A program made the position numbers and the translations under genes. Shown here piece after piece: positions 1-64,000 of a DNA stretch of 64,000 nucleotides; the first letter of the stretch is position 1; each line of letters begins with the position of its first letter. Origin of the DNA: Balamuthia mandrillaris (lineage: Eukaryota); assembly GCA_031835245.2 (NCBI GenBank), contig JAVKOQ020000012.1, positions 186,001 to 250,000 of the forward strand. The letters are read 5' to 3'. The notes under the pieces are model-generated. The model was given only the letters and a program-made list of their open reading frames with translations, was not told where the DNA came from and did not search any database.

Positions 1-595
1 AACCTTCTTCCTAGTTCCTTCTTCCTCACGGAACTAAGGGTTCGCATCATCATTTCTGAGACCGTCTTTCGCGTCCGCAAGTCCAACTGATGCATCAAGT
101 TCTTGAGGTTGGACTCTTGACTCCGTTTCTGCGTTCATCCCCAACCAAACATGAGACAGGAAGAAGAGAGGGAAGCAAAGAAGGGAGAAGCAGAGCAGCA
201 GAGAAGCAGAGAAGCAGAGAAAACGAGAGAATGTGAGAAGAGAAGACCTGCTCCATCCTAAGACGTCCTTCCTGTGCTTGTCTCATAGCAGCCCTCTCAG
301 CGGAGGCAGGCCCTTCCTTCAAGATCCATCGCCAAACGGTCGTTGCGGCATCCTCGTCTCCGTCGCCCAGCTCTACTACTACTCGAAGAGCGCTTGGCTC
401 CTCCCATGAGGAGGAAGCGGCCGAGGAGGAAGAAGGCCATTCAAAGCGAGCGTGCATCTTTCGGATCAGTCGCTCAGGCACTCGTTCCGCTTTGGCTCGC
501 TGTCGGTTGCGTTGCAGGACCACCTCCAGAGGAGCCTTCAAGCAGATTTGTAGAAAGCCTCCTCCATCTTGGAAAGAAAAAAAGTGAGCAAGAAA

Positions 596-640
<45 letters not shown>

Positions 641-1095
641 CTCTGTTGGGAGAGACGATAGAACGGGTAGCGCATGCTGCGGTAGTAGAAGTTGTCATCC
701 AGGAAGAGAACGAGGACCGGTTGGTTGCGGTTCTGTTGGCGGTGCTCTTGTATGAGGCTCTCCGCCCGATCGTAGGCCACTTGTCTTGCCTTTTGCCATA
801 GGCCAGCGTCAAAGTCTTCGCCCTCTTCTCCTTCTTCTTCCTCTTTTTCGTGAGGAGGAGGAGAAGGGTGAGCGCGCTGTAGTTCCGCCATGATGGCATC
901 GTAGCAAACGTGCACCGCACGGGCCTCCTGATCATCTTCCCTCGCGGCATGGTGGTCTTCCACGAGCCTCCGCGCCAAGGTGGTCTTTCCAACGCCAGGC
1001 AAGCCGCACAACAGCACCACACAAAACCACCCGCAGGCATGTTGACCGTGTCGGTCCCGCTCGTCTCCACCACAAAGCTCTTCCGCTTCACTCAT
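1..1095 (-). CDS. PSTK: L-seryl-tRNA(Sec) kinase (PSTK); multi-exon, 3' end runs off the window
   Basis: P-loop LCGLPGVGKTT, motif LDDNFYYRSMRY, LQRNRQR...MHARFEWP lid, and C-terminal HQLDLRTRKTVSEMM after an intron; ATG at 1095. Confidence 0.85.
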
Positions 1096-1401
1096 TTTTC
1101 GTGGAAGATTTGTTATCAAAAGAAAGAAAGAGAGAGATTTGATTTGATTTTCGTTCGTGGTTGATTATTTACTCTTTGGATTCAAAAAGAAAGAAAGAAA
1201 GAAGAAAGAAAGCAAAGCAGGGTACTACACATGCTGATCTTCTTCGCACATCTTCTTCTCATCATCAAATACATTGGGGGGAAAAAAAATAAAAATAAAA
1301 AAACAAAAGAGATACAGGAGGTCAATCGAAGGGAGAGACACGAAGGAAAGCGGAGGAGGAGGAGGGAGGAGGAAAAAAAATAGGGGGGCTTCTTCTTTTC
1401 T

Positions 1402-1992
1402 CTAAAAGAGAGAGCACCTTCCCTTCTTCTCCTTGGGCTTGGTGATGGGCGGGTTGAGCACCGTTCGGATGGCCTCGTCGAACACGGCCTTGAGGCCCTG
1501 CTGCGTCAGGGCGGAGCACTCCAGGTACTTCACCGCCCCAATCTCCTTCCTCATCTGCTCGGCCTGGGCCTGGGTGATGGGGGCCATGCGCTTGTCCGCC
1601 AGCCGCTCCATGGTGTCCTTGTCATCGCGCAGGTCCACCTTGGTGCCGACCAGCAGCTTGGGGGTGGTGGGGCAGTGGTGGGCGATCTCGGGGTTCCACT
1701 TGGCGCGGACGTTCTCAAAGGAGGGCGGGGAGACGATGGAGAAGCAGATGAGGAAGATGTCGGTCTGGGGGTAGGACAGGGGCCGCAGGCGGTCATAGTC
1801 CTCCTGCCCGGCTGTGTCCCAGAGCCCCAGGTTGATGGCCTTGTTATCCACCATGACGTTGGCCGAGTAGTTGTCAAAGACGGTGGGGATGTACTCCCCT
1901 GGGAAGGCGTTGGTGGTGTAGGAGATGAGGAGGCAGGTCTTGCCGACGGCGCCGTCGCCAACAACTACGCATTTGATTGCTTGCATGGCCAT
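1402..1992 (-). CDS. RAC1: Rac1-like Rho-family GTPase, intronless
   Basis: [61 protein letters not shown], polybasic tail and CAAX (CSLF). Confidence 0.97.
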
Positions 1993-2539
1993 GTTGCAGT
2001 TGGTTGCGTAAAGTGTGTTGTTGTTGTTGTTTGGCGGAAGAGGTTTGGGTTTGGTTCCTTTTGTTGGTTGTGGTTTAGCTTCAGTGGTGGTAAGCTTTGC
2101 TTGCTTTTATGATTCGCTATGAAGAAGGCCTTTGGGGTTTTTTTTAAATGTTGTTCCGGAACCGAGAAAAACGAGCAAAGAGACATTTTTAGTTTTTCCT
2201 TTTTCTGAATTGCGAAACACCTCATTGGTACGGAGTTTAAATGTACATTCTCTGTTACCATAACATTCAAAGAATCGGAAAATCGGAAATTTTCCATCAT
2301 TTTTCCACGACGTCCCGAAATATCGTACACCATCCTCGCGACGTCCTGAACTGTCGACAAAATACGTATATGCAAAGCGGATGAAAGAGCAAAGGAAGAA
2401 GCAACAATTTAAAAAAGCGAGCCGTAAATAAAGTCCGAAGAAAAAAATACAAACGGAGAAGAAGACGAAACGCTTTGCCGCAAGTCTGAACAAAACAAAA
2501 AAACAAACAAACTTGAAGAAGTCTCAACAACAGAAACCG

Positions 2540-4604
2540 ATGGCTGAACAAAAACGAGCACCACTGAAGGCCGCGGCGGCGTCGATGCGGATGGTCAATC
2601 CTATAAGGAACACTATGGACACCATCAAGATGCCCCAACACCACGAGAAGGAGCGCATCCCTTTGTCGATTGGTATTGTTGTTGTTCACGTTTTTTGTTT
2701 TATTATTTATTTATTATTTATTTTTTTGTTTTTGTTTACTACTTTTTTTTTCACTAACCGCATTTGCATAATAACAGGTGATCCCACCGTGTTTGATAAT
2801 CTGAAAGTGCATCAGTTTGTGAACGAACAGCTGCATAAGGCCGTGGATAGTTACAAGTGGAACGGTTACGTGCAGTCCTCGGGTACCGCTGGTTCGTGCC
2901 GTCCTTCCTTTTTCTTTCAATTTTCTTCTTCTTTTCCTCATCTTTTTCTCCTCTGCACTTCCACACGCTCTCATCTCTCTCTCCCTCTCTCCTTTGCTTT
3001 CGCTTTGTTCTTTATTTCTACTCTCCTCTTATGTCTCTCTCTCTGTCTCTCTCTCTCTCTCTGTCTCTCTCTGTCTCTCTCTGTCTCTCTCTGTCTCTCT
3101 CTGTCTCTCTCTCTGTCTCTCTCTCTGTCTCTCTTTGTATCTCTCTCTCTGTCTCTCTCTCTGTCTCTCTTTGTCTCTCTCTCTCTTTCTAACTTTGGTT
3201 GTCAAACCAGCTGCTCGAAAGGCTGTTGCAGATAAGTTTACCACCAAAGCCTCTCCTCTCAACGAGAATGACGTGCTGCTAACGAGCGGCTGCTCCGGCG
3301 CTTTGGACCTGTGCATTACCGCTGTGGCCAACGCTGGGGATAATATCCTCATCCCCAAACCTGGCTTCTCCCTCTATAAAACCTTATGTGACAACAAAGG
3401 CATAGAGTGCCGGTATTACAACCTCCTGGTATGTGTTCTCTTATCCGCTTCTCTTCACTTCTTCACTGTCGTGCTTCGCGGCTTCTCTCGACTCCTTCTC
3501 TCCCGCTCTCTCTCCTGCTCTCCTCTTTTTATTATTCTCCGTCCCTTTTCTCTTTTCTCTTTTCTCTTTTCTCTTTTCTCTTTTCTCTTTTCTCTTTTCT
3601 CTTATTAACCAAACAAAAATACAGCCGGAGAAGAACTGGGAGATCGACTTGGAACATCTTTCTTCTCTGATCGACTCCAACACTCGCGCTGTGTTGGTCA
3701 ACAATCCATCCAACCCGTGCGGTTCGGTCTGGTCCGAGCAACACATGCTGGAGATATTGGAGGAGGTTGAGAAACACAGCCTGGTCCTCATCTCTGATGA
3801 GGTCTACTTTGACATGGTTTTCGAGCCCAACCGCTTTATCTCCTTTGGTTGGATCAGCAAGAACGTGCCCGTTTTGGTCACTGGCGGTGTCGCTAAACGG
3901 TTTTTGGTTCCTGGTTGGCGCTTGGGTACTGTTTATTTCCTCTTTCTTTTCCATCTCTTCCTCTCTTCTCTCTCTCTCTCTCCTTCGAGAAGTATGTAAA
4001 TGACCGTCTTTCTTTGTTGTTTTTTATTTGAAGGTTGGATAATAGTGCATGATAGACACGAACTCTTATCAGAGATCCGCGTCGGAATGTACAAACTTAC
4101 CCAGTTGATATTGGGACCAACCACTTTAATCCAGGCCATCCTTCCCGACATTCTTCACAACACGCCCCAAGAGTTCTTCGAGGAGACGGACAGGCAGCTC
4201 CAGGAGCACGCACAGCTCTTGATGGAGAGGATACCCGACATCGAGGGGCTCAGCATCATCAAACCTGGTGGTGCCATGTATGCCATGGTTGGTTTCTCTG
4301 CCTGTCCCCCCCCCCTTCCCTCCCAATGCTCTCTCTCTTGCTCTCTCGCTCTCTCTCTCTAATGTGTTCATTCTTCTCTTGTATTTAGATCCAAATCCAT
4401 ATGGACAAGTTTAAGGATATCAAAGACGATGTGGACTTTACTCAAAAGCTGTTGACGGAGGAGAACGTGTTTGTGCTGCCGGGAAGCATCTTTGGAGCGC
4501 CCAACTTTGTTCGTGTGGTCATCTGCCCCGCCAAGGAAAAGCTGGAGGAGGCGTGCGACCGCATTGCGGCTTTCTGTTTGCGCCACAGCCAACTTACCAA
4601 CTGA
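2540..4604 (+). CDS. TAT: Tyrosine aminotransferase (PLP class I); multi-exon
   Basis: IPLSIGDPTVF, LTSGCSGAL, VNNPSNPCGSV, ISDEVY, PLP-lysine motif GGVAKRFLVPGWRLGW, PGGAMYAM. Confidence 0.93.
3030..3190. repeat. Compound (CT)n/(CTCTGT)n intronic microsatellite
   Basis: Read directly; lies in a TAT intron. Confidence 0.9.
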
Positions 4605-4936
4605 AACCACTCAAAAAAAAAAAAACCAAGTATTTATTATTTTTTTAAAAGAAAAGAAAAGTTTTATTTATCCACGACTACCTCCATTCTTGTCTTAAAG
4701 AGGAAGGAAGCAGAAGAAATAAAACGAAAGGAAGAAGAAAAAACTTGCAGCCACCGACTTGAAAAGAACGCAGAATGTCTTTTATTTTTTTTTGTGGTTT
4801 TTTATTTTTTTATTATATAGAAATAATTTAAAGGAAAACAGACATGGAATCGGATGAAATTTGAAGGTATTTGTCTACAAAAATTTTAATTGCAAAAAAA
4901 AAAAAGAAAAAAAAAAAGAAAAGAAAAGAGTAGCGG

Positions 4937-6836
4937 ATGGAAGATTACGGAGAGGAGGTCGAGAGAAGGCTGCAGACAAGGAACATCCGAGTGCCCAGGC
5001 TGTCGGTGAAGGGAGTGGAGGACATGACCTCATGGTCCTCGCCCACCGGCCTGTTGCTGGCCTCGGACTCTCCGCCGACCTCAGCCTCCCCACAGTTCAC
5101 GCTGACCTACGAGTCCATCTCCACGCTCCCTCAGAAGCTCTTCCTGGCTAGCATACAAAGAGAAAACGTGAACGAGTGCTTTCGTGCCATTTTGCAGCTG
5201 GCATTCTTCCCAGTAAGGTTCTTTCTATCTTTTCTCCTTTTTTTTTTTGATTTTCACACTGCCATTTTTTTTTTTGGGTCTGAAACGTTTTTGTTTTTTT
5301 TGTTTTGTATGAACCAGTTCAACCAGTTTCTTTTCGTACACTGAAACGGAGGATGAGATCTCGGTGTTAGTGGACGAACATTCGCTCTCTCTATTCCCGG
5401 AGGACGCCATTGTGCTCTGTCCTCCTGCCAGACGCGCCATTCAAGTCTATGAAGGCGCTGAGGCTATCAGTGCGTCTCTCTCTCTCTCTCTCTCTCTCTC
5501 TCGCCTTCTTGTCTCCGAAAAGTCTCAAGCAACAGTCCCTAAGCAACGTTTTCTTTTTCTCAACACAGACATGACGGGCTACATTAGTCTTTTGGCTGGA
5601 GCCATAGCCTCAGCTGGCATCAGCATCATCTATCTCAGCACCTTTAACACTGATTTGATTGTTGTACGTATAAGAGAAGAGAGGAAGGGACTAACAGACA
5701 AGAGACTGAGAGACAGAGCGCGCACGAGAGAGAGAGAGAGGAGCAGAGGAGTTGAACGAATGCCTAATTGAGGCTAACGAAAACACATTTGCTTTTCGCA
5801 TTCTTATACAAAGGTGGCCGAAGAGCACTTGGAAGAAGCACATGAGTGTCTAAAGAAGGCATTGCAACCTTCAGGCATCCCACATGATGCGCAAAAGCTA
5901 TTCCAATCCTCGCCTCAGAATTCTCAACTGCCCACTACTTCACCGCCATCTCTATCCTCAATTGTAGCAGAAGGAGTAAGAGACCATAGGATCAAAGCAA
6001 ACAAAGTAAACAAGAAAAACAGGTCTGATGGCGGTAACCGTAGAAACCTTGTTGGCAAGGACAAAGTGCTTGTGTCTCCTTTGCCTAAACAACTTTCCAT
6101 TGCAACGTTACCACGTGAGGTTAGTTGTTTCTTTGACTCCTTTTCTTTTGTTTTCATGTTTTTCTGTTCAGTTTTGTTTTGTTTTTTTTTTTGTTTAGTT
6201 TGCGTTGTTGTGTTTTAGTTAGTCACGTTGACCCTGACCCGTTTCATTCTTTAAGGCATTGTCAAAAGTTGTGCATCCACTGTTACGGGTGTTTCTCATG
6301 TGAGTTACAATTCCGTCTCATCTGTTGAATAACGCTCGCTAACTTCTCTCTTTTTCAAAAAGGCAATGCACATTCTTCTCGGTGACAATGACTAAAGACG
6401 AAGTGTCAATGATTATAGACGACGAGCTGCTGGAATACTTTGACATGGATCTTCTTGAAGTACATGACAAAACTTGGCGAGGCATTCAAGTAGAGCAGGG
6501 GAGCATGGGTACAGGTAAGCGAATCTCTTGGTTCTCCAGCCTCTCGGCTCTTGTCTTTGTCACTTTTCCTGAGTCGTTTCTCTCTACAGCCGAAACCGGA
6601 GCTGTCAGCATGTTGGCTGATGTATGGGCCAATGAAGGCATCAGTATTTATTATCTATCAACATTCCAAACGGACTTTGTTTTGGTTCTCTCCCCTTCTC
6701 ACTCTTTCATTTAAAACCGAAACTAACAGCAAAAAACCACGAACATTAAAAAAAAAAGGTGGAAGAAGAACAGTTACAGGAAGCCATCCAAGTATTATTA
6801 CAGGAGAACTTGGCAATGTTGGAAGACGAAGGTTGA
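4937..6836 (+). CDS. CASTOR/GATS-like tandem ACT-domain protein (putative amino-acid sensor); multi-exon
   Basis: Two homologous halves: FFSYTETEDEISVLV...GYISLLAGAIASAGISIIYLSTFNTDLIVV and FFSVTMTKDEVSMII...GAVSMLADVWANEGISIYYLSTFQTDFVLV; stop TGA at 6834-6836. Confidence 0.85.
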
Positions 6837-6875
6837 ACCATTTTTATGAATAGATATACGAGTAATCCTCAAAGC

Positions 6876-8439
6876 TTAATACCAAGGGCCAGACGATGGT
6901 GGAGACCATATCTGCAAAACATAACATAATGTCTCCATCACTCGTTGCACCATTTCCAACACTTCTATCCTGGTCTTTACACAGAGGCCCTCTGCTCTCT
7001 CCGCCCTCAGCAATTTGTGTTCCAGGGGCGGCTTGCACGGGCCAAGACACTTGTACACAGCTGCGGCGAGGCGTTGACACAGTCGCCACAGCGGAGTACA
7101 ATCCTTCCTCTCCACTGCATAACGTAGCAGCCGTTGCACACTGTGCGCTTCTGAAATGAGTGCTAGCCAAGCCACCGAAATAGAAGAAGACGCCTCCTTG
7201 CTGCTCTCCGATTCTTTGTCCTCTGGTACGTCTGTTGCACTTGCGGCTTTGTTAGCAGAGGCTTGCAGGAACTGGAGGACCGTTTGAAGGTTGAGGAGAG
7301 CGGTGTAAAACTTCATAAGTGCACCAAAGCATTGCTCCGTTTGAGCGAAGCTTCCTTCTCCCCAAAACAAGATTTTGGTGCACGCCTCTGCCATCTTATC
7401 TGAGAGCGTGGCTTGCGCTTCCGCCAAGTTAGCTCCTCCATCTCCTTGGCACTGCAGCGCGGCAACTCTCTCTGCAAGGTATCGCCATGGCCCCAGTACT
7501 TTGGTTTGCCCATGCTGCCTCTTTTCCCCCAGCCACGCACTACAATCCTCCTTGATAGCACAAACCCTGCCCGCAAACGTGGTCGCGCTTGCCACAGGGT
7601 CACTTCTGAAACGATACCTCCTTGTCCAGTGCGGCTGCCTTATGCTCAGGAATTCCAGCTGGGTGTCGGCACCAAGTCCCATGCTCTTCCCCGAAGAGAG
7701 CAGAAGGTGGTAGGGCGCAGAGAAAAAGCGGTACGCATTTTTTGCAACCGAATGGTACACCAGGTATGTGGTCGGCTTGCTACAAGGGCGTTGCTAAAGT
7801 TATCATAACAGGCGGAAGAAAATGAGGAAAAAGGAGAGGGAAAAAAAACTCACGTGCTTGGGTTGTGCTGATGATCTTGCCAAATAGCGGCCAGAATGGA
7901 AGCGTTGGTGGTGTGATAGGTTCCTCCAGAGGGCATCTTCAACTGCAGCAGGCACTCTCTGACAAGAGAACGACTGTGATTATCCACATATTTCCACCCT
8001 GCTTCACTGTGCATCAGCTGTTTGGATAGGAGCTTATTCCCATCTAACATGGTAAGGTACGTGGCCTCAACATCTTCTTCCTTCCAGGTGAAGACCAAGC
8101 CTTTGTTGGCCAGGGCTTCACAAAAGCGGTGCGCCCCTAGGTCTTGTTCCTCTTTTGGTGTTGCGAATGGGAGCAACGTTTTTTCGGGGCAAAAAGGGGC
8201 CACAAACCCAGCACATGAGCACAGCGCAGAGAAAAGCTGCTCCGCAGAGACCAATCGTTGGGGCAGCATGCTAACATGAAATTGAGGCATCATCAGCTGC
8301 AGTAGTCCTCTCCTCGGCCATTCGTCAAGTTCTTTGCACCAATATTCCTCAAAAATAGAGGTCGCCAATACTCTGGGCACCATTCCAGACAGCACAAACT
8401 GGACCCTTCAAGAAGGGTGAATCAAAAATGTTAGCGTTG

Positions 8440-8485
<46 letters not shown>

Positions 8486-9709
8486 CTCAGGAAGACGGCC
8501 GGATGCATTCAGAATGGGCAAGTGGAAATACCGGTGAAGACATGCCAGTTGGTAGAGCATGTTGGAGGTTTTAAGTCCTCTGTCCAATGGTGGTAGCACC
8601 ATCACCACTGACTCGTCAACTGTTGCATCCAGGTCGTCGTTTTCGTCACTACCATGCCTTGAGGTTCCTCCGTTTTGCTGTTGATGCAAAGATTGGCAGT
8701 ACCTTCTCATCACTGCAAAAGCCTTTCCACGGGGTCCTTTCTTCTCGTGTGCAGTGCCATCCATGAGGTAAAAGGCACCGAGATCTCTAATCAATCCGTT
8801 CATGATGCTTTTGGCTGGGAAGACGAGGTAAAATCCGAGTTTCCTTGCTCCCGCCCCAACTATCATCCACACTCTCTTCAACAGAACCTCCTCTTCTTCC
8901 TTCTCCTTGTCCGCCAATTGCTTTTCTTGTGCTTGTTCTTGTTCTTGTGCTTCTCCGTGCAAGGAAGACCGACAAAAAGGTCGACCAAGACGATGGCACG
9001 CCAAGCTCAGCATCTCTTCCAGGAAGCGTTGCGGATCTTTCTTCACACCCATCATATAGCACAATCGCTGACAGTCCACTTCCAACAGCAGCTCCTCTGT
9101 GGCCTCCTTCACTTTGCTAAACGGGCGGAACGGACCCTGTACTTTCTCTTGCTCCTGGCCCGTTTCCTTTTCCTCTTCGTCTTCTTCGTTGTTGGTTTGG
9201 CCGAGGCCGCTGCGTTTCGACTTCCTCTTCTCTTGCTGGTTGAGCCGCTGGGCTTTCAGTTGCTTGGCCTGGCGTTGCAAATGATGGAGAGTCTGTTGAT
9301 GAGAGAGCAATGGCTTCGCTTCGCGGTCCTGCAAGAACGGGATGGACAGATGCGACAGCAACAACGGCAGCGGCATCAGGAATATCCGTCGAAGAAGCTC
9401 GGCTACCTCGCCGTGCAGTGGCCCAGAGAGGGAGATCCGGCCTCTCTTTCTCGCCGCCAATCGAGCAGCCCCTTTACGGTGCGAGTTCTCCCAGAGGGAC
9501 CTCCACGCCTCCTCCTCCTCCTCCCCCTCTTCCGCTTCATTGGATGAAGAGGGATCGCTGTAGAAAAAGGCGTCCTCCAAAAGGTCAAAAAAACGGGAGC
9601 ACGTCCGTGCCACAGCCACCAAGCCAAACGCCTCTTTGGCCGGGGCCGGCGCCGCTGGCTTCAAGAACGAGAAGATGTGCAACAAGAGCTCGTCCGGCAG
9701 TTCCTCCAT
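6876..9709 (-). CDS. F-box protein with an unrecognised C-terminal region; at least 3 exons
   Basis: N-terminal MEELPDELLLHIFSFL...LVAVARTCSRF F-box; long co-oriented ORFs 8408-9709, 7850-8395 and 6876-7760. Confidence 0.75.
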
Positions 9710-9781
9710 CCTTCTTCCTTGTTGTTCTCCTCTCGCTGCTCTTCAGCTAAAAGTGAAAAAAGTAAATAGGTCAGCAGGAAT

Positions 9782-10177
9782 GCAGAGGAAGAGGAGGCGG
9801 AGGAGGGAGAGCAAAACCAGGCCCTTCCCTCCCTTCTCCAAAAACTTCTTTCACACTCCACCGCCTGCTCCATCGGCTGCAAGGAAGGTGTGACCGCTTC
9901 GCCGGGGGAGCTTTGGCCAGCCCACCGCTCTCACCCACTGCAACCTCGCCAACAACAAGCTGACCGCCTTGCCGAGAGAGTCTGGTCAGCTCACCGCTCT
10001 CACCCACTGCAGTCTCTCCAACAACGCTCTTGCATCCTTGCCGAGGGAGTTTGGCCAGCTCACCGCCTCCTCTCTCCACGCCATTCGCTCTACCTGCAGG
10101 ACAACCCCTTAGCAGCCCTGCCTTGCTCGATGGTTGGTCTTCTTCCGTCCTTGCAAACGGTTGCAGCGAAGGTGTGA
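9782..10177 (+). pseudogene. Frameshifted leucine-rich-repeat gene remnant
   Basis: 69-bp units starting at 9912, 9981 and 10050 translate as FGQPTALTHCNLANNKLTALPRESGQLTALTHCSLSNNALASLPREFGQLT. Flanking LRR pieces (VTASPGE; SLYLQDNPLAALPCSM) are in another frame. Confidence 0.65.
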
Positions 10178-10500
10178 TGTTTGTAACCAACAACTGTTTT
10201 TGGAGGCAGAAGCGGAGCAAGAAGCAGCAGGGGCCGAAGAAGAAGGGCAAACAAGGCCAGCGGTGAGAAGGCATTATTGGGACAAGGAAGAAAGAAGAGA
10301 TTGGTGGGAGTTGTGGTGTTGCGGCCAGAGCTGCTTCCACCGGCCCCATCGCTGGATGTTCCCTTGCTGCAACCAAGTAGTTCTTTTGTGCCTCTCCTCT
10401 TCTTCTTCTTCTTCTTGTTCTTCTTCTTCTTCTTCGTTCTTTTTCTTCTTTCAAACAAAAAAACAAAAACAAAAACAAAATGGAACAAAAAAAAAGTGTT

Positions 10501-11568
10501 TCAATCCCGAATGTTGTGGATATCGTGAGGTTTGCCCTCCAACGCCCCGGCGGGACCCTGCACCCAGGCGGTGGCCTTCCTCTGGAACGCGGGCACGTTG
10601 TTGGCTCCCGTGTGGGCCAACCCCGACTGAATGCCTCCCAAAAAGTTGAGCATGACCCTCTCCAAAGATCCCTTGTACTCCACCAGACCTTCCACGCCCT
10701 CCGCCACCATCTTCTCGGCCTGTGCCTTGGTCAGCCCCTCCGTGACGTGCTGCTCGGAGGATTGGCGGTGGTAGCGCCCGCGGCTGCCGCTGCGCTCGGC
10801 CATGGCACTGCGGCTGCCCATGCCGCGAATGGTCTTGAACTGCTTGCCATTGCTGACGACCACTTGGCCGGGGCTTTCGGTGGTGCCAGCCAATGCGCTG
10901 CCCAACATCACTCCACTGGCTCCACAAGCAAAGCATTTCACTGTTATCAGTTGAAATATTAGATGGGAGGAGGAAGCAAGCGAAACGAATGAAGGAAGAA
11001 AGAAGAACGAACCGATATCGCCGCTACTGCGAATGCCACCGTCAGCAATGATGGGAACGTAAAAGCCTGTCTTGGCACCATAGTCCCTGACTGCTCTCCA
11101 GACCTCATACAAGGCGGTGGCTTGAGGCACACCGTGGCCCGTCACCTGACGAGTGGTACAGATACTACCAGGTCCAATGCCCACCTTGAGAGCGTCCGGT
11201 TTGGCGTCGGACTCCAACAAGTACATTGCTGAGTCGTAGGAAGCAATATTGCCAACGATGACCTCAAAGTCGCCCCAACCGTCCAGCTCTGAGGAGGAGG
11301 ATGATCCAGGGCTGTTAGTTGCCTTATGTTGTTGCTGTCGAAGGAGAATGCGTTGGTTCTTGAGTTCTTGCAAAGCTTTGAGGGTATTGCGAGCAGGTTT
11401 GCAAGCGCCGTGAGAGGAGTCCACAACGAGCACCCTACATCCGCTCTCTACGAGCAGGCGGGCTCGTTCGATGTCCTCGTTGCCCATTCCGATGGCTGCT
11501 GCCACCAAAAAGTGGCCCTTATCATCCAAACTATTGTATGTTATTTGTTTGAGTAATAGTTCTCTTTT

Positions 11569-11619
<51 letters not shown>

Positions 11620-11937
11620 TAAAGAACATAGGAGTGGAAGAGAAACATTAAAGCGTTCAAGAGTACCTGAATGTCTTTTTCTTTCTCTGATCGTTACGAA
11701 CATCGCTCCAGACGTACATACCAATGAGGTTGTCATCCTTATCAACGATAGGCAGCTTCTTCACTTTTCTTTCCTTCATGATTGCGTAGGCTTCAGTTGA
11801 GTCGGTTCCTTCTGGAGCAGTCACAATGTTGGAGCGGGGAATCATCATGTCTCCGAGCCTTGGGTTGGCACTTGAGTCTATGAACTCCATCTCATCTCTT
11901 GTCACCATGCCTTTATTGCATGCATGTTATTGAAGAA

Positions 11938-11968
<31 letters not shown>

Positions 11969-12626
11969 ACATAGAAGCAAACGAAAAAAGAAACTACGAA
12001 CCAAGAAGACGGCCGTACTTCTTCTTGACACTGGTGCTTCGTCTGCGATGGTCCAACTCCGGGGAGAGCACGCTTTCCGTGGAGGTGTCACTGGCCGCTG
12101 CCACGATCGGAAAACTGGTGAAGGTCCAACCGTACTTGGCCGCTGCCGCTTGCAACTGCGAATAATGGTCCTCCGGGTGGAAGACGATAGGCCGATCGAT
12201 CATTCCTCCAGAGTGAATCTTCTTACGGACCCATTTGACCATGGCGGCCTGCGCCTCGGGCGACAGGTTACGGTGCAGCACACCCAGTCCGCCCATCTGC
12301 GCCATGGAGAGGGCCATGTTCTCCTCCGTGACGGTGTCCATGGCGGCGCTGAGGATGCCAGCCCCCTTGAGCGCGATCCTGCGGGTCACAAAGGAGCGTA
12401 GGTTGACGTCGTTGGGGTGAAAGTCGGAGGGCTTGTCCTCCAGGGTCAACTCGTCAAAGGTGAGTGCGGTGCGGCTGCGACGCTTCTCCTCAAAGAGGTC
12501 CTGCATGGCTTGGCTGAGCTCCACTCCCTTGGGGAAGACCTGCTCAAAGGTCGGTCCGGTCGTCGGATCGGAAGTGCCTTTGCCATTGGACGGAAGCGAT
12601 GCCGATGAAGGAGTGCTGGCTTGCAT
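10501..12626 (-). CDS. guaB: IMP dehydrogenase with a CBS pair, bacterial-type signatures; multi-exon
   Basis: LSAAMDTVTE, VLVVDSSHG, catalytic loop KVGIGPGSICTTR, IADGGIRSSGDI, RGMGS, flap RY, VAEGVEG; ATG at 12626. Confidence 0.93.
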
Positions 12627-12872
12627 TTTTGATTGTGTATGAGGAATGAAAAGATGGAGAGAGATCAAAAAAAAAAAGAGGGATGGCAGTGAGAGTGAGC
12701 GAGCGAGCGAGCGAGAACAAGCCAGGAAGGAAAGGAGAGAGAATGGGAAAGGTGGGAGGAAGGCCCTTGGGGGCCACAGCTGTTCGCTCCAAACTGGGTT
12801 TGACACCCCGGAAGAAGAAAATGAAAAAGAAAAAAAAAAAGGCAGCGCTTCTTTCTCCGCCACTCTTTTGGT

Positions 12873-13056
12873 TGTAGCGCCGCAGGGTAGACAAAACCAA
12901 GATTACACGTCACACTATTCCCCTTTGTCTGTGTGGGATAATACATGACTCCTCAACACATATGTCCACCCTGCGGGGCTACACTCTTTTCCCACAGAGG
13001 CAAAGGGGAAAAGCGTGACGTGTAATCTTGGTTATGTCTACTCCTGCGGGCTTACA
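12873..13056. mobile_element. MITE-like element: ~66-bp imperfect terminal inverted repeats with a 10-bp flanking direct repeat
   Basis: 12873-12938 is the imperfect reverse complement of 12990-13056; ends TG...CA; ctcttttggt flanks both sides (12863-12872, 13057-13066). Confidence 0.6.
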
Positions 13057-13223
13057 CTCTTTTGGTAGTGTGTTGCTCACGATCACCACCCCTCAGGCGG
13101 GAAAGATCCGGGAACTCAAAAATGGAAATATGCCGAGCGGGTAATTGCTTTCCATGGAGAATGCTGACGTGAGTTCCTGTCGGCAGAAAAAGAGCGCCAC
13201 CGAAAGAAAAAAATAAATAAAAG

Positions 13224-14199
13224 ATGGCGAGGTTTGTGGGAGAGGAGCGGTCGCTGGATGGCTTGTGCGAGGAGTACAGGAATGAGGAACTGCGCAAAAA
13301 GATAAACGCGCTCAAGGTTCGTTCTGAATGCCCCCTTTATCTTTCTCTCCTCTCTCTCTCTCTCTCTCTCTTATTCCTTTGCTCTCGTATGGATTAGTAC
13401 GCATAACAAAAGTGGAGCGATAACGATCTGATGATGAACAAACTACCACAAATGCTAACAACAGGCAGTCTATCCACGATGGCACGCCATACGAGGGGAT
13501 GGAAACTGTTTCTATCGTGCCGTATGGACCGGCTACAGCCGTCTCTTCTGCAGGCTTCCCACCGACGAACACAACTTTGAGGAAGAACGTCTTCGCTTCC
13601 AAAACGTGCTTTGCGCCAACCAACACCTCTTCCATCAACTTAAACCCGAAACGAAAGAACTTCTCTTCGCTCAGCTCAAGAAACTTTCACTCTCTCCTCC
13701 CCACAACGAGAACGAAGCATCGACGACAGAAGCAACAACGAACGACGAGGCAACGGAAGCAAGTAAGAAGGAAGAAGAAAAAGAGGAGGAGCTCTTCTCC
13801 CAACTCATCAACGACGAAGCGACTTCCGATGGGTTCGTGCTGTTTCTGCGTCTTCTCACCAGCGACACTCTTCGCAAAGGCAAAGACTTTTACAGCCTCT
13901 TCCTCGATGACGATGATGATGATAAAGGCGGTGTGTTCGAGCAACGTTGCCAACGAGCAGAGACGATGGGTGAGGAGGCGGAGCAATTGGAGATGGTGGC
14001 GCTACTTTCGGCGTTGGGTGTCTCCGCCAAGGTTTGGAGGTTGGAAAGAGGTGGTAAAGGGATCACTTCGGTGGTGCTGCCGGATGACAGCAAGAAGCAA
14101 CAGCTGTTAACTTTGTTATATCGGCCTGGCCATTACGATCTTCTTCTTCCCCGCGCATCCTGTTCCGGTTCTTCTTCTTCTTCTTCTTCTTCTTCTTGA
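13224..14199 (+). CDS. Otubain-like OTU deubiquitinase (peptidase C65); 2 exons
   Basis: IRGDGNCFYRA catalytic Cys motif and LLYRPGHYDLL His motif. Confidence 0.88.
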
Positions 14200-14269
14200 T
14201 GCTAAATAATTGTTGATACTGTACTTCTTTTTCGTTGTTATGGGGGAACTGCTTTGTTGTTGAAAGTGT

Positions 14270-15038
14270 TTACAAGCTATCTTCTTTGAGAGAGACAGCG
14301 TGACCTGATGATGCTGAGGAGGAAGAAGAGAAGGAAGGAGAAGAGCCCATCTCTCTCATGGGAAAGGAGTTACCGTCTTCTTCAATGTCATCATCGTCTT
14401 CGTGAGGTTCCTCGGCTTCATCGTCGGAGAGGTCCAACCATGGATTATCCGGAATTGGCCTAAACTTGTAACTATATTGTACGAGTGTTAAAATGACGAA
14501 AAATGGGAAAGAAAAAAGGAAAAGAGAAGGCAAACGTACTATGTTATACACCAGAACAAGAGGGTGGCGATCTCTGTGAAGAACGTGCCCAACCAAACGA
14601 GATGGAAGGGCAGCGTGGTGTCCAACAAGTACACAATGATGCGGGTAAAGTAGATGTAGGATACCACCAACAGGTAAAACTGACGGAAGAGCTGAAGCTT
14701 CTGCATGTTGCGCTTGGCCTTGCCGCTGATCTGCGCTGCCTCCTTCAAATGCTTGATGGACCAGATGATGGGGACGAGAATGGCACCGCAGCAAATGATG
14801 TCCACTAGCCGTAGTATATCCTGCCAGGCAAACCAGCCCTGTGAGCCCGGCGCTGTCTCTTCGAGGATGACCATGGCTACGTTGGAGAGGATCTGCAGGG
14901 GAATTACTACGAGGAAGATCTTCTTGTCCTTCTCGGAGAGGTAGGGCTTGATGAAGGCCCATCCAGTTCCTATGAGAGCGATCACCACGAATGTTGTGAT
15001 GCCCTTCAAACTATACAATTGCCAAATAAAAGCGAGAG

Positions 15039-15077
<39 letters not shown>

Positions 15078-15218
15078 GAATAAGGAAACAGAAGTAAAGA
15101 ACTGTACCCTGTAAAGAGGTAGTAGGGCACGGCCCAACCACCGGCATCTCCTGTTGTTTGTTTGTAGTGGTACTCAATCTGCAAATGAAGATTGCGAATT
15201 TTAACAAAATGTGTGAAG

Positions 15219-15250
<32 letters not shown>

Positions 15251-16304
15251 CAGCTTCTTACCGCCTTGAAAAGCAAAGAGAGTACTTTCAAAACTAACAA
15301 AAAGGTCATCAGATGGTGGATTCTGTAAATCTTCTTCCTGAACCACAGTAACGGAATGCATTTCAGTACTTGAAACTTTCGCTGGTCTCACAAGACAAGA
15401 AGAAAGGAACAAGGAAGCAAGCTGAAGAAAGAAAGAAAACGAAACGAAACGGATTAAATAGAAAAACCGAACCCTTCGCCCCGCATGAAAACATAAACCC
15501 AAACACCGAGCAGCACGACATGCGCCACAAACAGAAGCGTAAAGAGCTTAGGAAGTGGAGCCAGGCCGGCCGACAGATAGTTTGGCCCAGGATTGTACAT
15601 TTCCAGCCGAAGCTTCAAACGAAAAGAACAAATTGTAAGACAACAACAATAAAGAGAGATACAAAGCAAGCAAGCAAGCGATCGGTTTCCACAGGAAAAC
15701 AAAAATAGTGGAGCAAGAAAAAGAGGCATACCGTGAAACTGACGGGCTTGTTGTCACATTTGTACATGAGAAGACTGTAAAAGCCTTCCTCCGTTATTTT
15801 CATCCCGTACGTATTGTCGCCGCTGCGAACAAATAGAAAAAGGCAAAAAAAAAAAAAAACATAAGAAAAAAAAAACAAGAGGATAATCTAAAAAACAAAA
15901 AAACAAAAAAACCGTACGTCTCAGTCGCTGTCGGATATGGCAAGAATTCACAACTGAGGTTTTCCTCGCCAAGACCACCGTAGTCCGTTTCAGTGCGGCG
16001 CAAAACGAATTTAATCCCTGGTGGCTTTTATGTTTTGTTGAATGAATAAAAAAGTAGACGTTACATTTTTTTTTTCTGAATCGTAACTGCCACCACGTAC
16101 CTCGTTGGAGCCACTTATTGTAATGTTGACTTGGCCGCCACTGAAAAAGCCAAACGTTTCCAGTCGCAAAGGGGACCTGTCCTCATCTTCTACCCTGATC
16201 TCGTGGATGAGAGCGTGCACGCAGGTAGCGCCAAGGAGGCAAAGCACAACAACGCCCAACCAAGAGGTAGAGGGCCACCTCGGAAGGTTCCAGCACGACC
16301 TCAT
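14270..16304 (-). CDS. GPR107/GPR108 (LUSTR, lung seven-TM) family protein; multi-exon
   Basis: Signal peptide, ETFGFFSGG, NYLSAG, IALIGTGWAFIKPYLSEKDKKIFLVVIPLQ, DIICCGAILVPIIWSIKHL, KLQLFRQFY, YIYFTRI. Confidence 0.92.
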
Positions 16305-16420
16305 TTTTGCCTCTCTGTTCTTTTGTTTGCTCCAACCCTTCCCTCGTTCTCTCTGTGACAAAAATGAGGTCAATTTTTTCTTTCTTTTCGCTGACACGTC
16401 ACCATTTTTGTCGACTAAGG

Positions 16421-16509
16421 CATCTCAAGCATTTCAAACATTTCAAACATTTCAAGCATTTCAAACATTTCAAGCATTACAAGCATGCCGGCATTTCAAG
16501 TATTTCAGG
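16421..16509. repeat. 9-bp tandem repeat (CATTTCAAR)n, about 9 units
   Basis: catctcaag catttcaaa catttcaaa catttcaag catttcaaa catttcaag cattacaag ... catttcaag tatttcagg. Confidence 0.9.
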
Positions 16510-16531
16510 GGCGTGGCCAGAGAAGACTATG

Positions 16532-17405
16532 TCAAGCAGAACGACCTGATGGTTGATATTGTTCGCGCAATGAGAACAGCACATCCATAAGCTCGTGCTC
16601 AAAGCCGATATCTTCGAGATAGTTTGCCACGGCTGAAATGTAGTGGTTCTTTTCGTTGATGATGAAACAAGAGCAAACAGCTTTGAAGAGCAGCAATTTC
16701 TTCTCTGTTTATGTTTTGGTTATTTTTTTTATTAAAAAAAAAGTTTCATAAAAAACAAGAAAAAACAAGATGGTACAAACCTTGCACATCCCGCAAGTCC
16801 TCCCGACTAAACCTTGAAAAGAAGAGAGTGGACCACCAATGCCGCCGAGTGCTCCAAAATGCATCCAAAGAAGCTGCCACCGCTTCAATCTTTTGTTGAC
16901 GTTCTTCATCTTTTGCTTGTCGTAGTTTTGATTTTTCTTCATTTTCTTCCTCTGCTTCCTCTTCCTCTTCCTCGTTTAGATCGCCCAGATGTTGGGAACT
17001 CAACTCGCTGGTGGCTTTGTAGAGATAGTGCCACAAGCGCCAATCATCTGGTCGGTATTCAATTCTATTGGCAACTAACTCTATCATATTATCACTTGGT
17101 AATAAACCTTTTGAAAGAAAATTCTTAACACAAAAGAACGTACAGACCTGACAACAAAAGCAGGAAAGGAAGAATAAAGAATGTGAAAGAAAAGCAGGAT
17201 AACCTTGGAGATAGATTTCTAGAAAGGTGTTGAAAGCCACATCGGAGAAAGGATCGAGGACAAGCAACCTAGTGAGGCACTCGCTGACTGCAACAACGTC
17301 GGATGCACAAAATTCTCGTAAAAACATGGCCAAATAACTATTATCATTATTTGTCGTTTGTGGGAAAAAAATGATTGTGAGAGCGAAGGAGAGCAAAGGA
17401 GCAAA

Positions 17406-17436
<31 letters not shown>

Positions 17437-18802
17437 GGAGAGAGGGGGCGGGGAGAGAGGTAGAGAGTGAGTGAGCGAGCAAGAGAGAGAGAGAGAGAAC
17501 CAAAAAGCGGATGGATCGTTTGAATTTTGTTTACAATGCTGCTCCAGCAAAGTTCTACAAGCTTCCGTGTCGTTGTCGCTCAACAAAATCTACTTAGGAT
17601 AGAAAAGAATGAGCATAGAAAAATAAGACAAGAGAAAGAAAGCGAGCCTAACTGATGTCAAATAATAGACGTAGGCCGGTTCACTTTTGATGGCAATGGC
17701 AGCTGTGAGCAAGCGTTTTGCGTCCTGAAACAGCCGATAGGCTTTAAAACTGGGAAAGCCAAATTCTTGCCAATCCTCATCGCCAAGCACCGAACGCTCC
17801 GTGTTTCTAATGACAGAAGAAACCCTTCTTCGTTTCGTAGAGGTAGCAGTGTCGTTCGATTTTTCTTTACCTCTCTTTCTCTTTGAACCCGTTTGTTGTT
17901 CCTCTTCCTCCGCTTCTTCCTCTTCCTCCTCTTCCTCTTCTCCCTCTTCCTCCTTCTTTGCATTCTCTTCACTTTGTTCCGTTCCATTTTCTTGAGCAGC
18001 AGCGAGTAATGTAGGGTCTTCTGTTGGTGCGTTTGACTCTCCCATCAACTCCATTCGATAGAGAACGTACGCCAGCATGCCAGAATAGCCATGCACCATG
18101 TGGTTTGCGCTATACGGCTCTGAATGTACGTAACTATTTATGAATAAGAATAAGAAAAGTGCATTAGCGATGGAAAAATAAACAGAAAAGAAAGAAAGAA
18201 GCGACAAGAAACGACAAGAAAGAGTGAAGCAAACCTGGATAAGCTTTGATAAGCATCAGTAAAAAGACCTTTGTTAACAGTGTACATGGCCATGTCTAGA
18301 ATGCTTTCTACAGTCTGTAACGATTCATGCAATGGTAAGCAAAAGGGAAGAGAAGGGGTGAGAACGAGAGAACCAAAGAAGAGGAGAAGAAGGGAAGCAC
18401 AGAACAGAGGGCACAGCACCCAATCCGGACCGAGCTCGCCAAACTCGCGAAAGAAGTTCAGAGCGCGCCGATGGCCTTGCAAAGTATTCTGTGAGACAAC
18501 AACCTCATTGGCAGTCTGTATGTATGTATGTATGTAGTGTCAAAAAGAAGTAGAACAAAAGAAGTAGAAGAAGAACAGGAAGTGAAAGGTGAATAACAAA
18601 AAAACAAACAAACCCGGTAAAACAATTCTGGCATGTCTCTGAATCTAGGAAAGATAACGGAGGCGAGGTGTTTTGCTTGCTCCACGTCCTGCAGCAAAAT
18701 ATGCTCCCGGAGTAGCGTCAACATGTTTCGCATGTGCAAAAAGAAAAGGCCTCGCTTGGGCCGCGCGGCCGCATAGCCCAAGAACTTGTTCTTGGCGAAC
18801 AT
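16532..18802 (-). CDS. TAF1A/Rrn11-like RNA polymerase I core-factor subunit (helical repeats); multi-exon, start uncertain
   Basis: HMRNMLTLLREHILLQDVEQA resembles the Rrn11/TAF1A N-terminus; HGYSGML; C-terminal FWSTRRHWWSTLFFS...LLFKAVCS resembles TAF1A W.SR..WW...FS. Confidence 0.6.
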
Positions 18803-19075
18803 CTTCCTTCTTCGTTTGGTTCTTTTTTCCCGCTCTTTTTCTCCCTCCGGTTTGTCTCGCGACGTCACGGACCTCCGTATTATTGATTTTTATGCAAAGT
18901 TGCGATGTTTATCGATTTTCTCGAAAATCTTTGATCGATGAGCTTTTTTTTTTTCTTTTTTTCTTTTTTATTTATTTATTTTTTGATCAAAAAAATCACA
19001 CATTCCAAATGTCCACAAACAACAAGAAAGAGAGACGAAACATCTCGGCCACTAGGGCAGAAAAAAAAAACAACT

Positions 19076-20572
19076 TCAAACGTGATAACTTACGTTATCA
19101 TCGTAGTCGACAGAGACGACACCGTTGGCCACAAGGGCGTTGAGCACCTGCTCCGTCTCGAACACGAGCTTGTGGCGACAGAGCTGCAACAAGCTGTTGC
19201 GTAGGCCATCCTCCGTCTTGGCCACGTTCAACGGATGAGCCACCCACTCCCTGCACCTCGCCATCACCACTTCATCTTCCTTGCTTTGTTGATCCGTTGA
19301 TTCTCCCGTATTACTATGGTAGTCGTTGTTGTATTGACCATAAGAAGAAGAGGAAGGATAAGAGGAGACATCCAGCCGTTGTTGCTCCTCTTGGCTTCTC
19401 TTTTTCAAGTACTTGACTGTATTGCCACCGATAGTCGCCACACGTCCTTTTGGAGGGGCAAGAGAGATGAATCCCTCGTTTTGCAAGTTTTGAATGACGG
19501 TGTTTACATCCACGTTCGTCCTTCTTGCGTGACACATTGGCTTGATGGCCGCCATCAACTTGTATTTCTTCTTAGGAAGGTGATCCCTGCCGTTGCGACT
19601 TTGGATCCATCGTTCTATTCTCTTTAGCACATCCGACAATGCAGTTCCTTCTCCACTTTTCTTAGTGTTGATGTTGCTGTCGCTTAGTGGTTGGATTCGG
19701 CTTTGGATGAGATCCTCTGCTGAAGAAGGAAGAGGAGAAGGAGAAGAAGACGCAATACTTTCCTTTGGAAAAGTAGATTGAAGAGCTGGAAAAGAACTCT
19801 TATAGGCTTTCGATGCTGGAGAGAAGGATTTGCCACCTCCACTGACAATAGAAGCTGAAGAAGATGAAGGAGGCGCAGAAGTAGAGGCGCTTGTTTGGCC
19901 AAGAGGAATGGTGTGGATGACCTCAAAGGGGCTGGTGTCGGTTCGGCTGATGAAGTACACTTCAGAAACAGTGAACTCGATTGGCTTCCACGTTGCCACG
20001 AAGTTCGCTTTGTGTTTCTCAAGGTCTCTCTATTTTGTTTGCGTTCAATATTTGACAGCGTGAAAAAGGAAGAAGAGGCTCAAACCTTGCCGCGAAATTG
20101 GCCAACGGTCAAGTGTGGATGAAAACCATCACTGCTCCTGGTGCTCAGGTCATTACAAAACGGAAAGACCGACTCCAACGCCGCCTGCAGCTTATGTAAT
20201 GCTCCTGAAGGCTATTTATGCAGGTGTGGTTTTTTTTAAAACACAGGCTCAAAAAAAATAAATAAATAAAAAGGTTGAACGTACCTCCACCTTTGGGTTA
20301 CAAAACAAGGTGGTGCTGGTGATACCATGCTCGAAAAAGTCGAAGCCCTCGAACCTGACCTTGAAGGGCTGCACCGCGGAGAGGGCAGCGCGCACCGGTT
20401 CCACGGCTTGAGCAAAGTCTCGCTCCGGGATGAAAGGGTACAGGAGGTTGATGTGAGGAGGCCAACGGACATAGGCCTTGTCGTGCTTGGCTCGAATGGC
20501 TTGGATGGGAGGCCACTCGCCCTTCGGTGGCATCACCACCACAGCACTCTTGAATACTTTCTTGCCTTGCAT
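19076..20572 (-). CDS. 2H phosphoesterase (2'-5' RNA ligase-like/LENG9-like) with a duplicated C-terminal domain; 2 exons
   Basis: HDKAYVRWPPHINLLYPF and GFHPHLTVGQF (two Hx[S/T/N] motifs), followed by an Ser-rich linker and two similar ~65-aa repeats. Confidence 0.82.
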
Positions 20573-20650
20573 CCTGCTACCCTTTTCACTACGCCAAATT
20601 TTGGCTGCAGCTCTCCCGCTCCATTTTTGTTGCTGTGTTCCATTTCAGTG

Positions 20651-21662
20651 ATGTCGACGTTTATTCGAGCAGGGAAATTTCTCGGAAGGCTACCGCTTTG
20701 TTAATCTCGTGTCGTCGCGAGTTTAACTCGACATTACTGTTTTTCTATTTCTTCCTTGAAACAAACCGAAAAACTAACAGAAAGAGCATGGCCGTTTTTG
20801 TGGGAGGTGATCTTTAATGTCCAAGTCCAGCGGCTTATGTCCAGACCGGGCCTGGATGGATTGACCAAAGGGCTGTGGGCTAACTTGGCCCGCATACCCG
20901 GTGATGTAATGGCTTCGTTGCGGGCTTGCTTCAAAGAGAGGGGGCCTTTTACCATCTTCAAAGTCTATGGGCATTTGGCTTTCGCTCCTTTCATTTCAAG
21001 CCTCTACTGGTATCATCGTTTTCTAAGCCATTTCGTGTTCAACTTATTCTCAACTTCTACTTCTGTTTGCTTCTCCTAGCGTTTGTGGGGCCGATGTTAA
21101 ACAACATGCTGGCCATAAGCCCGAGCTACTCCAGCGTGCACCCTCGGGTTCTTCTTCAAGCGATGCTCTATATGGAACTTATCAAGAAGTGAGAGAACGA
21201 AAAAAGAGAGCAAGTAGCAAGGAAGGCCACTCCAAAAGGCTCCGCGATTACAGAAGAGGCCCTGAAAATAATAATAATAATAAGTTCCATATTCACGTTT
21301 CTGCTTACATCAGAAGAAATGTTTGGAAGATCACCGCAGACAAATATGGAGGGATGCTGATGATGAATGTGGACGTAGAAAAAGAAGAATGTGGTTTGGC
21401 AAGAAGAGCGGGTCATGTGGCAAGTCAGCTGACGTTATGTGCAGTTACATCAGCCTTGAGCTGTTTGCTGGTCATGCCTTTGAAAACAATTCTCGCTCGT
21501 ATGGTGTTGCACCCTGACCTGTACAGGAATGGAGAACGAGGGGAAGTGTTGTCGACCTTTAAACAGATTCTGAGAGATGAAAGTGGGTGGGGCTTTTATG
21601 AAGGGCTTGGCCTCAACTTTGCAGTCAACTTCATTCTTTACTCCTTAAGCACCTGCAAATAA
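20651..21662 (+). CDS. Divergent mitochondrial carrier (SLC25)-like protein; 5' exon uncertain
   Basis: LVMPLKTILARM...FKQILRDESGWGFYEGLG resembles a degenerate carrier repeat; an earlier LRACFKERGPFTIFK half-repeat. Confidence 0.5.
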
Positions 21663-21747
21663 AGAAAGAAAAAGAAAAATAGGAAAGAAAAAAAGGAAGG
21701 AGAATGAAAGAAGGCAAAACGATAGCCAACAGAAGCAAAACAGTAAA

Positions 21748-21819
21748 CTCCCCCGCCGGGAATCGAACCCGGGTTGTCCGCGTGACAGGCGGAAGTGCTG
21801 CCGACTACACCACAGGGGA
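21748..21819 (-). tRNA. tRNA-Asp (GTC)
   Basis: TCCCCTG/CGGGGGA acceptor stem, CCGC-CTGTCAC-GCGG anticodon arm, GGTTCGATTCC T-loop, discriminator G. Confidence 0.95.
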
Positions 21820-22052
21820 AGTTGTTGAAACCATTACACATGACCGAAAAGATAAAGGGGGCTAACCTTCTTTCTGCACATCAGTCACTGGAATTTCGTT
21901 CGATTCTGTGGACGTGGAAAACAAACCCTGCACGTAACGGGGTTCGAACCGACGTCCAATAAACTACCTTTCATTTAAGGTATTTCTGTGCTGAGCACCA
22001 ACCGTGAAGTAGTTGCGCACATAAAAAACAAAACTTGCGTCTCCCACTAAAG

Positions 22053-23201
22053 ATGCCGCTGCCCGTTGTGGTTGCGCAGCTGTTGTTTTGGCTGCCGCAT
22101 ACCTTGTACGTTAACTTTGTTTTTTTTTTTTGTTTAACTTGCAGTTCATTCTCCGTTCCCCCCTCTTCGTTGTTGTTGTTGTTCCGTCTTTTCTGATTTT
22201 TTAAAAAAAAAACATTAAAAATTCTAGGAAAGGATTGGACATCTTTCTGAAGCTCAAGGGCTTCAAGATCATTCCCTCCTTCAAGCAGTCGGAATGGCTG
22301 GAGATAAACGTCGGCGGGACGGTCTTTCTCACCACCAAGCGGACGCTCCTCTCCCACAAGTCCCTCTTCTCCATCATGTTCGAGGCGGAGTGGACGCAGG
22401 CCGCCAAGACGCCCACCGCCGTCGCCAAGGAGTACCTCACCGCCGCGAAGAGTCGGTTCTCCTGGCGGAGGAAGCAGAAGCAACAGGAGGAGGAGGAGGA
22501 GGCCCAAAGCAAGGACGAGCAAAAGCTGATGAAGGAGCAGGAGAGGCTGGACTTTAGCAAGAAGTACTACCAGATCCGGAAGAAGTCGGACAATAGCATT
22601 TACATTGATCGTCACCCGCACTACTTTGCCCCTTGTTTGAACTACCTTCGCACTGGCAAGTTGGTGCTTGACTCCAACCACAGCCTCACTGGCATTCTTG
22701 AAGGTTCAGTCTCTCGTTCTCTGCTGACTTTGCATTCCCTTGTCCTTCCCTTCCGCTTCTCGTCTTCTATTCTCTCCTTCTCCTCTCTTTCATGGCTTTC
22801 GTTCTCTCGTTATCCTATACTCAAATAGTTCCGTTTTAATAGAGGCGAAATACTATCGTATCAGCTCCTTGGTGCGGATGATCGTCGAACACCAAAAAGC
22901 ACAAGGAATCGATGTCGACCAGGAACAAGAAAAGAGTGAGAAGGAAGGCGTCCTCCTCACGCCCGCCTCCTCTTTCTTCATGCATTCGGATCATCCTCCA
23001 CCATACCCGTTCTCCTCTTCTTCTTTTCCTTCATCATCTTCTTTTTGGCAATCTGCGAGGTGGAGCGAGGCCTTGGCTCGTTCTCAACAACAACAAAGAG
23101 TTTTATCAACACAAATAAGAATGAGTCGTCGGAAGCGGCAACAACGACTACAACTAAGAGAACATGTAAAGAAAGCAGCAAAAGCTGCTGGCAACCAATA
23201 A
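22053..23201 (+). CDS. BTB/POZ (KCTD/T1-type) domain protein; 3 exons
   Basis: LEINVGGTVFLTTKRTL...SLFSIMF...IYIDRHPHYFAPCLNYLRTGKL...EAKYYRISSL. Confidence 0.85.
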
Positions 23202-23222
23202 CTTTTTTATTTTTCTTTTTGC

Positions 23223-23265
<43 letters not shown>

Positions 23266-23274
23266 CTCCTCTGT

Positions 23275-23908
23275 TCATTGCCGAACATCATAAAAGTGGT
23301 CCAAAGGGCCATGCCCCTTTCCGATGGCCTCTCTATAGAAGCTATCCTCAATAGCTCCAGCCACATACCTCTTTGCTGCCCTCACCGCCTCCTCCATCAC
23401 CTCTTCCCCATCTTCTCCTCTCTTCTTTCTCAACAAGACGGCCAGGTTGGCAGCGATGGCGCTGGCCAGCGTGCATCCAGTGCCGTGGGTGTTGCCGGTG
23501 CGATACCGCCTGGCGCCGAGCTCCACGAACCTGTCCTCCTTGCCATCGTACAGCACATCCACCACCGCCATGTCGTCCTCGTCTTCCCCGCCATGGAGAC
23601 TCTCCTCGACGTGCCTGAGCAAAGCGAGATGACCTCCTTTCACCAGGACGTAACGCGGGCCACCGTGCAACGCCTCATAGAGGCGTTTCGCCGTTTGCCT
23701 CATCTCGTGAACGGTACTAATAGGTTGGAGTGGTTGTCGCTGAGAACGAGGCTCGTTTGTATCTCCTGCAGAACTGGAGCAGAATTGGAGCAGGAGTTGA
23801 GCTTCCTCGAGGTTGGGCGTGATGATGCTGCACAGAGGCACCAGCTTCGTTTGCAATGCCCGCAAGGCTGCTGCTGGGAGGAGGCATGCCCCTCCTTTGG
23901 CCACCCTT

Positions 23909-23940
<32 letters not shown>

Positions 23941-24639
23941 TTTTGAAAAGAAAGAAATTACAATTATATAACAAAAGTTATAATATAGCAAACAACAAAA
24001 AACCAGTTGGTGAAAGGAATGGAGAATGAAAAAATGAAAATGAAAGAAGAACAAGAAGAAAATGAAAGAATGGCAAGAAGAAACAAAAAAAAGAAGGAAT
24101 CAAGGAATGAAAGGAGAGAGAAGGGATGGTACATGACAGGATCTAAAACGATGGGAATGTTATGGACGTTATGATGGAGCAAACGCGCAGCAACCGCCTC
24201 GATAACGTCCGCGTTGGCCAGCATGCCTATCTTGACCACGTCCGCGCCCATGTCCTCAAAGATGCTGTCCAGCTGCTGAGCCACAAAGGCAGGAGTGACC
24301 TCAAAGATTCCACTCACGCCTTTTGTGTTTTGTGCCGTCACTGTTTTTTTTTTTTTTTTGATGCTGAGCGAAAGAAGAAAACGAAAAGCAGAGAAGAACA
24401 AAGAAAGAAGAAAAGAAGAAGGAGAAGAGCAAGAAGAGCAAGAAGAATACGAGGAGGAACGAACAGGCAGTGATAACACTCATGCCATAACAACCGAGGC
24501 GGGCAAAGGTCTTGAGGTCAGCCTGGATGCCTGCTCCACCACCACAGTCGCTGCCCGCTATGGTCAACGCCAACGGTGGTGAGGCCTTCTTTTTCTGCTG
24601 CTGCTCTTCTTCCTCTGTCTTCTCGCGTGCAGCCAACAT
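23275..24639 (-). CDS. thiD: Hydroxymethylpyrimidine(-phosphate) kinase ThiD; 3 exons
   Basis: [76 protein letters not shown]. Confidence 0.93.
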
Positions 24640-24811
24640 TTTATTTTCCAATAATAAAAAAAAAATTATAGTATTTTTCAGGACGACACGGTTAACTCTG
24701 CTCCACATGACGAGGATTTGTGCTGTATAACTAATAACAGAATGACGTCACTATGGAATGTAAAGTATGCGGTGAGAAAGCAGAAGACGACGGAAGGAGA
24801 AAGGCAGAAAG

Positions 24812-24991
24812 ATGTCTGGGGTGTCGCGGCCGTTGCCTTTGTCCTCGGTGCTGAGGGCCAATCGCGCGTTGTGCTTACGGAGAAGGCCTATCGCTTCGTT
24901 GCGATGTTACACCAACTTTTCTGGGAGCAGCATCAATAAATGGATGTACGGTACACTGGTTTTTTTTTGCATTTTGTTCCGTTCGTCTAAT

Positions 24992-25030
<39 letters not shown>

Positions 25031-25339
25031 ACCCACTCTTTGATCGTGCTTATCTCCTCGTGGAAAGTGCCTATACTTCTGTGACCAGTATATCAACACC
25101 GATGCGCGTTTGCCTTCTTCCTACTACCTCTTTTCATTGGGAACGGAGGACCTATTCGAGGCGACCGGTGGAAGTCATGAGGAGGTTGGAAGCGCTGAAA
25201 CGCGACTTGGTGATGCGTAACTGGGAAGATGTTGAGGCACTGCTCGCAAAATTAGGCGCAGAGCACGAAAAGCTTTCATTCTCTGCTACCGAGTACAGCG
25301 GTACGTTTCTCTGTCGCTATCTCTCTGTCTCTCTCTGTC

Positions 25340-25393
<54 letters not shown>

Positions 25394-26164
25394 TCTCTCT
25401 GCTTTCTGGTGCTCACCAAAAACATCATTTGCTGTGTCGTACAGATTTGCTGAGCTTGTGCGTAGCCCCGGACAGCATACCCAGAGTACGGCAGGGTGCT
25501 TGGCGAGTCGCCCAAGCCCTCATGCAACAACTGCAACGAGAGGGCATCCGACCGACGGACCCAATGCTCCTCCACTTCGTCAAGGCGTACGAGAACAGCG
25601 CCACTGACCTTGTCCTAGACGTCTTTGGCATGCTGTCAACGCAATGCGGGATACAACGTCCCAGCCGGAATATTTTCCATCACATGATCGTTCGTGCCAA
25701 ACGGATAGACAAAACAGCGGACACAGCTTTTGCCCTGTGGGAGAGAATGAAGAAGATCGAGTCAGAAGGGACATCATCGTCACCATCCTCTTTCGCCTAC
25801 CACGAATCGATTCTGGCAGTTTTGCTCCGTACTGCTACAAAGTTTAAGGACATGGCACGGATGGAACAGTTGTTGGCGGTGATGCAAGAACGAAATATGC
25901 CCATAAGTAAAGAAGACTATATTCCTATCATCGCTCTCTATGCTGCCCACGACAAGAAAGACAACGTACTCTCGCTTTTGGATCACATGATGAAGAGCAA
26001 CGACCCAAAGATGATAAATGATGCTTGGAACATTTATCTCCAACTGACTATGGAGGGAGGCCAATTTGAGGCAGTCAAACAGGCTTTGGAAACAATGGAG
26101 AATGCTGGAGCGCGAGTGAATCATGCTACCTGCTCAAGATTGGTCTCTATATATGCTAAAAACG

Positions 26165-26201
<37 letters not shown>

Positions 26202-27252
26202 CTGCTTCTTCACTCTTTTATTGAACCACTGTAATATTAGAGATTACCCAAAGAAGGATTACAAATGTTACTATCCATGAAAGATAGGATGCGAGCACAA
26301 GCAGAGGTTAAACTGGAAGAAGAGCCACAACACGAAAATCGTTTGAGCGCCATCAAGTCCATCTTCGCTCCTCAAAAAACGGTGAACGATGAGGAGCCTT
26401 ATGACCTTTCATCCATGTTACACAACCAACTTGCCATTTACAGGGCTGCGGCTATGCAGTTATTGCTTGCCTTTGTGCCAACAAAAGATTGGGACTCTGC
26501 AGTACAAACCATTTTTACACTAACAGAGATGAACATACCGCTTGATATTGGACTCTTTGGAGTTTTATTTAAGGTTCTTTGTTCTCTTCTCTGTGAAGTT
26601 TCTGCTCACTCTAAGTTGTCGCTCACTTTTCTATATGGGTTACTTTGAAGTTCTGTGAAGGTCAACTTGATAAAGTAGAGTGGATTATGGAACGCATCGA
26701 GGCTGAACGGTTTAATCCTGACTTACTCACAATACACGCTGCTCTTTGCGCCTGTGGAGATAACTTGGAGTATATATATCTTTCTCCCGTTTTTTTAACT
26801 AGGGACTAACACCTCTCTCTCCCTCTCCCTCTCCCTCTCCCTCTCCCTCTCACTCTCTCTCCCTCTCCCTCTCCCTCTCCCTCTCCCTCCCTCTCCCTCT
26901 CCCTCTCCCTCTCCCTCTCCCTCTCCCTCTCCCTCTCACTCTTTGTGTTGTAACGTCAAGGTTGGCTCTTAAGGTGTGGAATAATTTCGTAAACGCACGA
27001 AACAAAACTCCTGATGTGAAAATACTGACGGTGTTGATGAGCATCTACATCAGAAACGAGCAATACGAGGAAGCCAAACAACTTGCAGAGCGTTACTCTC
27101 CCGTTGTTAAGCTCGACCTCAAGGCCTTTGGCTTGCTCATGTCTTCTTGTATTACGAAGAAGATGTATAAGCAAGCCTGGGAGCTCTATGAGGCTTCACA
27201 AACCCTAAGTTAGTATCTCTCCGTCAAGGCCTATTCTCCCTCTAGTCTTAAG

Positions 27253-27295
<43 letters not shown>

Positions 27296-27705
27296 ACCAC
27301 ACACTATCTTTTGCTCGTTCCCCCCAAAAAGAGATCAAAGCAGATGACCGGTTATTTGCAGCAGCCCTACTGGCAGCGCAGCGCATATTTGACTTTGACA
27401 ACCTGATACAAGAGTTTGGCAAGATGCAAGCAACCCAAGGCATGCTCCCCACTCCCATCACCCTCACCCCTCTCTTTAGGGCTTGCCAAAAGGAGGAAGA
27501 CCTCAGAGCCGTTCTCCAAGTTCTGTACAGAGCTCACGAGGCTCCTTCTGAACATCCATTGACGTACCTGGATAGGGAAGCTTGGAATCAGTTGAGATTT
27601 GCCTTTGAACGAGCTGGTAGGCTGAGGCTTTTCCAACAACACACCGACAGGTATGCGCATCGCACTAATCTTGCCCAGTTCTTGAAGGCCATGAAGAGGG
27701 CCTGA
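24812..27705 (+). CDS. Pentatricopeptide-repeat (PPR) protein, probably mitochondrial; multi-exon
   Basis: Arg-rich, acid-free N-terminus; ~35-aa helical repeats (YIPIIALYAAHDKKDNVLSLLDHM; PDVKILTVLMSIYIRNEQYEEA; MQATQGMLPTPITLTPLFRAC). Confidence 0.72.
26812..26940. repeat. (CTCTCC)n intronic microsatellite
   Basis: Read directly. Confidence 0.9.
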
Positions 27706-27775
27706 TGTAGTTTGCTTGACTAAAGAAGACAGAGGACGCAGTTTTGTTCTTCTTTTTCTTTCTTTTCGTTCTCTT

Positions 27776-28798
27776 TTACATATTCTCGCTCCACTCTTTG
27801 TTCAACAACGGAGCAATGGCCATCACCACCTCTTTCTTGCCACATAATATCGACCTCGCATCCAAGTCAAACAGCTCTCCTTCTCCTCCTTTCTCCAACA
27901 AGGAAGGCGTGACCACCACTCCACCGGCCTCCTCCACTATCACACTCGCTGCACACATGTCCCAGCTGTGCACACCCCATTCGTAGTAGGCGTTGCTGCG
28001 CCCGCAGGCAACGTCGCATATGCCGGAGGCTGCGGAGCCGCAGCAACGGATGCCGCGGGCGTGGTGCTTCAACAGGGATTGGAGGTTGTCGAGCATGAAG
28101 GAGATGCCGCGCTCGCTGCGTGAGTAGCCGATGTTGGTGGCTATGCAGGCCCTTGATAGCTGGGTCTCTTGGCTGACATGAATGGGCTTGTTGTTCAAAA
28201 ACGCTCCTTTTGTTTTGTTGGCGAAGATGAGAAGATGAGAGAGGAGAGGAAGAGCACAACAAACCTTGACCTCGAATGGCAGTGAACTTCTCGTTGAGTA
28301 TGGGGTTGTACACTATTCCTAGCTCTGCTCTTCTGCCTATGGCAAGCCCGATGCAAATAGCAACAAACGGATAACTTTGACCAAGCAACAAAAAAAAAAA
28401 AACATAGTTGAGTTTCGTTCGCTTCGAACGGATCCGCTCCACAAAATCAAAGAGCAAATTGTTCACCTGTGAACAAAGTTGGTGGTGCCGTCAATCGGAT
28501 CAATGACCCACGTCGGTTGTGAGGTTAGTTTAGGCTCCTCCTTGGCCGCTCCTTCTTCCTGTGAGGCCGCGGTGCTCTCCTCTCCCAAGAACAGGTGGTC
28601 CGGAAAGGCAGCGCTCAGCTTGGCCACGATCAACCGCTCCACCGCCACGTCGACCTCAGTGACCAGGTCCACGGCCCCGCCCTTCTCTTGCACCGACTCG
28701 TGCGCGCCAAACTTGCCGCGCACAATGGCGGCAGCCTCCTCCGCCGCCTCCATCGCCACCTCGAAGCACCGCTGCAGTAACCCTTGTTTGTCTCCCAT
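27776..28798 (-). CDS. IMPA: Inositol monophosphatase; 3 exons
   Basis: DLVTEVD, FLGEES, TWVIDPIDGTTNFVH, RCCGSAA, WGVHSWDMCAASVIVEEAGG. Confidence 0.95.
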
Positions 28799-28871
28799 TT
28801 CACCTCTTCGTTTCTTTCAAGAAAAAGAAAAGAAAAATAAGCCCTGTTGAAAGAAGACACTTTATAGAAAA

Positions 28872-31800
28872 TCATAGAGAGAGGGCTTTGAAGGCTTTGA
28901 GCAGCTTGGTCTTTTGTCCGATCTTGACGCCCAGGTCCTTCCAATCCTCGCTGGTGAGGTCCGGTAGCAAGTCCAACGTGATCTCCTGCTCCTCGAAGGC
29001 GGGCAGCAGGCTGGACAAGCCATTATCGTCGAGGAAACGCGCCAATGTGATTGGCGTTGTTGTTGCTGATGTTGTTGTTGTTGACTCAACGCCACCTTGT
29101 GGCTCTTTTTCTGAATCCTTTGCTTCTTCTTTTTGCTCTTTCTCTATTGTTGCTTGAATCCCTGCCTTTTGCTCTTGTTCTTCTTTCGTTGTCTGTTCTG
29201 GTTCGTTTGCTTCTGTTTCTTCGTTCTCGTTTTCTGATGCTGTTTGTATACTTTCGTGCTCTCCTTTTCCTTGTTTTTCTTCTTCGTTCTCTTTGTCTGT
29301 TTGAGCCTCCTCTTTGTGTACTTCTTCTTGTTTGGCAGGAGTGTCCGCGATAGGTCTATCTGTCTTCTTGTAGAAGAGCAAGTAGGCTGTTTTGCGGAGC
29401 ATCACGTCGTGGAAGGGGTCACCAACGGCCGTCACATATTCATCGTCAAAGAGATACCATTCGTTGTGATCAGCGTTATAGACTCGAGCGTAGTTATGAC
29501 CTGTTTCCAGGTTGCCAGAATGATGCTATCATTCGTTTGTTTGTTTGTTTGTTTGTTTGTTTGTTTGTTTGTTTGTTTGTTTGTTTGTTTGTTTGTTTGT
29601 TTGTTTGTTTGTTTGTTTGTTTGTTTGTTTGTTTGTTTGTTTGTTTGTTTGTTTGTTTGTTTGTTTGTTTTAGTCTAGAAAACAGGAAACAGAAGAGATG
29701 GAGAAAGAGCGAGAACAGTGAGAAGCACGTACACATATGGCATAAAGGGAGTACAAGGGGAAAGGAGGAGAAGAAGATGAGTAACGCGGAAACTCCAGTT
29801 CTGAAGGAATGATGACGGAGTGGTTCAGCTTGCGATAGTATTTGGCTCCTCCTTTTTGATACTGCTGGTAACGCCGAAGGTGAATGATGACTATCTCAGG
29901 CAGTTGTTTAATCTCTTCCTGCTTGATTGCTTCGATCTCTTCTGTCCTCTTGTCAACCGCGCACGCGTCGCAACGCCTTAAAATCAAAGCAGAGTGTTAA
30001 CAGAGAGAAATACAAATTGCAGAAGAATAAGAAGATAAGAAGGTAGATACCGTTTGACTTGTTCGGGTTGGAAGTAACCCGAAACCAAATCCTGTAAAGT
30101 AACCACAACGTTACTGCTATTTGCATCATCCTCACCTCTACTCAGCAAAAGGGGCAGACACAAGTGTTTGACCTCCAGAGTCTCAGTGCCGTCAATAGTG
30201 CTTTGGCACTCTGCCGAAGTGCACTTAACGTGCTGTTTGCAGGTGATCATCACAGCTTCCTCCAATGATGGCGCCGCTCGAAGCAGATGTTGAAGAAAGA
30301 ACGTGAGGAACTCGTGGGAGTCGTGCATGCGGCATCCTCCAAACTCGGGTTGTAAGGCGCATACCAAGCGATACAATTCAGACGGTCGGAACGATTTGTC
30401 TTCTCCTGAAAGCAAACGACCCACCAAGCGACGATAGCAATTCAACAAATCTTCAGTGGTTGTAGGTTTCATCACAGAAAAGTGGTACGAAGAATGGGGT
30501 TGTGGAAGAGGCGCATCGGTGTTGTTTTGCTGATGATGATCGGCAGGATGGAGAATTCGTTTGGTTAGAAGGTCGCTGCGGGATAAACACTGGAGAACAG
30601 CGTTCAGCCAACACGTGTTGCCCAAGTTTACCAGACCACATGCTCTTGTTGTTGCAGCTGGTGTGATGCCATAAGAGCGTGTGTTCTCATCCGTTATAAA
30701 CACAAATGAGTCAATGTCTTCTTCCATAGAAGGAGATGGAAGCTGAAGCAAATCCAGCATGTAGTTTTCGTGGAAGAAGCTTTCTTGCTGTTTGTCCGTG
30801 GACGATGAAGGAGTCGTGGCGATCGATTCAGGATTGGGCACCGCTCTATAGTTTGCCTCTTCTTCCTCTAACAACTTTTCCACTTCTTCCGGTACTTTCT
30901 CCACATATACTTCATCCGTTTCGATGACGACGTCGTGTTGTGCTTGCTGCTGCGCATTCTGGATTGTTCTTCTTCTTCTTCGTTTCTCTTCATCTCTGCT
31001 CATTCTGACTGTCAGCTCTCCATATAACTCGTGCAAAAGACACAAGTATGGCACATAATGCTCCACTTTGATGCTCTTTGGAAATATTTGCTCCACTTCT
31101 TCAATCATTAGATTACCTGCCGTAAGCCTCATAGCTTTTAAATCCCTTTCCATCACCAACATCAACGGGTGAGCGGTGTTGCTGTTGATAATCTTGTTCG
31201 CGTTCTCGGCCTGGAGCAGCATTTCTGTGACGGCCTGAATGGTGTCGTACCATCTCTGCGCTTCTTTACGAGTCAGTGGTTTAATATCGTCGTCATTCTT
31301 ATCCATCTTCTTTTTGGTGTCACGATTGTGGAGACCACGAGAGCTTCTTCCTAGCAACAACTTGAACATTCGGTCAAGTTCTTCGAGGGCAGGTGAAGGT
31401 AGAGGAACTTTGAAGGTGGTCGGAATGTTGATGAAACGATAGTCTTTGCTCTCCTCTTTTTTCACCACCAATTGGCACAGGTCTTTCAAGAATCGAAGAT
31501 GGAATCTTTGGAACGAGTTGAAGCCTATTGGAAGTGTTTGTGGAGCTAGTTGCCCTTTCACAAACCTGAGCAAAGACATTGTTTGTAGTTTCAACGTATT
31601 CTTGTCTTCTTGCTGTTGGTGTTGCAACTCGTCGAGAACGTGTCGAACGATTTCCTCAAAAAAGTCTATCAATCCAAACAGTTCTTCTTGTCCTACTTCG
31701 CGAAGACTCACTTCCAATTGTTTCTTCTTGTCCACTGGAAGCGGGTCCGCAAAAGGTCCTCCGTTGGGTAGTTTTAGACAAAGTTGCAGCAAATGGTATG

Positions 31801-34800
31801 ACCTCAACTTTTTGAGCACAGACGCGTCCGTCAATGCTCCGTCGCGAATGCCGGCATTAGGCTGCTGGTGAGAGGAAGGATGGAGAGACGAATCTTCGTT
31901 TTCTTCATTGTTGCAGTCGTCCACTCTGAGAACAAATGTCTGCCGCAATGCAGTGATCGCCCGTCCGAGTTCTATTTTACCACTCGTACGTTCCACCACC
32001 TTTTCAAATGTTTAAAGTTGATAAGTGAGAATGGGGATGGAAAAAACAAAAAGGTGGAAGGAGAAAGAAAAGAAAAAAAAATAAGAAGGGGCAATAAGAA
32101 AGAAATACCATTCGTTCAATACGAGCATTGTCAAAGCTCAAATCGCTGCGTTGACGTCGCTCATCCACAAAGCAGGCTTGCATACATACACATTCCTCAA
32201 ACTCCCGCAAGTCCCATCCTGTAAACAGCAGTTGCTGTTGCTCTCGCTCCAACTCTCCCGATGCCAACAAACTCAGATCTACTTCACGCTCTGCGTCACC
32301 CTCATCAAACAACAATCCTTGGCGGTCATCCATTCCATCACGCTTCATCAGAATCTCGTCTTGTGGAGCCACGATCGTTTGCAGGAAACGAATGATCGCA
32401 TCCGTGCCATCAGAGTCCGGCAGAGTTAACAGACATTCTATGAGAGGAGACTCGTCATCGACATCCACAATCAGCTGCTCGAATGCTCTTTGGTCCTGTT
32501 GATTGCGACACATGCCTTGTAGCTGTCCGTGAATGGCTTTGGCTTTATTCCAACTCCTCTTGAATCGTTCAAAAGCCGCTACCACTATCCTCACAGTCTC
32601 CTTCTCTTCTTCTCTCAGGCATTGAGAAATGGCTTGCGGTACGAACAACGTCTTCGCATCCTTCTCGCTCAGTCGTGAGACAAACACAGAGTTCATCATT
32701 CGGTAAAATAGCACCAAGTCCGGAACGTACTGCAAGGCTGGCAGTTTGGTAGCTGCATGTTGCACGTAGGCTCGCAACAAAGGTCGTGAAGTTTCGGCAG
32801 CTGTTGTAGTCAGCTCTTGATGGATCCTCTCGGCGTAGACTCGGTAAGAAAGGTCCAGCGGGGAGAAGAAGCGAGCCGCCTCTACAGCTCTCAGATCCAA
32901 TAGCTCAGCCATGTTATGGTGATGTGCTTTGGCGGCTTGCAGATGCACTTCCCGCAGCTCCACGTATCTTTGACTGACGTAATCAAACACCTGAGACTGA
33001 ATGACGTCTTCGTATGCTTTCACTTGGTCAGCGTTATCGAATACAGCGATGAAGCTTGGCGGAGGTTGGTGTTGTGGAGTAGCGAAGGAGAGTTGCCAAA
33101 TTCTGAGAAGAGCTTCTGTAAAGAAGTGAGGTCCGTCCATTCGTTGCTGCATCATTTCAGGATCGGTGCACAACATGTTTACAAAGGTCGCCCCTCGATT
33201 GAACACATACGCCTTGACCTGTTCCTCTTCGCTCCGGGCTCTTCCTCCCCGTTGAAGGGCTTCATCTTTCCAATTGTTGAGAAAGTGGTAGTTGGTAGTG
33301 AACACGCGGAAAGCATGTTGCGGATCCAGCAGCAAAGTCACGCACAACGGCAGCCACGCTAAGGCATTAATGCACAGTCGGTATCGTCGAATGTTATTCA
33401 TCACCGGTGGGTTGCTCATCTGCGTCAGTTCAGCGATCTGCTCTTGAGTCTTGTAGCCACAATCCCAGTTTCGTCTTTGATAGTCGGAGCCAGGGCCAAA
33501 GGTGTTGTGGAGGGTGGCAGGCAAGAAGATACGGTTATACACGTGATTGCTTTCTCTGGGGCAACCTAACGCTATCGCCAAGCAGTTCACAATCATGTTG
33601 GCTCTTGTCAAATCAACAGCAGCATCTCCGTTATCATTTTCTTGTTGCTGTCGTTGTTCTTCTCGTTTTCTTGCATCAGCGGAGAACAGGAATTGTAAAG
33701 GATCCAGCTCGCGAGAAGAAGCTGCTGCTGGTGCATTGGTAAACAGCAGGATTGCTTGTCTTTCCTGCGGGTTGATGTCCAATAGGCGAACTAGGTGTGA
33801 CCCTTCGATGTTGAGCTGTTCAGCCAAGAAGGGACATGCTTTGCCCTGGTTGAAGAAGTCATAATATACCACCAACAACACAAACATTCGTAATCGGTGA
33901 CGCCGCAATGTCGTCAATGCCACATCTTCTTCGTTTTCTAACTGTTGTCGGAGGTATTCGTTGAACGCTTGCAACTCGCGTTGTCTTATCAGACCATTGA
34001 AGCGTTGATACTCTCGTCCGGTTTCACTGTTTTGCTCCAGCATGAAGGAAAAGCGAGTGCCATCCCCAATGCTCGCTGCATCCTCCGCTACCGCCCACCG
34101 TTCTGCCAAGCCCAATTGTTGCAGCGCCTCTCTGCACTTAAGCAGTCTAACCAGACCCTGGTCGCGAGGAAAAGCCACAAAGAAGAAGCGAGCGGCTTCC
34201 AAAGGAGCTCCCAATTTCGGTCCTTCCATTTCGCACAACAGCAAACGAACCAGGCCAAGAGTGTTGGCTGGTTGTTCTGGCCATTCCTCTACGATGCCCA
34301 GAGCAGAGGCTTTGCTCTCATCACAAAGACTCTGGGCAGCTTTACGAAGGAGGATGCATGCCAGCGCTGCTCTTTGGATGATCAACTGGACCTTAAGGCC
34401 GTTATGCCCTTCTTGGGAGGAAGCGACCTCTATCTCGTTACACAGCTGCTCGAAACGATGGGCCACTGTAGGAAGAATGTCATTCTCGGTATCTTCTTCT
34501 TGCTGTTTCAACAGGATGAAGAACAGCATGTCTTCCAGCGGATATGCGGTTGAAGCAATCGCTTCCAGTTCTTTTTCTTGGTCGTTCTCATCTTTCTTCG
34601 TCAAGTGATTACTATTGTAGTTATAACGAAGGAGATGAGAGCGGTTCGAATATGAGGTTGCGATCACTTCTCCAGCGAGTTGCAGCATGGGTCGTTGCAG
34701 CTCTTCTTTTTGGTCTCTCAGAAATAAATACAGCAATCGTGTTCGCCAGTCAAGCGATAACTCTTGCCACCATGTCGCCACAAACTCTCTTAGTAGTTCT

Positions 34801-37800
34801 GAGTCTTCTTCGTTCTCAGCGCACAATCGCAAGTACAGCTCCAGGTCTTGCATTCTTTCCTCCTTCAGCACATCGTCCTCTGCTGTTGCTTTGCTGAGGA
34901 ATGAACGAATCACGTCTTGAACGAAGTACTTCCCACCGTGTGAATTTTTCTCTATCTCCTTCTCTCGACATAGCGCTATCATCCAACGAACGGCCAGATG
35001 CAATCCTCTCTCTTTCTCCTTTTCGTCTTCTTTCTCTTTCGCCTTCTCGTTCTGGTCTTTTTTGACAATGGCTGAAACCAGTTGTGTGACAGAATCGGTC
35101 CGAAGACGTGCCAGCAAGTCTTCTATCGACAAGTTCATATTCAGTTGAAAGAGGAAGATGCACAGCATGCTGTCGAACTGCATCCGTGCTAACGCATTCT
35201 TCACCTCTTCTTCCTCAATAAGAAGCTGCAGTAGGGCTTGTCTCTCTGGCATCCTTTGTCTCAGCTCCCTGAAGCATTTACACCAGTTGAGCAGCAGTTC
35301 TTGCTCTTCTTCTTTCTCTCGGCTTCGGTCAATGATGATGTCCTTCGTCAAACGAGTCCACAACTGGTCGATGGCAAGCCGACAAGCAAAGCCATGCAAA
35401 GCACGAGGGGTGGGCACTGCAGGCAGATCCTTCGTCACCGTGGCGACATCTGGCAGTGGTTCTCGCAGATGTTGCAAAGGGCCAAGACAGAGGGCAAAAA
35501 AGGCCAAGCAAGGTTGATCAAACTGTCGACTGATGAACAGGCCCAATACGGCCTCCTTTGACGTCCCGCGAATGGCTGACATTGAATCAAGCACCAAGCC
35601 GTACAGATCCATCCATGGCGACGTTATGTTGTTGCCAAGCTTTAATGTTCTTTGAACAAAGTTTTGCTTGAAGAGGAGGTAGAGAGATGGTTGGGAATGG
35701 ATGAAGCGTAACACAGAGAGAAAGTTGTGGTCTGTCAACTCCGCCAGTTTGTGGTGCACGTCCACAGCGGTCCGTTGTTGGGAGGCCAAACCAGTGATGG
35801 CTTGCTGCATTAGCGTCATGATCCTCTCCTCCAAGTCTTCATACATCGGGAAGGAAGCCGGATTGGCCCTCCTCTCTCCCGTCGCGAAGCGGACCCGCAC
35901 TGATTCGCGGCGACGCTCCAAAAGGTTGTCCAGAGGAGGGGGTTCCAAGCAGCCGATCATCATCCTAATCAAGCGTCGCATCATGGTAACGCTCATTTGT
36001 CCCTCTTCGCTGCTCTCTTGTTCCACGGTCGAAGCCAAAACTACGGTCTCCAAAGAGTGGAAGGACCACAAGGGTTGAAGAATCTGGATGAGCTGAGCCT
36101 CCAGAAGGAAACGCAGTGAGGAACAAACTGTCTGCACCAAGCTGCTGAACAGTTGACCCATGGCTACCGCTTCGCAGGATTCTCTCACCACAGCGTGCAG
36201 CAATGGTCCTGACCAAGTGTGAACAAATCGTTCCAAAATGGCTTCGTAGAGGTATGAATGAGAGCGGAACAGCTCCCTCATAAAGTCAAAGCGTTCCTGT
36301 TTGCTACTTTGAGGGCTGTAGAAGGCTTTGCTGGCTTTGAGTTTGTTGAGAAGAATGGTACGAGAGGGACGGAAAGCAAAGCAGTGTTTGCGCAGCAGGT
36401 CGAAGAACATGTGGGAGAAGGCCGCTTTGGTAGAAGCAAAGGATGCTGCCTTGCCCACGTCCAATCCAAAAGCCTTGGCGATCCACATTCGTCCATCTAC
36501 TTGGGCTGAATGGTGCTGCTGCGATCCCGGTGCTTTCTGTGGTTCCACATCAAAGATGGAAGCAGATAAAGAAGCGGAGGAAGAGTACAAAGACATGCAA
36601 TCTCCAAGACCAGCGGCAGTAGTGGTTGTCTCCAATCCTAAATGGTCCACGTACAAAAAGTCCCATCCATTCAAGTACACTGCGGGATAGCAGGCATGTT
36701 TGCTCACGCTCATCTCTGGCGGGAAGTGGAGGATGATCACTGCTAGACGATCGTTCAAAAGGTGTCTGTCCAAGAACGTGCGAAGCATGTTGACCTGGTT
36801 GGTGGAGCACTCGTACATGTCTGCCACGCACACCAGCAAGGCCTTCGCTGCGCTCTCCTCCACAAACTCTTTTATCACATTCTCGCATTCCTTGCTTGAA
36901 GACAGCGTATGCAGACACATCAGCTGAAACTCTCGTTTAGTTTCCTTCTTCGTCTGTTGTTGTTCACCTTCGGCTTCTTTCGGAAGACAAAGTCTAAAGG
37001 CCTCTTTGATGAAAAATTGAAGAAGAACCTGATCGTGATGCACTCGCAGCAGCTCTCCGCTGGTTCTGGTGTAGACGCACCACTTGTTAGTAGTATGGTC
37101 TTGCACGTATTCCTTCATGCGATAAGCTCTGTTGAGAAACTGCAGGAAGCGCATCACACTGAGGTGCTCTTGATTGGCAAAGTACTCTGTGACGTAGTTG
37201 GCAGGCAACATTCTGCACGAAAACAGAATTTCCGGTCGAGCCAGTTGAAGCAGCCGAAAGTTTAGTCTGCGCAGCGTTGCTCTTATGCCATTGTTGGAGA
37301 AAAGTACATCGCCGGACTGTCTTTCAGTGGTGCTCATGCCCCTTCTACCATCAATCTCTTCCTCTTCATCCGCAAAGTCGGGATATTCCTCATCTACTTC
37401 GTTTTCATTTTTCTTCTCTTGGTCGCCATCCTTTACAAGCTTGAAATCCTCTTCCATAGCCAGCAACTCTGTTGCTTCTTCTCTGTCAGCTTCCTCGCCT
37501 TTTGGAAGAGGCAATGGAGCAACGGATGACGCAGAAGCAGGTACTGAGAAAGGAGGAGGAAAGTCGAGCGTGGTGGTGCATTGCTGCGAACTGTGTTGAA
37601 CCGCATTTAGCAACAGGGAAGCTGTTGTCTCTTGTGGTACCAATCCATACAGCAGCCTTCGTCCGCCAGCTCCGTCGTGCACCCTCTCCACAAAGTCCTC
37701 CAATCCATCTTCAATGATGTCCAACATGCTCACACTCTTCGAACCTCCGTCTTTGGTACTCACCGCCACTTCCTTCCATTTTCGCAAAGCAACAGCGTGC

Positions 37801-40800
37801 TTCAAACCATCCGATACAGAGAGAATGTACTTCTCGAAGCGATTAAGGAAGGGTAACGGCGTGTCTTTGAGGGTGGACATGGGCACATGCACTATCACCC
37901 AGAAGTTTGGATGGACCATGCAAGGCCGGGAGTAGGAGCCTATCGCCACGTTGGCGTAGTATTGGTACTCCGTCTTCTTGGCTTCCTGTTGTCCTTCTTC
38001 TGTTTCCTCCTCGTTGAAGTATAGTCCCCTTCCTCTGCTCTCCTTCTGCTTTTGTTTAGGTGAGGTAGCAGTATCAGAAGAGTGGGCTTGACTCTCGCTC
38101 CTCAAAACGGTGAAGTGGCGGTTGAAGACATCGTAAAAGCAGCTGTAAATGGAGGCTGCATTGACCAACACCACCGTCCTTCCCTCCGACATGGCCGTCT
38201 TCACCTTCAAAATCGCGTTCATCCGCGCAAACTCGTTGTTATCCTCCGCAAAGTCTCCCATGTGACAAAACTCCACTTCGTCCGCTTTGCATATCCCCAT
38301 CCACAACAACAGCGACAACGAAGCTCCACTGTCCGTTGGATCCAACACCATAGTGTAGCGGAATGCCGCTGTATTGGGGTTTTCTCCCTTTTCCAGTCGT
38401 TCCCCAAGGCTCTGCTCTAACAGAGGAATACATGACTGCCATTCTATGTCTGAAGGAAACGCCCAAGCTAGGTCGCCATGGGTTTGCAAGGCTTTGTTGA
38501 CCTCGTGGAACCACATGCGAATCAGCCGACGATGAGACTCCCCGTCGATGCCGTTGAAGTTGCGTTGAAGTCCCATTAACAAGGCTTCTCTGGTCAGTTG
38601 GAAGTCTTCCCCTTGGCTTGTGCAATGCTTTCGCAGGAAACGCAGCAGGTACACAAAGTCTCGCAGGTGGAACAGGTTTGGGCAGGTCTTCTCAGCAAAC
38701 TCATTGCTCCTCTCGAACGCCTTGCACAGTGCATCCAGAATGGAGGCATTCAACGGAGATAACCCATCTTCCTGTGAACCTCCTTTTCTCCTTACCCTCC
38801 CGTTTCTTCCTCCATGAGAGCCACACACACATCCTGCGGCGAGGGCTCTCAGGTCGTTGTGCGAAGGAGCTGATTGGAAGAGCTGCAATGCTCGATTGGT
38901 CTTTGCCGCGTCCAGAGGTTTGTTGGCCAGAATGACGGTGGGAACCTTGGCGTGGTCCATGTGATAGTGGATGACCTTCATGGAACTGCTGTTCTCCGGC
39001 AGGTTGCCCTCGTCCAGAAGGACGGTGCTACGCACGGAACATTGCTCGGGATCTTGGTCTCCTTCGAAGGTCCTTTGTCTGCTGATAGCCGACTGGTAGA
39101 TGGCCTCTATCTCCGTGTCAGTTGAATGACGAGAGCACTGGTAACGGAACGGGTAGAGGTGATGAAGCTTTCTGTAGAGCCCACGATCGGATTGCTTGCC
39201 TTTCATGTTGTCCACCGCGATAGTGAAGCTCAACGTCTTGGAGCAACCAGGAGGCCCCACAATGATCAGCGGGATCTTGGCATCGATGCAGATGACCGTG
39301 CACCACAAGTTTTCCAGCAGAGCATCCGTTCTGGCAATGCCCGCTGGGATGTTGGTCTTCTCGTACAAATGCTTCATGCAGTCCATGATGGTTTGGCGGT
39401 AGTTCCACCATTCTGCTGGACAGCCCGATTGCTTCAAAAGGGTTCCCATTTGCTCCTCAAAGTCTTGTCTGCTGAACGCCGCAGCGGATGATGATGATCC
39501 TCCTTCTTTCTCTTTCTCCTTCAACAAAGCCTCTGCTGGTGTGAGCAAACGAAAGTAGTAGCTCATGGTGATAGACATGATCAACGCCAACCAGTGCAAG
39601 TTCTCGGGTGAAAGAGTCTCTTTGCGCAGCACGAATGGACGGTAGGTGAAGTACTTGTAGAGCTGAACCACTCGCATGATGTCTCGAATGCTGACATGAA
39701 CGCGATGAATGTTGGCTCTTCGCACAAACTCCTGCCCAAACAAGATAAACCTTTGCAGGGCAAGACGCACTTCCTCGCTGCCAATGTCATAGCGCACATC
39801 CATCAAGACACGAACGAAGTTGTGTTCCTGTGGTGCGTCCATCGCTCGGAAATCCAACAAAAGCTCTTCCATTGAACGAGGAGGAGGTCGCACCGCGAAT
39901 ACCTCATCGCTCTCCTCGCTCGTTGCTAGCCCAGTGAAGTCCACATGTGTTGTTGCTTCTTCTTGCAAGATTGGAACGAAAGGATTCATCGCAGCCACCC
40001 AAAAGATGTTGCTTGGCAAAACCTCTCCATCCAAGGAATGGTCCACGAAGATCTCTTTGAGGACTCCCATAATGTTGGTAGCGTTGAACTCATCCACAAA
40101 CACCACCACTGTCGCTCCTCCGCCGCCTTCCATCATACGAGTGCAGTCCTCTAGTTGGTTGGCGGTTTGGAAGATGGGTTGCAGCTCCGCATGGAGCCTT
40201 TCTTGGGTGTACTTCTGGTGCATGGTAATGCGATGGAAGAGATTGACAAAGCGGGCGTTGACTAACTCTTCTGCAAGTTGTTTGACTTGGTCCACATTCT
40301 TCACTGTGGTTCGCCATTCTCCTTCCACGCCTCCGCCCACAGCAGGAACCGTGGCTCCATCGCTCGAACCTGCTCCTGCTCCGCTGGAAGGAGAAGAGGA
40401 AGAAGGCGATGATGACGATGGTGGATGAGGTTGTGAGCGTTCCACCCGAGCCAGTAGATGTGTCCGCTTGATGAGAGAATAATTGGCCAAAAGGGCTCGA
40501 ATGCGAGCTTCCAACCTACCGGCCATCAACTCCATGCTGCTAGTCGCCGTTGCCACAGCCACACCTTCGGCTTCATCTTTCTCTTGTTCTTCTGCCAAGG
40601 CACGGGCATCATCCTCAGCTTGAGCCAACTCACATAGAGCATCCAATGCTGCCAACAGCTGATGGCTTCTTGGATGGGAGCCACATTCCTTCAACGCCGC
40701 CAATCTATCATCTCTGTCGACTTTGGGTGCTGACTGGCGAGCAATTTCTTCCATAAGGAAGGTTCTCATCTCGAAGAGCAAATCAGGCACCAACTGGGAG

Positions 40801-43800
40801 TCAGAGTTGACGATAACGGAATAGAGGTTCAGCATTTCCGTCTTGCCCACGCCGGTGTCGCCAGACAGCACAACGTTCATCCGGATGCGTCGCTTCTCGT
40901 TTAAAATGAGCAGCTTCACCGCAAAGTCTGGCGTCAAGACATATCCCTGTTGCTCTACGATCCTCCACATCTTGTCCGTTCGCGTCAAGCCTAATCCATG
41001 AGCGATCTTCACTCTCAATTGCTCCGGAAAGGCGAAAGCATCCGCTAAGCTGAGTACACTTGTTTTGGGCACCGATATTGGCGTATCCCTACCTCCTTCC
41101 AATGGCCGCAAATCCAACACGTCGATATCTGCCCAGTGACCATCGAAAGAGCGAGAGGTAAGAACGGGAGGGTTGACAGAGATATTCTCTCGCAGCTGTC
41201 TCTCACACAGCCTTCCGCACTCTGCCAAGAACAACTCCAACAAACAATCGATAGGAGTGCTCTCCACGTCAACCTGTTGTTTAACCAAGCTCTGTAGGCT
41301 TTGCACCCGTTCTTTCATCCAACGGCATCTGTCCGCCAAAAGCTTCAGAAAGCTTCTTTGGTGAAGAGGTAAGGCCGGCAAGTCTATTCCATACTTGGTA
41401 CGCAGAAAATCAAATATGGCGTTCAGATCTTCCTCTCTTACTGCCGTTCCAGCCTCTGCTGCGGCATAGGCTTGCAGAACGTTATCGTACATTGTCAAAA
41501 CCTTCACGTTTCTTCCAAACTTTCCGTTGTAATATGACGCGAAGAAGCTATGTGCTAAGCGAACGTCTGCATCTATGTCAAGCGTTGGGCTTCCTTCTCG
41601 TTGTGGTTGTTGTGGCATAGAGAAGAAAGTCTCGGCAGCATGATTCACTGCAGGCAACTGAGAAAGCACTTTCTGCAAAGAAGAAGCGTGAACAAAGTGC
41701 TTGTCGTGATCAGGAGCAGCTGCCAATTCCACAAAGATATGCCATTGATCACCGGCGTGGATCTTTTCCATGTCTCCAGTGGACTCGTCCCATAACATTC
41801 CCCAAAAGATGAACAACTCCAAAAAGCGACCAACCACTGCCAAAGGCGCGTATGCTGACATGTTTAAGTGCACTCCAATCGTCCGTACCGAAGAAGATGT
41901 CGATGAAGAAGAAGCGAGGTTGCGATACATAGCGATGAACTTGGAAGGAACAAAGCTTTCCGTGATGCTCACTGTCATCCAATGATCTAGACTTTCTTCT
42001 CCCTGGTGTTGCAACTCTTCTCGTCGTTTACGAATGAGGTGAGACTTGCCTGAACATGGAGGCCACATGTGACATTCCAAAGATCGCAACTTCATCCGTT
42101 GCCTCACCATCCTAGGAAGCAACAGCCTATGATTCTGCCTCAGATCCACTTCCGAGATGACTCGGCTTGCATCGTAGCTCTCCTTCTCCAAGAAGGAGAA
42201 CACCTCCACGCCAATCTTCTGCAAGAATATCAGACGAACCAACCCTCCTCCTCTTCCCTCGCTCTCCTTTGGCTCCGCGAATGGATCGTCGTCGTTGTGG
42301 TGATCCACAGCACATTGATGAGATGCCCACTTAATGAGCGCCTCTCTTCCTCTGATTGACAAAGCATCCACCCCCACCAAAAAGAACTCCGCCGAAGGAA
42401 AGGCTTGAACACAGCGCAGAAAGCGATGAAGCTCGTTCAAGTCCAAATTATCTTTGCAGTATAGCACTTGAGCGGGATGGATTGGGGTTGTAGTCAATGT
42501 GATGAACAGACGAAACATCTCCCATCCGTCCATTTCGTATGCCGTTACTACCACTGGCGGCTTTCCATTTACTTCCTCTTCATCATCACTTTCGCCTACT
42601 CTAATTTCTTCTTCTAATTGGCTGAGAGCGCGTCCTGCAATATCTAATCGTTCTCCCGCTGTCACTGATGCCTTGCTATCTTCCAAAGTGCTAAGCACTC
42701 CCCTTACCTCCTCCGTGATTGTGGTCCGCACTGCCTCTCGCCATCTCTTCTCTGCATCTTCGTCTTCCCACCGCAGTACATCAGGGAAACAGGCCCAGAA
42801 AAACGGCGATAGCAAATCTACTGCTTTTGTTGCTTTGCTGTTTTTCTCGTTAGCGCCCTGTACATGTTCCAAAGACTTGAGACTAGCCATCATGCGGGAC
42901 ATCTGCCTCTGATCCAACCATAACAAACGAGGGTAGTTATTGTAGGCACGTTCCAGCTGTCTCGTCCAAAGTTCTAACTTCTCTTCAAGCTCTTGGGTCA
43001 TTCTTTGGTAAGCATTGGCGGACAAGTCCTGATCTCCTTGGTTCAACCTGTCGTCAGCGCCTTGAAAGTCAGGATGCCCCTTTGCCTCCAGCTGCAACCT
43101 CAGCTTGTGGGCTTGGTCGGCCAAGCGGAAGATCTCTACAAATTCGTTGAGCTGTCTCAGTCGCTCCTCGTCCACGATGGAGCTCTGATTGACAAACACC
43201 GCGATTCCTCGGATGAGGTCCTGCAGATGGGAAAACGGAATCTTGTGTTCCACTTTCTTCTGCTGTATGCCTCTTCCTTGTTGCGATTGTGTGCCTCCTT
43301 CAGTGAAGCACAAGCAAAAGTCATCTCCACTCGGATGCAATGCCAAACGACTTTGATAGTATCCCGTTGCGAACAGTCGCGCAATGTATGCAAGGGCCGT
43401 GTCTAGAGTCAATCCGCTGGTGCGAGCGAACCACACCCTCACTTGCGGTAGATGCTCCAACAACTTTCTCACCTCGTCTAACTGGCTGTCCACTGCCGAG
43501 CCCAACCGCTCCTTCACTTCTTTGCAAAATTGGGTCAGGTTCTCCTTTCCTCTCTCTCGACGACTCGCCGCCGTCCTCAGAAGGTCCACCAATGGGGAAA
43601 ACAGCCGATGAGCCGCTAGCAAGCTGTTCAGCACTCCCAAACCAAACTCATAACCTTGAAGATCACCGCTCAAAAAGTTGATGCTCTGCTCAAAGTCTTG
43701 TTGCTGACTCAGGAAGGCCACTAACTCCTCTACGTCCGTCGCTGCCTTGAAGTAATCCAGCTGTTTTGGATCCAACTCTGCCAGGGCTGCGCGTATCGGC

Positions 43801-46800
43801 CGAAGCAAGCCAGGAACTTGGGAGAGTAATACTTGATCTTTGTGTTCCTGCAGCAGTGGTTCCGCTGTCCTTTGGAGTAGTTGGATGTGAGCAAGGCACA
43901 GCTGATGTTTTTGCATGAAGTCAAAGAGAAAAGGAAGATGGTCGGCGTAGTCAAGCAGATTGAGGGCATCGGAGAGCCGGTTGACGAGCTGGGCTGAATC
44001 TTCAGTCGTGTAGGACGCCGAAAGGTTGAAGAAAGCAGCGCTGGAAACATAAGTTTGCTTTAAATGAGAGACGAGAAAATAGAAGAGAGCTGAGAAAGTT
44101 AAACGCACGCGATGTTGAGTTCATCAGAGAGATCTCTTTTTTGCTTGCTGAGCAAGTAGACAGGTTCTATTGCTCCTAAATTCTGTTCATCCAACTTGGT
44201 AAGTTTTTCCAGAAATTTGGCTGTTTCGGCTATCATCTCTGATGCGTGGCCCGCTTCTAATGGCTTTTATAAAACGGTAAATGGATGTGCTTCAAGAGGA
44301 AACAGAGAGATAAGAACGAAAAGCTTGAAATAATACCTTTCCGTCAAGTTTCTTCATGATGTGCATCTCGCTGATCCGAAAAATAGCGCTCCGTTTGGTC
44401 AAGAACAATGCAAGAGTGGCTACGTCTTTCTCTTCTAACCCAAACTCTTCTAATTGTTCCACTGCATCCTGAACCGCCGTCTCCCAATCAGCCAACGTCG
44501 CTTTCTCAAAATTCGGTTCCTGCACTTCCTCCACATCTTTCACTCGCTTGGAACGTAGCCAACGAGCCAGATGAGAACATTCGTCCAATCGTGTCCGCAG
44601 AGAGGACCAGTCTTCTTTGAACTGGCGCACTTCCTCTGCGATTTCTTCGGACAGAAGCTCCCATTTGACATAAAGGTTGAGACTGGGTAGGATAGCTTGC
44701 AACTGCTTCGATGTAATTAGCTTTAGTGTCAGGTGTTCATCAATGTATCGTTGAATCGGTGCCTTCAGCTGTTAATTTGATTTGAAAAGGAACCAAAGAA
44801 AACATCACAGAAAAAGAAGAACACGAAGAAAGGTCTTAGGGTTATATCAACAGAAATAATAGACAGATGTGATGGATAAGCTACCTCAAAAAACGCTTCT
44901 GAATATAGAACAAGAAACTTCACGTTAGCCTCAGGCTGATCCTCCTCAATCTGCAAACAAACTGCAGTGGAGGGAGGGAGAGCATAATGACAGTCAGGTA
45001 ACAACTGTTTTATCTGATGACACACCGAAATCCAGCACAGCAGCGAGACACACGTCTTGGCGGCGGTTGGTTTCCCCACTTCAGACATGAAGCTTCGAAT
45101 CAATTCGTTGATGACTTGTGGAGCATTGGCGAACCGAGACTTGAGGGTGGTAAGCTTCTTTTCTACTGCGACATCAGCTACAGCTTTGGCCAGCAGCTCG
45201 TACAGCCCAGGAAGAGAGGTAGAATCTCCGAGGTGGTGTTCTCTTATGTAGTTACTTTCCAGACGAGAAAGTTGATCAACGCAATCTTTCAAATCGATGG
45301 ATGGGAAGCTCTGATATGAATGTTTTTGGTTACGTAGGGTGCCTGATTAGTTATAATCATCGACGACGTACAAGAGCAACGCGGCGGGGAAGTACCTTGA
45401 AAGCTTTTCGTATCAATTGTAGGCATTGCTCGTCATCTGGAGAGAATTGACAGGCATAGGTGCGGCACGAGCCACTCATCAGTAGCGTAAACGGTGAGAG
45501 CAGAGTATCCTTATTGTAGGAATGGTATCGAGACCTTTGACGAGCTTGTCCCTGTGCATCAATGATGGTGATGAAAGGTTCAAGCGCCATTTTTAGGTCC
45601 TTGTTTGTGTCATCATTGGAGATGATAAAAAACTTTTCCAACAAGTTGGCTCTGTCTTTGTCTAAGCTGCTTCCGCGAATGCAACTTATCAACAAGGATC
45701 TGAAGAACTTCTGTCTGCTCGCTATTGCTGGCAACCTGGCTCACATTTGTTTAAGAACGAATAAGTGCACAAGAAGAGCTACACTCAAACCAAAATTATA
45801 CCTGCAATAATTGGCGGCATTTAGATTGCGTAAGTGGCTACAAGCCACCGCCAAGCTACCTATCGCCGCATCTAGGTCTTTATTTGAAGTGTTGGCTTCA
45901 AACTGGCTAAACATGGCTTTCAGGGCAGCCTCTCCAACGTCCGGGGCCACGCGCTCCATAAAATACTCCAAGAATCCTTGTAGAAAGGCAGTACGCCACT
46001 TATAGTAGCATTGCAAGGTGGCCACCATGGCCGCCCACCTGCAAGCCTCTGGGGCTCGGTCGCCCGTTCCCCAGTGCGCCAGTTTGGAGACAGCCCGACC
46101 TGTTATCATAACATTGTTAATTTTATGTCAAGTAACAACAAAAAACCAGAGACAACCATGTATAGCAGCAGAAAGCTTGCGTAAATCTTCGTCCGATAAG
46201 TCCACCGATTGATGTAGAAACTGCCGAATGGCTACCTGCACTTCATCTGCCCAATCCTATATTGCAGATGTAAAAAACAACAGAAAATAAGAGATCGAAT
46301 AAAGAAGAACAACATTCCTGGACGATGTAAGCGTACTCACCAGTAGTTTGATAGTGGAAATCAAAACACTCAACAGCAACTGCAAGCCATCCCGTAAACG
46401 AGTGACGCCCATCAACGTGGCCTTGTAGTTACCTCGCTCAACTAGCAATCTCGTCAGACGAACCTCCCTCGTAGCGCCATATTTGTTTATCAACAAAGGC
46501 CAGAAGGAGCACCACTGATCCGTGCAGTTCCTCCGTAGCTGATACTCCTGAGAGGAGGCTGAGCGAACTGCCATCACGGCCAAGTATATGACTATCATGT
46601 CCACCTCGAATGCGAGCAGCTGGTCTACATCGACGTTATAACCTTGTTCAAAATGAACAGGAGCCAACACTCGTAAAGCGTCACTGGCGCAGAGAGAATG
46701 ATGTATCTCTGCGAAGCAACGTTGGTTCGTTCGGTACAGCGTCGAGAGTAGTTTGACGCAGTCATTGTCGCTCTCTTGGAAAAGAGTGTGGAGCTTGCTC

Positions 46801-46921
46801 ATACATGCCTGCTCAAACAGTTGCTTTGCAGTCGTGACAACATAGTGGTAGTGTTTGTGTCTAGTGTGCTTGTTTCAGTTAAAGTGGAAGAAAGTGAATG
46901 CTCTGCTCATGTCAAGTGATG

Positions 46922-46962
<41 letters not shown>

Positions 46963-47609
46963 CGAGAGAGGGAAGAGAGTGGTAACAAACCTTTTAAACA
47001 CGCAGTAACACCATAATACAAGAAGCAGGTCGTTGGTGCTGGCGACCCACTCTAAAAGTACTTGCGCTAGTTCCTCCGTGCTACGTTGCGAGGGAGAAGA
47101 AACGTCCTCAAACCTTTTGAACGCAACATGAAGCTTCTGAAAGGTTTCAGCATGAGTGTTGGTAGTAGCAGTAGAGGCCGTCGTCAAAAAGGTTCGCAGC
47201 GGTGCTACGTCGTAGTCTACGTTTGTTCCAAAGAGGTAGGTCGCCGCCAAGCCTTTTGCTCTGCTCAAAAAGCCCTCTTTGTTGCTTTCTTTGTGTGCGA
47301 TCTCTTCGTGAGTAACCTCTGAGGAGGAGAAGGCACCGTCACGCTGTGGTTCCTCGGTTGACAGAGCTGAAGCGGGTGGTGCTTCCACGTCCACAACAAC
47401 CGACTGGGGGTCGATCGTGTCTCTCTCTACAAAAGCGTTGTGTGCGGTGGAAAGTTGCAGTACAAGCAAGGAGAAAAGAAGGAAGACGAGCAAAGGTTAC
47501 CTTTCTCAGCAGGGTCCCATGGATCTTTCTTTTGTTGCTTTTTCTCCTTCTTCTTGTCTTTCTTGTTTTCTTTCTTGCCCTTCTTGTCGTGCTTCCTACG
47601 TCGCTCCAT
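28872..47609 (-). CDS. Giant RNF213/mysterin-like multi-AAA+ ATPase fused to a C-terminal USP deubiquitinase domain and SAM domain (roughly 5,500-6,000 aa, estimated)
   Basis: RNF213-like motifs: GYVLTPDFAVKLLIL, LSGDTGVGKT, VVFVDEFN, IVGPPGCSKT, VLLDEGNL, LDAAKTNR, HLRDFVYL, LQRNFNG, YDVFNRHF, CMVHPNF, PLPFLNRFEK. USP: GLVNLGNTCWLNAVLQCL, MHDSHEFL, LPEIVIIHLRRY, HSGNLETGHNYA, WYLFDDEYV, AYLLFY. Terminal SAM. In-frame GT-AG intron 32108-32000; 5' exons traced to ATG 47609 (less certain). Confidence 0.85.
29535..29670. repeat. (GTTT)n microsatellite inside the USP-domain intron
   Basis: About 34 perfect units. Confidence 0.95.
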
Positions 47610-47903
47610 AGCAGCTGCGAAGGTCCAATGAAAGACTTCGCAGTCTTCTCTTTGTTATGCCCCAGGGAGCAATCCACCCTTTTGTTTTTCGCTTTTACTC
47701 AATACAAAAAATTCAAAAATGGGTGGGGCATGCTACACGATAGGAACTAATTCAATTCATTAAAGTCCAGCCAGGGCTCTTCCTTACCGTGGACAGAATT
47801 TGTACGCCACCGATGCAAATAAAAAGCCACCGAAGCGTTACCCATTCACCCTGAAGTCGGAATCTGTAATGTGTTGGCCATGTGGTTTCAACTTGGCTTA
47901 AAA

Positions 47904-48192
47904 TCAGCGCAGTGCACTCTGAAAGAAAGGGTAATGAAGGGCCTGCCAAAGTTGCGCTGCCTTAGAATGTTCCTCAAATCGAACATGTGGAAGAAGGCGA
48001 GGGCGTACCTCGGTAGCAGAAGGCCTTTTATTTGGGTTATACTGGAGTAGGTCGTGCAGCAGTTGAAGCGCTTCAAGAGAGGCTTGTGGAAGTGCGTCTG
48101 CCAATTTTTCCATTACAGGCCTGTGATCTACCCCTCCCTTGCAACAAGAAAAACTTAATTATTGAATTGCAGGGAGATGATAGGCTGTGCAG

Positions 48193-48233
<41 letters not shown>

Positions 48234-49318
48234 TAACAGGAAGAATGGCCGCAAACCGGAGACCATCAGGCCAGACGTCCTCCGTAGGAGGCCCTAAAAA
48301 GCGCGCTATCTGTCTCAGCTGATCAATTTCGTTCTCTCCTGCAAACAGTGGCGCCAAGCCATACTTCGAAGTGGGCAGTGAATTAGTGGCATTCTTGGGC
48401 ACACGAATAAAAAACAAACCATTTCGGCCATTATAGTTCCAATCGCCTAACATCAGCAACAGAATTAGTCGCAAGTCCCAATAAATGATGCTTGCATTAC
48501 TTACCCACATATCGATGGCGGGGCCATAGACTCCATTCTTGAGGAGCACTTCTGGTGCTCGGTACCATCGGCTTGAAATGTATTCTGTGTAAGGCGGCCC
48601 GGTTACAACGCTTCGTGCTAATCCGCTGAGCAGCACCACATAGAGGGAAAAACAAAGAATAAGAAAACCGAATAAATTGCTAACAACAAGGACAATCGCA
48701 CAAGTCGCCAATTTTCAAAACCTCTCCGGTCACACTGCAGAGGAGGAAAAGGAATGTAAGTCCATAGCAGGCGAAACATGTCTGATGGCCATCTACGTAC
48801 AGCAGATTCTCTGGCTTCAGGTCCCTATGAAAGACGTCATGCTGGTGTAAGTGTGCCAATCCTGAAAGTGCTTGGTACCTGCGAATGGCGAGCATTTAGT
48901 GTTCACATCTGAGAGTGGGATTCGGAAGCGCCTACATCATGCTCCGAATAGTGGACTCGGGAAAGGGGCTCTGTGCTTCCGTTCTTCTAGTGATGACCTC
49001 GTGAAGGTTTTCTTGCATATACTTTCATGTAACGTGTTAGAAAAGAAAGTGAACCGAAACAAAAAATAGAGTTAACACCTCAAAAACCAGATAGAGTCGC
49101 TGCTCCTCCCTTATGACCTCCTTCAGCTTCACGATGTTCTTGTGGCGAAGGTACTTTAGTGCTTTGACCTCAGCCAACGCCACGCAGTCCCTCCACGTTT
49201 CGAACCTGCCTCTCATCTTCTTTATCGCCACCAGCTCGCCCGTTCTCAAGTGCCTGTACCGTCGCACCGTTCCATACGTGCCTTGCCCTAACTGTGCTTC
49301 CTTTTCATACTTATCCAT
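47904..49318 (-). CDS. MAK/ICK-like (RCK, CMGC) Ser/Thr kinase, catalytic domain only; multi-exon
   Basis: LGQGTYGTV, VAIKKM, HRDLKPENLL, DFG rebuilt across an intron, PPYTEYISSRWYRAPE, ALHYPFF. Confidence 0.9.
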
Positions 49319-49677
49319 GCTTCCCTCTTAGTTCTTCTTCTTCTTCTTCTTCTTCTTCTTCTTCTTCTTCTTCTTCTCCTCTTCCTTCTTCTTCCCTTTC
49401 AAAAAGTCTTACTATCCTGCTACCTTTTTTCGTAGTGCTGGTTGTTCTGCTACGTTTTTCCTATCCCCGATATTTGTGGTGCGTATGTGCGTGTGTCTCT
49501 GAGACAAGAAATGTAAACAGCAGGAGAATAAGAGAGAACAACCGGTGTCTATTCTACAATACAAAGTTGGTGAGTTCCTTGGTTCCTCGTCTTCTTCGTC
49601 TGCGTTGAGGTTTTCTTTTTGTTTTTTTACACAGCAACTCTTGAGCTTTTTTTTTTTCTTACCTTTGTTTGTCTGGT

Positions 49678-50508
49678 CTACTGGGCAGAGAGCCATCGTT
49701 TCACCTCGTCCAAGACTTGCTTGCCATCCGCGGAAGTGAGTCCCATTTTCACTCTGGCCTGGTACAAGTCTAGCTCCAACACCACTTCTTCCTCCTCTGC
49801 TTCTGTTCTGTTCGTCGTGGCATCCTCACGTTCTGCTATCCTCCTGGCAGAGCTCGGTGGAGAGGAAGCCGACGCGGAGGGAGAAGGAGCCACCATGAAG
49901 GCTGTCTTGTGCAACGGAACGACGCCGCCTTTCAACCGCATCGATAGGCAGATCTTTCCATGCTCCGCTCTGTCCAGTTCCAGCCACATTTCTTTCGCTT
50001 CTGCCTGCGGTGGTTCCTTGTTGCTTTCGTCGGGTTGCGAAGATGAAGAAGCAGGAGAAGAATGAGGTGAAGTCCTGCTTCGAGCTCTTCTTCGTCGTTG
50101 ACTTCCTTTTTCTTCCCCTTCATCTTCCTCATCTTTACTCTTGTTCTTATTGCCTCCTCCTCCAACTTTGCTCTTTCTAGCCTCCAGCTGCTTCTTTCTC
50201 TCCGCTTTGAGCGTTTGCTTGTAGGCCTCCACAAGAGAGGTCAGAGAGACCTGACAACAACCGAGAAAGTCATGCGAGCGCCAAACGTCCTCATCCCAAA
50301 GCTCCACGAAAAGAGTGGAATCGACGTCCTCGGAGAGGTCAAACGGGAAAGTGAAGCTCTCGTTCCATTCGGGGTCGAGGCTCTTCTTGACTACCTTGCT
50401 GTGTAGCTGGTACTCCTTGAACTTAACTTTGGCATATGGATCCGAATAGCCTGTTGATTAAAATGTTATCTAAGTATATTTGTACGAGAGAGAGAGAGAG
50501 AGAGAGAG

Positions 50509-50543
<35 letters not shown>

Positions 50544-51283
50544 ATGAACCGTTTCGATCCTGAGCAACTAGGTGGTTTGCTCGGTGCAGCTGTACTTCCA
50601 GAACAAGCGGATGCACTTTGGCGATGTTGGCGCAGCTGTTATTGTTGTTGATGGCAAAAGATTCCAACGTGGTCTCGATCTTCTCTAACCAAGCATCCGC
50701 CACCGCTTCGCTTTGCACCCAAAACTGCCATTGGAGGTTTAAGGCGCGAGCGTGGTGGCCCTTCCTTCCTCCTCCCTTTTCAAGAAAGAAGCCAAACTTG
50801 TTGTTCTCAGCGTCGACCAGTTTACCGCTTACAGTATCGTTGGTCCAATGGATGGAGTGGCAGTACTTTGCTTTCTTGTGAGCAAAGGGCGTGCTCAGGA
50901 TGCAGCAGTCGGAGAAGAGGAAGAGATGACGGGGTAGAGACTTTCCGCCTTTCACACGTGTCACCGTTGCCTCCACATCGTCCACGAATAGTCGGGTAGG
51001 GGCCACCAATTCCTGTAATGACTGCTGTTAGAAACGCAGAAAGAAGAAACAAGGGTTTGAAAAAGAAGAAAGAAAAAGTGTACAAAGGGAATTTGCTCAA
51101 CAGAGGACTGAATGGATCCCATTTTAGCCATGCAATCGCTACGTCTTTTGTTCTCATTAATGACGCTGTTTAGTTCAGTTGCGAGCTCCGAAGCTTGTTT
51201 GAGATGAGCATAGTCCACATGTTCTTCATGAGTAAATCGTAATAGCTCCTGTTTTTCATGTTCGAAGTTAGTACAAACAGAGA

Positions 51284-51331
<48 letters not shown>

Positions 51332-51340
51332 TAGAGAGAC

Positions 51341-51375
<35 letters not shown>

Positions 51376-53285
51376 CAGAGACAGAGACAGAGACAGAGAC
51401 AGAGAAGAGACAGAGACAGAGACAGAGACAGAGACAGAGACAGAGACAGAGACAGAGACAGAGACAGAGACAGAGACAGAGACAGAGACAGAGACAGAGA
51501 CAGAGACAGAGACAGAGACAGAGACAGAGACAGAGAAGAGCCAGAGACAGAGACAGAGACAGAGACAGAGAGAGAGAGAGAGAGAGAGAATTAACCTTCA
51601 ACAGTAATTGATACCGCGGTAAACGCTGAACAGGCATAATAAGAAGAGAATGAATGTCTTGCCTGCAGCGTGACTTACGCTCTGCTTCCTGTAAATCAAA
51701 AAGAAACCACACAACAAAGCTTAGGAACAAAGGATGTTTTCAAGTTTCAAAAAGGCTTTCCCGTTACCTTCAAGAAAGTGGCAAACTGCTGTTGCTCCGA
51801 AAGCTGCTTTAACATCGCTTGTGATCGCTCGTAGTTATTTATAAAATCAGAGTAAAGTTTCATCATTGGACCCTTTTGTTTTTAAAGAGTTAGCTCTCCA
51901 TAAAATGCTACTGAGAGAGAGACGTACGAATTTGATGAAAATGTCGCCCACAGAAGTTGACGTGGGCCACAACTTCATCCGTTCCTCTAACTCGCGCAAG
52001 AATTGGACGTTGAGAGGATAGAGTACTTCAACACTGGAAGCGATGGTGTTGACGGGATTGGAAGGAGTTGCAGCAGTTGTTCGCACGTCGTCACTGGATA
52101 GCTTCCCTCTAAAGAAATTGGTCAGAGAGTTGTGTTTCTTTAACTTTAGCGTGTCGGTGTCTGGTTGAAGTCCTAATTCTCTCATTGGTTTTATGTAATA
52201 CTAAAAGAACAGTAACAATCAGAATGAATGCAGCGCCTAAGAAGAAGCAAAAAAGAGAAAAAGACGAAGCCAAAGCACAAGAACAAGCAGGGCAGTAAAA
52301 CCTCGATGAGAATGCGAAGATGCTCCACGTAGGAACGTTCAGTGTCAACTATTTCCATCAATGCGTTTCTGCGATGGCGCAAGAAAGTGGCAGACGTGGT
52401 GCTGCAATATTGTTGCACCAGTTTACGGAAACGACGACGCAACAACCACGAACGAATGATAGTCTGTGCCTTTATGATCTTCTCTTCTGGAATGTGTCGT
52501 CTTGGCACCTCCTCCTGCATTTGTTGTACGCCATTATTAATACAAACAAAGTTATGAAGTGTACACAAGAGAGATAGAAGGCGAAGAAAAGCAAGAAACG
52601 AACGAAAAGAAACTACACGAACGAACGAGAACATAAAATAGAGGACAGACGAACAAAACAAGAGAGAAGCGTACAGGAAAGGCTTCGGCTTCGATGTAGA
52701 ACCGCAGGGTTTCTATTTCGTGGTTGAACTTCTTCATGGTAATGGCTATTTGCCCAACCGTCTCTCGAATGAGCGGCTCTATTGTCACGTCGTTGCTTCT
52801 CTCCACTGTCGCCGGTTGTTGGTCGTTTATAAAAGTGTTACAGGCAGCTATATTTTAACAAGCCGAAAGGGTCTGTCAACGAACAAAGAGGAACGAAGAA
52901 AGAGAAAGGAAGCCCAACCTAATAACTTAAAAACTAAAAGCTGAAGCCGTTTGAAGGACTGTTTGACGGCTCTGCCCTGGTTGAAGGTCTTGGCATGCTT
53001 GAACCGGTTACGTCGGCCCAAAGACACTATCAGCCGACTCAACTTCCCGGTGGCCTCCACCACGCCCTCCGCCTCCACCAAGTAAGCTTTCTTCTTGCTG
53101 TTGGTGAAAGCAAAAGACATGGAAGAAGAAGAAGCAGCTGGTGCGTTGTGGGTGGAAGTCCAATGGCTGGCCAGTTCTTGGCACTTTTCGAGGATCTCTC
53201 TGGCCAGAGCCACGGCGGTTCGGCAAAAGGCCTGCCCCGAGGTTATATTACTCTCTTCTTCTTCTGCCGTTAGTGGTTGTTCCAT
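49678..53285 (-). CDS. RhoGEF with IQ-DH-PH-C2 architecture; multi-exon
   Basis: IQ-like IIKAQTIIRSWLLRRRF; DH RRNALMEIVDTERSYVEHL and LLIMPVQRLPRYQLLL; PH RHLFLFSDCCIL...WLEKI; C2 LEVQLHRANHLVAQDRNG/SDPYAKV/DPEWNESF/ELWDED. Confidence 0.88.
51285..51590. repeat. Compound (GA)n/(GACAGA)n intronic microsatellite
   Basis: Read directly; lies in a RhoGEF intron. Confidence 0.95.
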
Positions 53286-53775
53286 CTTTTTAGTTGTTCT
53301 TGTTTCTTTTGGAGGGGCTTGTTGTTGACTTTATTTTACGCGCGTGCGCACGCAAAACAAACAAAGGAAAGGGAAGGCTGACGAGGAGAAAAAAAAAAGA
53401 AAGAACAAGGGGCAGATAGTGGTGGTGTAACTCTAGCCCTGATTCTCGTTTTGTCCACATAATAATAAAAATAAAAATTATTTATTGGATTCACAGATGT
53501 CCGCAAAAAAGGAGAAATCCCGATTTTCTCCCAGTTTTCTGACTTGCTTGACCGCAATGTGTACTCCATTGGTCCTCCTTAATCCAAAGGTACTACGAAA
53601 CTTCGACCCCAAAAAAAAAAAAGAAAAGAAAAAAGAAAAAAAAAAGAAAAGAAATAGTGGCGTTGGTGTGGTGTTTCAAAGATTTCAAGCACCAACTGCG
53701 GAGTGGTTGGCAGTAGAAGCAGTGGAGGAGGGAGCTTGAAAGAGAGAGAGAGAGAAACACTTTTTTAAAAAAAAA

Positions 53776-54400
53776 ATGGTTTCCAAAGCGTGGCTTATCG
53801 TGAGGTTAGTGCTGGCCTGCTTGGGTGCGTTTGCTGGCTTGACCGCTGCGCCCACCTTTGCCCACCTCCAGGCCTACGAGACCTGCGGCCTGGCCGTCCT
53901 CTCCGGCTTCTTCGCCGTCCTGCTCGTGGCCGTCCTCAGCAAGAAGGTGCACGACCTCCGCCGCCAGCACCGCTACATGCGCCTGCGCGTGGCCACCAAC
54001 AGCAGCGAGCCCCTCGCGGTGGGCCCCCCTCACAGGCTGGGCTTCAGCCCTTGCGTGACCACTTTTCTCTTCGTGCTGGGCATCTTGGGCAACCTGCTCG
54101 GCCTGGCGGCCATGGTGGGGTACGGCGTATGGGCGGGCATTCACCACGAGAAGCTCAACGCCCAGTCGCACTGGTTGGGCATTGTTTGGGGATGGATGAC
54201 GTGGAAGTGGTCCTTTGGCTTGCTTTGGGAGGTACCCATGTCTCTTTCTCCCTCCTCCCTCCTTCCCTTTCTCTCCCTTCTCTCAACTCTTTCACTCACC
54301 CACTCTCTCTTTCATCTGTTTCATCTGTGGTTTTAACTGTGCTATCTCTCTGCTTGAATAGACGCGCCCCAAACGAGAACCGTACCAAGAGGCATACTGA
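53776..54400 (+). CDS. HRG1/SLC48A1-like heme transporter (4 TM); 2 exons
   Basis: Four hydrophobic segments; SHWLGIVWGWMTWKWSFGLL matches the HRG-family last-TM signature (human SYYLSSVWSFISFKWAFLL); last exon TRPKREPYQEAY*. Confidence 0.72.
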
Positions 54401-54490
54401 ACACTCCTCAACTCTCAAGTATTTATTTATACACAGAAACTTATCTACAAACATCTCCATACCCATCTCTCCACTCTACCACACGTCCTT

Positions 54491-55614
54491 TCAAGCTTGC
54501 GACGTGGAAGCAAGCGATGATGTATCCTTATTACCGTTGGTAGCGTTGTCGCCTTGCTTCAAAGCCCGGAACCAAGGCCTTTCCTCCAACGTTCCAAAGT
54601 AAACAGCCTGCCAGCGCGTAACCTTTGCCAAGAACGTGTTGACCTTGTTGCCACACCGCAGCAGCCACTGCTTGCAGGCCTCTTCCTCCCCCGCTACGCT
54701 GCACAGCCTTGCCATGCAATAGCAACTCCATAGATCCTCTCCTCTTCCTCCTCCTACAGAGGCAGCAAGGTTGCTCTCTAACATCCTTCTGGCCTCGCTC
54801 AAGCACTGACGGCTCAGTTGGTGCTCATGCCAGGCGTGAGCGGCCTTGTAAGCACGCAGCACCAACGTCATGGCCCAGTTGCAGAGCGTCAAGCGGTTGC
54901 GAGGATTGAGGCGGATGGCCTCTCGAAACTTGTCGCAGCTGAGGGCAAACAGCCGCTCCGCCTCGCCGCGGTCCTGTTGGATCATAGCATGGTCGCTGAG
55001 AGCTAATCCCCAATTGCTCAATAGCACGTCTTCATGACCTCTCGGACTATGATCTGCTGAAGAAGAATCGGAAGAAGCAGAGGAAGGTGTTGATGCAGTT
55101 GTGTTGCTATTGTCGCCATTATTATTATCGGTAGCAGAGGTTCTGAGCGCCGCAAGAGCTTGACAGGCGGCTTCGTACTTTTCGTAGGACTGGAGAAAGA
55201 GGTCATCGCTGCCGGGCTGACCATGCCTGCTGTTGGCGTACTCGCTGAGAGCATCCGCCCAGTCGCTAAGCACGTCGGGATCGTCTGCTCGCAGCTTGGC
55301 TGCTTCCTCAATCTTTTCCAATGATATGTGGAACAGCTGGGATGCCTTCTCTCCATCATGTCTGCTTGCATGCTCTCTGTAAGCATTCGACCAGTTTGTG
55401 TATACCAACCAGGCATCAGGGTGAGCGGGTTGCAGGGCGATCGTTTCAGAGAACTTCTGATAGGCGGCATCAAAGAGGGAGTCCACTTCGTGCAAATCTT
55501 TTCTGAGCTTTGTGTGCACCGACAACGCCAATCCCCAATTGTTCAGTGTGCTGTTTTCAAAAAAAAAAATGAGCAAAGAGAATACAAACACGACTTGGTT
55601 GGTTTATGCAGTGA

Positions 55615-55650
<36 letters not shown>

Positions 55651-55976
55651 GGAGAAGAAGACGCAGAGTGTAGAGCAGATAACTCAAAGGGAAGAGATAT
55701 AAACCTATAGTCAGGCGATATTTCGAAGGACTCCTTAAACTTTTGGTAGGCAAGATGGAACAGCTTGTCGGCCGTTTCCATATCACCGTCTGCAGAGAGG
55801 AGGCTGTTGCGTTGTGCTATGGTGGATAAGGCTGAAGCCCAATTGCTTAGAGCGCAACACTTGGTCACATCATCTGGATTTAAGGCAATAGCTGATGCAA
55901 ACTCTTTGTTGTTGTTGTTTGAAGAACAAAAACTTGAGGAGGAACATGGAGATGACAGCGGGAAGAAAGAAGGAGC

Positions 55977-56010
<34 letters not shown>

Positions 56011-56737
56011 AGACCTTCGCAGGCAATAACAAGAAGGAGGTCCTTGTCTTCCTCAGCCACTACTGTTGGTTTCCCGTCTTTCTTCTTCTTCCTCTTCCCC
56101 TCTATGCCCTTTTGCTGATTGTTGTTAGTGGTATTGTCTCGTATAAGGAGACCTAGCTCAGCACCCTCTCCTTCCTCCTCCTCCTCTTCTGCTTCGCTGT
56201 CCTCATGTTCTTCCTCTTCTTCTTCCACTTCGTCTGCACTCTCCTCCTCCTCCTCCTCAATCTTGTAAGTAGCACGAGGGCTAGCCAGTTGGGTGAGTTG
56301 ATGCCCAGCCACAGTGTAGGCCAAGCCATCCATCGCAGCACCAACAAAAGTGTTCTGCTCGGGCAAATGTTTCAGTTCCAATCTGTCTTACAGATAAATA
56401 AAACCAATCAGTGATGTTTTATACAAAAAACAAAAACGAAAAAGTGCAACCTGCGTCGATCTGTCCAAAGTTTCTTCCATGTGAGGTCCTCGCAGAGAGG
56501 AAGCGGATGGTGAGGGCTTTGCTCCAGGTGAAAGGTTTGTTTGTAGAGCCTGCGCCAGAGGGAGGGGTCTTCAGCGTAGATGTGCATGAACCGATCGAGC
56601 TGGGTGACCAACGCCAGCTCCTTCGGCCCCAACAACGACAATATGGTCAAAATGACCTCCGGAGGGAGTTTATGAAAGAGATGCAGGGGCTCTGCCTCAG
56701 CGATGACCACCCCTTCCTCTTCCTCCATCTTTTGCAT
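54491..56737 (-). CDS. F-box + TPR-repeat protein; multi-exon
   Basis: FHKLPPEVILTILSLLGPKELALV...LWRRLY F-box; repeated (N/D)W(G/A/S)xALS TPR units; C-terminal YCMARLCS...F.TLEERPWF cap. Confidence 0.82.
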
Positions 56738-56948
56738 TCGTTTTTTATTATTCGAATAAATAATTCTCATGACGACATTGAATGATATATATTACCCTTG
56801 CCGTGTACTTTTCTCCCACATAATACTTTGAGTTCATCTGACGAGAGTTATAGGGTGGTACCCCAACCTATGATAATTTTTACATTCATGCTGGTATTAG
56901 GTCATCTTCCCGCCAAAGAAAGAAAGAAAGAAAGCAAAGAGGGGAGAG

Positions 56949-57528
56949 ATGAAGAGCAGAGCGAAGAAGAAGAAGAGCGCGGAGGAGGAAGAGGAGGATG
57001 AAGACTATTGCGATTTTCAAATAACAAAGCAACGGAAGGCATCATCACGATCCAGGCCTTCCAAAAGCAAAGTGAAATCTGCAGAGGCTGCGGACAAGAC
57101 AGAATGGTCGGTGACCTTCTTCCTCGCAGATTAATTATTTATTTATTTTATTTTATTTGCTTTTTCTTCTCTTCAATATGCTTATCTGTTCTTACTTGTT
57201 GTTACATTTTTCAAAAAAAAAACACAAGCATAAAGGACATAGAGGACCTGAGTGCACCAATTATCATCACGGACCAAAACGCAAAGAGCTTCTGCTTTCA
57301 GCAGGACGAGGTAGAGCGCCTCCGCAGTGACCTGCTCTCTTGGTACGATGAGCACAAAAGAGAGATGCCCTGGAGGACCATCAGCGAGGCTCATCGCGTG
57401 CGAAGAACTGCTACCGATGTGCCTCCTCAAGAAGAAGAAGCTGATGAAGAGGAGGCAAATAATGTCGGCTATGCTGTTTGGGTCTCTGAAGTGATGCTTC
57501 AACAAACAAGGTATGTTTCGTTTTTGTT

Positions 57529-57559
<31 letters not shown>

Positions 57560-59213
57560 GAAGCGAAGAGAGAAGAGATGGTAACTGAGGTAAAGATAAG
57601 CTATAGAGACCAAAGCAAGATGATATTAACCAACGTTTGCATAAAATAGAGTAGATACGGTGGTAGCCTATTTTAATAAATGGATGAAGAGATGGCCCAC
57701 CGTCGCGCACCTCGCGCGCGCCACGTTGGAAGAGGTCAACGAGGCATGGGCCGGTCTTGGTTATTATCGCCGAGCACGCTACCTTCATCAAGGTGCCACA
57801 TTATTGATGGAAAAGTTTAAGGTTCCTTTCCTGTCTTGCCTCTCTCCTCTGCTTTTGCTCTTACCTCCCTCCCTCCCTTCCCTCTCATTCTAATCTGTTT
57901 TTCTCTATTTCCACCTTTTCGTGTTGATCCTAGGGGCGGTTGCCAAGGACGGCCGCAGAGCTTAAAAAGATACCGGGCATTGGACCCTACACAGCTGGAG
58001 CCATTGCTTCCATTGCGTTTGGAGAGAGCACGCCTCTGGTGGATGGCAATGTCATTCGTGTGCTTTCTCGACTAAGGGCCATTCCTGCTGATCCTACTCA
58101 TGCTCAAACCGTTAAACTATTTTGGTTAGTATTTCAATTCTTTGTTCTCTTGTCTTACTTTCATTGCGAAACTTATCCTTGCTGCCTTGTTCAATGAACA
58201 GGAAGTTAGCTGGTGATTTGGTGTGTGACAACCGACCTGGTTGCTTTAACCAAGCGTTGATGGAACTCGGGGCCACTGTATGTACTGTTCAATCACCCAA
58301 ATGCTCTCAACTTTGTCCCATCTCCAGCCATTGCAGAGCTTTCCAACAAGCAAGCGAGGGCAACGAGGGTGTCACCCGCTATCCGCTCAAAGTCAAGAAA
58401 ACCAAACAGCGAGAAGAAACCGTTCATGTTTGCATAGTCACGCGACAATCCTCTTCTTGCTCGCTCTCTTCCATCATCAAAGAAAGAACATCCACAACAT
58501 TGAAACGAGAAGACGAAGAAGACGAAGAAGAACACAGGGTATCACCATGCTTCTCGCTGGAGACAAGTTATTTAATAGTGCAAAGACCAGATACTGGTTT
58601 GTTGGCTTCGTTGTGGGAGTTCCCGACCGTGATAGTAGATGAAGAAGAAGCTGAAAGCAAAAGCAAGAGAACAAGAAAGATGGATGCCTTTTTGGTGGAC
58701 GCCCTAGGCATCAGTTCTGATGATATCAAGAATGGAGAAAGGCAGTTTGTTGGGGAGACTACTCATCTATTCTCCCACATACGACAACGGTTATTGGTGG
58801 AACAGCTTTGTCTACCAGCAACTACAACTGCGTCAAAACGAGATGTTCAAGCAGCGGAAGAGGAAGAAGTGAAATGTAAAGAGGAAGAAAACGACGAGGA
58901 CGAGGCTGTGCGAAAAGAACAAAGGAAGAGAAAGAGAGCAAAACTTAAGGGAGACTCTGGAGCGGTGGAGTTACAAAAGACGACCAAACGTGCAAGACGC
59001 AACGCTTCTGCTTCAACTACCTCCATTCGAGCAATGCGATGGTTGACCGCAGAGGAACTCTCAGAAGCAGCCATTTCCAAAGGCATGAAAAAGTGTTTCG
59101 AGCTTACCACAAAACCAAAAGTCAAACCGGGAAAGAAGACAAAGACAACAAAACCGCAAGCCACCTTGGACAAATTTTTTTCGATAGGAGCTCGCCAAAG
59201 TGATAAACGATAA
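56949..59213 (+). CDS. MUTYH: A/G-specific adenine DNA glycosylase MUTYH; multi-exon
   Basis: VWVSEVMLQQT, WAGLGYYRRAR, HhH IPGIGPYTAGAIASIAF, VDGNVIRV, Fe-S cysteines, NUDIX-like GLLASLWEFP, HLFSHI, PIP-like QATLDKFF. Confidence 0.95.
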
Positions 59214-59441
59214 GTGGAACATGCGGAAGAAAAAAAAACCAACGAAAGTGCAGTTTTAGGGAGAAGATAGGCACGCAACATTCTTCTTTTTTAGGTTGTT
59301 GGCTCTATATTAAACATTCATTTTCCTGCATCAACGACAACGCAAAACGAACGGAACCAACCAATCGAAACAAAAAAAAGACCGTACCTTCTTTTTGTTT
59401 TTGCCCTCGGAAGACAAACAAAAACATTAAAAAAAAACAGA

Positions 59442-60410
59442 ATGTGCAACAAACCACTGTTTGCGGCTGGCCTTTTGCTCGTGCTGCTGGCCTTGTTTGG
59501 CGTTGGCGGAAGTAACGCTGAGATCGATGGCGGCCGCGTTTGCGGAATCAACGGCAGGAACTACGAGAGCAAAGAGGCGGCCGAGAAGGACGGCACCCAC
59601 GTGCTCCACTGCGGAGAGTGCGGCGCCTGCTCTAACGTTCATGACATTTTGATTTATAACTCTACCAGAAACAACCTTACCGTTACTACCAGGTTTGTTG
59701 CAACTATTGCTTTGTTTTTTCACACAGAGAGAGAGAGAGAGAGGAGAGAGGGGAGAGGAAGAGCGAGAGAGAGAGAGAGAGCGTGAGAGGATGAGAGGAC
59801 CAAGGAAGCCAGTCAGTACGCTCCACCACCTCCATATGCCTTCCATGCCATAAAGAGAGATAGAGAATAAACAAGAAGCTAACAAAACGAACAAAAGAGA
59901 GTGCGCCTACTTGTACCTCTTCCCCGGAAGGTGGGCCGCAAAGGCTTGCATGCAATCAAGGGTAACGCGACCCCCCCCTTCCTCCCCCAAACTTGTTCAC
60001 CCTCTTACCCTTTTTTTTCTTTTTTCTTCGTTTTTAATATTTTAAATGTTTTTTGCTTTCCTTACCTTTCTTCTTTTTTCCCTATATAGGTTGGTTTCAC
60101 AGACGAGTGCTTGGAATGTTGGTTGGACAACATCGAGTGCGACACGCATACCTGCGTGTGGGTCTGCATCTGGGAGAACATCATCCACTGGGGCAGCCAC
60201 TTTGACGAGAACAACCCCTGCATCGCCTGCGATGAGAACAACTGCGGGAAGCCCTTCATCCAGTGCGCCGGGGCCAACAGACGACGCGCCGGCATTAAGT
60301 CGGACATCGACAGGGCCGGAGATGAGGTCTGCGCCATTGCGGACTGGGAGCTTGCCGTACTAAAACAACAACACGAAGCGTCTGGCGGTGCAGTATTGTC
60401 CGAGCAGTGA
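59442..60410 (+). CDS. Secreted cysteine-rich protein of unknown function; 3 exons
   Basis: Signal peptide; HCGECGACSNVHDI, CLECWLDNIECD, CIACDENNCG, CAGANRRRAGIKSDI. Confidence 0.75.
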
Positions 60411-61024
60411 AAGAAACTGCCCTTTCATCGTAGAACAGCTCCGCAAAACGTATATTAACAACAACAAAGGGTGCAGTTCCGATATTTCTTTCACAACAAC
60501 TGGAGATGGATCTTTAAAAGAAGACATATTAAGCGGTTACGGTTCTTGCAAGTTCCCGTTTTTAATAAAAATTTCGTTCGTGCTCATCCTATGATTGGTC
60601 CCACGCAGCACAGCAATTATGTAATTAATCCATCCATAATTAATCAATTATAATTTGCCTTTTATGCCTAAATGAACCAATCCTCCCCGCTATCTCTGCC
60701 CCGCAACGTTCCATGAAAGGTTTGCTGCCGAAGGACAACGGGGATCAGCTGGATTGATTTTTCCTGTTTCCTGATGCTTTTTATTATTTTTTTTTTGTTT
60801 GTTGTGTTCTTTTTTCTATAACCCTTTAGGCACACACGCGCAAAGCACCGGTACACCCTGTAAACCGTTAGCGTGGTATCCTGTCAGAGGCACAAACGGC
60901 CAACCACAGCGGCAAAGGGGTCTCTTACAAAGACATAAAGCGTCGTGCGTGAGGGCCGGCCTGCAATTTTGTTTTCCTTTTATTTATTTATTTGTATAGT
61001 TGTTCGATAAGGAGAGGGAGAAAG

Positions 61025-61084
61025 ATGAAAGCGGGCTACCAACTCTCTCTTTGCGGAGTATTTCTGTTAGGTTGGTTATCTTTC

Positions 61085-61138
<54 letters not shown>

Positions 61139-62001
61139 CGCTGTTCTCCTTCTTATTTATGCTCATCGAAAACCTATAAATCTTTTTTTTTGAAGTATTC
61201 GTTTTGCTGGTGGGACTCCCGCAAACCAAGTCATTCGACTTTGATGTGGACAGCCTGGACCTTCCCGAGGATGTGAGGGATATCCTCAAGAGACAGGGCA
61301 CTTCCTCCGACCTGCCGGCGGACTTCATGAGCCCCACCGTGGAGGGCGCCTACTGCGTGCACAAGGACCAGCTCAACATGTCCTATCCCTGCTACGACTT
61401 TTTGAACTACACCTACGTCTACGTGGACAAGTATCAACCCATTCGAGATGCCTACGCCGCTGGGTACGTTTTTTCCCCGTTAGGCCTTTTGGTGAAGGTA
61501 TTCCACACGGATGATGACTCTTTTTTTTGTTCGGTGTCTGTTTCTAGTGTGTTAGGAAGTGTTCCAAATGCCGAGTGCCGGCTTCGGTCATCTCGTTATG
61601 TGTGCCCCACGTACTACCGGTTTGTTCATTCCGTTTCTTCTCTCTATCCTCTCCTCTTTATAACAGATAAATACACAGTGAGTGCATGACACTGACAGCC
61701 CCTGATGATGGCACCAACACCACCTCGGGCTCCAACCAAGTGGCGGTAGGCGGCTACGTCTGCCGCAAGCTTTGCCGGGCGCGAGTGGACGCCTGCATCT
61801 CGGCCGTCCCGCCGGAGCGCCGGGCCACGTTCCTCAACTGTGACATCGTGAACCCCGAGCTGTTTGGACCCTCACCCTACAACATCTTCCCCGAGCACAA
61901 CGAGACCTACACGGTGACTGCCCCTAACGGACAGAACATCACCTACGTCGACCAGTGCTACGATGACAGCGAAAGAGTGGAATGTGAGTCCTCTTTCTCT
62001 C

Positions 62002-62053
<52 letters not shown>

Positions 62054-63479
62054 TCGCTTTTCGCTCGTCTCTTTGCTCTGTCATAACATGTTGGCCTCTG
62101 TTATAGACACCACGCAAGTAAATTGTCCGGCTGGAACGTTCAACTTGGAGCCTGGCGTGTGTGCTTTCCAATGTCCCGAACCGCTCATTGAGGACGACGA
62201 GTTCGACGCCATCACCATCATGATGAGCGTGATGGGCTGGCTGTCCTTCGTGCTGATGGCCTTCCTGGTGGTCACTTACTTGGTGGACCCTGACAAGAGG
62301 AAGTTCCCCAACCATTTGCCTCTCTTCTTCTTTATTGCCATTTTGGGCTTCTCCTTCGCCTTTTGCTTGGCCAGCGCTGTTGGACACAAGGACATGATCT
62401 GCGACAACGAAGAGGAGGCCAACTACTTTGGTGCTGGAGCCTGCACGGTGCAGGGCATGTTGGTGGTGTACTTCTTCTTCGCAGCGGTGTTGTGGTGGTT
62501 GGTCATCTGCTTCAACATCTTCCTGATGTTGATGTTGGCCGCCAACCAAGTAGACTACCGTAAGAGGGGGCTTCGCAACTCCCTTATCATTGGTTACCAC
62601 TGCTTCGCCTGGCTGCTGCCCTTGTTGCCTTTGATCATCAGCTTGTCGGCGGAGCGATTGGGCGCCAACGGTTCCGACCTGTGGTGCACCATCCACTCCT
62701 CCTCTTCGGACAATCGTTTGGTATTGGAGATCGGAGGAGGTTATGCAGGCGTGACCACGGCAGGAGAGTCCACCAACGCATGGAACTTTGGCCTCTTCTG
62801 GTCACCCATCATTCTTTGCGTGCTGATCGGCATAAGCTTCATCTTCGTGGTCATCCTCTTCCAGCTGAGACAGGAGAGCGGATGGAAGGGCTTCGTCAAG
62901 TTCATCTCCGGCCAATGGAGGATCTTCGCCTTCTTGGCCTTGTACATTTGGGTGTGCGTCTTCCTCTTCGCCTTCCAGCTCGACTTCGAGGTGAAGCGGA
63001 ATGACCAGTACGATGACTATGCCACCTACACCGCCTGCCTCTTCCAACGAAACGCTGCCATGGAGGTGGATGCCGCTCTGCGCGAACTTACCGGCGAAGG
63101 CTTGGCCTATTTGCCTCCTGTTTGCAACCTAGATTCCAATGTATGTTCTCTTTTTTTTTGCCCCTTCTGTTGTGTGTTATCGAGAGATTAACCTCCGATA
63201 CAATAACAGGTGAACTACCCGCTGTGGGTGATAGCAGCGTTTAACTTTGTGGGCCAAGGCGTGTTCGTCTTTTTCATCTTCGGCACCAGCACCCGCGTCT
63301 ACAAAGTATGGTATAATGTGGCCACCTTGCAGACCATCCCAAGGGCCAGCACCAACAGCAGCACACTCTCCAACGATGGCCAGGGTGGCAACAAAACGGG
63401 AAAGATGACCAAGGTGAAGGGCAAGCGGCTTGCTGGTGGCAGCTTGGCGATGGATTCCATGTCCGACGAGATCAATTGA
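61025..63479 (+). CDS. Frizzled/Smoothened-like (class F) 7TM receptor; multi-exon
   Basis: Signal peptide, Cys-rich ectodomain (CRLRSSRYVCPTYYREC, VCRKLCRARVDAC), CAFQCPEP linker, KFPNHLP, CTVQG, LWWLVI, YHCFAW, WC, TM7 followed by TRVYKVW. Confidence 0.85.
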
Positions 63480-63778
63480 GCATGGCGCGCACAAAGACAG
63501 ACACACTGTCTTTTTTTTTTGTTTGTTTTGTTTGTTCTTCTTAGTTTAGTTTTGGTTTTGTTTGGCTGCTTTTTTGTTTTGTTTTTTAAATGCTTTCGTT
63601 TCAACCACTTGTACCTTTACAATTCTTTTTACGATAACGTTGTTTTATTTTTATTTATTTTGTCTTCACTCCCTCTGCGCCAGCCAGCAAGCAAGCACGA
63701 AAAGGCAACCATCCGAATACCAAAGATATTGACCGCGTCGACGAGAGTGCAACCGCTGGTCGCCCTTTTTTATTCTTC

Positions 63779-64000
63779 ATGGGTTCAAGTGTGACCGATT
63801 ACTTCCTTGAACTAGCCCTTGAATGCCGCCGAAAGGCAAAGTTTACCCTTTCAGGGCAACGCATCTGGGTCCAACCGATGTTTTTGAGAGACCGAGAACT
63901 GCAGTGTCTCCCTTTTTGTCCTTGTCGCTGGCAGGTCCACCCTGTTCCACGGCTGAAACCAAAAAGGTTAAGCTTTGAGGTGATTCCGAGAGATGACCGG
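63779..64000 (+). CDS. Possible 5' end of an unknown gene, truncated by the window edge
   Basis: Frame open from ATG 63779 (MGSSVTDYFLELALECRRK...) to the end; no recognisable motif. Confidence 0.25.
   Translation, partial: MGSSVTDYFLELALECRRKAKFTLSGQRIWVQPMFLRDRELQCLPFCPCRWQVHPVPRLKPKRLSFEVIPRDDR

What the first reader, a model, noticed from the sequence alone, without database searches (positions are those of the whole stretch)
28872..47609. RNF213-like giant AAA+ ATPase carrying a deubiquitinase (USP) and SAM domain: a possible 'reverse-polarity' mysterin
Seen: the 4034-aa ORF carries the RNF213 AAA motif series in order, and it is not a separate gene from the downstream USP ORF. A 109-nt phase-0 intron (GT at 32108, AG at 32001-32000) joins them. 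The join rebuilds FDNARIERM|VVERTSGKIEL, which resembles the RNF213 C-terminal motif FDLEKIQRQIVSRFLQGKPRL. The protein then continues into a USP domain and a terminal SAM. Known: animal RNF213 is an ATP-regulated E3 ligase that ubiquitylates bacterial LPS and pathogen surfaces. Inference: the same sensor/motor chassis is coupled here to the opposite chemistry (ubiquitin removal) plus an oligomerisation module, a candidate cell-autonomous immunity or ubiquitin-editing machine in a protist. I do not recall this architecture being described.
Basis: partly seen in the sequence, partly recalled or inferred. Interest (0 to 1): 0.92.

Follow-up and report, generated by a model that had tools for sequence, protein, structure and literature searches.

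The report
RNF213-like giant ATPase with deubiquitinase tail
An amoeba gene, spliced into one transcript, encodes a 5,864-residue relative of the human immune ubiquitin ligase RNF213 that has lost both of RNF213's zinc fingers and instead ends in a ubiquitin-removing protease domain with intact catalytic residues, so it likely edits ubiquitin rather than simply adding it.

Summary
Confirmed. One 13-exon gene (47609-28872, minus strand, 5,864 aa) of Balamuthia mandrillaris. One spliced 6,138-nt contig runs from the giant exon across the 109-nt intron through the USP into the SAM. The AAA core matches RNF213 with all four active Walker residues. The predicted fold before the intron matches human RNF213's E3 module (Z 20.7). 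The region after it is most likely RNF213's C-terminal domain (weak support). So the whole chassis is kept and the USP-SAM is added behind it, not swapped in. No RING or RZ finger was found. Where RZ inserts, a short loop carries a near-invariant Asp-Cys-Gly (Cys in 113 of 118 relatives). This marks an RZ-less subfamily (Amoebozoa, Naegleria, sponges) that forms its own clade. A USP or USP remnant follows the C-terminal domain in 13 of 330 fetched proteins; 8 keep the full triad. Best reading: an ATP-switched scaffold carrying a deubiquitinase. Boldest: a ligase-plus-deubiquitinase editor that uses the new cysteine. No activity was tested, and an immune role is inferred. Ten literature searches showed no description. 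The scan noted other RNF213 variants before, but not this one.

The parts
28872..47609 (-). Whole gene, 13 exons, 5,864 aa
   Evidence: All 12 introns GT-AG, no internal stop; identical to NCBI protein P0004 except a 20-aa gap in that model; 9 of 12 introns seen spliced in RNA-derived data, a 10th as a loose end
44109..47609 (-). Exons 1-9, N-terminal arm (aa 1-938); no Pfam family detected
   Evidence: aa 1-400 matched no relative
32109..44040 (-). Giant exon 10 (11,932 nt; aa 939-4916): linker, AAA ring, hinge, E3 module
   Evidence: profile match of aa ~915-1998 to RZ-type relatives, probability 100
42042..42062 (-). AAA2-type P-loop (PPCSGKS, aa 1599-1605)
   Evidence: GK[ST] motif 340-490 residues before Walker A3 in all 21 of 27 checked proteins where Walker A3 was located, of both subfamilies; AAA2 assignment inferred from position
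37803..40949 (-). AAA3-AAA5 core with intact Walker A/B sites of AAA3 and AAA4 (K2005, E2256, K2540, E2616)
   Evidence: phmmer vs PDB: only RNF213 chains, best E 2.5e-31
32109..34340 (-). RNF213-type E3 core/shell (aa 4173-4916), without RZ finger
   Evidence: Model pLDDT 88; Foldseek top 8 all RNF213; Z 20.7, rmsd 5.6, 590 aligned to human 4239-4959
33456..33494 (-). PGS...DCG loop at the RZ insertion point (P4455 to G4467; C4466)
   Evidence: D 117 of 118, C 113 of 118, G 113 of 119; profile alignments place it where RZ inserts
32000..32108 (-). 109-nt phase-0 intron joining the giant exon to the CTD/USP exon
30881..31999 (-). Probable RNF213-type C-terminal domain (aa 4917-5289)
   Evidence: Family block found in 67 of 211 proteins; collinear weak profile match to the RNF213 C-terminus; Foldseek top 3 RNF213, E 0.03-0.28, TMq 0.23
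29370..30640 (-). USP domain over exons 11-13 (aa 5370-5699); N5374, C5379, H5657, D5674 intact
   Evidence: Pfam UCH, USP4/15/11 best PDB sequence hits, alignment
28881..29060 (-). SAM domain (aa 5803-5862)
   Evidence: Pfam SAM_1 E 3.5e-8; reached by the X1 contig

Best explanation
This is one spliced gene for an RNF213-type giant ATPase that lacks the RING and RZ fingers and carries a USP domain with an intact catalytic triad plus a SAM domain, and it likely works as an ATP-switched scaffold that brings a deubiquitinase to the structures it binds. Shown: single transcript, motifs, domain order. Predicted: the E3-module fold. Inferred steps: (1) nucleotide binding at AAA3/AAA4 switches the scaffold, as in RNF213; (2) the scaffold is recruited to a target surface, possibly a microbe or microbe-containing vacuole, with the SAM adding self-association; (3) the tethered USP trims or removes ubiquitin there; (4) the E3 scaffold is kept as a structural or binding platform, and the invariant Asp-Cys-Gly is part of a conserved site that is not a ubiquitin acceptor. 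I put the architecture at about 0.95 and this mechanism at about 0.45.
For: Single contig from 35454 to 28927. Four active Walker residues conserved; RNF213's E3 activity depends on ATP binding at these sites (PMC12075652, passages). No RING or RZ by pattern or Pfam. RNF213 loses all ligase activity without RZ or its cysteine (PMC12075652 section 11). The RNF213 CTD residues that dock the E2 (mouse F5093, W5097, D5101, Y5106, E5108) fall in a stretch that is not conserved here or across the family. USP triad intact here and in 7 other fetched proteins whose USP domains are 15-29% identical to this one.
Against: The Cys at the RZ slot is among the most conserved residues of the E3 module (113 of 118), which a purely structural role explains poorly. 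Most RZ-less relatives have no USP (13 of 330 fetched proteins carry one or a remnant), so deubiquitylation is not the family's core function. 5 of the 13 have lost a catalytic residue. The CTD alignment behind the E2-site statement is weak (4 bits for that stretch). Nothing here shows the target or an immune role.
Confidence: 0.45

Rival explanations
1. Writer and eraser in one chain: the RZ-less subfamily is a zinc-free transthiolating E3 whose nucleophile is the Asp-Cys-Gly cysteine at the RZ slot, and the USP tail edits its own product, in the manner of A20 (comparison recalled).
For: PGS aligns directly before the RZ finger (probability 99.9). With RZ cut out, DCGY aligns to the residues just after RZ, where RZ-type proteins have a variable residue in place of the Cys (P 23, R 7, T 5, L 5 of 53). 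No protein with this Cys carries RZ. The E3 scaffold and the probable CTD are kept even in relatives that end right after the CTD and have no other catalytic domain detected. Unchecked earlier scan notes report Rcat-like modules at the same slot.
Against: The loop is predicted well ordered (pLDDT 89-95), while RZ is mobile. E2-docking residues are not conserved. A second cysteine (C4783) is as conserved (130 of 137; 50 of 50 in RZ-type) although RNF213's nucleophile is elsewhere, so invariance alone does not mean catalysis. The counts come from a profile built on this subfamily.
Confidence: 0.27
2. The USP-SAM is an interchangeable accessory: it binds ubiquitin or keeps the scaffold itself deubiquitylated, while the main job of the RZ-less ATPase (coat, tether or remodeller) does not depend on it.
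For: Tails after the CTD range from almost none to over 1,000 aa and include SAM only, Q/P-rich stretches and other folds. USP remnants without the His in three dictyostelid proteins; His lost in P0099 and Cys in P0121. RNF213 coats Toxoplasma vacuoles without RZ activity (PMC11549300, passages).
Against: The full triad is kept in 8 of 13 across deep divergence. All 9 carriers placed in the tree lie in one starred subclade of 20, which fits long retention.
Confidence: 0.25
3. Two adjacent genes or an assembly artefact.
For: Raw RNA coverage is thin: only 1 raw read spans the key junction, and run X1 is only guessed to be RNA. No single piece spans the whole gene.
Against: The X1 contig skips three GT-AG introns with no mismatch. 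The NCBI model is one protein. The junction lies inside a block that is contiguous in 41 relatives. The same order, E3 module-CTD-USP-SAM, occurs in P0009, P0014 and P0086.
Confidence: 0.02

Closest known systems
Mammalian RNF213 / mysterin (PDB 6TAX, 7OIK, 8S24, 9JWG)
   Same: AAA core with active sites at AAA3 and AAA4, upstream linker region, E3 core/shell fold, probable CTD, same order and similar size.
   Different: No RING, RZ or CBM20 detected; a short PGS...DCG loop at the RZ slot; E2-docking residues not conserved; about 575 extra residues with USP and SAM; separate clade in the AAA tree.
RZ-bearing RNF213-like proteins of protists and animals (e.g. Salpingoeca, Thecamonas, Diplonema entries)
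   Same: Same chassis; E3-module profiles align at probability 99.9.
   Different: They carry RZ (PF20173); none of the 120 listed has a precomputed UCH domain.
USP-family deubiquitinases (USP4, USP15, USP11, USP2, USP21)
   Same: Cys box and His box, Asn/Cys/His/Asp intact; best PDB sequence hits.
   Different: Fused behind a giant AAA scaffold; orthology to any named USP not tested.
ZNFX1
   Same: A nucleotide-driven motor joined to ubiquitin enzymes, reported to polymerise (bioRxiv 10.1101/2025.10.14.682297, passages).
   Different: SF1 helicase with Miz and RZ ligase domains; no homology to this protein was tested or claimed.
A20/TNFAIP3 (recalled, no call)
   Same: Deubiquitinase and ligase activity in one chain, if the rival reading holds.
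   Different: OTU protease and A20 zinc fingers; no ATPase; analogy only.

Membership tests
RNF213-like AAA family | Dynein-like AAA core with catalytic AAA3 and AAA4 | tested here: met
   E 2.5e-31 to RNF213, only RNF213 chains hit; four Walker residues align. All six AAA units were not modelled.
RNF213-like AAA family | E3 core/shell scaffold | tested here: met
   Z 20.7, rmsd 5.6, 590 of 744 aligned to 9jwg_A; next row Z 5.8
RNF213-like AAA family | C-terminal domain (CTD) fold | tested here: inconclusive
   RNF213 ranks 1-3 in Foldseek but E 0.03-0.28, TMq 0.23; weak collinear profile match; full RNF213 chains are over the second aligner's 3,000-residue limit
RNF213 E3 ligases (RZ type) | RZ zinc finger with Cys/His dyad | tested here: not met
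   No RZ pattern, no PF20173; slot holds a 6-8 residue loop in most (61 of 62 pattern matches)
RNF213 E3 ligases (RZ type) | RING finger | tested here: not met
   No RING pattern or Pfam hit
RNF213 E3 ligases (RZ type) | E2-docking residues on the CTD | tested here: inconclusive
   Not conserved in the alignments, but that alignment is weak
RNF213 E3 ligases (RZ type) | CBM20 domain in the N-terminus | tested here: inconclusive
   No Pfam hit in P0004 or in six N-terminal exon frames; no fold was predicted for this part
RNF213 E3 ligases (RZ type) | ATP-stimulated transthiolation and LPS ubiquitylation | not testable with these tools
   Needs biochemistry
USP deubiquitinases | Cys box, His box, Asn/Cys/His/Asp residues | tested here: met
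   N5374, C5379, H5657, D5674
USP deubiquitinases | Cleavage of ubiquitin conjugates | not testable with these tools
   Needs Ub-PA or Ub-AMC assay
SAM domains | Pfam SAM above the curated cut-off | tested here: met
   34.1 bits against a cut-off of 23
SAM domains | Head-to-tail polymerisation | not tested
   No complex prediction was run

The most novel reading that the evidence does not exclude
An ancient, undescribed second branch of the RNF213 family uses a zinc-free Asp-Cys-Gly loop at the RZ slot as a new type of transthiolating E3 active site, and in amoebae this ligase is fused to a working USP and a SAM, giving an ATP-gated ubiquitin writer-eraser coat.
Probability: 0.25. Interest if true: 0.93.

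Novelty: new variant of a known kind. Interest (0 to 1): 0.76.

Why it matters
RNF213 is known as an animal ATP-sensing ubiquitin ligase that marks pathogens. This finding shows a sister branch of the family with the same motor and scaffold, neither zinc finger, and in several protists a deubiquitinase at the tail. It makes two questions directly testable: what the RNF213 chassis does without RZ (which bears on RZ-independent RNF213 coats), and whether a single conserved cysteine defines a new E3 active site. Dictyostelid and Naegleria members give laboratory handles. The public record names this protein a replication factor C subunit, which hides it.

Tried and rejected
No whole genome is held, so paralogue number in this organism is unknown. 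The word-indexed search for shorter proteins matching the E3 region found none of 7,989 candidates, yet the exhaustive search found 143, many short, so the blank was a sensitivity limit. Single-sequence search of the E3 region against PDB sequences found nothing; only profiles and the fold did. The VIA second look at the CTD model gave only generic helical matches (best Z 7.1); 23 of 671 chains were not aligned, and full RNF213 chains are over its length limit. The run search listed no holder on record as RNA; the RNA runs came by species label. The ESM Atlas gave no answer. Alignment A3 scattered the query start and was not used. The uncut profile alignment put DCG against the RZ catalytic Cys-Gly; I do not rely on it because the cut alignment gives a different register at only 74% probability. 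No RING-UBL-TerD neighbour, as an earlier scan note reports for Naegleria, was seen among 52 other reading frames of the window scanned (short exons may be missed). No complex prediction was run: no E2 or ubiquitin sequence was found among session proteins. Monophyly of the USP domains against other USPs was not tested. Literature: (listings); none showed a protist RNF213-like USP fusion or the DCG motif. The library lacks most subscription papers, and no supplements were read; alignments in RNF213/RZ paper supplements may bear on novelty.

Full report
Observation. The minus strand holds a stop-to-stop frame of 4,038 codons at 32004-44120, a 675-codon frame at 29984-32011 and a 217-codon frame ending at 28872. 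A 13-exon model from ATG 47609 to TGA 28872 has only GT-AG introns and reads 5,864 residues without a stop. Four runs were laid on 29700-46900 and on 27400-29528. A 6,138-nt contig of run X1 runs 35454-32107, 31997-30050, 29975-29733 and 29525-28927 with no mismatch, so it joins the giant exon, the USP exons and the SAM. One raw read of RNA run X5 also spans the key junction; X4 and X6 show none, at a depth near one. X1 is only guessed to be RNA, but it skips GT-AG introns. No piece spans the whole gene. The next gene (inositol monophosphatase) is on a separate contig.

Identity. The top homologue, P0004, is an NCBI protein of Balamuthia mandrillaris labelled 'Replication factor C small subunit', with precomputed UCH and SAM domains. 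It equals my model except for 20 missing residues at 5061-5080, where the X1 contig shows no gap.

AAA core. Against all PDB sequences the giant frame hits only RNF213 (9 sequences, best E 2.5e-31). K2005, E2256, K2540 and E2616 align with human K2426, E2488, K2775 and E2845. Mutation of the corresponding Walker A lysines cuts RNF213's ligase activity (PMC12075652, passages). A P-loop about 400 residues upstream is kept in both subfamilies, and the 1,100 residues before Walker A3 match RZ-type relatives at probability 100.

E3 module. A model of aa 4173-4916 built on 66 sequences has pLDDT 88. All 8 Foldseek matches with E below 0.001 are RNF213. The second aligner gives Z 20.7, rmsd 5.6, 590 residues against human 4239-4959; the next row is Z 5.8. 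Two family profiles align the junction consensus with RNF213's FDLEKIQRQIVSRFLQGKPRL. The 370 residues after the intron are a family block: an iterated profile finds it running across the junction in 41 relatives, and a trimmed profile finds it in 67 of 211 proteins. Its model (pLDDT 79) ranks RNF213 first to third in Foldseek, but weakly (E 0.03, 0.11, 0.28; TMq 0.23), and the profile runs collinearly to RNF213's C-terminus at only 4 bits. I read it as the CTD, which docks the E2 in RNF213; the support is moderate. The stretch that carries the docking residues is not conserved.

No fingers, but a conserved cysteine. No RING or RZ pattern or Pfam hit occurs in the protein. A profile of this region aligns with a profile of 53 RZ-bearing relatives at probability 99.9, with the PGS motif directly before the RZ finger. 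With RZ cut out, DCGY aligns with the residues that follow RZ (probability 74), and there RZ-type proteins vary at the cysteine's position. Among 118 proteins with a residue in that column, Asp is kept in 117 and Cys in 113, and none carries RZ. The profile was built on this subfamily, so these counts describe the subfamily, not the whole family. Named carriers include Pelomyxa, dictyostelids, Naegleria, Willaertia, Paratrimastix, a glass sponge and a rotifer. Some sponge members have lost the motif. In AAA trees the RZ-less proteins form one side of a fully supported branch (196 rows; 42 rows chosen from them, quick method). Against a catalytic role: the loop is predicted ordered whereas RZ is mobile (PMC12075652 section 12), and C4783 is as conserved in both subfamilies although RNF213's nucleophile is in RZ (section 11).

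The tail. The USP has N5374, C5379, H5657 and D5674. Precomputed UCH domains occur in 5 of 82 relatives of this protein and in 0 of 120 listed RZ-side proteins. A local profile over 330 fetched proteins finds a USP or remnant after the CTD in 13: nine seeds of the profile (including P0004 itself), P0121 and three dictyostelid proteins (dictyostelid tails against the USP profile, probability 96.8). Eight keep the full triad; two of these are near copies (92%). P0099 lacks the His, P0121 the Cys, and the dictyostelid forms the His. P0086, P0009 and P0014 repeat the order E3 module, CTD, USP, SAM. The nine carriers with an AAA region in the tree all fall in one starred subclade of 20 rows that holds the named Amoebozoa; the tree needs three changes, which may be one gain and two losses. 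Other relatives end soon after the CTD or carry other tails.

Mechanism. Shown: one transcript, an intact motor, the RNF213 scaffold without its fingers, an intact USP and a SAM. Inferred: nucleotide switching, recruitment to a surface, SAM-aided assembly and local removal of ubiquitin (0.45). RNF213 needs ATP hydrolysis but not RZ activity to coat Toxoplasma vacuoles (PMC11549300, passages), so an RZ-less chassis could still form coats. Rivals: a ligase using C4466 plus an editing USP (0.27); an accessory or self-protecting USP (0.25); two genes (0.02). An immune role is an analogy only.

Novelty. Ten searches of the open library listed nothing on this fusion or motif. Seen: passages and sections 11-12 of PMC12075652; section 6 and passages of PMC7311170 (domain ranges); passages of PMC11549300, of bioRxiv 10.1101/2025.10.14.682297 and of PMC5381560, a DUB evolution survey with no mention of RNF213. 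No supplements were read. Earlier scan notes describe other RNF213 variants, such as Rcat-like modules at the RZ slot and a CbbX tail, but none with a deubiquitinase; they are unchecked leads. Verdict: real, a new variant of the RNF213 kind; it works like RNF213 in motor and scaffold, but fails membership of the RZ-type ligases. Interest 0.76.

Noticed in passing
window 31508-31567 (aa 5061-5080): The NCBI model P0004 lacks these 20 residues, as if a 60-nt intron were called; the X1 contig shows no gap there.
   Followed up: yes
window about 32508-32510 (C4783): A second cysteine in the E3 shell is conserved in both RZ-less (130 of 137) and RZ-type (50 of 50) proteins; role unknown.
   Followed up: partly
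P0027, P0037, P0040 C-terminal tails: Dictyostelid relatives carry a degenerate USP-like domain without the catalytic His, followed by SAM-like repeats: probable pseudo-deubiquitinases.
   Followed up: partly
P0008, P0013, P0066, P0069 tails; P0005, P0021, P0028, P0029 tails: By eye, the first group has arrays resembling ubiquitin-like domains and the second a short ankyrin-like end; Pfam gave no such hit for P0008 or P0013.
   Followed up: no
P0069 about aa 4625-4655: A Cys/His-rich stretch resembling an RBR-type finger lies about 220 residues after the DCG motif in one RZ-less relative.
   Followed up: no
P0039, P0046-P0056, P0060-P0065: Many 2,400-2,900 aa relatives end after the AAA ring; four have a precomputed NACHT hit (PF05729). 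They may be split genes or truncated models.
   Followed up: no
window 28778-28872: Only about 95 nt separate this gene's stop from the start of an inositol monophosphatase gene on the same strand; the two are on separate contigs in X1.
   Followed up: partly
window 13459-14196 (+): An otubain-type deubiquitinase gene lies 15 kb away (Pfam Peptidase_C65, E 1e-34); no link shown.
   Followed up: no
window 61671-63188 (+), 53740-54333 (+), 47840-52700 (-): A Frizzled-type membrane receptor, an HRG haem transporter, and upstream of the gene a protein kinase and a RhoGEF-C2 gene.
   Followed up: no
window 29700-46900, runs X4-X6: The RNA runs differ from the window at 27 listed positions while X1 matches it, most likely strain differences.
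   Followed up: no
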